Source: Bugula neritina
Taxonomy: Eukaryota; Animalia; Bryozoa
Length of the DNA: 64,000 bases
Assembly: GCA_964035545.1 (NCBI GenBank)
Contig: OZ037768.1
Coordinates: 23,345,319 to 23,409,318, forward strand
Direction: 5' to 3'
Shown: one piece after another, positions 1-64,000 of the stretch
Layout: every line of letters starts with the position of its first letter
Numbering within the stretch: the first letter of the stretch is position 1
Translations under genes and position numbers: made by a program
The notes under the pieces: generated by a model
What the model saw: only the letters and a program-made list of their open reading frames with translations
The model's database searches: none
Told to the model about the DNA's origin: nothing

Positions 1-976
1 TATCGCCCTAAACCATACGATGTCTTAATTCCTTAACACTCCTGCAGTTCTTAATTCACACTGCCACACAAAAATAACAAAGCAGCAAACTTCTTAAAAG
101 ATACCCTGGAAGTCAATATATAATACAACATACTTAAAAGCATTCCAAAGTAGGCAAATTATACTTCTTCAAAACTCTAAAGAAAGTGATCTGGCAAACT
201 TTACCAAATCAATGCCTTATTGAATGGCACCATACACTAAAACACATTGAACTGCTAAGATAATTCAAAGTTTAAAACCGCAGCAGCACATACAGATTCA
301 AAGCTATCTTTTACTTACTTCTGATGAGATTGACAACATTTTCCACTGCCGAGAAAACAACAGAATTAAGCATATTGAACCAAATTCATGCTTCAGGTTT
401 TTATAAGAATTGGTATCCATCTATATAATCAAAAACTTGTGATAATTACAAGTTATTCTACTAGAAACTTAAAACTTTGACAAGTATAAATTCAAAATCT
501 GCATGACGTTATACCTGGTTATCATGTCTAAGTTGAGCTTCTATCTTCCTTCTACTGCTACTCAGTTCAGTCCAAACAGTTCCAACTTCTCTCTCCATGT
601 GTCTGTTGAGTTCTTCACTGACTTTCTTTCTGTTAGCTAAGAATTCTTCCTCAAGCTGGTCATACTTGACTTTTATAGCAGCCAACTAAACCAGAAGTTT
701 ACATAATATATAGCAAGTGGCCAACCGATGATTAAAAGTAGGTAAAAGTTTACGAAACTTGACGTTAGAAATAATTTCTCTAGTTACTTGTATTACCTAT
801 TATTAACCTATTATTAACCTAGTATTAACCTAGTATTAACCTGCTATTATCATTTTACACAAAATTCCAGCTAGTTAAGCCAACAAGGTTATTGCTCAAC
901 TTAACATAGGTGTAATACAAGTCAAATCTATTTCTCGTTTTAGGTAACCAGAAATGAAGCAAAGACTTTTTAAAAG

Positions 977-1012
977 TATATATATATATATACATATATA
1001 TACATATATATA

Positions 1013-1072
<60 letters not shown>
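977..1072. repeat. Compound (TA)n/(CA)n microsatellite
   Basis: Directly visible; source of spurious YIYI/HTHT ORFs. Confidence 0.95.
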
Positions 1073-1073
<1 letters not shown>

Positions 1074-1109
1074 GCAAACAGTCACCTGTTGATCACGTTG
1101 AGTGTGAAG

Positions 1110-2930
1110 CAGGGATGTAGTGGTACCCATACGGTCCCATACGCCGTATGGCCTAGAAGAAAATAGACTGTTCTAGGCCATACGCCCGTATGGGCATAAT
1201 ATTTTTGAAAGATGATTAGTGCACAGGGTAGTTAGGGCATCCTCACTGAGAATATCATAAATTTCGCTCACAATCTAGTTTAAGTTCCTGTTATGTTGAT
1301 GCTATGTGGGTGGCATGCGTGTTGCCTACTTGTGATTGTTTAGCCTGAGATTACACTATGAATAATAAGAGCTATCAACATTCAGTCTTCTCATCTTTAG
1401 GCTACGTGTTCACTGAAGCGCGAAGTGCTGTGCATTGGTGATTACTATAAGGAAAAAATCTTTCATTTTCAGTGTATAAATCACTAACTTGTAGAAAATC
1501 TATGAAGGCTATTGACAAGATTGAACAAAAAATTTACCATGCATAAATTTCTCAGGTTTCCGACAGTGTTTGTTCTATTCAAATACCATGCTTTCCCGCT
1601 GAGATATTTGGCAGGGATTGAAAAATAAATTTTTCAGGTAAAATTGGCCAAAAATGGGTAGATTTTTGTCGATAACTTTGCAAAAAAATATTGAAAACTC
1701 AAAAAACAGGTGCTCTGAGGAACAGGAAGATCTAAAACATGGTTTTTAAATTTTAATTCTAGCACAATTAAGTGAGGTTTTATTTGGCAGGACTGAATTC
1801 TTATAATATACTAATAATGTGGCCTCAGCAAGGCAGTGACAGCTAGAAGGTGGCCCTTATCTATCATGTGTGAACTTGCATTTTGTCAATAAGCAATGGA
1901 ATTTGGAAAAAACCAACATGAAATCCAGAAATAAAATCAAAATGTCTTCAAGAAACAGTACCAGGTGTGTAGGAGAGGCTAATGAAAATTTATCACTGAG
2001 GTCTACAGGTACTATATCCACATTTTGGTCAAAAACCTAGCATTATTGCATGTTAATTATCAATGCAATAAGGTTTTGCAAACTGTACACCACCATAAGT
2101 AACCTTTTATGTTTGATTGTACTAACGCCTGGCTTTACATTTAATCCTCTTCTAGGTTAACACATATTAAACCTGTCAAATTTATTCTTTTGGGGTATAT
2201 TTCCTTGATGTATCTAGTGGAAGCTCAGGGGTTTTATTTTAAAACCAAGTTAACATACTTTTCTTGCGGTGTGCTTTATATTGTGTGTAAGGAGGTGTGG
2301 CGGTATCACCTTATGGATTAAACTAGTACTCTAATAAACTCCAAATAGGTTTTCAACCAATTTCTGCTTGCCAATGAGTTATCAACTCAAATTGCTCTTT
2401 ATAATTAACCAACACACATTTTCTGATTAGCAATCTTCCTCTGTTCTGATCTATTATTCTTTTTCTGTGCACAGCACTGTATTAGTTATTTAAAGTAATC
2501 AGGTTGCATTTGGAGAGCACTTGTTACCTGCCTCTATCCTTCCATCTTTTTGAGATATTCAGCAATTTTTCTGTACAGGTTGGACTTAGTGTCAGAATAA
2601 ACCTAACTGCAGTTGAGTAAGACTACATTACATTACATTACAGTCAACAGGTATAGGACAAGACTGAATATTTATATAGTTTGCAGCAATGCCCAGTCGT
2701 CATGTAGCTGGTATGGTATGAAAATAATAGCGAGGTGCACATTTCAACACATATTTTTTTCAGAAGAATTATAATTCACAATGGCTTTAAATTGCATAAA
2801 TTTGCATCAGAAGTGCTCTGAGGGCTTCGGTGGCTGGGGCGCTGCCCCGGGCCCCGCCGGGGGCCTGGGCGGCCCCCTGGACCCCCGGCCTGAGAGTATG
2901 GCCAAGAATATTTTTACCACTACAACCCTG
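1110..2930. mobile_element. Non-autonomous hAT-type DNA transposon (1821 bp) inserted in exon 4 of TRIM copy A
   Basis: 16-bp TIRs CAGGGATGTAGTGGTA / TACCACTACAACCCTG (1 mismatch). 8-bp TSD GTGTGAAG at 1102-1109 and 2931-2938. Removing the element and one TSD restores the exon seen in paralogues (...MLHTQRDQQ). No intact transposase ORF. Confidence 0.9.
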
Positions 2931-3196
2931 GTGTGAAGCATTTCCAACAAACAGCTGGTTTCAGTATCAAAGTCCGATACAGTTTTTGATATTTGTTTAA
3001 AGAAGACAGACATCTTCTCCTCTGCAGCAACTAGTGTATTTGTATCTGTGAGATGTCTAATCAGTTCATCCAAGCTCACCACCTCATGTGCTAAACCTGT
3101 ATAGTTATACAGTTATATTGAGAACAATGAGTCTAGTACTCTTTCACTTTGGTATATTTACTATAGGTACTAGTATAGCAAGTTACTATAACAACT

Positions 3197-4224
<1,028 letters not shown>

Positions 4225-6213
4225 GTCCACTTGGGTACAACAGTCACAGTGAAATTAAAATAACTACCACAGTGGTGAGAGATACTTACCACCAACGCAA
4301 GAGGTGTTCTCAGGAACACACATGAGACAGAATATCTGAACACAATCTTTACACCCTGTTGTGTAAGGATGTCCTTTATGTTTAGAACAAGATTTTCTTT
4401 TCAGTCTTTTAGCTTGTATTCTGTAGTCAAAAATGGCCATCTTTTGGTGGTCATCAAACATGACATCGTGATGCTAAAAAGTAAATATTGAAACTCGTCT
4501 TAATGTTTCTAATTAAATGCTTAATTTTGAAAACTGAAAAATTTACGTTGTATTCTAAAATTTATAATGATATAATGATATAGAATAAAACGAGAGAATT
4601 ACCTCTTCGTGTTTTCTGCAGAAGAGTTTACGACACACGGTACAGTAGATTACTGCTGGTACATTCTGTTTTCCTTTCTTCATACAGACGTCACAAGGTG
4701 TGGAGTTATCTTCCATGTTAGCAGAGGGTAAACTCTCTATACTCTCATTACATATCACTCTGAGATATACAACACAACATACATTATACTTACACTATAT
4801 GTGTGTATATATGATAGAAACTGTGTTAACAGCTATTTATAGCATAAAATATTCATATCAAGTGTCTACACCTACTACCTAATACTTTACATCTTATAAG
4901 ACAATCACCAAAGCTAGACTTATTTTGCTATGAAATTCAGCTATGTACAGTATACTGGTGAAGTAGGTTGTTAGAATATAACTCACCCACACCAAGGACA
5001 TCTCAGCATATTGTTAACACCAAAATCACCATTAAGGCAAGGTAAACAGTGAACATGACCACAGGGTAGAGATTTGGGATCTTCCAAACCTTCTTGAAGA
5101 AAACAAAACCCACACTGAGTCTGTCCATCTGCTCCAGCTTCAGCCATGTTTGATATAAATGTTAAGGGATTGAGACGTGTTTTGTAATTAATATTTTATA
5201 CACCTGTGATGAATTATAATACAAACTAGTCATATGACATTATAATCATTGCTATTCATGTTTATTGTTATCCTCAAACAATTGTGCATTAGGCCCAACT
5301 TGTAGTTATGTCTAGTGGGTTGTATAACTTTTTAAAAGTTGCTAAGCAATTACCTAAGGAACCTAATGCGCGTGTTATGAATAGCTGCATGATTGTTTAA
5401 CCTTAACACATCAAGGAGACAATGCACACATATATAAAACACTTGAAGAATCAATATTAGCAAAACGTAAGGCTATGATATTTCTAGATCGTAGGCTGTG
5501 AACAGCCTTAGTAATCTTGTGCAGCAAAACACTTGCAAACAGCTAATAACCTGATGAAATGATTATTGTGCAATTCTTTACATCTATTATTTGACTTCAA
5601 GTGATGAATAACACTTTGCTAATAACATAATTTATAAAATTCACCTTTCTAATTACTATTGAACTTTGATACCTAACTATAAGTTTAGAAGAGATTTTCA
5701 AAGTATGTTATTTTATTCTGGCTCTACACAACCTGGGTGTTTCATAAATATGATGTCTGGTAAAAATGGTGCACGTATAAAATGGCACAATTGGGAAACT
5801 AAGAGAGAGTCAATAGATGTCATTGTATAAACAAGCTGTTGCTATGGCAACCAGACTGAGACATAGCTTTAACTTTAGCCAATGTTTACTTTATAAGTGC
5901 ATATATAATATGTATATTGCCTAGCAATCAGCTATTCATAGTTTTTACAGAAGCACAGTGTGTTAAGTTCTTTAGGCTGTTGCTTAGCAACTTTTAAAGA
6001 GTCACAACTCACTAGCCGTAACTGGTTTGTACCTCGGCTATTCAAGTTTATTTTTATATTCAAAAAATACAAGTTGATCTTAATGCGTAATTGTTTGATG
6101 ATGACAATAAACATGAATAGCAATGATTATAATGTCATATGACTAGTTTATATTATAATCTGCCACTGGTGTCTAAAGACGCTCCCAATCCTATTTTGAT
6201 TTCTATATCAAAC

Positions 6214-9200
6214 ATGGCTGAAGCTGGAGCAGATGGACAGACTCAGTGTGGGTTTTGTTTTCTTCAAGAAGGTTTGGAAGATCCCAAATCTCTACCCTGT
6301 GGTCATGTTCACTGTTTACCTTGCCTTAATGGTGATTTTGGTGTTAACAATATGCTGAGATGTCCTTGGTGTAGGTGAGTTATATTCTAACAACCTATTT
6401 CACCAGTTTATACTGTTGATAGATGAATATTATAGCAAAATAATTCTAGCTTTTAAGGTTGTTATCTTAATATGTAAAGTATTGTAGTGAGTCATGCAAA
6501 GTACAAATACGGGAATCGCCCTCTCTCTATTCTGGGAATACTAAGACCCTTATGTAGCAACCAATTAGCAGCACCGGAAGATATGCTTCCGACTCACGTG
6601 ACACTTCCCGGGTTATTAACAATTTATCACGTTGTTGTAAGCGGAGACTTGAAGGAGAAACATGTATTAGTAGTTGACTGATGCATAGGATAATTTGATG
6701 TGATGTTTATTTTATGCTTTATTGTGGATAATAAATATAATTACTCGACAGCTACCCTAGTAATTGCTAGCAGAATAACCAACTAACTATACGCAAGTAG
6801 ATAACTCACGCACAGTAATTGCACGAATTACTACAGTGGTGGCAGCGGTGGGATCTTGCGTATAGCAGTCATGGCAGAAGACGGCACGGAGCTACCCATT
6901 CCACTGAATGAAGGTGAGAGAGATAATGTTGATATACCTGTGGAACCAGTGGTGTTAGAAGAAGAAGTGAGAATTCCTAGAGAGCATGGTGAAGACAGAT
7001 ACCGGCTGAAGGCGCCCACCTTCACAGGCGAAGAAGCAGTGGAGCAGTTTATCCAAGAATTCCAAGATGTGATGGAGATTGCACAGTGGCCGCCAAGGGT
7101 GGCGTTGCTCAAGCTCAGGATGGCGCTGACGGACAAGGCTAAGCCGTACGGAGCGGGACCTGACATAGACGGAATCTTTGCTTCTCTGCGGGCCCGCTTT
7201 GGCATCTCCCCCATAGATGCGCGGGCCCGTCTACAAAGGCTGCGGCGTGATCCTCACACGTCGCTACAAGAGCACGCTGCCACGGTGTACCCACTAGCGC
7301 AGATCGCGTTCTGCGATCTGCCTCCAGTACACCGTGAGAGGTATACTTATGATGCCTTCGTGCAGTCCATCAACGACTTGGGGCTCCACCATCAATTCCA
7401 AGCGAGGGGAGTCACCACGGTCGAAGATGCACTTGCGGTGGCAGAAGCCTACCTCATGGCGACTCATATGCACCGCAACCGCGTGGCCTCCCGCCAGGTG
7501 ACCACGGAGCACACTACTGCTCATACCGAACCAAACGCGGAACCCTCCGCGGTGGCTAATGTGAACCAGATGTCACTAGCATCAAAAGTCGCACAGATGA
7601 CTGACATGCTAGATAAACTGGTCGCCACATTAGCTCCCCCAAGCCAGGTAGATACCGCCCGTGAGCCTTGCGGGCCGCAGGTACAATCACCAGGCATGGG
7701 GCACAACTTCTGCTGGGGATGCGGAAGGCCAGGACATTTCCAGAGGAACTGCCCTCAACTCCAACAAGGGTTAAACTACCACGGCCCGCAGATGTTCCCA
7801 CCTCTTGCGGGCCGTCTGTAAATCACCCAGAGAGGCCCGCGCGTCTGCCGCCCCGCTGGGCGCCGCGCGGAGATGCTGTGAAGTGGCGACCCCCGCGGCA
7901 AGTAGGCTCAAGCCACTCGCTGCCTGGGTCCTCTACGCCACTCCAACACCAACACGGAGCCGGCAGACGGTTGACCTCAGAGCCTGCGAGGGAAACGGTA
8001 CAGGCGCCGCAAGGCGTACCGCCCCAACCTCGGCAGCTGGTCAATAGTCGTCGCCAACCGTGGACCCCTCGACCCACAGCGAGGGAGGTGCAACCACGGC
8101 ACACACAGCTGCAGCCACACGGAAGTAGCTACTTCCTGCCAGGAAAGCTAGCCGGCAAGCCTGCCAACTTCCTCCTGGACTCAGGCTGCACCACCAACCT
8201 CCTTAGCCGTCAATTCTTTGACACCCTCAGCGCTAAGGTCAAGGACGGGTTGGCACCGTATGAGGGGATCATGGCACCCTGGCAGACGGGTCGTGCATTC
8301 CCTTCTATGGCATTATTGAGCTGACTGGTTACGTCCGTAACCAGGCCATCCAAGAGACGTTTATCGTTGGGCAGCTCAACGAGGACGCTATCCTCGGGAT
8401 GCCATTCTTACAATGACACGGATGTCGCATCGATTTCAGTAAATCTGCGATGATCATGGGTGACAGGGAGCTCGCTTGTGTCGATAAGTTTGGTCGTCCT
8501 CTAGCGGGAGCAGTGCAGGTAGTACGGAGCTGTACTATACCAGGCCACTTCCGGGCTACCGTCCGCTGCAAGGTAGACGGTGGCCAAACCTCTAAGTTGG
8601 GAGTTGTCGAAAGTACGCACTCGAGGGTCCAACTTGCCCATAGCTTTAGCCGGCTTACGGGACAAGGAGAGATCTCAGTGCAGTGTGTCAACCCCTCCTC
8701 AGAGACAGTAGACCTACCACCCAGGTCCATGCTGGGCCGCTTCCATCCTGTCCAGGAGGAAGCCATTGGGCCGCCGTCGGGAGCTACGACGGAAGGTCCT
8801 CAGCAGAGCCCGTCTCAAGGGCGGAGGACCGTCCCAACCTACGCCTCCCATCCTCCAGGGACGCGTGGCTGCACAGGCAACGGAAAGCGCCAGGCTATGG
8901 CTAGGTTGCCACATGGGTACAGTGAGGCGTTCCGCCACACAGACCACGACGCCCGCCTAAATAGAGCAGGCTGTCGTGAGGTACCACGGGCGGCGAAGAC
9001 CGCCCCTGCTCAACAACTCCAACAGAGGGCTGACATGCCCCCGGAGGCTGTCCAGAGCCTCCGCGCCAAACCTGTATGGGCTGGTAACGTTAGGGAGCTG
9101 CCGAAGCTCCAGGAAAGCCTTCCTGGGGTGGTAGCCGACGTGTACCGAGCGAAACAGGAAGGGCGACGACCCAGTAGTAAACAACGGCGACAGGGATGCG

Positions 9201-12200
9201 CCGAATTACGGCTGTACTGTCAACGTTGGAACTCTCTGCGGGTTGGGCCAGATGGTCTGCTGACCATGACCTTGGCCGCCAACAGCAGACAGCCAGCCAG
9301 GAAGAGGGTCGTCTGCCCAGCTGCCATCCGCCGGGAGTTGATACAAGACACCCACGAGAAGACTCACGGAGGAGTCCAAGGGGTGGTCACCAAGTTACAA
9401 CTCCGGTGGTACTGGCCCAACATGGAGCGGGATATCCGGCGCAGAGTGAGACGGTGCAAAGTCTGCCAGACCAACAAGCATAGCCGTCTCCCTGGTAAAG
9501 CGGGGCGGCAGACGCATTGTGCGAGGAGGTCTTGGCAAGCGGAGACTGTCGTCCCGGCCGGAAACATCTCCATGATACCTCAGGAAGACTTGGCGAGGCG
9601 AGAAAGGCCACTTCCGTCCTTGAAAGTGCGCCCACCACCCCCAACGTCAAGCCTGCCATCACCACCACTTCCGGGACCAGAAACGGGTCCGGAAGTGCAA
9701 AAACCCCCCGTGGGAGGGGCTCCGCAAGGAGATACCAACGTAGGAGCGACCGTCACAAACAGGCTGGAAAAACCACCCGTGAGACATAAAAATCCACGGG
9801 TGAGCACACCGCCTCCCACAGTGACGACGCCTCCAGGACCACACACTAGGCAACTTTCAGCGTGTCTCAGAGACTGTGTACGTGACCGCGGTATAAGCGG
9901 CAGTAACGAAAGTCTAGAGAGGCCTCGCATGGGAAAACAGGCAAAGAGACGTGGGAGTTGTGAACACCACGGAAATCTCAACTTTTGTCTCGGCGGAATC
10001 TCACACGAGATTCATCCGCTGGAAGTGAAAAGCCCTAGTCACGTTTCACAACCACGCTGTCCGGTCTTTTCCTATGTTGATGCAGTCAAGAGTAGACGTG
10101 CCACTAAACAGTAATCATTTACCGCTCTCATTCCAAAATGTCTTACTATTCTGGATTGAAGGGTGAGTTAATTATGTTTTTGGTACGATAACTAGACTGC
10201 ATCAGTCAGCTTTAGCTACATTAGCTAGCGAGCTGGAGATTCGATAATGATAAACAGTGGTGGGAATACACGTCGACTTTGATTTTAAATAATCTGCCAT
10301 AGCGAGTGTGTTCTCCATCAACTATTCATTAGCCTGAATCTCACGAGTGTAACTGAACAGGCTGTACACGCCGACGGTACCTCAGTGTATAATCTTTAAC
10401 ACTGCTACTCTTTCAGATCACACTCGAGTGACTACCTCCCGGTCACGGGACCAGCCAACCTCTCTGCCTATGGAAGAGGAACCTGTAATGGAGAATGGCT
10501 TACCCGTGGTGCTTCGTCGACGACACCGCTAGGTGTCACCCATGACGGAAAGGAGAATTGAGGAAGCCTGGGAACCCAGCGGACCCCACCGGACCTGCCA
10601 GGTCTGCTTCGAGGAGTGCCCGTCACACCGCTCCCTGCGTCTGCATGTAGACGCCCATTTTCTACTCCACTTCTGCCCATGCGGGTTCCACGATGTATAC
10701 CCGTATCCTGTGACAGTCCATAAGCTGAGCTGCTTCGCCGGAGAGAACCATACTGTTGATGAGGACAGTTTCCCCCAATACCTGGATGCCATCAAGCCAG
10801 TCATCAAGAAGGCTATCACCCTGGCCGCACTAGCGTCAGGGTTCCAAGTACTGCTGTTATCCGCCCGCCATAAGTCCCCTATGGTTCAGGGCCCATCTCC
10901 TACCCCCGTCAACCCTAGCAACACCCCCGAATTAGAAGGAACAACAATACCCCCTCTAACAGAGCCTACTACAACCCCGCCAAGGCGTAGCCAGCTGGCT
11001 AATGTAGAAGAGCGGCTTGTAAGACTACAAGCCGAGTTCACACAACTTGCCCCTGACTTGCTGGATACGACGACAGGTCTATACCAGTTGAAGGACTCAG
11101 TGGGGCGACTGAAGAGGCGGCTACGTGCCCGACAGGCTCGACACAGAGCACGCTCGCTACAAGAGTCAGAGTCCACCCAATGAGTATGCCTGGGGTAGGC
11201 ACCTTTCGTTGAGCTGTATTTCGTCTGGAAAGTGACGAGTGCTCCGACATTGGCCCGCGTGCTGGTAAGCACCCTCTCTCTTATATATAGCTGACTAGAT
11301 GTGTGTGTTCGATCACCCTGTTTACTTCTGTATATAAATGTTGTCGTGCTCAACTATTTCTCTTCTCCCTTTTTGTGGGTTTACTTATGTATGTTTTTCT
11401 TTTTGGATTATTGTATTGTTTTTCTTTATGTGTTTTTTTTTGTATTGTGTTATCAGAAAGTAGGGCTTTCCGCTGGGGGGGGCGGTGTAGTGAGTCATGC
11501 AAAGTACAAATACGGGAATCGCCCTCTCTCTATTCTGGGAATACTAAGACCCTTATGTAGCAACCAATTAGCAGCACCGGAAGATATGCTTCCGACTCAC
11601 GTGACACTTCCCGGGTTATTAACAATTTATCACGTTGTTGTAAGCGGAGGCTTGAAGGAGAAACATGTATTAGTAGTTGACTGATGCATAGGATAATTTG
11701 ATGTGATGTTTATTTTATGCTTTATTGTGGATAATAAATATAATTACTCGACAGCTACCCTAGTAATTGCTAGCAGAATAACCAACTAACTATACGCAAG
11801 TAGATAACTCACGCACAGTAATTGCACGAATTACTACAGTATTAGATTTTGAGTGTAGAGAGTTGAAACTGTAATGAATATATTATGTTATGAATAGCTG
11901 TTAACACAGTTCCTGCCATACATATATCAGTATAATGTATGCTGTGTTCTGTTTCTCAGAGTGGTATGTAATGTGAGTACAGAGAGTCTACCTTCTGCTA
12001 ACATGGGAGATAACTCCACACCTTGTGACGTCTGTATGAAGAAAGGAGAACAGGATGTACCAGCAGTAATCTACTGTACTGTGTGTCGTAAACTCTTCTG
12101 CAAAAACCATGAAGAGGTAATTTCCCATTTGATTCTATTCTTGCATTATATTTTTTAAAGTACCATGTAAGGTTTCAGTTTTCAAAATTAAACTCACCAG

Positions 12201-15200
12201 GCATTCAACTAGCAACAAATTTACTTTTTGTAGTCTCATGATGACATGTTTGATGACCACCAAAAGATGGCCATTTCTGACTACAAAATACAGTCCAAGA
12301 GACTGAAAAGAAAAACTTGTCCTAAACATAAAGGGCATCCTTACACAACAGGCTGTAAAACTTGTGTTCAGATATTCTGTCTCATGTGTGTGCCTGAGAA
12401 CACCTCTTGTGTTGGCGGTAAGTATCTCTCACTGTTATAGCCTATACTAATATCTGATAATCACTAAGAGTGAGTAGATGGTTTCATCCCAAATAGACGC
12501 TTTCCAGTTATATAGAAGCTATATATATAAGGCTAAATTTCCAACTTGGACATTTCCCAGTTAGACGCTATGTTTTATTTTGGTGCCATATAATTACATA
12601 CTAATATACCTATCTATATTATAGCTATATAACTGTTGTATTGATTGCTAAATAGCTAAAGTGCAAATGACTATAATATATAGCTAACATGAATTATCTG
12701 GAATAATATTCTAATTTTCATAGATTTTCGTGGGACAAAAAACAGTAATATAATAATAAGAACACTATCATTAATTAATGAATATGTTCATTAACAAAAT
12801 ATCTTTTCAAACAAATAGCAGTAAATATGTAAAATTGTTATTTTAATGCAGATCAAACAAATATATTCATGTGCTCAATGGGCAATACATGCTTTATTTG
12901 AAGAGACATATTATATTTAAACCATATTCAAATAAATTGCACATAAAACATATATTGTACCAAAATAAATAAATAATGTCTATATATAACCGGAAAGTGT
13001 CCAAGTGGGAAGCATCTAAGTAAGAAATTTAACCTAGCGTCTAACTGGGAAGCACCTATTTGGGATGACACTGAGTAGATATAGTTGATATACTATGTTA
13101 TGTAGCTTGCTGATATAGTTTTACACTGACCATTATTCCCAATATAACTGTATAATTATACAGGTTCAGCTCATGAGGTATTGAGTCTAGATGAACTGAT
13201 TAAACACCTCACAGATATAAATAGTCTGATTGCTGCAGAAGAAAAGATGTCTGCCTTCTTTAAACAAATATCAAAAACTGTATCAGACTTTGATTCTGAA
13301 ACCAGCTGTTTGTTGGAAGTACTTCACACTAAACGTGATCAGCAGGTGACTGTTTATATGTGTGTAGCTTTAGTTTTTAGAGTAGAATAATCATATTTTT
13401 TGAGAAAAGTTTATTAAAAAATTTAACAGCTAAGTTATTGAATCATGAGCTTTCTTACAAGCAGTAACTAAAATATTTTTCAATTCTGTTGAATTGTTTG
13501 CTTTAGTATCTATAGTTACTTCACTCTGCTTTTTGCACATGCATGAGGTTTATTCTCAATTATTTGTCAGAATTTAAATTAAAGTTGTGCTATAATAAGT
13601 ACTTAGTAAAGATATTCTTAATTTTAAGCACTCACTGAAAGTCTCGTAATATATTGGTTGCTTAAGAAGCCAAATAGATTTGACTTGTTTTACACCTGTT
13701 AAGTTGAGCAGTAACCTTGTTGGCTTAACTAGCTGGAATTTTGTGTAAAATGATAATAGGTTAATGCGCAAATACTATAATAGTAACTAGAGAAACTATT
13801 TCTAACGTCAATTTTTATAAACTGTTACCTACTTGTAATTAAATTGTTTGATCACTTGCTATGATGTAAACTTCTTGTTTAGTTGGCTGCTATAAAACTC
13901 AAGTATGACCAGCTTGAGGAAGAATTCTTAGCTAGTAGAAAGAAAGTCAGTGAAGAACTCAACAGATACATGGAAAGAGAAGTTGGAACTGTTTGGACTG
14001 AATTGAGTAACAATAGAAGAAAGATAGAAGCTCAACTTAGACACGATAATCAGGTGTGTTATAGTACAGTCTGTGTGTTTGTGTCAAATTATAAGTATAT
14101 GTTTGAATAGCTGCATGGTAGTTAATAAAATCTTTTATTAGATAATGCCAATGTTAAGATGTTAGGTAAAATTGGCACCGGTAAAAATGACACAGGAATA
14201 AAAAGGGCACAAATAGAAAAGTAAGAAAAATTAATGGCACACTGATGTTAAATTTTTTTAAACCCCTAACTCCAACCTCAAATTTAAACCCTCATTCCTA
14301 AACCTAAACTCCACCCCTACAACCACTCAATCCCACCCTAAACCCCAGTTTTAAAAATGTGTCATTTTTACATACTTTGCAATTTGTGCCATTATTACCT
14401 GTGCCATTTTTACTGGACACCCACTTTTTCCTTAACCCAGGGAACTGAGCAATGTCTATAGGCTTTCATTGTGAGATATTAACTAACAGAAAACGATAAA
14501 GTAAGCATTACGTTTTCACAAGTTTTAACCAATTGACACAGTGGCTTCTACAACGGTGACTGATTACTCTAGAGTCTAGTGCTTGTCCTGTTGTGTTGTC
14601 ACAGAAGTACTGAGTTATATGTTAGTCTAAGTTATATAGTTAAACTTCTAAATTCTGACAGGTTGACTTAGTTGAAAGATGGGAAGATATTAAAGGTAGA
14701 GTACAAACACTGAGCTCTGTTCAGTCAGCTGAAATGAAACTCTGTGATGTCATGTCTCTAGAGGTCAAAAGTAAGTTACCATAGTTATAGCTGAGAGAAT
14801 TGTGATCACAGACAGTTCTTTTGTGTTATAGCTTCTAGCTTTGTTCTATATATAGTATTTGCATTTTTTAGTTATAGGAAATATATATTTCTATGATTAA
14901 TTTCTATTTGCAGAAGAAAAGGAAAACATAAAAGTGGAAATATTGTCATCAACAGACATACATCTGAGCTCACTTCATGGAGTCATGAACTATCCTAGTA
15001 TTCCTAAATCTCTCAAACTTCTCAAGACTATTGGGTTTTATAATGGCTGCTTTTCTGTCTGTAGTTATGGTGGTAGCACTTACGTTGGGCTTCGGTACAG
15101 CATAGTTAGAATAAATGAGGACTTTACTCTTACTGGGTTAGTTACCATTAGTAGATGTGTGAGATCAGTAGCAGTTTATAAAGATAAACTCTACGTTTTA

Positions 15201-16436
15201 ACTGATTCCTACGTACAAAGCAGAAAAACACGCATCCTACAATATCAAGTGATAGTATACACTCTTGATGGTCAGCAGGTGACCAGCTGGACTCGCAGAG
15301 ATGAAAGTGAGTCACAAAACAAACTCATGATCATTGATGATCAGATTCTTATTCCTGATAGAAGTAACACAAGGATCACAGTCTACTCTCTTGTTGGGGA
15401 GGAAGTAAAGCATATTCCTTGCTCTCTGCTAAGTCAAAACTCCACAGGTGCTATGTGTGCAGCAGACAGCCACTGTGTAGTAGTTTCTGATTCCTCTCAA
15501 ATATTTAAACTAGACCTGACAACAGAGAAAGTCATCTGGACATGCAAGGAGGTGACTGAACCACAAGGTGTGACCTGCTATAGAAGTAAATACATTCTTG
15601 TGACCAAAGGAGACAGTACAACTACTATTTGTATACTGGATGTGAAGACAGGTTAGTAAACAGAAGTCATAGCAGTTTTTACTGAGCACTGCTATTATTT
15701 TACAGTCTGTCACTTGTACTCTGTGTTTTGACTGCCCAGCTTCATAACGTATTTTTATATTTCTGGTGTTTTTAGCCTTTCCTTCACTTGAAGCTTAACA
15801 TAAATGCTTTGAATTATTATGGTTTCATAACACATATGCCTTTTTATAAGAGCTGTCAGTAGATGTCTCAACAGAATTTATTCTAACGCCTAATTGCTTT
15901 CAGTATCTTGAGTTATTTGAGAACTTTAAAAGAAGTTACAAGGCTTATAACTTATAATATGTTGTGTATAATTAAACTAACTATACTGGTTTTAAATGAA
16001 ACTTCAAAGATTTATACACAGCATCATAGCAACATGGAGCTAAAATGAAAGTGTCTGCAAGGATGTAAAGCTAATGTTTGCAGTGCTCACATATCCTCAA
16101 TTTCAAGCCAACAGGCCAACTATCATACAGCTCCATGTTGTACCTATAAAAAAAATGTTTTGTGACTAAGCTCTAACACTTGGATTTACTCAATTACTGT
16201 ATTATATCACCAGACTATTTAAATTGTTTATGTTTATTGAGAATTATTACATTAGCTTTGTTGTTACAGCATCTTCCATGTGTCTGTCTGCAACATATCT
16301 GATTACATCAATTTCTGTTGTAGGCAAACTCTTGTCTGAGATATCCAGTATATATTTTCCTAGAATGTTGTTTAGAGACATAAAAAAACTGCCTATGCAC
16401 AACATACTTTGCATCTGTTTAGTATCTCGTAATTAG
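6214..16436 (+). CDS. TRIM-like gene copy B (RING-Bbox-Bbox-coiled coil-NHL-like propeller); last coding exon interrupted, so C-terminally altered or pseudogenised
   Basis: Exons 6214-6374, 11960-12116, 12234-12417, 13164-13345, 13883-14053, 14662-14770, 14914-15651 and 16324-16345, all GT-AG with consistent phase. Exon 8 reads into transposon sequence to a stop at 16436. The remainder of exon 8 is at 36859-36991. Confidence 0.85.
6483..6835 (+). repeat. 5' LTR
   Basis: Direct repeat of 11486-11838; one substitution seen (GGAGACTT vs GGAGGCTT). Confidence 0.96.
6837..6854 (+). promoter_or_regulatory. Primer-binding site complementary to the tRNA-Leu 3' end
   Basis: TGGTGGCAGCGGTGGGAT, 1 nt after the LTR; reverse complement ATCCCACCGCTGCCACCA matches the conserved metazoan tRNA-Leu(AAG/UAG) 3' end as I recall it. 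Confidence 0.85.
6871..7821 (+). CDS. gag: Gag (intact, 316 aa from the first ATG) with CCHC zinc knuckle
   Basis: KAPTFTGEEAVEQFIQEF capsid-like start; CWGCGRPGHFQRNC knuckle; uninterrupted ORF immediately after the PBS. Confidence 0.9.
   Translation: MAEDGTELPIPLNEGERDNVDIPVEPVVLEEEVRIPREHGEDRYRLKAPTFTGEEAVEQFIQEFQDVMEIAQWPPRVALLKLRMALTDKAKPYGAGPDIDGIFASLRARFGISPIDARARLQRLRRDPHTSLQEHAATVYPLAQIAFCDLPPVHRERYTYDAFVQSINDLGLHHQFQARGVTTVEDALAVAEAYLMATHMHRNRVASRQVTTEHTTAHTEPNAEPSAVANVNQMSLASKVAQMTDMLDKLVATLAPPSQVDTAREPCGPQVQSPGMGHNFCWGCGRPGHFQRNCPQLQQGLNYHGPQMFPPLAGRL
7770..7835 (+). promoter_or_regulatory. Putative -1 ribosomal frameshift signal (G-TTA-AAC plus stem-loop or pseudoknot)
   Basis: Heptamer 7770-7776 is in the gag frame and the protease ORF is in the -1 frame. 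Perfect 10-bp stem ACGGCCCGCA (7781-7790) / TGCGGGCCGT (7806-7815). Loop CCTCT can pair with AGAGG at 7831-7835. Confidence 0.7.
7770..10114 (+). pseudogene. pol: Reduced pol: protease, spacer, integrase zinc-binding region and Pro-rich tail; RT, RNase H and integrase DDE core absent
   Basis: FLLDSGCTTNLLS protease motif; frameshift in the G-run at 8264-8267; TGA at 8414-8416. ORF 8450-10114 has THEKTHGG...YWPNM...CKVC but no YxDD, RNase H or DDE motifs, unlike the related element at 42700-46600. Confidence 0.85.
10542..11183 (+). CDS. Accessory ORF3 of the LTR element: tandem C2H2 and C2HC zinc fingers, Pro-rich linker, leucine-zipper-like basic C-terminus
   Basis: CQVC-x12-H-x3-H then CPC-x12-H-x3-C; heptads LANVEER LVRLQAE FTQLAPD LLDTTTG LYQLKDS VGRLKRR L. 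An upstream in-frame ATG at 10470 is separated by TAG at 10530-10532; candidate splice acceptor TTTCAG ending at 10416. Confidence 0.72.
   Translation: MTERRIEEAWEPSGPHRTCQVCFEECPSHRSLRLHVDAHFLLHFCPCGFHDVYPYPVTVHKLSCFAGENHTVDEDSFPQYLDAIKPVIKKAITLAALASGFQVLLLSARHKSPMVQGPSPTPVNPSNTPELEGTTIPPLTEPTTTPPRRSQLANVEERLVRLQAEFTQLAPDLLDTTTGLYQLKDSVGRLKRRLRARQARHRARSLQESESTQ
11475..11485 (+). promoter_or_regulatory. Polypurine tract
   Basis: GGGGGGGGCGG immediately before the 3' LTR. Confidence 0.75.
11486..11838 (+). repeat. 3' LTR
   Basis: Direct repeat of 6483-6835, followed by TSD GTAT. Confidence 0.96.
12480..13071. mobile_element. MITE with 9-bp TSD (Mutator-like) in intron 3 of copy B
   Basis: TSD TGAGTAGAT at 12471-12479 and 13072-13080; imperfect TIRs GGTTTCATCCCAAATAG... 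/ ...CTATTTGGGATGACAC with subterminal CCCAGTTAGACGC repeats; absent from the same intron in C and D. Confidence 0.8.
14165..14421. mobile_element. Small inverted-repeat element with GGTAAAAATGGCAC-type subterminal repeats and an AACCCT-rich core
   Basis: Left GGTAAAATTGGCACCGGTAAAAATGACAC is inverted relative to right GTGCCATTATTACCTGTGCCATTTTTAC; related fragments near 5760 and 38210. Boundaries approximate. Confidence 0.55.
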
Positions 16437-18699
16437 ACATAAAAAAATCAAAGCCAATTATAAGGCAAAAGACCATAATACTGTACTATCATTGGATAGT
16501 TCTTCATCAAATAACAGGTAGTTGCCAGTGGTGGATATGAACCCCTCCTAGATGTTTCTCGTACTTCTTCCTCAAAAAACATTTTCATTAAGCCAAAAAG
16601 AAATAACAATACACCTTTTTAGTTGACACTTTATAATTTCTGACTGATATTTCACCTTATTTCCAATTATAATTAACTTTTAACCGGCACTTTTCTTTGT
16701 AGTAATTCCTACCCTTTAGACTGTGTACTTTGAAATGAGTCTGTTTTACTCGTTACATAAAGTATAGTTGCACTGGCTACAGGTTGACACAAAAGCAAGC
16801 CTATCTTGATAAAATCATGCGCAAATGTAGAAACTACCGAGGAGTTTGTTCCTCATAATTAGAAATTGACAAATTATTTTTAATCCGTTTAAAAGCATCT
16901 GGTTAGGGAAGCATATGCCGTGTTCAATTTCTTATTCTAGCATTAACAATAACAGAATGCAATAATTATAAGTTTATGAAAGTAATTTGTTTTCTTTCTA
17001 AATACAAATATAATATTTTAGTATAATATATTGTAAATTTATAAGGCTTGCATTAGGAATAACGCAGCTAAAACATCATTTTCCTTAAAGCCTTAAAAAT
17101 ATATAAGTATAACATAATACACTATGCCAATAAACTTATTAAAGTACCAAGCAAGCTTAGCTAGTTTAAGAAAAATTACACTAGGTAAATTACCATTATT
17201 TATAGAATGCTTGCTGATATTAGCTTTTGATGTAATTAAAGTAAATTATTATTTATCTTTCTAGCTAAGGATTTCTTGCCGTAAGTTTTGCTTTTATGCA
17301 TGGAGAAATGTCGTAACAAACGAGTTAAATTTTTATAGCACATAAAAATGTAATCTATAAGTCGAAGATATTTAAACTTAGCCATTAACTCATTTTAATT
17401 AGAAATGTAGCCTAAATCTAATACAATACAAAATATATACCAGTATATATAATATATTTTTACCATGCTGTTAATTACAGTATTTGTAAGACAAATTTTA
17501 TGCTCATTAATTAAATGCAACAAATATTTATAAAATACTAATAATGTTGAATAAATAAATTCAATAATTCCTTTTCTATTTAAATGGCTGCATAATTTCT
17601 TGCAAGGTTGTATAAAGGAGTTGTGGCCCACAACTTATTATGTGTTCAATTGCCACATATGTCTTAGGAAGAAGAAAACTCCCCAAAAATTCTTAGTTTG
17701 AAAATTCTAGTATAATTAAAATCACTTAATATATGTCTTTGAAATGCATTTTGCCACTCTACAAAGTTGCAGGAACAAATATTGCATGAAGTAATAAATG
17801 ATTTATGAAGTAATTAACAAACCAATGTAAAAACTGTTGTTGTATATAGAACACAACATATTGATTGTCTTCAATTTCCACATCAAATCTATATATTCAA
17901 TTATATCTAACCAATGCTAATAAACTAAACATGCATGCATACAAATATTTGCATCATATGCACGTAATATTAGCTAATTAGCAACTATAGCATTTTTTTC
18001 ATTATCTTTATTGCTTGCATATGTCTAAGTATTATTAAAATAAGGTTTTTATTTGCAACTTTGCACCACAAATTACATAAAATCTAAAAACTTGAGTTGT
18101 GACATACGGCTACCTATACACAAATAGACCTTCATAAAACTCTCAATGATTTTATTCAACTCATGTATGCAAAAGTTTTGCTTTAAAACAATTCTTCTAA
18201 ACCATCCTAGAGCAGGGAATTATTACAAAAACAGCTTCTCATATATAATCTTTCCCCAGATTAATTTTTTTCCCTGTATTTAAACTAACTTAGCAAGTGA
18301 AGATTGTGATATCACTCAGGTAATCACATATATATTATTCATAGCTGTAATACTTTAGCAATGAATAGATCATGTTTAATTTCCACTCTACCTAGCAGTT
18401 TTTCAGAATTATAGAGCTATGTATATCGTGAAATTGAAATAGCCTAATAGTTTTACATGTGTTTATAGCTAGACAAATTAACTTAAAAAGCTTGCAATAA
18501 TTAGATGATATTTGCATTCTTTTGAAGGTTATGGTGAAGCTACTGCAAAACTGGCCATTAGTTTAGCATAATATGCAATGCCACGCAAAAGCATGCCAAA
18601 CAAGCAATGTTTATTTACCTTACCAGTGCAATTTTATCACCTTAAACACAAAAGCAAGTATAAAATACACATCCATATTAGATTAACTGTCAAGTTAAA

Positions 18700-20150
18700 A
18701 AAAGACAACATATATTCATGAGCTGGTTCTGTTTGCACAAGTACAATTTAGACCAGCTTATTATTTAGATTGCCACAAAAATATGACGTAAAATATGTCT
18801 TTAATCATTATTTTGATATTCACTGGTTGAAGATATTTTTTATATCCTAATATGTAAATATTGTACATAAATCTTAAAAATTAACTAGGTGAATAAGGAA
18901 AACTGCTAATTTTATGAAACTGTTATGTTAATAAAGACAATGGCCATCAACAAATCCCACCAGACCACAAACTAATTGTAAATACTAAAGCAATTATATA
19001 GTGCTATGTGTTGATCTAGCCTAGTCAATACACCACAAATATGTATTATGACATACCACATTTTAAGTACTGGGTTACCACTTATTCTAATGGGTATTTG
19101 TTTAAACTGTTATATACAGCTTTTTGCACTACCAATATACAAGCCAGTTGTTATTCTGTCACTTTTTATCTACATCTCTTTTTAATGCCAGTTACTTGTT
19201 AGCTTCAGTACAAACAGCTAAACATTCTACTCTACAGCCAATCTTACTGTTAACTCTTGTTTAACAATATTACAAGAATCTAAAAATTTGAGTGTGTTTT
19301 AAGTATAATATTCTATCATTATAACTTTTAAATGAAACAATAATATGATAAATGCATTATAACTTTCTGAAAAGTTTGTTTGCAAAGTATATGTTTTTGG
19401 AAAATAGTTTTACAACATTTGCTAGGAGCATTATATTTATTCCTATCTAAAATAATTTTGTTTGAACTGCTATGTTTGTAATCATGTAATCAGAAGTAAA
19501 GCATCAGTAAAATGAGTATAAGTAGAAGCTTGACAGCTACATTAGGCATTGCTACATAGTACATAAATATATGGCCGTATTAAATACTTAGCTGCATTCA
19601 CAGATAAATGCATGGCTTGGAACTACAATACCATGAATACATTATTTATTTAGCTAGGTAACTATACAATTATGCCAAAGTGAAAAGCCTTTGGTTATTA
19701 ATGCCTGAAATGTCTAACAATCTACTTGAGAGACCACCTTGTTGTTACAGAGTGAATGAGTTATTTGTTTGGCATTTGGATGATGGCACAAAGAAAGGCT
19801 ATTTGGTTTGTTACTTGAGACTAGTAGCAAACCGCTACAGTCATAGCATCTTAGGAGATTTTGCATCACTTGCTAGAATTGTACATTATTTTAATGTAGC
19901 TATTGAAATTAATATCTCACTGAAAACACAGTATTGCAAAATCTTAAGCTGTACATAATTATATTATGCATCTAAAAGTACTTCTGCTATTCGACTATCT
20001 CAGGTTTATTTTAAACTAGCACTGCCAAAGTGCCTTGACTCTATTACAGTGTTTACTAGCTAATTTTGTTCTTCTCAATAGTGAAATAGATCTATTGCAA
20101 GAAATTAATGACTAGATATAACAATAATGATTTTTAGGCAAGACTTTCGC
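18700..20150 (-). pseudogene. Heavily decayed hAT transposase remnant
   Basis: Minus-strand fragments in the expected order: FRCII..YVQL (CxxH region, about 19940-19975), LIHSVTTRWS (TRWNS motif, 19732-19760), LTRLDQH (LDPR-like, about 19010-19030), KLYLCK...AHEYMLS (SERxFS-like, about 18705-18760). Many stops and frameshifts; only the TRWS match is strong. Confidence 0.55.
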
Positions 20151-21395
20151 ATCTATATTGCTCATCTGCTAGCTTGAAATACCCCTCTCCTTGGACTAAT
20201 CTCAGGCTTTTCATTGTTGTTTAAACAGTTTTTAAACTCCTATTTCAATAAATCATTACCAACACTGCCCGCATGTATTAATATTCATTAGTGCCATCAA
20301 TGCACTGTGGAGACAGCACCTGATGTTCTGTATATTACATTATAGTACAGAGATACTAAATCCAAAACATCTAAAATAATTGATGCTTCTACCAGATTTT
20401 TAGCACACCTATAATATGTATTCCTGTAGTAAATATTAATAAGATGTTTTAACTGATAGTTTTTATGCCATTATAATAGTTTGATACTATAACTACAACT
20501 TGAAACTCTTTAACCAGCACATTGGTTAGTAATATTGCTTCTTGATATTTAATTGCTGGTTCACAAACTATCAATAATAGGGATGCATATCAAAACTTGA
20601 CTGCATTCATAATATGATTTTAATGCTAGGTAATGACTAAGCATGTCTGGCTGATATGAGGTGACTATTTTGTACACTGTTTAACAACATCAGCTTTTTG
20701 GGTTCATTTAAAGCATCTGCAAATCTGTATTATACATAATTACTGTTAGGGCCAATTAATTAAATTGTTAACCCTGAAATGCTTTTTACACTGTATACTA
20801 AGTAGTAAAAGATATGTATATATATATAAACTGATTGTAATTTATACATAACATTGTACATTTAAAAAAAATCACAAAATACATAATTTATTAGCTAAAT
20901 TTCAAGGCGTTTTGTAGGTAGTGGGTTAATGTCAATAAAGTAGAATCCGGGAAGTTGAGTAGCTTTATTCAAGAGGAAGGCTCTCCAACAGTTCTACCAA
21001 AGCCTAAATAACATGTATAAAATAAAGGTTATATGCACAATTTTTTTTCCAAAACAGCCTGCAACTGTTTTGCTATTGCATATGCCCTATGCCATTCATC
21101 AAGTAGAACAATTTTAACCAGGATATCTAGAAAAGTTGACACAAGGGCTTTATAAACTATGTAACAGTAAAACTGTGAGTAGAAATTAATTGACACTAAT
21201 GAATAATGCTTTAGGTGCTGGCAACAACCATAAAAGAAAAGTTATATAACAAACAAATAGAAAAAGCACTAAACAAATCAACAGCATTATATACAATTGG
21301 GGCACATACATGAAAACAGCAGCTAGTGTCATTTTCTTAAGACAGCACTATTTTAGGTATAAATTTAAGAAGTATTAGAAAATTCAGAAATTTAC

Positions 21396-21812
21396 TGCAA
21401 TTGGTTCATTTTATTTAAGTTAGTACATACTGAAGATCTCAAGTTTTTGCTAATGAACATGAGTTTTGGCCCAAAACTAAAAAAATATCAATAAATACAC
21501 CTAAATAATCAAGGCTCTTTTTAATTTTCTTTGATTTCCTATGCTTTTTTCTAATTACAGCAACTTCTGACTGGGGATCGCCACGGTTAGTTTGTAACAG
21601 TAGGCAATCCAAATGAAATGAATAAATAGGAAAAAAACATGAGAAATCATGCAAAATTAAGAAGAACCTTGATTATTTAGGTGTATTTCTTGATGTCTCA
21701 CTAATTTTAAGCAAAAAGCATTGTTCATTAGCAGCTAAAATGTAAAAATGGCTAAAAACTGCAGATTTCCAGTGTGTACTAAATTAAATAAAAGGACTCA
21801 ATCACCTTTGCA
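21396..21812. mobile_element. Foldback/MITE-like inverted repeat nested in the giant element
   Basis: AAATACACCTAAATAATCAAGG (about 21493) is inverted as CCTTGATTATTTAGGTGTATTT (about 21667), with further matching arms outward. Ends approximate. Confidence 0.65.
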
Positions 21813-23865
21813 ACATAATTCAATAATTGCATGGTCAAGCAGAATAAACTACAATTAACAGCAACAACAGTGTAATAGTTGCGTAGAAAAGTTGTACTGC
21901 AAAAAACTAAAAGAATGCAAAATCTATAAATGTGTGCTACCAAGTAAATGCTGAACAGACATCATGAAATAGTGTACGAAATACAAACTATTAAACTTAC
22001 CTGTTGATCTAATGCAGCCAAAACCTTAAGCTTAGAGTAGTGGAATGGTGCTGTTCGATGTTGATATGCTACAAGTAGCTAAGATGACTCAAATTCTTGC
22101 CTTTAGGAGTAAGAGGCCTCAGCTCAGTTTCAACAAAACTTCCAATAATCTCAACGGATGCGCTCAATTAGGAGCCACAACAAAGCACACCCATGTCATT
22201 TTAGTAAACTCTAAAAAATGAACGGAAATAAAACTGTTAGAGAGTAAACAGAGAAACATATAGTGATGGGGGAAAAACCTGTCAGCAAAGGTTATATACA
22301 CTCATAGCCATAACACGAAGAAAAAGATAATGAATAACAACCTATTCAAGATGACACAAGAAACCAAACAAATTTCTTTGACTAAAAAATATAATTAAAT
22401 ACTATATTACTTAGCAAAAAATATTTGTTTTGAACAACGTATTATTGGGAAGAATTGCCAGTGTCTTAAATTTTGAGATTAAAGTTTCTGCCTTATAGCG
22501 GAAATAGAGAGGCAATCAATAGTGTACAAAACATGTTTTCAGTCATTGGCTGTTGACTAAATTGACAAAGTTAAAGAAAGCTTCCATATCATTATTTATT
22601 TTGTTCTCAAGTGTGTGGTTACAGTTTCATGAGTCAGAAATATAATTATTTGAGATATGAAATCAAATGTAGTCAAAAGAGTGTCATACAATTTAAAATG
22701 TAGTAATAGAGCTTTGACAATAATTTCTTCTGCTAAGTAAAACAGGTACCATTATGTGCTACTTATCTTTTAGAGATGAACATCAAGGATGTTGAAAACA
22801 AAATAGTTGTAAATTACAGCAAATACCTTTCTACTTACCTAACCAGAGAAAATAAGTTTTCAACCTTGCATGCACTCAGCTGGTTTTCAATGTTTGGATC
22901 AGTGACATCTTTATAACTGATAGCAGCATTATGTGATAGCTTTAGGAATTGTTACCTTAAATCTAAATTATATAGAACAAGAAGTGCAAAAATATGGCAT
23001 TAGTACTCATTGCACAATACAAACTTGCTAGAGTAGCTAATCTAGCATCACATTAATTTAAGAAAGACAAAATTTTATTACTGTTCACAAATGATGAATA
23101 TTAAAATTTGAATAATTAGACAAATTAACAATGATATTGATGTTACTTCAAACATTACTAATGGTAAACACCAAAATACTAATAGGAATAGTCATGTTAA
23201 CATCAATTAGAAAAGTAAAGATAATTTGAAAATGAGACAGTTTATAGGTCTAACTCTTATAGTTGACAAGCAATTACAGGGCAGTCATATTGATGTAGGC
23301 TACCCTCAAAATGTAGCACTTTAAAAATATTAAAAAGACAGCACATATAAGAACATAATCTTAAAAATAGGCATATGTGACACCTATATTTTGATTAACA
23401 AAGAAATCTTCTTTACTTTATTAATCTAGCTCATATAATGGTATTCTGTCTTAGTATGTCATTTTAATACTTGAAATCTAATCAGCTACAGAAAAGTACT
23501 TCAATTCAAAGGCCTTCATAATTATTCTTTAGTTTGCTATTTAAATAGACAGTAAGGTTGATGAATAAAATAAAAGTTAGTAAAGTAAAAACTAAATAAA
23601 TTGAGAATAATATCTCCACTCTAAGGTTATAATCCTTATAAATTAACATTTTAATACTCCTGTTATCCTTAGGTATAGTTGTTAGCAATTTAACTATGAG
23701 CTCGAAGCCAAATGTCAGTATCAGCATCCCCATTACATTGACTAAGACTGACTTTATAACCCTCAAGCTGTGGCACTCAATTTCTATAAGTAGTAACTAA
23801 TAACAAATATAAAATTATTTATTTGCTACTGATAGTGATAATAATAATAATTAAAAATAATAATA

Positions 23866-26824
23866 TGATCCATTAAAATAGAACTAATAAAGCCAACGAC
23901 GTTAATGGTATGTCTAACTAAACATGGCATGTCTCGTCTGGCAGTGGATATGTGGAGGGCCAGGCAACCTACGGCCGTCAACCCGTTAATGGCACAACTA
24001 GAAGAAGATACTCAAGAGAAGACAACAAAGTTGTCATGAAATGCTGCTTCAAAAGTACACCCAAATTGAGAGGTTATAGAAAAACAATGTATGAGCTCTG
24101 TAGACCCGGATCAAAGAATTATTTAAAAAGAATGTGCAAACGCTGGAAAACAGAGGAGAGTTTAACATCAGCGAATAGAGACTAGCGGATTAAGCAAGAA
24201 CTATAAAGAAACACAAGCATTTTATGGAAGAAGAACTCCATAAGATTGAAGAAGGAACCTTGCAAGAACTAGGCACATCAATTGGTGAAGAAGATAATGA
24301 AGAGCTAAATTTGCAAATAGAGGATGTTATAGTACAACATGAGATAGCATATAAATCAGCCATGAGAATTTTCAGAGTACCTAGTTCAGAGGTAGAAAAA
24401 GTGTTAGTAGAAAAATTATAAATGAGCATAACAAACTATCTAATGATCGACCAACACTAAGAGCCCTTAGGCACATTGAGAGGGTCAAATTACTACAGGC
24501 AGTAAAACAGATTAATGATGTGCTAAACTGTGTTGAGATTATTAATACCATTGAGCTTAATAACACCACCATGGCTTGTGCGAAAAATAGTAACAGAACA
24601 AGTGTGTAACAAAAAGGAAAAAGAAAAACTGACAATGTACAAGTATGGAAAATACGACTGCAGAAGAAATAAAAAGAAATTAGATCAGACTTAAGTAAAA
24701 TAGCAGAGTGAAAAAGTAGAGCTTACAATGATTCATTGAGAAGAATGGTTGAAGAAAAATATAGGATAAAGAACAAAGAGTGTGGTGTAGTGATTGAAAA
24801 ACTGAAGCAAAACCTGAGAGCTGTAAGCCAGAAGATAAACAGATATACAGAATGAGTTGATCAATATAATCAGAACACAATGTTTACAATGATAAGCGCT
24901 TTTATCAAGAATTACGAGGAAATGAATACGTACATCTAAAGAGGCACCTGACAAGGAAATCAAAAGCATTCTGATAAAATATATGGGGTCAGCCAACTAA
25001 AAATAATACCAATGCAGAATGACTAAATAAAGTTAGCAACAAATTGGAGCATATGTAAAGACAAGGAAATTAGATCTTAGAAACGATGCAAACAACTGGA
25101 ATAGCAATTAATGTCATAAGGTTGATAAGAAAAAGCATGAAACCTGGAAAACACAACTGAAATACCTGGAAGAAAAGATAGGAGAAATAAAGATCAAACT
25201 AAGAATTTTCCAAGGAGACTCTTTATCTCTATCCCTTTTCTCCAACTACCGATTCGCATGACAGAAGCGGCTCAATGATGCAAATTTCGACGAGACAGAA
25301 AACAAACCATCTCCTATATGTGGATGACCTGAAGGTAAATAGGAAATCAAAGTGGGAACTGGAAGCTTTGGTAAACACTGCCGGGATCTTCACAAGGAAT
25401 ATAGAAATGAAATTTGGATTAAAAAATGTGCCACACTGGTTATGAGAAAGGGAAAGAAAATTAAGGACACAGAAATCAGTTTGCCTGATGAACAGGTAAT
25501 CAAAGATCTGGGTGAGAAGCCGTATAAATATCTAGGAGTTCTTGAGATTGATGGAATACAAATATATGAAATGAAAAATAAGATCAAGGAGTACTACAAA
25601 CAAATAAGAAAAGTTCTGGATTCAAAACTGAATGGTGAGAACACAATCAAAGCAATAAACACGTGGGCAGTAACAGCAGTGCATTACACAGCTAGAATAC
25701 TTGACTGAACTGTTTCATGAGCTAAAAAATATGGACTGAAAGACAAGGAAGCTAATGACAACAAACCGTGCACCCTATCCGAGAGCAGATGTAGGCAGGC
25801 TGTATTTTAGCAGAAGGGAAGGCGGTAGAAGAATGTTGTCAACTGAAAAATGCATAAAGATTGAAAACTGCAGCATGTCAGACTACATAAATATAACATA
25901 GACTGATAGAAACACCACACTGAATACCTTCCTAAAAGACAGAACAGCGGTAGAACTAAATAATGATAAAGTGATAGAAAGAACTGATGAGTGTAAAGAA
26001 AAGCTTCACGTGGTCAATACATCAAAATGGTGGAAGACATGAAAGCATTTTCCTGGAACTGGTTGAAGTATGGTTGGCTGAAAAAGAAAACAGAAGGACT
26101 GCTGACAGCTGCGCAAAATCAACTATTCATTACTAGAAATTATAAAGTGGCTATGATGAGAGAACAGGGTAGCAAGAAGTGTGGAATGTGTAACGCAAGA
26201 GACAAAACTTCGATGCACGTATTGAGTGAGTTTGAGAAGGTAGCAGAAGGAGAATATAAGAAAAAACACAACCTTTTGGCATTGATAATTTCAATAGTAG
26301 TTGTGTGAACTTCGTGGGTTTCAGAAAAGTAAGAATTGGTACGGCCATCAAGCAGAATAAGTACTGGAAAATGATAATGTGAAAACCTTGTAAGATTTTA
26401 ACATACACACTGACGTAGTCATCAAAGTTAGGAGACCCGATATATTAGTAGTTGACAAGCATAATGCTGAAACAACGATAATTGATATCACAGTCCCTGT
26501 TAACTACAGAGTAAAAGAAAAAAATTCGAAAAGTTAGGAAAATATCAGAATTTAGCACTAGAATAAACCCGCCTTTGAAAAACATCAAAAAAGTCATCCC
26601 GTTGTAACTGGAGCCTTTGGAGCTTTATACAAGATTGTAGACTGGCTGACACTACTTGGAGTAGCTGAAAACAAATGCTCATTAATTCAGCAGACACCCT
26701 TACTAGGATCAGGATAAGCTCACATCCTGAGGAAAGTTCTAGCCATTTCAGCCTAGTATAACTAGGCCAATGGTAAAAGGTTACACCAGCTAAAAAACTA
26801 CGGTCAATCAACAACAATAATAAT
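23866..26824 (+). mobile_element. Degenerate non-LTR retrotransposon with RT and restriction-like endonuclease (R4/Dong-like clade)
   Basis: Fragments RRYSREDNKVVMKC..S.PKLRGYRK, IFQGDSLS, HLLYVDDLK, YKYLGVLE, KAINTWAV, LKKKTEGLLTAAQ, CGMC...H, RPDILVVDK, IIDITVP; flanked by (TAA)n runs at both ends; many stops. Confidence 0.85.
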
Positions 26825-27864
26825 ATACAACTATATTAGTGCAGTTGGTTCTATTATTAGATTAGCATATCGATTATGACTTTTCGATTGCCACCCTGAT
26901 ACTATGAGTAAAATGTACAAGCATACGTGAAAGTATAGATATGATCATAAGTATAAAAATAGGTATAAGTATAAATATAAATATAGGTACAAGTATAAAA
27001 CGAATGATTATATTATTAATAATATTAGTCAGTGATACCTATAACCGTAATGGTTTTTAGACTTACAGTTATCATTAACATTAGCTGAGTAATATGATTA
27101 GTTAAAATAATGGTATTCATTATTATATCATAGTCTCTAAAGAGCAACAGCAAGTGTAATTGGGATATTCATATTAAATTTCATATTCACATAGTGCAAT
27201 GTTTATGTTATGAACTAATTTATTCCTTCAACATTTAACTATAAATATGATTAACACTAACTTTGACCAGCAGTATTACTAAAAGAAGCGTATTACAAAT
27301 ATAAGATAATAAAATTCTAGTAGTAGGACTAATAGTATTACTAGGTCCAGTATTATTCTTGTTATCTTATTCATTATTCATGAGTTATCAAATTTAAAAT
27401 TACTACTCATTAGCATCAGCATATAAAAAGTAAGATCATTAGGAATAATTATCATGAGGTATGATCTATGATTTGCATTATCCATATATAGTTTAATATC
27501 AATATGATATATTATTATTGCTGATAGTCCATGTTATAGTTAAATTTATACTTATCTTTACAGTTACCTATAGTAGCACTTATTAGTTATTTGTGGTAGC
27601 CAAACTAATGTTTAATATTAATAAATTAAACTGAGTATCATAAAAGTGTTACTAAGAATTTTAATTATAATCGTAATGGTGATCATATTACTTTATTATA
27701 ATTATTATATTTTATCATTAATGCTAAACTGAGTTAATGTATATACTTTGAGTTTTACTATTACTCATTATATTTACACTTATAGTAAAACTAAATATGT
27801 AAAAGTTATACTTATACTATTATTATTCGTATTTCATTAGACTTACATCTAAGATCGCAGTCCT

Positions 27865-28022
27865 ATTACTACTACCACTGATACTAGTACTACAACTAGT
27901 ACTAGTACTGCTACTACTACTAGTACTAGTACTACTACTACTACTACTACTAATAGTACTGTTACTACTACTACTACTACTACTAGTACTACTACTAGGT
28001 CTACTACTGTACCAGTACAACT
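27865..28022. repeat. (TAC)n/(ACTAGT)n microsatellite
   Basis: Directly visible; source of the poly-Ser ORF. Confidence 0.9.
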
Positions 28023-31000
28023 ACAAACTTTGAAAATAACTGCAAGAAAGGTATGACTTACTCTTTTTCTTAGTCTTACTGTGACTCTCAGTCGTAATGT
28101 AAAATAAAATTGTGAACTGTAAAGTTAAACCCAAGGCTGAAATTTATTTAATTAAATTTAGAAAATCTGAATCATTGGCTCAATCTTTGAGTTTGACTAT
28201 TACTATTATTATTAGTGTTACGATTGTGATTATCATTGGCATTATGCCATTATCATTATGATTGTAATTGTGGTAATTCTAACATTAATTATAATCATAA
28301 ATTAAAAGGTAATGATTAATGATAATTATTTTCATTTTGTAATCATAATGATAATCATAATGATGTAAATTTTGATGTAAAACCAAAATACTAAAACTAA
28401 AAGTAAAAGTTATAAAATTAAATGATAAAATATTATAATGATAATCATAATTATTATATTTATTATATTATTATTGAATATATTATTTCATTAGAAAATA
28501 GGTTGCAGCTTAGCATGATTAAAATTCAGTAAAAATTAGTTTACCAACAGCAAACATGCATGCGTCTTGTCAACATTCAATTCGTAGTGCCATAGCGAAG
28601 CCAGATTACTGGTAGTACGACTACTAGAACTACTACTACTAGTGATGGATCCTTGGCGATTTTAGCTGTGAGTGACCTTCACCTCACATTCTCGTCATGT
28701 GCGCGGCATTAGACTAAGTAGAGAGTATGAAGCACTGAGCTGGAAAAGAAAGAATATATTTTAATTATAGGTAATACTAATAGTAATATAATTTATGGTA
28801 ATATATAGGTAATATTATTGAGTTCATTGGTATGGAGTATAGACCTATCACTGATAGTATCAGTATCAACTACCACTTACGTACTACTTCAACTTATAAC
28901 TTACCTTCAACTCAAACTCAAACTGAAACTGCTTGGAATCATTTGTCTTTGATCATATTGGCATTGTCATTGTGATTGTAATAACTATTAATATTTTTAG
29001 TTCAACATCAATGCCGAACATATTGTAATAACTAATAAGATAATCATAAGGTTGATATATTTTGCTAATACTAATACTAATAGTTATAGTAATAGTTATA
29101 GTAATTCAGTGTCACTCTCACTCTGGTGGAGTGAGACTCAGACTTACTCTTAGAGTTAGAGACAGAGTGAGTCCGAGTAAGTCTGAGTGTTGGTAATAGT
29201 AATAGTCATATAAATTTAAATTATATTTACTTATTTCTAGCAATCACAATGGCAATAGTTATAGTAACTTTCACTTACTCTTAAATCATTGAACCTGAAC
29301 TAAAAGTAAAATTAAGCATTATGATTATGATTATCATTATGATTATACCTATGATTTTATTATGTTTAAATTAAAAATCAATATCATGATAATATCATAG
29401 TGATAGACATATTATTGATAAATGATAATATAAAAGTAATTTGATAAATTATACATTGATTTTGAATTAAGGTGATACTGATACTAGACCGGTACTGAAA
29501 GTGATAGTAATACTAATAGTAATAGTAATAGTCATATAAATTTAAGTTATATTTACTCATTACCGGCAATCACAATGGCAATAGTAACTTAAACTGTAAC
29601 AGTAATGGTATGGGTATGTTTGAAATTGTCACTATCAGTATTGCTATGAATCAAAATATAATGCTATCATACCAATAATTTAAAATAATATTACAAAGCT
29701 TCAGTAGCAACTTTTACTTGTACCAGTTTGGAATTTTGAATTATGCATATTCTTAGTTAAAGTCTTCAAGTTTATTGTCAAAATGAACTTGAAATTAAAG
29801 ACTTAGTAGTAAAAATTAAACTAAGACTGACTGTAAGTGACTAAGATTAAAAATAAGTAATTTTAAATATCGATTTAGTATTTTTCTTACTCTTTGTCTT
29901 AAAATTGACTTTTATTTTGCACCTACTCCTGGTCAATGATTCTTTTTTCTATTTATATTACTATTGCTATTAGTATAATTGACTTAAATTTAATAATATA
30001 TATGATTATATCTTTATAAATGTGATATTTGATTTTATGAATAGTAATTCGAAAACTCTTTGGTATTATTTATTTTTGATCATTGTAGTTATTATCATTA
30101 TATTTGTATAATAATTATGATTATCAAATTCAATATCGATATTTGTATTATGGTATGGATATCTGCCTCCATCCCGTGTTCTGTTTTGCAGTGCCTTTTT
30201 ACATTCACGTCTAGGTTCACATTGCGATGGTCATACTGATAGCACTTGGGGACAGTGATGAGCATAATGATTATCACTAATATTAAGATTATCGTTATTA
30301 GGATTTAGAATAATTTAATAAACAAGCAACTTAAAACAAATGTTTTTACTAATATACATATTAATTACTAATATAAATATACTACTATGAATATTATAAT
30401 TATTATACTTTACAATTCAAAGTAAGATAATCATAATACGAACTGGTAAAACTAAATATAAAGTAAATGTAATAATACTAATAGTAGTTATCCATTCCCC
30501 TTTGGTTTCACATACTAATAATTGGAAACCTCTGTCCTAATATTATTTCTATTAATATTGCTCAAAGTTTGATCCCTATTTAATTTTATAGTTCACTCAC
30601 CAGCTACATAATTTTATTAAAATACATGTGGTATTGGTTATAGTACTAGTGAAACTTGAAGTTGAATAGCATGCTTATTACTCACTGCTCTTTGCTTACA
30701 TTATTAGGGTTACTCTTTAGTCTTAGAGATACCCTAACATAAACTTGAAAGCTGGAGGTAGTACTAGTCTAGTGCTGTGTTAATCCTACACTGTTGACTT
30801 ATCAACACTGTGACTATAATTATGACTCCTAAGTCAAAGTCATTTTCATATAGTAGTAATCACTATGACAGACTGAAAGTCAGGAAGACTAAATATAATG
30901 GTAAAGTGTGTAAGAATAAATCATACTTAATCAATTACTTTTAGTTTTGTTACCAGTGTTGGGTCAACTTTCAGAATAAAGAATAAATATAATTATAAAG

Positions 31001-32566
31001 ATAAATGGATAAAAATTCCAATCATGGTTTAATGTGCCTATTTTAAGCTGTTAATTTAATTACTATAATATAAGTGCTCAAAATACAACTTTTGATTTTC
31101 ATAATTATGTTTTAATTTAATACAGATACCATAGTATCATATACAGTAGAATCAGTTGTATCTTATTTAATAATGAAGTAACTTATTGGAGCTTTCACAG
31201 TTATTAATTATTTACTTGTTAGTCTTTGAACTGGGACAATGTTTGAAACTTGAAGTAGAATGAAGTTTGATTTCAGTTACCGCAATGGTATCTGCAGTCA
31301 CAATAGGAATACGCATATAACTATGTTTATATTTGTGAAAAATATATAGTCAAAACTAGATAAGGTAATAGTAATTATAATTGGTTTCACTTTTAATATA
31401 TTCCTATAAACTGGAAAATAGACAGAAGCATTTAATCATGAAAGTAAACCTAGTGGAAGTAAATCAATTCACTAAGTATAGTAAAATATTTACTATTCAG
31501 TAAGTTTATTTACTTTAGTTAATTGTACTTGATTATTTCTGTCGGTTTTTCAGTTGATTTTTCTACCTTTTGCTATAGCATATCAAACTACCACAAAGTC
31601 ATGCTTCCGTATTACAATTATAAACATAGTGTTACTGTGTAATGTTATAGTAATGTAATAGTAATATTTGGATCATTGTAAGTATTTCTGTTGTTGTACT
31701 GATTGATAAATATTTTTTAGCTTGCATGGATATTTGCAACGATCAAGATGTCATTTGAACCTGGACTGGAATAAAGATGGCAAATCGAGAAGCTAGCTAC
31801 AATTATTCTGCAGAAAGAAACTTGGTAAGCAAAAATAAGCTGCAGCATTAAGCAGTAAGCAATATGACGATGAACTGTGCTTGATTTTGATTGACCTTAA
31901 AATATCTGGTCACCTTTCACCAACGTGGTCCTGCGCGGGTGGCGGGTGACCTTAAAATGTCTGTTGCACGTAAAATAAATTTTGTGACAGTCAAAAGTAT
32001 GCTGATCTTTTCCGTATTTCAGTGCATCGGTGTCTTAGCTTAAGAGCTGAACCCAACAATTATGATCTAAAGCTGTTTTTTACTAGAAAGTGATTTTACT
32101 GTCTTTCTGATTATTCTTGGTTTTTCAGCTTGATGAATTGAATAAATGGATTTGATTTCGGGTATTATGTAATGGATGAAAGAATTTTTTCTTAAATTTG
32201 TACTGAGCAATTTTTGCTATTGCTATGATGTTTAGTGATAAAATTGCACCCTTAATAACCCTGAAAACTTTCATTATTAGCATTTGTTCATGTTCATTTT
32301 TAGGAAATTAAAATGAAGACACAACTCACCGATGCTATCTCACTGTGCCTGCATGCAGTTTATCTAAAAAGGTACTGCTATTAGCTGGCTCTTGCCCAAT
32401 ACCTGGTTGTCTCTGTAACTATTTTTTGCTCGCAGATGAGTTTTTTGAACTTGACATTTTATTGATTTTGAAAGTTATAGTGAGCTTTGAACTTGCTAGC
32501 ATCGTTTTTAAAGAATTGCTGCAGTTTTTATCAACATTTTTTAAGTCAATGGTGTTAGTTTGGAAG

Positions 32567-32868
32567 CTCTCTCACTCCTCTCTCTGTCTCTTTCTCCCAC
32601 ACCTTCCACTCAACTTCTCTCTCTTTCTCTCCCTCTCTCCCACCCTCCCTCTCTCCCACCCTCCCTCTCTCCCACCCTCTGTCTCTCCCACCTTCTCTCT
32701 CTCCCACTCTTCGTCTCTCCCACCTTCTCTCTCTCCTAACCTTTCTCTCTTCCCTTTTCCACTATTTCTCTGACTCTCTCCCTTTCTCTCTTCTACCCCA
32801 TCTCTCTTCCATCCTCTCTCCTAACCTTTCTCTCCCACCCCCCCCCTCTCCCACTCTCTTTCTCTCTC
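32567..32868. repeat. CT-rich polypyrimidine low-complexity tract
   Basis: Directly visible CTCTCCCACC-type repeats. Confidence 0.9.
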
Positions 32869-35800
32869 TAGTTTGCATGGCTTTACCCAATTTTGGTTTA
32901 TTTTTTTATTTTGTTTCAGAGTATCCAAAAGGAAAGCTAAAATTTATTTAATATATATTATACCAACTTGAGCTTTACATATAATATCAAATAAATGCTG
33001 TGTTTTGTTAAAACAATGTTTGCAACTTTGTAGTATATTCAAATTCATAATTTATTTGTAGAGTCATACAACAAGACACTACTCTGACACACTCACAAGT
33101 TGCCACTGATCTAGCAGTATAGATGATTGTTTTCTCCACTGGCTATGCTGTCACGCTTTACTGTTGTGGTGTTTGAAACAAACCAATTCTTTGCCTACGC
33201 AGACTAGGGTGAGAAAAAAAGTGAGAAATGAAAGCTGTTTTTAATACCAACTACACTTAGTTTTTATTGAATGAAAAACAAAGTGAAATCATTAGTTATC
33301 CGTTAAATGACTAAATCATTGTTTATAAAGATGAAACACAAATAATCTTATAATATTATGCTAATGAAATTTGGCTTTCAAATAGCTTTTTTCTGTATAT
33401 TTGTTGAGGAAGTTTATCTTCAACAAAACTTCGTAGCTGTTGAATATGTGGAGAGTATTTTATATTGCATAAATTTATAGAGTAAAAGGTTCTCATCAAA
33501 CTTTTACAACTTAGCTCATCGACGGTTTAAAAGTGTGAGTCACCCTTCACACTAGAGTTTTATAAAGTTTTAATGAATGTGCAGTATTTTATAAAATATT
33601 GTGTGTCTCGTAAATTTAGCTATTTCTACCTTTTCAGTGAGATTGGAGTAAACACACCTCAAAATTCACATCTGGTATCACATTGATTTATCGCAAGTCA
33701 AAGTACACCTACTAACTCTTCCTTCCTTAATACCTGCTTGCTTTTGCACTTCTACTCATTTCATATACCTAACATTTCTCTTGCAGATGAATTACATCTT
33801 TTAAGTTGTAAAAGCCTTAAATAGCATGAAATTAATGAGGTTTAAACCGTGGCCACACTAACTATTGATGCGTTTATTGATGGGTTAAATTACACGAAAA
33901 TATTGTCTCTTTCTTTTTAGTTTCACCTAAAGTATTACATACTATTGATGGAGGCTTTGCTGAAGTTTTTGGGTGATGATTTGTCAATAATTTTCCAGAG
34001 AAGATGATGCCACGGTGGCTGGCATCATTATACAGTTTCCAAATTTCTTTCGGCTTTGCTCTAGTGAAAATGTTGGAAAACAATCAACAAAAAGGTTTGT
34101 ACCATAAACGAAGTTATTGTGTGCGTGTTGTCAAAGCATAAAGTGTGCTGGAAATTTTTAGGTTTCTGTTGAGATGCGTTTTTGCTTTTCCTGCATGAAA
34201 AAAGTTCCAGTTTCAGTTAATATCACTAGCGGAGTGCCCACCTATATTTTAAATCATATTGATGGATAAGTTCTTTTTGTAATATTAAAAGTATAACTTG
34301 CTTAATTGCTATTCAATGCCCTTTGAAGTTTCCAACTGTAATTAATTAGTTGATTTGGCAGCATAGTATCGATGATTGATGAAGGCAGCCGATATAATTA
34401 TAAGCATAAATATCTATATCTACATGAAGATGTCATTCCCAATGATTGTTATTCTGAAATCAGCTGATTAAGTTATCACAAACTAAACATTTTGACCAGC
34501 GGCTTGCAATGCAATTCGGTGAAATTTCAGACCTAGATAAATTGAATTTCTTACTGAAAATCGTGAAGGTATTAAAGTTTAAAGTGAAAGTTTAAAGGGT
34601 CATCTCTCTGCGAATTCTAATAGCATGGTGCCAATTAGACTTGAAAAAATTTCAAGGCACTATAAAGCACTAAGCCCATTCTTACAAGTAGTTTCAAAGT
34701 GCACTGGAATTTCAGTTTACTTGTCATTGTATAGAATCCTGATCTACACTATATAGCATTCACTATTGCCTGCTTCTTCTAAGCATCTATAATGTATTAA
34801 CTACAGTTTGCTTTGAGAAGTGAATTTCTACTTGGTATTTTTTCCTTGTCGTTCCGTTGTTTGCCAGTAGTCTTAATTTAATGGATTTTCCCTTTTCAAA
34901 AGTGGTTGTGACAATCAAAACACATCATGCAGCCTGCAACTACACAATCAGCCAGTAATTTCTTCCATTAAAGTAGCTCTTCTGGTTACTCTTGCTCACC
35001 TAAAAGCCTGAGCCTCATTCAAATTGCAATTTTTTAGAGTTGTTAGTTTTTCATGCAGTCTTTCATTTTTTTTTTTGTTAGGCACAAAATTAGTATTCAC
35101 TAGACTTAATCTTTCATCTGCATGTATGCCTATTGTTTGTTCATTAAAGAAAAACCTCTGCTGAATATTGAACTAATAATGAAAATAAATTCCCTAAACT
35201 AAAAGTAGCAGTGTGATTTTGGTATTACAATTAGTTGTTAGCATAGAGTCAAGTTATTGACAGGAATTTTCAAATTGAAATGAATGAATTTCATTGTAAG
35301 TCAGCAAGATTTAGTCTAAGTAAACATAGCATTACATCGTGTTTTATTTAGCATTTGCAGAAGGCAACATATATTTTAAGGATTATTGTAAACTTAAATG
35401 TAATTTTAAGTACTTTCCATGTTTGTTATTGTAGATGGTCTTGTTCTTTAGGATGGATGTGACAACTCCTTGTGTCAAGCTTAACTGATTGACTACTGAA
35501 TCCCAATCATATGTTTTGCCAAAAAATGTGAAAATGGAGTGCATGTCTACTTTATTTGAGAAAATATTAAAAATACTTTTGAAACTTCATCTAGCCAAAC
35601 AATACAACAGTTTCATTTTATTAAAAAATATCATTTGCACAAAAATGTATTATGTAATCGAACAATTTCTAGAAAAAAAAGTGCTTTCCTCCAGTTTTGC
35701 TAATGAACTACATTTTTCATTATATGCTTGTCTTTATAATTTTATTAATTGTTTTTTCTGGTGAGTCAATTAAAGTCAATTCAACCTAGAAAAGTCTGAA

Positions 35801-36245
35801 TTTCAGACTTAATTTCAAGCTAGAATATTCACATTTTTAGGTCTGCGTTTGCAAACATTGTTGTGTTACTTTACTTTTATATTTTTTGAAATAAATATCT
35901 TTTTAGCTTGTGCCTATTCATGATTAGAATAGTATAATAATATTTAACTTTTCTTCAATTTCAATAGATGAAAATGTTGATCAGTTGGAGTATTCAGTTT
36001 AGCTGAATTTTACTTGCTTCTGCGAAAACAATCTTTTGGAGTTGTCTGCCCTCTCTTTAGGTAATTTTTTGACCTATGGTCAACGCAATAATTATAACTT
36101 TTTAAAGATGCTTGTGAACCTAACAATATAGCATAACTATCAAACCACATTATTCAATATCTGCATAAAATTTAGCCGATAAGCTGCCACCCAATGAGCT
36201 TGAAAAGATATTAGAATTCTAGCTCAGTGCTGCCATCAATGTAGA

Positions 36246-36339
36246 TATTTATAATGATATAAAGCCAAAACTCATTATTTATAATGATATAAAGCCAAAA
36301 CTCATTATTTATAATGATATAAAGCCAAAACTCATTATT
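36246..36339. repeat. Perfect 30-bp tandem repeat, 3 copies
   Basis: TATTTATAATGATATAAAGCCAAAACTCAT x3, no spacers. Confidence 0.95.
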
Positions 36340-36858
36340 GCATGAAATTATCTAACCATTCCTGACAAAGAATCGAGATAATAACTCCAAAGTTGGTCAG
36401 TTGAAACCACAGCAATAATACTTTAATCGTTATAATTGTCAGGTTTAATTTTATACCAAGCCCCAATAAGTACATATAACTATGACAACACAGCCTAAGC
36501 ACCTCCAATGCAAGAAATTTAGTATTGTGGTGCTGCAAATCCTCCAGTTACAAATGAGTAGAGCTTTCATGATTATTGGTCTACCATAATGTTTATTTAG
36601 TTTTAAGGACTAGCATAAATGCTATTATATGCGGGAGGTATTTGAAAAGCTTCCAACTCCATCTTCAACTACGGGCTATTATAATTATGCCGATAAACGA
36701 GATACTACACTCAGACTGCCCTGTTATAGTACTATGATTGGCTACTGCAAAATTTTTGCCGATAGACAACATTTAATTATGATGTAATGTATCTCGTATT
36801 GGTACATAAGTGTTATGTCTGAGGACGAGATACTGTGAAATTATGCCCTGGAGATATC

Positions 36859-36991
36859 AGATGATGAGGATAGATTGTTTTCAGCACGCATATCTTTCTC
36901 AGTGTATGACCTAACTGTGTCTGGAAGAACCCTAATTGTACCCAAATTGGGATCTCACGACAATAACGTGCTGTTTTACCAGCTGAACTAA
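36859..36991 (+). pseudogene. Displaced 3' part of copy B exon 8
   Basis: Encodes DDEDRLFSARISFSVYDLTVSGRTLIVPKLGSHDNNVLFYQLN-stop, homologous to the C-termini of C and D; directly follows the right TSD. Confidence 0.9.
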
Positions 36992-38661
36992 AAGGTATAA
37001 AAAGGTTTTAAAGATTGAGACTCATTATAGTGAGTAAACTTGTCGAGTTCCGGAAACATTCTCCACACACTTTCATTTCACATTTTAATGCCTAGTTTCG
37101 ATCATAGTATTTTATTGTCTGCCTTCTACCATGTGCTAAAAACAGGCTTTTGCAACAAGTTTAGTAATAAGAGTTTTAAATACCTTCAAGTTGTAATAAC
37201 ATTTCACTATATAGTTCACCTGTTCTGTTCATCTAATATAATAAAGATAAGTGTTGAGTATCAGTATTTGATAGTTTACCAGCTAACAACGTGTATGTAG
37301 TGTTCACTCACTCAGCGTACATATTATTTATTGTTTTATATTGTAGATGCATCTGGGAGTTGTCCCACCAGACTGAGTTCCAATCATCAGGTAATGCTGG
37401 ATTTAGGGACATCACTCTAACGTACCGTACTGAAAATCAAAGTTCCTCAACAAGATACACCAGACTAAGTAGTGTAACACACACAGTATATCAACTGAGG
37501 AATATATTTGTGTTTCCTGTAGAATACACACAGACTATTTAACAAACACTTTACATCTGTTAATATAAGATATATAGTTATATATTTATATATCTTGTCA
37601 CACTACTCTCCTTTACTATAGTATATACTTACACTGTAATAATATTCACCTATAGGATATAACTATATATAGTTATATCCTACAGTAGCATATATAGCTA
37701 TTCACCGAGATAGTATATATTATGTGATGTATATATTATAGTGGGATAACATTTATATAGACAGTGTTTTACAAAGCTGTTTTATGTTGTTTTGTTTTCA
37801 TTAAATATTTGCTTCGAATCATCCTTTCTAACTTTGAGTGAGATTTTAAATATATTATATCTAGCTTGTTACACGTACACACACACATATATAACACTTG
37901 AAGAATCAATATTTGCAAAATCTAAGGCTATGATATTTCCAGATCGTAGGCTGTGAACAGTCTTAGTAATCTTGTGCGGTAAAATACTTGCAAACAGCTA
38001 ATAACTTGATGAAATCATTATTGCGCAATTCTTTGCATCTGTTATATGTGACTTTAAGTGATCAATAAAACTTTTTGGAAAACATACTTTGTAATAAATT
38101 TTCCCTTTCTAATAATTACTATTGAACTTTAGTACCTAACTATAGGTTTAGAAGAGCTTTTTAAAGTATGTTGTTTTTATTCTGGCTTCACACAACCTAA
38201 GGGTTTCATGGTAAAAATGGCACAATTGGGAACCTAAGAGAGAGTCAATATAGCAATAATTGTATGAACAAGCTGCTGCTAAGGCAATCAGACTGAGACA
38301 TGGCCATAATTTTAGCCAATGTTTACTTTATAAGTGTACATATGCGTATTGCCTACCAGTCAGCTATTCATAGTTTTTACAGAAGCACAGTGTGTTAAGT
38401 TCATCAGGCTGTTGCTTAGCAACTTTCAAAGAGTCACAACTCACTATAGACGTAACTAGTTTGCACCTCGGCTATTCAAGTTTATTTTTATATTTAAAAA
38501 TACAATAGTTAGTCCTAATGCGTAATTGTTCAAGGATAACAATAAACATGAATAGCAATGATTATAATATCATATGACTAGTTTGTAATATATAATCTGT
38601 CACAGGTGTATAAAATATTAATTACAAAACACGTCTCAATCCCTTAACATTTATATCAAAC

Positions 38662-41600
38662 ATGGCTGAAGCTGGAGCAGATGGACAGACTCAGTGTGGG
38701 TTTTGTTTTCTTCAAGAAGGTTTGGAAGATCCCAAATCTCTACCCTGTGGTCATATTCACTGTTTACCTTGCCTTAATGGTGATTTTGGTGTTAACAATA
38801 TGCTGAGATGTCCTTGGTGTGGGTAAGTTATATTTCAACAACCTTTTACTGTAGGCCTACATAACTCAATAGCATAGCCAAATAATTCTAGCTTTGGTAA
38901 TTTTTTATATTTAAATTGATGTAAAGTAATAGATTTTGAGTGTAGAGAGTTGAAATTGTAATGAATATGTTATGCATGCTAGGAATAGCTGTTAACACAG
39001 TTTCTATCATACATATAGTGTAAGTATAATGTATGTTGTATTGTATATCTCAGAGTGATATGTAATGTGAGTATAGAGAGTCTACCTTCTGCTAACATGG
39101 AAGATAACTCCACACCTTGTGACGTCTGTATGAAGAAAGGAAAACAGAATGTATCAGCAGTAATCTACTGTACTGTGTGCCATAAACTCTTCTGCAGAAA
39201 ACACGAGGAGGTAGTTTTTCTGCTTGATTCGATCATAACATTATTTTTTTGAGATTACAATGTAAATTTTTCAGTTTTCAAAATTAAGCTGATCAGGCAT
39301 TTAGCTAAAAATACTAAGATGAGTTTTAGGATTATTTACTTTTTATAGTCTCATGATGACATGTTTGATGACCACCAGAAGATGGCCATTTCTAACTACA
39401 AAATACAAGCTAAAAGAATGAGAAGAAAATCTTGTCCTAAACATAAAGGACATGCTTTCACAATGGGCTGTAAAGCTTGTGTTAAAATATTCTGCATGAT
39501 GTGTAAGCCTGAGACAGAATCTTGTGTTGGTGGTAAGTGTCGTTCGCTATCATAGCACCTAGTTTGAATTCGGATAATCCCAGTGACTGCAGTAACTAAG
39601 TAGATACTAGTTGATACTATGTTAGTAGTTTGCCGGTAGTAGAGATATCAGTGTGAAAGAGTATCAAGCTCATTGTTCACATATTATAACTGTATAATTA
39701 TGCAGATTCAGCACATGAGATGATGAGTCTAGATGAACTGATCACACACCTCACAGATATAAATACACTGGTTACGGAAGAAGAAAAGACATCTGCCTTC
39801 TTTAAAGAAATATCCAAAACCATGTCTGACTTTGATACTGAAACCAGCCGTTTGTTGGAAATGCTTCACATTCAGCGTGATCAACAGGTGACTCCTAAAA
39901 TAAGTTTAGTTTTAGGTTTAGGTTAGATTTAAACTTTGAGAGCGAGTAAGTTTGACAAAAAAATTCTTAGGTTAGTTTCAACTTTTTTATTATATTTGCT
40001 AAATGAAAACAGCACTTCTTCTGTTTTCATTACCTAATTTAAAAAGCTCCTCCATTAACTAAAGGCAATTAACTTGAAGTATTGTTGTTGTTTTATGCAA
40101 TTAACTACTGCAAACACATGGTTGTATGCGTGTATGAGAAACTATAACATAACTCTTTGCATTTATTCAAGAGAGAGAACTGTGGCTATTTCAAGAAGTG
40201 ATAAATGTATTTACAAACTTAGCATTTAATTAAGAAAAGATATCGAAGCAAAACAGTAGCATAATGTAGTGGCTGTAGGAAGTATACCCCCCCCACCTCC
40301 CATGTGTTAAATACCTGCAACAGAAGTCGTGATATTATATTATATTGTAAAAATTCCAAAAGACGATAACTCTGTTAGCAATGCCGCAATCCTATTCGTC
40401 ACCGCACCACTCTGTACGTTGACACCACTAGAACCCTCACCGGCCAATCAGAGCCAACCTTTCAGATATAAACAGCACCTTCCGGCATCCAGCGTGGGTC
40501 GAAGGATAACTGTTATGCAGACTAAGATGATGTTGTGTAGCTGTTCTATATGTGCATTCTCTTGTAATATTTGGTGACTCTATTTGTATCTAATTAGACT
40601 TTAAATATAGTTCTGTTATAAACTCTAACTACTTCACTTTCTCTCTCAAACCTTGTAGTAGACCATGCAGCAGTAATTCGTGTATGCAATAATACCCCAC
40701 TCTCATAGTGCACAAAACTGCAACAATAACATCAAAACCATACATGAATAACAATACTAGCTAAATTTGTTTGGGTGCATGAATTGTCCTGCTTATATAA
40801 AGGGGCCTAATTCTGAAAGGCTCCGTGTGTTTCGTCTCCTTGTGGATAACGTATCCACAGAGGAGCCCGCTTAGTAGAAAGTGCGGAATCTTGTGAGAGC
40901 TGTCATGCAGTACACAGGTGTAGTCTCACATGTCATAGGTTTAAGATATAACAGTCTAGCTAATGCACTTTCAGCTAGACTTCAGCTGAGCTGCAGTCAC
41001 ACATTGCCAGCTGAGTAGATTATGGTCCATGTTGCAATGTTGGGGAGGGGTAGCATGATGTCTTCCACGGCCATTACAGTAGTTCCCCCAATCCTGCATG
41101 CTGTAACTAGCTAATTAAATACTTATTTATAAAACGGACAATTCACCAATAGACAATTGGAAAATAGACAATTAGAAAATAGACATTCGAAAAATAGACA
41201 TTTGCAAAATCACATTTGGAAAATGAAAAATAGGCAATGTGGACGTTCAGAATCCGGTCAAGTCTACAATAGTTTTTACCAATAAATCTAAAGTTCGAAT
41301 CAGTTAGACTTATTGTAGTATTTTGATTATTCCTACATATTATAGTAGTTTTGTGGGTAAAATGAAATTAAGTGGGGAGCATAACTCCAGTATAGAAGAA
41401 ACAAGGTAAAGTTGTAGTCCTGGGAGAAGAAATCTTTATTGTATCAAAAGTAGCGCATATAAGTAGGTCTGTATCCTACGAGCTCTAGTGGTAGACTGAT
41501 CTACTTTGTGAGCTGGCCTCTTTATATACAAAGCTTTTGTTATCAATCTTGTCTGAAAGTCAGTTGCTGATTGTCGAAATATATTTTGGCATCGGATCCC

Positions 41601-44600
41601 GATATTGGATCCCGACATTGGAACCTATTCCAACTTTTGTACTGAATCGAGTTACACAATCGTGAAACTGCTAAATGACAAGTATAAAAGTTTGAAAAAC
41701 AACTCCAAGTAAAAGAAATGTTATACTGTAATTGTAAATTTCTATTGCACGCACCTCCCATCGGAAATCCAGGGTTTCTGATAGAGAAAAGAATGGGGAA
41801 AAAGACACTGAGTATAATATAATATTTATATTAATTAGATTTCATCAACCACAAACATGCAGCCCGTGCGGCAGCGAGCTATGCGCTGGTGGCGCAGCAC
41901 ATAATCTCGCTGGTATGAGTACTCGCCAAACGGGCAAAACACATTGACGAAATGCTGTGGGGCATGCACCTACAGCTGTCGTGCAGATGAATACGTCTTC
42001 CTGCACTGGCGACATACGCGGTTGACCGACTCGCCGCAAGTTTCGCCAATCCAGAGGTAGGTCTCGTTTGTAGTCCAGTGTTGTCAGGCAGTCAAAGCTT
42101 GAGGCAAGGTCAACACTTTTATCTGGTCTTTTTTTGTGGGCCCACCATGAGATAACCTGATTTTCGCCCGCAGATAATTGAAGTTCCACGGGGTCAAAAA
42201 CAGGCTTACTTGTGATGGTGGGTGGCATCTCTGCTGGTGGAGCAGTGCCCTTCGGGCTAGCAGGAGCCAAACTAGAGGCCTGGAGAAAAAAAGAGCGCTC
42301 GGCCTCCTCATAGTCCATCTCAGTCCCTGCAACAGACAGTAGAGGCTGTGACTGACCGATTTCACTGTTGCCGACATCCGGCATCTGTTTGTCGGGTGTC
42401 CTGTTTGAGACTGGTGGTCGTGGTGTATCCCAGAGAGTCACCGAACCTCCTCCTGATTTAACAGGTAGTCGTGGAGTGATTCCTTCCTGAGATCCACTTT
42501 GATTTCAGCCTTTAGCAAGGCAGTTTCAAGTAAATCGATTGCAGGCCAACTAAAATGAGTTGGGCTATACTATGATAATAATTAAATACCTGACTGACTA
42601 TCGTGGTTTTGTTCAGGCAGAGTTACACCCATGTTATTCCCTGGTTCAGGAAAGACACATCTGGCCATTGTGGAATTATTAGTTTTTACTCGGCGACCCT
42701 TCAGTCACGTGTCCAGTCAGTAATTCCACCGAGTTTCAGAGGGACAACTCTAACCAACAAAGTCCCTCCGAAATTCGGTCCAGACTCTTTACTTTTCCAA
42801 GGCTTCTCTGGAATTCTGGAGAAAATTCTCAACAGGGTAGTTGAATATTTGCTCGTGCTAGGTGTACCACTTCTTGGAGAAGACAACTTCATGTGCCCTA
42901 CATGATAGTCAGCCAAACTTCCAGGTAACATCCTGGTTTTCTGACTTTTTCCAAGGGTGACTGGCTCCGTCACTCTTGGCTGCTCTACGGGTTCCGCAGT
43001 TGAGGGAATCTTGCCCCCGCCCTCTACCTGTGGGGCTGTTTGACCTGAAACCGAGGCTGGCTGTTCCAAGATTGTAGCTTGTGGGGGGATTCCAGTTCGG
43101 GGTATGGCTCTGTTGTCATGGGAAAAAGATCTCCCACTCCCTGGGTCACCTTCCCTCTAGTGTTTGGTTGACAGGTGGGCTCTAGGAGAGTGGGAGCTTA
43201 TCCAACCTTGTCTGGGTTGGCATGGTAGAGTTTCAGATGCTGCTCGCTCCGGACCAAACTTTGCTCAGAGCGTTCCACACGGTATTTTGTAGTTGGGCAG
43301 CGCTTCCACCACACAATAGGGTTCCACGAACTTTGGCTGTAGCTTAGCCGACTGTCCGCGTTGTCTACGGTAACAGTTCATCCAAACCCAGTACTTTACC
43401 TGGTATAGAGGTACTCCATCCGTACCTTCCACTGCTTCTCCTGCAGTGCATCATGAGCCTCCTCCATGACCTCAATTAACTTCCCCATGTACTCATGTAC
43501 TGGGGACTCGAGTCCAGGAACATGGTATGTAAAATGTTCTGGAACCTGTCTCTCCCGGCCGAGCATCAAGAAGTTTGGGGTTTTCTGTGTGCTTGAGTGT
43601 GGTGTGCTGCAGTAAGCCCGCACAATTTGTAGCAGCACCACATCCCATTCCTCGTAACTCCAACTTAAGAGTAAGCTCCTGAGGGCGTCACCCAACATCC
43701 GGTTGTTTTGTTCTACGACTCCGTTCCCTTGCAAGTGATATGGGACGATCCTACTCTGATTCACCCCCCATATTCAGCAGAGGTCTCCCATTAACTGAGA
43801 CTAAAACTAGGCACTCTAGTCCGTGTGTATCTGTTCCGGTAGACCAAAATAACGGAACATATGCTGATCCAGGGCCTGGGCCACTGTGAGGGCCGACGTG
43901 TCTGGAATTGCCAAAGCATCTGCCCACCAGGTGAAATGGTCCGTGAGCACCAGTATCCAGTTGTTCCCTCTGGTAGAAAACAGCATAGGCCCAGTAAGGT
44001 CCACTGCCACTACTTGCCAGGGTCGACCAGCATTTAGTCGGCGGCAACTCGTGGTTTCTGTGGAACGACCATGCTTACTAGCCAGGCAGATCTCGCACTG
44101 CCGTATCTGCAGTCGCATGCCCCGAGTCATTATGGGCCAGTACCATTGTAGCTGTAGACACTTGATGACCCAACTGGCTCCAGCATGAGCCTGTTTATGG
44201 GTGTCCCAGATCAGTTCTCGTCGGAGGGTGCGTGGACATACAATGCAGTTTCTCTCCTGCTGACGGTTGTCTGCTGCCAGCCTCATCGTCAGAAGGCTAT
44301 CCAGACTGACCTTTAGCGAATTTCAGTTGCGACAGAGTAGTTAGAACTCAATGTCTCCCTGCTGCTGCTGTTCTTCAGTAGGTTGTCGGCCTTCCTTCTT
44401 GTGCCGGAAAATGTTAGCTACTGCTCCTGGTAGCATCTCCTGGAGTCGGCACAGCTCCTTGATGTTTCGGTGCAGTGTGGAGTTGGCACGGAGTGCCTGG
44501 ACGTCATCGGAGTGGGTTTCGGTCTAAAGCCAGCCATGTTCTCAGCAATAAACATTACTCTTCTCCAACTGTGCCTTAACGTCAAGGCAAGTGGGTCTAC

Positions 44601-47600
44601 CATCCTGTCTCTTAATGTGCAGGCATTGCTTACAGTCCTCCATCGGCCGGTGGCTCATGCCATCTGCATTCTTGTGCTTCTTACCAGCACGGTGTTTTAT
44701 CCTGTAAGAGAACTCAGCAAGAATCTCCAGCCAACGAGCCACCTGGCTCGAGGGCCATATCAGTGATGCATGGTCTGTTTGTAACCTGAACGTTCTCTTA
44801 TACAGATGTGGCCAGGAGCGCTTGACCGCCTTAACTACTTCCAAGAACTCTTTCCTGGTAGTGCAGTAATTCTTCTCAGTGGCCGTGAGAGTCTTGCTAT
44901 AGTAAGCCACAACATCCTCACTTCCACCCGGAACTTGGGACAGAGCAGCTCCCACACTGTGGTTGCTGATGTTGGTGTCTAGAATGTAGTCTTTGGCTGG
45001 ATCAGGATACGCCAAAATTGGCGCCTCCATTAGCCGATGTTTGAGGTGGTCAAATGCCTGCTGTTCCTCCTGTGTTCACTGCCACCGGAACTTTCTTGGG
45101 GGTTAGCCGATTCAAAGACTGAGCCGCTGCTGCAAACCCCGCTATGTACTGCCTGTAGTATCCTACCAAGTCCAGAAATGCCCGCAACTCAGGGAGGTCT
45201 CGAGGACAGTCTACTCCCTTACAGCTTGCACCTTCTCCGGGTTGGTAGCGACCTTCTCATGGCCAACCACATGACCTAGGTACGTGACTTCCAGCTGTAG
45301 AATTGCACACTTGGAGAGTTTCAACTTTAGTCCAGCTGCCCAGAGGTGGTCAAAGACCTCCCGCGAACAACTGAAATGAGTCGTAAAGTCTAGGGAGATA
45401 ACAATGATGTCATCCAGATAGATTAAAAGGGTCTTCCAGTGTAGCCCACTGAAGACCTGCTCCATAAGTCGTTGGAAGGTGGCCGGCGCGGATGTAAGCC
45501 TGAATGGCAGCACTTTCCATTCCTAGAGCTAGTCACGGGTGATGAATGATGCTTTGTCATGTGCATCCGGACTGAGGAGTATTTGCCAGTACTCGCTAAG
45601 CAGATCCACAGGGCATCCAGAGACTCATCTATCCGAGGGAGAGGGTGAGCATTCTGGATGGTAACACTGTTGAACTTGCGGTAGTCCACGCAGAACCTCC
45701 AATTACCATCCTTCTTTTTGACCAAATCTACTAGAAAGCTCCACGCTCTGTGGGCAGGCTCAATCAGGTCTCGATCGAGGAAAATCCTGCACTCGCCGGC
45801 TTACCTCTTTTTCCTTCTCCCGGCCTAGACGTCAAGTTGGCTGTCTGATGGAGGCGGTGCTAACTGCCAAGGGTATTTCATAAGAGATAACCTTGGGCAG
45901 CCCCATGCCTGCGTCTCCACAACTGAAGTCATCACTGTACTCCATGAGTAGTTGAGCCAGTGCTTGGCATTCAGTACTACTCTTACAGTTGCTACACACT
46001 CCACCATACAAGTCAGCCAAGTGCTCCGGAACAGCTCTTCGACTGGCGCGAGGGGGGCATTTCCTGGGTGCTGACCACTGTTTCCAGTGCCGGCCCCACA
46101 TCAGTTTTCTGGATGGAATGGTACTTCTCCACCAGCGCCCCAATCAATAGCTTTACAGGTTCTGTGAAGGGGTTGATACACTGCACGAGGAGTTCTCTTT
46201 GACAGTCTAGCCAATTCAGGTTGTTCACCAGTTAAATTTCTTTGTGCATTCTCTCTATTACTCTCAAACCTGCGATCTCCTTGCAGTTGACCCTGCAGCA
46301 AAGAGTTGCCCGAGATTTTCCTGGAACCATGCAGTTCTGCACTACCTGGACTCTGTTCACCAAGGGCCTGCCAAATTTGTCAAAACAGACAAGCTCCTTT
46401 CCAACCATCACCACCGCTAACTTCTGGAAATCCATGTGACACTGATGTTTCTCCAGAAATGGCATTCTCAGGATGCGTCTTCTTTCAGCTGGCTGACTAT
46501 AAACGCCTTTGAATCACCTGATTACAGACGCGTCTAGGTAGTGTAATGATGCCGTAGACAGGAAAACATGATCCCTCCGCCAACGTACCATGTGCACCTT
46601 TCTTAAGCACACAAATAGTATGTTCTAGCTTTACATCACGCATAACCCACAACTTAGTAGTATCACTGCATAAAACTGCAATAACCAGTCTTCATTCAGT
46701 GTTTCTGTGACTTGGGAACTTAAAAAAATTACCAACTTTGTTAGGCCACTTGGTATAAAATTGACTATAGTTTTGGTAATTTGGTGAGTAGACTCTTTCC
46801 AGTATTTCATCACTCTGTGACATATTTTTATACCCAAATATGCAATTTAGGGTTATTGCTGCTCACCGAATAATATAATTGGGTTGTAGCCTTCAGGTGA
46901 GCTCGGGGTCAGTACACAGGCATGGGTCGCTTGGCTCGGCTGCGGGGTAACTTCAGCTCCTGTCAATCTGTACGAGTGAAGTTGAGACTCTGGGTAGAGG
47001 TATTTGTCTGTGGATGCTCCACAGTCAATCATGAGCTAGCGCTCACTCACATAGCCTAATATAAATTCTATTGTCTTCTTCTGCATAATCTTCAATCTCT
47101 TCATTCACTCTATCTCTCACTCTCTCCATCTCTTTCTCATAGACACTCACTTTTATACTTTCCACTTTTTATTAGGCCAGACCTACCCCACACTCACTAA
47201 TATAACTATAATATTACTTTGATGATAGTCAAACTCCGCTTTCTAGACAGCAGAGATATGAATTGAAAGCATTTATAATTTTAATCATTAATTTCAATTG
47301 ATTATGTAATTCAAATTGTAAAAAGTAAAGCAAAACTAAATGTAAGTGTCTCTATTCAGCTTACTGATATGGCTGTCTGCTGGTAGGACAATGGCAGTCT
47401 TAAGTCCAATGCAGACAGCAATATGCATACAGCCAATAGCGTATGCCAGCTAACAAAACTAAACCACTGTCAATGTTACCCACTAAATCTAATTATTAAA
47501 TTACCACTACAACAATAATATATCAATGTTTTTCTGGTTTAGTTGGCTGCTATAAAACTCAAGTATGACCAACTTGAAAAAGATTTCTTAGCTAACAGAA

Positions 47601-50600
47601 AGAAAGTCAGTGAAGAACTGAACAGATACATGGAGAGAGAAGTTGGAACTGTTTGGACTGAACTGAGTAACAATAGAAGGAAGATAGAAGCTCAACTTAG
47701 ACAAGATAACCAGGTGTGTTATACGGTCTGTGTGTTTGTGTATCAAATTTCAAGTATGTGTTTGAATAACTGGTATGTTACTATAACTTTTGTTTAGATA
47801 AAATGCAGCTTTTTTAAAACGCTGAGTATATCTTTTATCGCATTATCAAGTTTGCATTTTGTAAGATTAAGGGCGCTTTCGAATTCCCTACGCGTAGGGG
47901 TAACTGTAGGCCTCACGGGATGACCATTCGGTAACCATCATGCGTAGAGCTCAATTATTCGAGCAATTACAGTTAAGGTCGAAGGTCGTATTAAAAACGT
48001 GTTGCTCTACTCGATGGGTGCTACGTGCACCACTATGCGATGCATTCGGTAGCCAACGCGTACCCCATCAAAAAAAGAGCTCATCGAGGGGTACTCGACG
48101 GAGAGAAAGTGAGCAAATTCATCAATGAGCTCAGTAGGCTATGCGTAGGGAATCCGAAAGCGCCCTTAATAACAAGAAATGACGAGGTAAGAATTTTTTT
48201 CACAAACCCCAACTATCACTAAAAACTTTTTTTGCTTCTTTCAGTGCTAGCTCTTAAAAACCAATATAATGTTTCAATATTTTCTTGCACGCCAGTATCT
48301 TGTGCAATAGCATCGGGTTGCTTTAGTGCGGTGCAGTACTGTTATATTTTCACGGAAATACTGGGTTATGTCTGGAGAAAATGGAAACCATTTTTTATAT
48401 ATTCCTAAATTTTAACACACTGTCAGATTTCTAAAATTGGTTTAAGATATTCTGTGAAATATTAGCTGATGTGGTGGGTAGACTTGAAAAATTATTGTTT
48501 CAGTAATAGTTTTTATAGTCGTGTATTAAAAGAGATAGTATCTTACAGGTGGATCTAGTTGAAGGATCCAAAGCGATTAAAGATATGATACAAAGACTAA
48601 AGTCTGTTGAGTTGCCTGAGTTAGAACTGTGTAATATCATGTCTCTAGAGGTCGACGGTAAGTTAACATGGTTAGTCAAAAGAATAGACCCCTTTCACAA
48701 GTCCGGTAAAAAGCATTTATAATTTGAAGTTGTCTTCTTTCACCAGGTACATGGGGGAACCCCATGATAGACAGTAAGCACATAAAATCAGTAGAAATTC
48801 GAGGTTTGTGTGAAGACTATTGCATAGCATGAGCTTATTTTTCTCTAAGGCAAATATTTTGGCCTAAGCACACATTACCAGTTTCAGAAGTTTTTAAAAA
48901 AACTTTTTCTTGATAAATTTGAAGAAAAATAAACTTCAAAGCATTTTTGTGCCTTTGGTATTATTGAGCAATGCTGAAGCTGGCCGCTGTCATATGAATC
49001 CCACTAATCATTATTTTTCTTCAAATTTAGAAAAAAGTTTTATTTTAATTTCTTAGACTGCTTACATGCGTGCTTATGCCAAAATATTTGTCTCAGAAAA
49101 AAGCTCATGCTAGCAATAGTCTTCACACAACATTTAAATTTCTACTGATTTAATGTGCTTTCTATTCATTATGGATGTTTTTCCTAGTACCTGGTGGAGA
49201 CAACTTCAAATTAAAAATGCTCTTAAGACTTAAAGGGACGTGTGAAAAAGGTCTATTGTAATCACAAACAGCTCTTTTGTCTAACTTCTTAGGTAAGATA
49301 TATCTATACTACTATGCCATCTGCATGCTTGCTTTTTAGTTATAAAAGATATATATTTCTATAATTAATGTGTACTTACAGAAGAGAAGAGAAGTATAGA
49401 AGTGGAAATAGCCCCAGCAGCAGACATATCAATCAGCTCAAAGGATGGAATCACAAAATATCCTACTCCTACATCTTTCAATCTTTCAAAATCTGTTGAT
49501 GTTTGCGTAGGTTGCAGTTCTGTCTGTAGTTATGGGGGTAACACTTACGTTGGGGTCCAGCACCACAGTGGTGGGATAGTTAGAATAGATGAGGACTTTA
49601 ATGTTACTGAGTTAGTTACTATTAATGTTAGTGTGAGAGCAGTAACAGTATATAAGGATAAACTCTATGCTTTAAGCAGCTACAACTCACAAATGTTTTG
49701 GCAAGTGAGCATATATTCTCTTGATGGAAATCAGGTGACCAGCTGGACTCCTCACAGAGAAGAAAATTGGTTAAAAAATCAACTTGTGATAATTGATGAT
49801 CAGGTTGTCATTCCTGATAGAAGTAACACAAGGATCACAGTCTACTCTCTTGCCGGGGAGGTAGTAAAGTATATTCCATATTCTGTAACTAATAAAAACA
49901 ACACATGGTCTATATGTGCAGCAGACAGCCACTGTGTAGTGGTTTCTGATTCCTCTCAAGTATCTAAACTAGACCTGACAACAGAGCAAGTCATCTGGAC
50001 ATGCAAAGATGTGCCTAAGCCACAAGCTCTGACCTGCTATAGAAGTAAATATATTCTTGTGACCGACCAGAGCAGGAGCACTTCTGTCTGGGTACTGGAT
50101 GTTAAAACAGGTTAGTAATTAGCAGAAGTGTTAAGAGTTTTCACTGCAGCAAGGTACACATGTTGTGTTGTGTTGTTTCATACTTTACCTCATGTACTCA
50201 TGTTCTGATTTCCCAGCCTTGCTAGGTGTTCTCATATTTTGACTATTTCTAGCTTACCAATAGATTGCAGCTTAGCTTTGTGCTTTCAATTTCTATAGCC
50301 TAAATCTATGACTGCAGACCAATCTTTTCAAGAACTGCAAATAAATCGGTCAAACTTTGGGTTGATGATAAATTGAAATAAGTATACTTGAAAGATGCAT
50401 AAAATGCAGCATAGCAAAATGTAGTCATGCTTAGCATTACCGATTGGATGCTAAATCACTAGTCAAGCTGATGCTTGCATGGTGCCCCCAAATATCATTA
50501 ACTCTAACATAACTGGCATAACTCTACAACTCTGCCTTATTTCCACTACAGCTAAATTTATTAAAAAAGTATGCAGTACTTTTCAAAATTTTGTAGAATT

Positions 50601-50959
50601 TTCAACCTGTGAAAGCTGCATATGCACTTTCTTTATGCGTTTTGTTCAACTAAGTTCTCCTATACTTGAATACCAATGTAGATCACTGAATAGGTGTAAC
50701 GTTTATTATACATTATATACATTAATATACTAACCATGCTATTGCATTGTCTTTCATGTACTGTCGGCAGTCGTGTCATGTCATGTCGGCAATATACCTG
50801 ATTACATCACTTCCTGTTGTAGGTAAACTCTTGTCGGAGATATCAGATAATGAGGAGAGAGGGTCTTCTACATGTGATCTAGCAGTGTCTGGGGAGACCT
50901 TGATTGTACTCAAATCTGGATTTGGTGGCAATAAGGTGCTGTTTTACCGGCTGAACTGA
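38662..50959 (+). CDS. TRIM-like E3 ligase gene copy C, apparently intact (609 aa)
   Basis: Exons 38662-38822, 39054-39210, 39349-39532, 39706-39887, 47543-47713, 48549-48657, 49382-50110, 50823-50959; total 1830 nt, open frame, GT-AG introns. RING, two B-boxes, coiled coil and beta-strand-rich repeats (IPDRSNTRITVYSLAGEVV) of NHL-like type. Confidence 0.9.
40265..40725 (+). mobile_element. Solo LTR (461 bp)
   Basis: TGTAGTGG...CTGCAACA termini; 4-bp TSD ATAA at 40261-40264 and 40726-40729; internal CCAAT (40444) and TATAAA (about 40468). Confidence 0.7.
40730..46600 (-). mobile_element. Degenerate 5'-truncated Ty3/Gypsy element related to the element at 6483-11838, in intron 4 of copy C
   Basis: pol fragments on the minus strand plus a GC-richer 3' region; no LTR pair recognised; outer boundaries approximate. 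Confidence 0.8.
42700..46600 (-). pseudogene. pol: pol pseudogene (protease end, RT, RNase H, integrase)
   Basis: KKKDGNWRFCVDYRKFN, LPFRLTSAPATFQRLM, IYLDDII, YILDT...AYYSKTL...YCTTRKE, HKQAHAG...CEIC, VAVDLTGP, PEQIHTD, GNGVVEQNNR; gypsy domain order; multiple stops and frameshifts. Confidence 0.92.
47200..47511 (-). mobile_element. Candidate old LTR followed by a decayed PBS-like motif
   Basis: Minus strand starts TGTAGTGG at 47511 like the other LTRs here and is followed near 47200 by TAGTGAGTGTGGGTAGG; no partner LTR or TSD found. Confidence 0.3.
47871..48165. mobile_element. MITE (295 bp) flanked by TTAA
   Basis: TIRs GGGCGCTTTCGAATTCCCTACGCGTAG / CTATGCGTAGGGAATCCGAAAGCGCCC with TTAA on both sides; purine-start termini fit Kolobok-like better than piggyBac. 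Confidence 0.8.
48685..49255. mobile_element. Foldback element with about 245-bp imperfect inverted arms in intron 6 of copy C
   Basis: TAGACCCCTTTCACAAGTCC / GGACGTGTGAAAAAGGTCTA termini and continuous inverted similarity inward; absent from the homologous intron of B and D. Confidence 0.8.
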
Positions 50960-53900
50960 ACAGGTAAAACGTATTTTAAAAGATTGAGACTCATCGTACA
51001 CTAAACTAAAAAACTAACCTCTTTGTTAAATAAATATACCACAGATTTTTTATTTCAGTAGCAGCATTTCACACTGTTTTCTTTCTCATTATGAAAATCA
51101 TTTTTCTTGCCGTTTGTTAATCAGCTTTGATATTATTTTAAAGAAATAATCAAGTGCACTTTACTATACAGTATCATTGATTTATTGTGGAGATTTGTGT
51201 TATAGTATCACTATAATATTTAATAAATTTTCAGCCAGCAACATATTATATGCATACTGTGTTCACCAATGAGCCAAGAGAAGTTATAGTTCAATGGTGT
51301 TCACTTTTGTTATAAATATTTTGTAATATTTTATACTTTAAATAATGAAAATATTTTACTATAGTTTACCAGTTTCGTTTATTTACTATGAACATTATAG
51401 GTGTTGAATTTAATTATTTATTGGCTAGCAACATGTATATATGATGTACACTTTGCCATTGTGTATATTATTATTGTTTTGTTCTTTAGATCTATGTGAG
51501 AATCATTCCATAGACTGAGTTTCAGTAACCAGGTGATGATGCTTTTAGGGACGGTACACTAGCGTACCATACTGACAATCAAAGTTCCTCAACAAGAAAC
51601 ACCATACTAAATAGTGAGGAATATATTTGTGTTTCCTGTAGAATACACAAAGACTATTTAACAAACACTTTACATCTGTTAATATAAGATATATAGTTAT
51701 ATGTTTATATACCTTGTCACACAACTCTCCTTTACTATAGTATATACTTACACTGTAATAATATTCACCTAGTTATATCCTACAGTAGCATAGCTATTCA
51801 CCGAGATAGTATTTTATTATGTGATGTATAGTGGGATAACATTATATATATAGACAGTGGTTTTTGTTGTTTTTTGTTTTCATTCAACAGTTGTTTAAAA
51901 ACATCATCTTTATTTGTGAGTGAAATTCAAAACATATTATATCATGTTTGTTACACATTAAAAAATATTCATTCAATAATGTCTAAGTTACTTGGACAAC
52001 AAAATAAACAAAAATTACCTGATGCATGTATTTAAAATACAAATGCTGAAGCTGGTTGACTCAACACCAGCTGTTATTAACATAGCCTGAGGGTTCTACG
52101 ATGGAACTGAGGCAATTGTGATGAGATGTTCTTGTAATCTTCCAGACTATATAATATCTCTGCTGGGTTTAATCAGTCAACGTACCACCATAACATGTGT
52201 ATTACTGGACCAGTACCTTTACCAGCCAAAACAGTACATAGCATACATATATAGTATATATATATATAATATACAATATAGTATCAGAGACAGACAACTT
52301 CTCTATGCATACAGCTTTGTATATCAACTCTTACAACTGCACTGTTTGTAATTTTATGTTTCATAAATGATATGGATACAAAGCAAAATATGTTGGTCAA
52401 TTGTTTCTAGTAGTTTATTGTAACTAAAAGTTGATATGTTTATGAAGGCAAAGTATGACAATAATAATTAGTAAGGTAGTTTATTTGTAACTAATATCAA
52501 GTTAATTATTAACAACATATTAAGAGTAAAGTAAAGAAAAATAAGAAAACAAAGAAGATAACATTAAAACAGAATACAATAGATTGCATGAGTTGATATT
52601 TTATATGATATAATTATAAGTATAGTCTAGACGTGTTTGCGGTTCCAGTTTTATTTGTCTAACAAAATATAGCAGACTGTATAATTGAAAAGCTTGTTAC
52701 GGGTGGGGAACATATTCAAAAGACTGATTGTCAAGAAGAGACATTCAGAGTGAACTCTGATGTCATGTTGCTTTTTGATGCAAAAACATGCATATTGATT
52801 ACATAGTTACTGAGTTATATCTACAATTTTATGAAACCCTCAGGTGTAACGAATACAATTATAATCTATAAAATATTTATAATTTGCTAACGTTACATTC
52901 ATAAGACAATGTCACAAAAAGAATCTCTTTAATTATGAAAATAGTTTAGCCAATGTAGACTTGCAGGTAATTTGCTACATCAAATCAACAAAACTATTCA
53001 CTACCTGCGATATAGAAATAATTTATTATTACCACAGTAATTGGTTTCGCCATTGTTAGCTCTCTGGCTGTATGTTATTGTCTACAGATATCTGTTAATT
53101 ACATCTTTTTACGTTGAACAATATATGCAGAAAGTATATAAGACTATAAAGATATGATAGAAGCACAAACTGTATACTTGAATAAGTTGAACACAGATTC
53201 CATATTTTACAGAATAAAAGATACGAACATCCAAATTCTAAGGTAGAGCGAATCAAACTACACTGAGTTATTACGCAATGTCTTTCCCATTGTATGATGT
53301 CACAACAATCAAAATACTACACAAATATTATATACAATCATATAATGATTGAGAATAATCATGTGTTTTATATTACTCTCATAATGCTTTATTGTTGGAC
53401 TTATACATGTCATAATTATAGTATATTATATATGTCACTCAATTCACATGTAGAAAAAAAAACACAATTATGATATACATCATCATGTGAGAAGTTATAT
53501 ATAGAGATATCATATTGTACCTGACTCTTTCTGGACCACCTGTATATTCTCTGTGTTCTTTTATTTGGTGTAAATGCATGAAATATAATATATTCTATAA
53601 ACTCTGCAAGACAGAATTCATATATGGAAGTTACCAGCCAATTAAATGCATGTCTGGAAATTAGTGATTAATTGCTCACTTGAGTGAAATTGTTTTCTTT
53701 CATGAAGGCTAATAAGTGGATGTTTTTGAACTCTTGAAGCTTTTACAAAATCACAAAATTTAAAATTGAGAAAAACTGTATAACCTAAAATTCTGCACAT
53801 TAGATGGCTACATCCGCGCTAATAGGCTATAATATATATTATATTATAGTCATGAGTGTGGCTGTACAGTGAACAGAGGCAAATGCACGTAAAATTGGAA

Positions 53901-55106
53901 TTATCTTCTTTTTGAATTCCAGACTGTTCGAAAAACGTAGTGCAGTGTCGTATTCCTAGTAATATGTGTCGTAGTGAATAGATTGATAAAGAACTTACAT
54001 AATCTTTTGCTAATCTACGATGAGTAAAGGACGAGAAAGCGCTGTTGTGACGTCATTTTATAGCGATGCAAGTATTCATCTTAACAAAGAAGGGAATTCC
54101 CCGTCATCCATAATAATTTACTAACTAAATTCGCAGACTCACCGTCAGTTCGGTGGATGTTTTTATACTACATCAATACATGCTAACTGAACCATTAATG
54201 GCTCAAAGCTTCAAAACTAATTATACTGTATTATTTATGATGAGAAATATTATAATTTTTGTCTAAGATTCTGCAATTGCTCCAGGCTCATTTCAATTTC
54301 ATTTAATAAACTTCTCCCAAATTTCAAAGTGAAACTCAAACTGAGTGAGTGAATGAGTGAATACGTGAAGTTAATCAAATTCAAAAATTGTTATCACTCA
54401 AGGCTGAAAAATCAAATGTTAATGACAGCTCATCAACGATTACATTTTGGCTTATAATTTTTACTACTTCGTGCTCTAAAGTAAAATTTGACTTCCTTTC
54501 AATTTCATTTTTTAACTTTGATTTTTACTCTAATCATTAATATTTAGTTTTTTTAAGTTCTCAATCACTTTTGTCATTTGGTGTGGTTGTAATGCTTTAT
54601 TCATATTCTTATTGATCGTGATTGTTGATGAATAACAATTAAGCTAGTTAATAATTTTGAGCATATCTTAAAACTAATATAGGTAGTCGTAATACTAATA
54701 AATCATTAAATGATATTTAATAATAATTGTATATTATTAATTATAACAGTGCTATGTTAATAATAAATTTAATATCACTTTCATTTTTACTATCATTTAA
54801 GATATTGATGTTTTTAATCCTATTAGTAGAAGTCGGAATTCTTTTACAAGACAAAAGTATCTAGCAAAAATATAATAATAATAATTATATATACTTTTGA
54901 AGTGCATTTATATAAGTAAAGCTTTTTTCTTTCTCTTCTCTGTAGGTGTAGGAAATTATGTATAACTCTTATATATTCTTACAGTTACCATAACACTTCA
55001 TTAACTGAAAAGGGAGGGGGGGGAGGCGGATCATTATTTCGAAGTGAATGAAATCTAACTAGTGATCTCAAGTTGAAATCTATGCTTCAGATTTGTGAGG
55101 TCAAAC

Positions 55107-58100
55107 ATGGCTGAAGCTGGAGCAGATGGACAGACTCAGTGTGGGTTTTGTTTTCTTCAAGAAGGTTTGGAAGATCCCAAATCTCTACCCTGTGGTCATG
55201 TTCACTGTTTACCTTGCCTTAATGGTGATTTTGGTGTTAACAATATGCTGAGATGTCCTTGGTGTGGGTGAGTTATATTCTATCAGCCTATTTCACCAGT
55301 TTATACTGTTGATAGCTGAATAACACAGCCAAATAATTTTTGCTTTCATGGTTGTTTTCAATGTGTAAAGTATTAGATTTTGAGTGTGGAGAGTTGAAAC
55401 TGTGATGAATATGTTATGTTATGAATAGCTGTTAACACAGTTTCTGTCATACATATAGTGTAAGTATAATGTATGCTGTGTTCTGTCTCTCAGAGTGATA
55501 TGTAATGTGAGTATAGAGAGTCTACCTTCTGCTAACATGGGAGATAATTCCACACCTTGTGACGTCTGTATGAAGAAAGGAGAACAGGATGTACTAGCAG
55601 TAATCTACTGTACCGTGTGTCGTAAACTCTTCTGCAGAAAACATGAAGAGGTAGTTTTTTGTTTGCTTTTATTCTTGCATTAAATTTCAAAGGTTTCAGC
55701 TTTAAAATTAAGCTCACTGGGCATTCAACTACAAACATTAAAACGAGTTTCTATATTTACTTGTTATAGCATCATGATGTCATGTTTGATGACCACCAAA
55801 AGATGGCCATGTCTGACTACAAACTAAAAGCTAAAAGACTGGAAGCAAGAGTCTGTCCTAAACATAAAGGACAAGCCTTATCTGTGGGATGTAAAGCATG
55901 TGTTCAGCTGTTTTGTGTGCAGTGCCTATCTGAGACCAAGTCTTGCAGTGCTGGTAAGTATCTATATACCTGTGTTATAGTACCTACTAAGATCTAATAA
56001 TCACTGTGACTGTAGTCACTATGTATATACTAACTGATACTTTGTTAGTAACTTGCTAAAGATATCAATATTAGGCTCAGTATTCTCATTATAACTGTTT
56101 GATTTATATACAGATTCAGAGCATGAGGTAGTGAGTCTAGACGCATTGATTAGGTACATCACAGATATAAATAGTCTGATTACTGCAGAAGAAAAAATGT
56201 CTGCCTTCTTTAAACAAATATCAAAAACTGTATCAGACTTTGATACTGAAACCAGCTGTTTGCTGGAAATGCTTCACACTCAGCGTGATCAACAGGTGAC
56301 TGGTATCTATTTTGTTTACCAAATGATAACAGCTGAGTTATTGAATCAAAGGGTTCTTCATTGAATTCTAAACTTTGTAAGTCTGTTTGAGATAGCTTTG
56401 GGATCTACTTACTTCATTCTTTTCTTTACTTCTGGTTTAGTTGGCTGCTATACAACTCAAGTATGACAAACTTGAGGAAAAATTCTTAGCTAACAGAAAG
56501 AAAGTCAGTGAAGAACTCAACAGACACATGGAGAGGGAAGTTGGAACTGTTTGGACTGAACTGAGTAACAATAGAAGGAAGATAGAAGCTCAACTTAGAC
56601 ATGATAACCAGGTGTGTTATATAGTACAGTCTGTGTGTTTGTTTGCCAAATTTCATATATGCGTTTGAAGAACTGGTGTGTTACTATAACTGTTAATTAG
56701 ATAGAGCCAACTTTTCATAAAGCCAGAAATCTGAGTTATGTCTAGGCTTCAGTTGTAAAAAATTAAATAACAGGAAATTATAAAGTAATAATTGTTCTTA
56801 CAAGCTTTAACCTTCTAACTTGTTATGTTATCACAGAAATATTGAGTTATATACAAGTCTAAGTTAGTTAAACTTCTAACTTTTAATAAAATCTCAGATT
56901 TCTAAAATTTGATTTATAATCTGTCAAATAATAGCTGATGGTGTGTAGACTTGTTAAATTATTGTTTTATGTTGTTTGCAGTTGTGTAATAAAATAGATA
57001 ATATTTCACAGGTGGATCTGGTTGAAGGATATAAAGATATTAAAGAGAGAATACAGAGACTTAGGTCTGTTGAAACTCCTAATTTAGAACTGCGTGATGC
57101 CGTGTCTCTAGAGGTCAAAGGTGAGTTAGCATGGTCAGTCAAGAGAATTTTATTCACAAAAAGTTTTTTGTCTAACTTCTAGATTTGTTCTAAAATATTT
57201 GCAAGATATTTCTATAATATTATATTTCTACCTGCAGAAGAGGCTAGAGATGTAGAAGTAGAAATATCGTCAGCTGCAGACATAAATATTAGCTCAGTTC
57301 ATGGAGTCAAAACATATTTTGCTGCTAAATCTTTCAAACTCTTCAAGACCATCAGCGTTTCTGATGGTTGCTCTTCTGTCTGTAGCTATGGAGGTAACAC
57401 TTACGTTGGGCTCCAGCACAACAGTGGTGGGATAGTTAGAATAGATGAAGAATTTAATATTACTAGGTTAGTTACTATTGTTGGAAGTGTAAGAGCAGTG
57501 ACAGTGTATGAAGATAAACTCTATGCTTTGACTGCTTCCTACATACAAAGCAGAAAAACACGCATCATACAGTGTCAAGTAAAAGTATACACTCTTGATG
57601 GTAATCAGGTGACCAGCTGGCGTCATGAAGATGAGAGTGAGGCACAAAACAAACTCACAGTCATTAATGATCAGGTTGTCATTCCTGATAGAAGTAACAC
57701 AAGGATCACAGTTTACTCTCTTGCCGGGAAGGTAGTAAAGCATATTCCATGTTCACCATTTGATCACTATGATGCTGCTATATGTGCAGCAGACAGCCAC
57801 TGTGTAGTAGTTTCTAACTCTACCCAAATATTTAAGTTGGACCTGACAACAGAGAAAGTCATCTGGACATGCAAGGATGTGTCTAACCCACAAGGTGTGA
57901 TCTGCTATAGAAGTAAATACATTCTTGTGACTAACCGCAGCAGTAAAACTACTATCTGGGTACTGGACGTAAAAACAGGTTAGTGAACAGAAAGTCTGTG
58001 CATGAGTAGGGTATTATCATGTATTCACTGCTCAGCTCTGTTTTCATATTTCAATTATATTTAGTTTGATTATCATAGTTCAGCTTACACAGATTATTCT

Positions 58101-58605
58101 TGTTATAGCCTAGGTCTGCATCTACAGGTCACACTTTGGTTTCACAATTGATCGCTGATACTAGTTGGGGCGTTGAATATCTTCTGTTTAAGAAAATATA
58201 CGATACTTATAAAAGCTTGTAACCTGCAATATACTGTATATAAGCTGTAAATATAGCTTAATTGAAAGGTGTACATAGCGTAGCAAAATAAAGCCAAGCT
58301 GAGAGCGTTAGTGTTGCAGTTCTGGTAAAGAATCCCAAACCGGAAGTAAAGCTCATGTTTTCAGATATTCTTTAATTCAAGCTCACTGGCAAACCTATAC
58401 AACTCTGTGTTGTTTCTATAAAGTGTCTTCCATGTATTCGTCTGCAATATATCTGATTACGTCACTACCTGTTTTAGGTAGACTCTTGTCTGAGATATCA
58501 GATGATGAGGAGAGAAATTCTTCATCAGTGTATGATCTAGCAGTTTCTGGGGAAACTTTAATTGTACCCAGATCTGGAAAAGTGCTGTTCTACCAGCTGA
58601 ACTAA
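55107..58605 (+). CDS. TRIM-like E3 ligase gene copy D, apparently intact (610 aa), compact
   Basis: Exons 55107-55267, 55494-55650, 55770-55953, 56114-56295, 56441-56611, 57012-57120, 57238-57978, 58478-58605; total 1833 nt, open frame, GT-AG introns. Confidence 0.92.
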
Positions 58606-60339
58606 ATAGGTATAAAAAGTTGCTTAAAAAATTGATACTCTTTGAAATGAGTGAACCTTTCAAGTTCAAGAAACATTCACAACACATTTTCATTTTCATC
58701 ATGCTTTAATGTCCACCTTCTACTGTGGCAGCTGCATGTTATAAACAGGGTTTTGCAAAAACCTGAGTAATAAAAGTTTTAAATTACTTCAAGTTGAAAA
58801 AAGTTTTATCTAATATTGAACACAAGTGTTGAGTATCAGTATTTAATAGTTTACCAGCTAACAACGTGTATGTAGTGTTCATATACTCAGTGTACATATT
58901 ATTTATTGTTTTATATTGTAGATATATCTGGGAGTTGTCTCATTAGACTGAGTTCCAATTACTAGCTATATTAGGGACGGTACTCTAACGTATGACAATC
59001 AAAGTTCCTCAACAAGAAACACCAGACTAAATAGTGTAACACACACAGTATATCAACTGAGGAATATATGTGTGTTTCCTGTAGAATACACACAAACTAT
59101 TTAACAAACACTTTACATCTGTTAATATAAGATATATAGTTATATGTTTATACACCTTGTCACACTACTCTCCTTTGCTATAGTATATATACTTATACTG
59201 TAGTAATATTCACCTAGTTATATATCCTACAGTAGTAATAGCTGTTCACTGATATGATTATGATATACTCTTATGTGGCATAATATAATACGTGTATGAT
59301 ATAAAAATGTATAATTTCTAATGGAACACGTAGTGTTATGTAATACATAGTATAATATTAAAATATGTAACGTAATGTAATCAGTATAGTGTAACCCAAT
59401 ATTATAAAATAAAATTTCTTAATCTCCTAATTTTTAGTACTTGACTGTATAATTTTCAAAATAACAGTTTCTTGAAATATTTTCACCAGATCCTGTTATC
59501 TCTCATATAAAATTAATATTTATTTGAATCACAATGACATCTTGTACAAACTGACATAGTGCTCATCAATGTATGTTATAAATAATCTCACGTATGGAAA
59601 TTCTTATGTACCGTCAAAACAGTTATTACAGCGAATAACCAATTTGGTATGCAAATATTATTCATGATGTTCACCCACTGTTACCGTCCAATGCTAATTC
59701 ATAAGTTATAATTAATATTGTTATAATTTTTCAATTATAATGCGTGTGGGTCTAGTACTGTGCAATTATCCTCTCAGTTATCCTCGAGTAATATCATGGG
59801 TAGTAGAAACGAATACAATATTTATTTATGATATAATAGAAGAATCGGATACATCCAGTATCTAGCCACCAACACAAAACATCTATTCACTGTCTAATAT
59901 CAACGCTTCCTGCTTAACTAGTTTAATGAGTCACATGGCTCAGCTACACTGGGGGGAGGGGTTTACGTGATCTCCACCTTATTGGCTGGGCGACACGTGA
60001 CTTGGGTATGCTTCACTGGCCACCACAATATCATAGGTTGATGAAAAAAGCCACATAGCTAGAAAAATAAGGTTCAATGTTAATACTGAAACAAATTCAC
60101 TCTGTAATAAGTAGATGAAGAATTTGTAGTGTAGTGAGGAAACTTGCATCAGCTATGTGACTTGCTCACTGTTAGACAACACCAATCAATTGTATGCTTG
60201 ATTTCATTTTTTGTTCTACAAATTAAATAGTGCCCACAGCTTTTACTAAAGCGCAACTGTAACAACATAAACAATATAATATGTGAAAGTTGGAGCCAGT
60301 CATTCATAATGAGAGTAAACCTGAACAATTTTTAATAGA

Positions 60340-63140
60340 AATTATTGGATATCCAAATTATTGATGGTTCTTTTTATTCCGTTTCCCGAATTTGGTGGTT
60401 AAGTAAGCTAATGTCGCGTTTCTTCGAACAGTTTCCTTTTTAGGTTTCTGCTGGCTCTGATCACAGCATTACTCCTGTTTTTAAACATGCTTTTCAGTTT
60501 AGAAAACTTTTCTTTGGTTACCTTTTTGCTGTGGTCTGTGTAGACACTTTCAAATAATCTTTTTCCATTTCACTTCAGTAACGTTTAACTAAAAGGTTTA
60601 TCAACATGTTATCATTAAAACACTATTGTATCTATTGCTTTACTAGTAAATAAAAGTTTCTAAAACCACTGTTAGTGTTTTAGACATCATACAACCACAA
60701 CTACATATTATGTATGCAGCTTGTTAACTTTATGGGCTTTGCAATTTCTGTTATTCAAAAATTGTTTCAATAGCAAAAGACTTTAAACAATATTTACCTC
60801 TTTTAGATTTTGCAATTGCTTCAGCACCCAAAGTAGTGATGTATCTAAAAAAAAGTTTTAAAATGCTGTTTTAAAATTATAAGTACAAAACTACATTTAT
60901 GATTACGAAACCTATGGCTAAAGTCACATGTATACTTTTGCACATAATTGTAGTTATTTCTTGTCAGTCTGGTTATCAAAAGCTAGATTGTCCAAATTCT
61001 TTTTAACTTACAATATTTGATTGCGTATGCTTACCATCTGCAGTTGAAAAGTTTATTTCATCAGTTCCGGCAAGTCTCACATCTGCAGGTGGCTGCTTTT
61101 TTATCAATTCTATAGCATATAAAATACTCTTAATATAGTTTATCATGGAGACTATTATAAATAATTAGCATTACAAAACATCTCTACATAAATTTTATTT
61201 GTTTAGATAAACAATGCATGCATGGCTATGAAGTACAAATTAGACCAAGAGCTTATACATACCAAAGTGTGTATATTCATTGAGTAGCCCAGATGATCAA
61301 CCATTTCTAATTCATTCTTGTCAAGACTTTTGGTCTAAAATTAAATTATTTTGGCTATTAAGATGCAATACAACAAAGGTCCGCTCTGCAAAGTATATAA
61401 TTAGGGAACTATAGATGCATAAGAATTAATGGCAAGCTCGAATAAAAATTCACTTTACAATAGGCTACATTGATGTGGCTGTAAAATCTACTGTATAATT
61501 TGTTACTTTAATGTGCTATAATCTGTGCATGGTTTTTGCTAATCCAAAAACTGTAAATGGATACAAAAATAAATATCCAACCTGACACATTGTTGCCAGG
61601 AACTTTCTAAATTTTTGGGTATGCAAAAGTTCCGGGCGCTCAAGCCCTGGACAGTTTCTCACCACTTCCTTTACTACTGCTGTACCAGAAGGAGGCTGGG
61701 TTGAGTATTGGTTACATCTGAAAGATATTTTTTTATAAAAGTTATAAAATGAGCACAACAATTTTTAGTGAATAGCATGTTAGAATATAGGATACATCAT
61801 GTAAGGGGTGGACACTGTGTAATTTAGGATTTATAACTTACTAACAAGCTTAAAGATTAAATAGTGCTTTAGAAGCAATAAACTTACGTTCCTTCTATTG
61901 CATTAATAGCAATGCAAAATAAATTTCAAACAAAAGCGTTTGAAAGCATTTAACATTATTTTTATTTTACTATAGAAGTGCTGATAGTTCATAATTGTGT
62001 TACCTTTTAAAATGGAATTGACGGTTTAAGCTGGATAGTTGCTTAAGTGAGCCAATCAGGAACTCCGGGGTTAAAATGTAAACTTTCCGTAGAGGTCCTG
62101 TCCACTTCCCTCTTACCTCTATTGCTTTCACGCTAAAAACAGATGCAATTTTAAAATTAAAGTTTTACAGTTTGCAGATGTAATTGATATAACAATAATT
62201 TAAAATCAGTCAACAAATTTATATGATAGCTTTGACAGAATAACTGAATAGATACTAACCTTGTAGCATTGACTTTTTCATTTGCATCCATACAGTGATG
62301 CAAATAAAAAAAGTGATGCAAGAATTTGCCGATGATCCTTTTAGGCCTTCTTTTGTTGAACAAAATTAGATACTTAAGGGGCAGAGCTTTGCTATTTCGG
62401 ATGGTGTGAGGCTCTGAAAGCCCAGTAACTTCTTTTTTAAGAAGTTTGTTAGAATGTCCAAATCTCTGAGACTTGTTTAATGTGTTCAACTTTTACCTCT
62501 CTGCCACATAAATTGTCCATTTCTTTTTCATGTGCGATAAGAAGTCATCACATTCTTCTTTGGTTTGTGAGTCTTTGCTTTGCTGGCAAATGAGTGCTTT
62601 ACACTGTTGAGCTGCTTCAAGTATCCACCCATTCTTAACCCAATTTGTGTATTGTTTTCAGACATTTCCTTTATGCTGCACAATAGATAATAATAGATAA
62701 ACCCATAATTTCCAAGCGAACTTATAGCATTTTGCTGTATGGCAAAAACATTAAGTTTTTACTGAAAGTGGCTATAAGTCTTGCTATTAGTATCAGTTGC
62801 TGCCAAGTTTCTTCAGTACCAGACATCTGCATGATGACTATAACTGAGTTAGCAATATGCTTGTTGACTAGTTGAAGAGTTATTTATGACACATTATTTT
62901 CCACTTGCAACTCTGCCATGTTGAAAGGGTTTTAATTATATAACAATAATATTCTTGTTGTGTAAGTGGTTTTTATAAAGTCATCTGCCTAAACTACCTA
63001 TCAGTGACAAGTAATCTAGTTGAGCATTTAAATTCAAATCATTAGCTTATTTCAGCTAAAAATAGTATAACCTTGGATATGAACGGCTGGCCACTGCCTC
63101 AGCCGTCTGCAAAGTGGCTTATTGCTGTTACAAGCCTGCT
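60340..63140 (-). pseudogene. Spliced, decayed Crypton-type (CryptonV-like) tyrosine recombinase gene
   Basis: Exon-like pieces in order: IGLRMGGYLK...DDFL...KW, LILFNKRR (about 62350), EVRGKWTGPLRKVYILTP (62005-62132), PELLHTQKFRKFLATMCQ (61582-61718), ELEMVDHLGYSMNIH (61263-61334), KSILYAIE...DEI (about 61040-61140). These parallel the FNRRR, RGKRGRKVP, RKxxATxxQ and LGHxxxxH motifs of metazoan Crypton-like recombinases. Outer limits approximate. Confidence 0.72.
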
Positions 63141-63704
63141 ACATGCAAAAATTATTTATCAATCAGGAGCTACTTCTTTGTAAGCTATCAGCTATAAGCT
63201 ATTACTATGTATATATAGTACAGTACAGTAGTAGAAACGCTTAAACAGCTTAAATTCTTCAACTTCTTAAGAAATTCTAATTTGAGAAGAAGTTGAAATT
63301 CTCTCTAAACTTCCTATGCTGCATCTCAACACATATAATAAGCCCAATAGTATGAAACACAGGGTTTGAGGTTTGGGGTTTGGGGTATTTATATACAATA
63401 AATAATGTTTTACAAATAATACATATTATATCAAAATATATCTCAATTCTGGAACTGCTTACATATGTAATAGATTATTTTATGCAATTGTTTTGGAGCA
63501 TTTAGATTTTAAAAATTTATATTCAAAGTGTTCACCTACTATTCCATGGAATTTAGGAATTATTTAGGAATTATCTTCTTTTATTATATATAAATTGAAA
63601 TACGTAATTATATCATAGAGAGAGTCATTTATTTGCACTTGTAGCCACCTGGTTTTTGTTCATAAAAAGAAACATGAGTAAAATAATGGGAAAGAACCAT
63701 GCTA

Positions 63705-63839
63705 TTTATATTATATTATATTTTATTACATTATATTATATTATACTATACTATATTATATTATATTATATTATATTATATTATATTATATATTATATTA
63801 TAATATATTATACTATATATTATATTATATTATATTATA
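63705..63839. repeat. (ATATT)n microsatellite
   Basis: Directly visible. Confidence 0.93.
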
Positions 63840-64000
63840 GTGGGTCAATTTTAACTGTAATTTCACATCTCACCTACAGTATGTCCGCCCTGTTCGGTGT
63901 AGCTTATCTGTGCATTTAAAACCATTTTAATCATTTTAATTTTACTGTAACTAGAAACTAGAAATAATTTATACTGAATACTTCAATATATTACATTAAC

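Follow-up and report, generated by a model that had tools for sequence, protein, structure and literature searches.

A 20.5-kb transposon splitting a TRIM-like exon of Bugula neritina represents a giant, high-copy family very probably mobilised in trans

How does a coding exon come to be split by more than 20 kb of DNA, and what moved that DNA into it? The question is raised by a stretch of 64,000 nucleotides of the Bugula neritina genome (the window), in which a TRIM-like paralog, referred to as copy B, has its last coding exon interrupted. The 5' half of this exon (16270–16345, + strand), located by alignment to paralog exons, lies downstream of an acceptor ...ttgttacag, has an open frame running to ...ASSMCLSATYLITSISVVGKLLSEI, and ends with the target 8-mer GAGATATC. 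At the left junction, ...CTTGTCT GAGATATC, the 8-mer being the left copy of the target site duplication (TSD, 16338–16345), is followed at 16346 by CAGTATATATTTTCC.... At the right junction, ...AAATTATGCCCTG ends at 36850 and is followed by the right TSD copy GAGATATC (36851–36858) and AGATGATGAGG.... Exactly 20,505 bp lie between the two copies of this perfect 8-bp duplication. The 3' half of the exon (36859–36991, + strand) closes with the stop codon TAA (36989–36991).

In two paralog exons (50764–50844 and 58419–58499), a single GAGATATC is uninterrupted and continues into ...AGATRATGAGGAGAG..., so that these paralogs provide empty sites within the window. When the two exon halves were joined with a local script, they formed one open frame, ending in ...NNVLFYQLN and the stop, which matches the paralogs. 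The first-pass annotation had described an exon split by 20,505 bp with a perfect TSD and both halves still open, and the junctions, the frame and the empty sites all agree with that description. The TRIM-like paralog is otherwise open, with a RING, two B-boxes, a coiled coil and a beta-propeller; as an effect of the insertion, its last 44 codons are replaced by a short read-through tail. It represents a very recent knock-out by a 20.5-kb insertion. We also notice an LTR element in the same gene, whose aligned LTRs are 100% identical.

The inserted element (16346–36850, + strand) has CAG...CTG ends, with the end sequences CAGTATATATTTTCC and GGCATAATTTCAC. The left terminal inverted repeat (TIR), CAGTATATATTTTCCTAGAATG (16346–16367, + strand), is imperfect and matches the reverse complement of the right TIR (36829–36850, − strand), CAGGGCATAATTTCACAGTATC, at 14 of 22 positions, a level reached by 0.1% of random 22-mer pairs from the element. 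Further inside lies the subterminal motif AGTATCTCGTAATTAGACATAA (16421–16442, + strand), a candidate transposase-binding site, of which the inverted counterpart at the right end (36813–36834, − strand) belongs to a subterminal region (36698–36834) with three GTATCTCG/CGAGATAC cores, at 36698, 36789 and 36826. These cores occur just four times in the 64-kb window, each time less than 160 bp from an element end. The motif count and the terminal repeat bear out the earlier description of CAG...CTG ends with common subterminal motifs. Genome-wide, the 22-nt motif gave 174 matches at up to two mismatches, while the family has 164 ends and the control gave 6 matches; the motif appears to be essentially confined to the family.

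Searching the whole genome (216 Mb), we found the exact 25-nt ends 84 times on the left and 80 times on the right, and each 400-bp terminus has at least 40 scored copies at 99–100% identity. Left and right ends form 74 pairs, whose length has its mode at 20.3–20.6 kb; ~32 pairs measure 20.2–20.8 kb, and the smallest spans 11 kb. The family amounts to ~80 copies. Perfect 8-bp TSDs, mutually different, flank six of the seven copies compared (window copy counted), and the C5 copy is without one. The genome-wide check of both termini proposed in the first-pass annotation thus yields linked ends with different TSDs. Among the family insertion sites, 22 distinct target 8-mers were read, which are 82–95% A/T at positions 2–6. 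The flanks are unique at 11 of 12 left-end loci, and the identical flanks of the copy pair L006/L008 indicate that a few copies are duplications. Diverged left-end variants are located at C8:6745505, C9:10388930, C5:501908 and perhaps C3:32198973. Public metagenome scans with either terminus returned no match.

Six fetched copies are colinear with the window copy across the whole 20.5 kb, at 98.0–98.7% identity including gaps. Pairwise substitution divergence among the seven is 0.67–1.26%, and 513 of their 571 variable sites are singletons, which gives a star-like pattern. Larger family members are explained by later small insertions, namely a 2,575-bp TIR element in the C1 copy and a 3,208-bp one in the C5 copy, both lacking from the window copy. 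The region of a LINE relic in the interior is as variable as the rest of the element, and its broken layout is identical in all seven copies, which lie on seven chromosomes. Because the same frameshifted, internally deleted relic is carried by all seven, its decay is older than the burst; the alignments show that the master copy already contained the interior features, in decayed form, when the burst began. It had been proposed that the element moved as a single 20.5-kb unit after its contents decayed. The ~80 copies, the paired ends, the colinearity, the different TSDs and the shared LINE breaks bear this out.

What the element carries was then read from its interior. A MITE-like foldback of nested inverted repeats (21400–21802, inverted repeats I1 and I3) is, by colinearity, present in all copies compared. 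The LINE relic is a decayed non-LTR retrotransposon ORF (23931–26747, + strand) with several frame switches, in which residues ~334–558 of its relative P0002 (1122 aa) are missing. A 121-aa piece of it has 1652 relatives, which carry RVT_1 and zf-RVT, and tblastn reached E=7e-69; the RT piece had no match among PDB sequences. Both the nested LINE and the foldback of the first-pass annotation are therefore real. A (CTA)n-type microsatellite (27863–28008) lies inside a low-complexity AT-rich stretch reaching ~30.5 kb, a CT-rich 16-nt tandem array occupies 32617–32834, and a perfect 30-bp tandem repeat of 3.1 copies (36246–36339) differs in copy number among family members.

The longest ORF of the element has 153 aa and is low-complexity, and the most protein-like one (19662–19955) received a protein atlas score like that of random sequence. 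Neither the ten most sensible ORFs nor 124 ORF pieces (42 aa or longer) gave a Pfam family. This is weak evidence of absence, as the insensitive screen overlooked even the genuine RT relic; coding sequence that is strongly decayed or rich in introns might conceivably still lie inside. An Rfam search of the element gave no match. Within the sensitivity of the ORF-based screen, the interior holds no working gene and consists of an old LINE relic, a foldback, microsatellites and anonymous AT-rich DNA. The claim of a non-autonomous element therefore stands with the same reservation about the screen, and that of a giant, cargo-laden element survives in its first half: the element is giant, but no recognisable gene, protein family or RNA family is inside. 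As for the heavily decayed internal transposase that had been reported, no hAT, KDZ or P relic was detectable by Pfam, tblastx or genome-wide domain searches.

Taken together, the observed TSDs and ends, the number of copies and their colinearity, the decay that they share and the split exon make it very probable that the insert belongs to a young family of class II cut-and-paste transposons that are giant (20.4 kb at the mode), numerous, non-autonomous and moved in trans. Since no working gene is inside, an enzyme encoded elsewhere must move the family. We propose that a DDE-type transposase would recognise the 22-bp imperfect TIRs (CAG...CTG), and that the same enzyme may bind the subterminal AGTATCTCGT..AGACATAA motifs. 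The whole unit would be excised and reinserted via 8-bp staggered cuts, with a preference for an A/T-rich core. A rise to ~80 copies would need the donor site to be restored by repair or replication.

The acting enzyme is most likely hAT-like. The hallmarks of hAT elements are an 8-bp TSD, short TIRs starting with YARNG, subterminal repeats and the target consensus nTnnnnAn. The right end of the family, CAGGG, fits YARNG, but CAGTA at the left end deviates at the fifth base. The 22 target sites lack the consensus nTnnnnAn: 41% have T at position 2 and 27% have A at position 7, near background. None of the 14 genomic matches of PF05699 falls inside a family copy, and tblastx of the interior against 10 resident hAT loci gave nothing above chance; PF14372 had no match anywhere, control genomes included, and so says nothing about the absence of hAT. 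A resident autonomous hAT is present as three identical copies with a 563-aa open frame. Its end, ...CCCCAACCCTG with TGTAATTG subterminal repeats (also read as ...TGTAATTGACCCCAACCCTG), is the only one read from a resident autonomous element, and it has CAGGG alone in common with the family ends. Searches for shared ends with the motif and with a TIR-consensus pattern found no partner transposase for the family; outside the family the pattern had 5 matches, about the number expected by chance, none of them near a hAT, KDZ or P locus. The label hAT-type in the first-pass annotation thus fits the 8-bp TSD and the CAG/CTG ends, but is not backed by the target consensus, by any hAT relic or by more than CAGGG of the resident hAT end. 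The assignment of the family to hAT is unproven. KDZ/Zisupton and P elements would equally account for an 8-bp TSD, CA..TG ends and a weak terminal repeat; young copies of all three groups occur in the genome, and none lies inside a family copy.

P elements likewise have 8-bp TSDs and CA...TG ends, as the family does, and a resident P-type (THAP9-like) transposon family might mobilise it. PF12017 finds eight copies of such a family on six chromosomes, and their scores (59.0 and 58.4 bits) are identical or nearly so, which suggests that it is young, but none of the eight is inside a copy of the 20-kb family. The TIRs of classical P elements are longer and perfect, and GC-rich targets are favoured by the P element of Drosophila, as opposed to the imperfect TIR and the 82–95% A/T target core found here; we regard this source as improbable. 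A KDZ/Zisupton-type transposase, with the family as a fully gutted relative of resident KDZ elements, is unlikely too, if less so. Zisupton makes 8-bp TSDs and Kyakuja ends in CA..TG without real TIRs (PMC12730594), and the genomic PF18758 matches include four near-identical 451-aa open frames, so that KDZ elements were recently active in this genome. None of the 10 PF18758 matches, however, is inside a family copy; tblastx of the interior against five KDZ loci gave nothing above chance, and the 22-nt subterminal motif is not found outside the family. The sole similarity to the KDZ-relic family (L058-62) consists of three short, non-colinear blocks of ~72% identity, one of them in the foldback, which look like common small repeats; all other blastn and tblastx hits of the interior to resident hAT and KDZ loci were at chance level. 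The resident KDZ masters are near C4:11.72 Mb, C5:10.99 Mb and C8:6.20 Mb.

Autonomy through an unrecognised or highly intron-rich transposase missed by ORF screens would suit a family that has no shorter or longer partner with the same ends and far outnumbers every candidate master; Zisupton genes can have 18–31 exons (PMC9297572), and the Pfam screen missed even a true RT relic. We hold it to be very improbable, given the low-complexity 153-aa frame, the 124 pieces without a Pfam family and the random-like score of the most protein-like ORF. Moreover, in six-frame, exon-by-exon searches across the genome, none of the ~80 copies matched a hAT, KDZ or P domain, and the other transposase genes of this genome have long exons, with 451–563-aa open frames. 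The idea that a small element was later inflated to 20 kb by nested insertions, or that the unit is an assembly or segmental-duplication artefact, could appeal to the nested insertions in some copies and to the L006/L008 flanks. It is refuted by colinearity of the full interior and identical LINE breaks across the seven copies, which lie on as many chromosomes and have different TSDs, by pair sizes that never fall below 11 kb and by the mostly unique flanks, and retains virtually no probability. There is also a small chance that the family is more than a passive passenger of a known hAT: an enzyme as yet unconnected with it (a KDZ-type transposase of giant elements, a domesticated one or a new type) could move it, or the 20-kb body could be kept for a role in cis. 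The copies are strongly clustered in a few megabase-scale domains, with 12 left ends in 1.06 Mb of C3 and further clusters at the ends of C1, C5 and C7 and in the first 6.5 Mb of C6. In view of this clustering, the body might serve as a module of heterochromatin, of pericentromeres or of small-RNA clusters and so promote its own spreading or persistence.

High-copy non-autonomous DNA transposons are usually short, and transposition efficiency generally falls with length. The present family totals ~1.7 Mb, or ~0.8% of the 216-Mb genome, in copies that are ~1% divergent. A gene-less 20.4-kb element at ~80 copies implies that, in an animal genome, a natural cut-and-paste system can efficiently move at least 20 kb. 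Its enzyme, once identified, would be relevant to the delivery of large gene cargoes and to the question of how large eukaryotic transposons can become.

Among known systems, the non-autonomous hAT elements (Ds-type of Ac, Tol2-type vectors, ToxhAT) share with the family the 8-bp TSD, the CAG/CTG ends, a short imperfect TIR and repeated subterminal motifs, as well as mobilisation in trans and tolerance of large inserts. The right end CAGGG is that of Ac and of the resident active hAT, and the A/T-rich target core resembles the one reported for Tol2. The family differs from typical non-autonomous hATs in its size (~20.4 kb versus a few kb or less) and in having ~80 copies without a detectable hAT relic, the consensus nTnnnnAn or a matching autonomous hAT, and with the left end CAGTA. 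ToxhAT of fungal wheat pathogens reaches 14 kb (PMC12506042); unlike it, the family carries no gene. KDZ/Zisupton elements resemble the family in their very large size and weak TIRs as well as in the 8-bp TSD and the CA..TG ends, whereas no KDZ domain or relic was found in the family and its subterminal motif is not common to other families. A review of giant eukaryotic transposons, in which hAT is unmentioned, covers large class II elements including Pack-MULEs and the 16–20-kb En/Spm of Chondrus crispus (PMC6431247). These also hold large DNA between transposon ends and move by cut-and-paste in trans. They belong, however, to the Mutator and CACTA superfamilies, whose TSDs and ends are different, and they typically contain pieces of genes, whereas the Bugula family carries non-coding DNA and a dead LINE.

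The element occupies 16346-36850 of the window (C4:23,361,664-23,382,168 in the 216-Mb assembly, in which the window spans C4:23,345,319-23,409,318) and splits the last coding exon of the TRIM-like paralog copy B. At the left junction, GAGATATC at 16338-16345 is followed by the element start CAGTATATATTTTCC..., and at the right junction the element closes with ...CCCTG (36848-36850), followed by a second GAGATATC at 36851-36858. The first-pass annotation had placed the same 20,505 bp between the two copies of GAGATATC, and its bounds hold. The paralog exons at 50764-50844 and 58419-58499 contain a single GAGATATC, which continues directly into AGATRATGAGGAGAG...; they serve as empty sites for the copy B insertion. 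Joining the exon halves with a local script restored a single open frame ending in ...VLFYQLN*, with the stop at 36989-36991, as in the paralogs, and the remaining exons of copy B are all still open. In the interrupted gene, the reading frame extends 29 codons into the element (ORF 16224-16436). The element has about 30% G+C over its length and lies in an AT-rich window.

Copy B belongs to a tandem family of paralogous genes in the window. Exon-by-exon Pfam searches returned RING, two B-boxes and a weak beta-propeller, all below curated cut-offs but mutually consistent, and they point to a TRIM-like gene for copy B and its paralogs. The four putative RING, B-box, coiled-coil, beta-propeller genes are located at 513-5300 (inverted), 5425-16345 plus 36859-37630, 37880-51750 and 55100-59190, with 60-95% identity across conserved blocks. 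Copy B also contains a GC-rich LTR retrotransposon (6483-11838, up to 59% G+C), with 100% identity between its direct repeats (6483-6782 and 11486-11785); copy B therefore took two very recent transposon hits. We also notice that paralog copy C is broken between conserved exons by 7.6 kb of DNA at about 50% G+C (39920-47530), which lacks long direct repeats of its own and does not resemble the LTR element of copy B. A microsatellite at 4055-4220 consists of about 165 bp of (AC)n without interruption.

Each 400-bp terminus of the element has at least 40 scored copies in the genome, at 99-100% identity. Across the genome, 84 left and 80 right 25-nt ends match exactly or nearly so, and a reversed control pattern gave none. 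Pairing these ends by contig, strand and order yielded 74 elements, about 32 of them 20.2-20.8 kb long (minimum 11.0 kb, maximum 52 kb), with no short partner element among the 74 pairs. Two of these pairs span C8:2,685,287-2,715,173 (29,887 bp) and C8:1,263,143-1,299,473 (36 kb). We compared six copies, one each from chromosomes 1, 2, 5, 6, 7 and 8, with the window copy. All six are colinear with it from first base to last, barring a 2.6-kb insert in the chromosome 1 copy, a 3.2-kb insert in the chromosome 5 copy and a 0.64-kb deletion in the chromosome 6 copy. Perfect 8-bp TSDs, all different, flank six of the seven copies (GAGATATC, TAATTTGT, ATAAAATC, ATAATCCC, CGAAAATC and AAAATTAT). The chromosome 5 copy (L040-L042, G000:C5:4233651-4257326) has no TSD, its left and right flanks reading GTATCTTT and AATATACC; recombination between two copies may have produced it, or it may lie at a rearrangement. 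Later inflation of a small element to 20 kb is excluded by the colinear full-length copies, the different TSDs and the lack of a short partner. Pairwise substitution divergence is 0.67-1.26%, and 513 of the 571 variable columns are singletons, indicating a recent star-like burst of the family.

The nested LINE reported earlier is real, and its relic lies at 23931-26747. Among 1.8 billion library proteins, 1,652 are related to a 121-aa piece (25343-25705), and the full-length relatives carry RVT_1 and zf-RVT. By tblastn with P0002, a 1,122-aa relative, the relic was traced on the plus strand with repeated frame switches and with residues ~334-558 missing. This broken layout is identical in all seven copies, and the relic is as variable as the remaining element; thus, the master copy already carried a dead LINE. 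The copies also have in common the foldback at 21400-21802, microsatellites and a 30-bp tandem repeat. Together, the paired ends, the colinear copies, the different TSDs and the common broken LINE confirm that the contents had decayed before the element moved, and that it moved as a single unit.

The decayed internal transposase proposed in the first-pass annotation was not found. The longest open frame in the element is 153 aa, and the longest frames are of low complexity. The 124 ORF pieces matched no Pfam family, weak evidence of absence, as this screen missed the reverse transcriptase relic too. Stronger evidence comes from genome-wide six-frame domain searches, in which none of 14 hAT-dimerisation, 10 KDZ and 8 P-transposase matches fell inside the 74 family intervals. 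Comparison of the element with ten resident hAT and ten KDZ loci by tblastx gave chance-level matches only, and Rfam returned no family. With no transposase relic and no Pfam or Rfam family found, the description 'cargo-laden' is misleading; apart from the dead LINE, the body consists of non-coding DNA.

The chromosome 1 copy (L031-L033) contains a 2,575-bp gene-less TIR element with ends CACAGTTRGTTTAAGGTCA at window-equivalent 17896-17899, and the chromosome 5 copy (L041-L042) a 3,208-bp one with ends GGCWCAGTCCASTTTATTTAGTACAAAC and the 4-bp TSD ATAT at 33035-33038. These secondary insertions show how oversized copies originate. The larger copies include pairs of near-equal size at unrelated loci (22,511/22,515, 25,120/25,124, 28,256/28,270 and 32,360/32,376 bp), a hint that enlarged variants have themselves transposed. 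Copies cluster strongly, at C3:14.78-15.84, C6:0.4-6.5, C1:32.9-35.3, C5:14.6-17.7, C7:11.1-15.0 and C8:1.0-8.5 Mb; the chromosome 3 cluster holds 12 left ends in 1.06 Mb, against about 0.4 expected. Some copies abut head-to-head or tail-to-tail (C8:1193382/1194093, C3:15604588/15604776, C5:15167556/15167560). Two chromosome 7 loci 2.6 Mb apart, L006 (C7:14880962, minus) and L008 (C7:12251519, plus), share both their flanks and the TSD AAATTATG, lying in opposite orientation; they represent either a segmental duplication with inversion or a duplicate in the assembly rather than independent insertions.

The family ends CAGTATATATTTTCCTAGAATG and CAGGGCATAATTTCACAGTATC agree at 14 of their terminal 22 nt in inverted orientation; among random 22-mer pairs taken from the element, only 0.1% do as well. 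Subterminally, each end carries one copy of a 22-nt motif, AGTATCTCGTnnTnAGACATAA (AGTATCTCGT..AGACATAA), in inverted relative orientation, and genome-wide this motif is essentially limited to the family. All four occurrences of its 8-nt core in the window lie no more than 160 bp from an element end. The 22 distinct target 8-mers have an A/T-rich core (82-95% A/T at positions 2-6), and the nTnnnnAn pattern is absent among them. Genome pattern searches for related ends gave only chance-level matches, apart from a small number of left ends that are diverged and unpaired, at C8:6,745,505, C9:10,388,930, C5:501,908 and perhaps C3:32,198,973.

Three superfamilies that duplicate 8 bp, hAT, KDZ/Zisupton and P-like, are recently active in the Bugula neritina genome. 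Among several resident hATs, one has a 563-aa open frame in three identical copies with different flanks (C1:30462367, C3:28905230, C5:1593917; L043-L045) and is probably currently active. Its right end, ...TGTAATTGACCCCAACCCTG, was located where the copies cease matching, and its subterminal repeats are TGTAATTG; CAGGG alone is in common with the family, and the subterminal repeats differ. Further resident hAT families are represented at C3:4,214,841, C3:17,496,141, C1:26,548,718 and C3:5,105,155. The earlier assignment to hAT is plausible but unproven: the 8-bp TSD agrees with it, and the missing hAT relic, the missing nTnnnnAn pattern and the restriction of terminal likeness to CAGGG speak against it. 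We tentatively put mobilisation by a hAT-like enzyme at a little short of an even chance.

Zisupton elements also make 8-bp TSDs, and in Kyakuja elements the ends are CA..TG and TIRs are lacking (PMC12730594), so the features first taken as diagnostic do not separate hAT from KDZ. Mobilisation by a KDZ enzyme, for which four near-identical 451-aa open frames are resident, is nevertheless rather unlikely, as the family intervals hold none of the ten KDZ matches and the element resembles the ten KDZ loci only at chance level. Resident KDZ elements lie around C4:11,721,561, C4:11,728,328, C5:10,985,459 and C8:6,196,648. A P-type enzyme would likewise account for 8-bp duplications, and eight copies of the PF12017 domain on six chromosomes, with identical or near-identical scores, suggest a young P-like family; with none of the eight P-transposase matches inside the 74 intervals, we regard this source as improbable. 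Cryptic autonomy of the family is very improbable, and the remaining probability falls to another or unknown enzyme.

Large class II elements moved in trans are already known, including Pack-MULEs and red-algal En/Spm elements of 16-20 kb (PMC6431247), and the 14-kb ToxhAT is another (PMC12506042); hAT is unmentioned in a review of giant eukaryotic transposons (PMC6431247). For an element of 20.4 kb that carries no gene, the roughly 80 copies of the present family are unusual.
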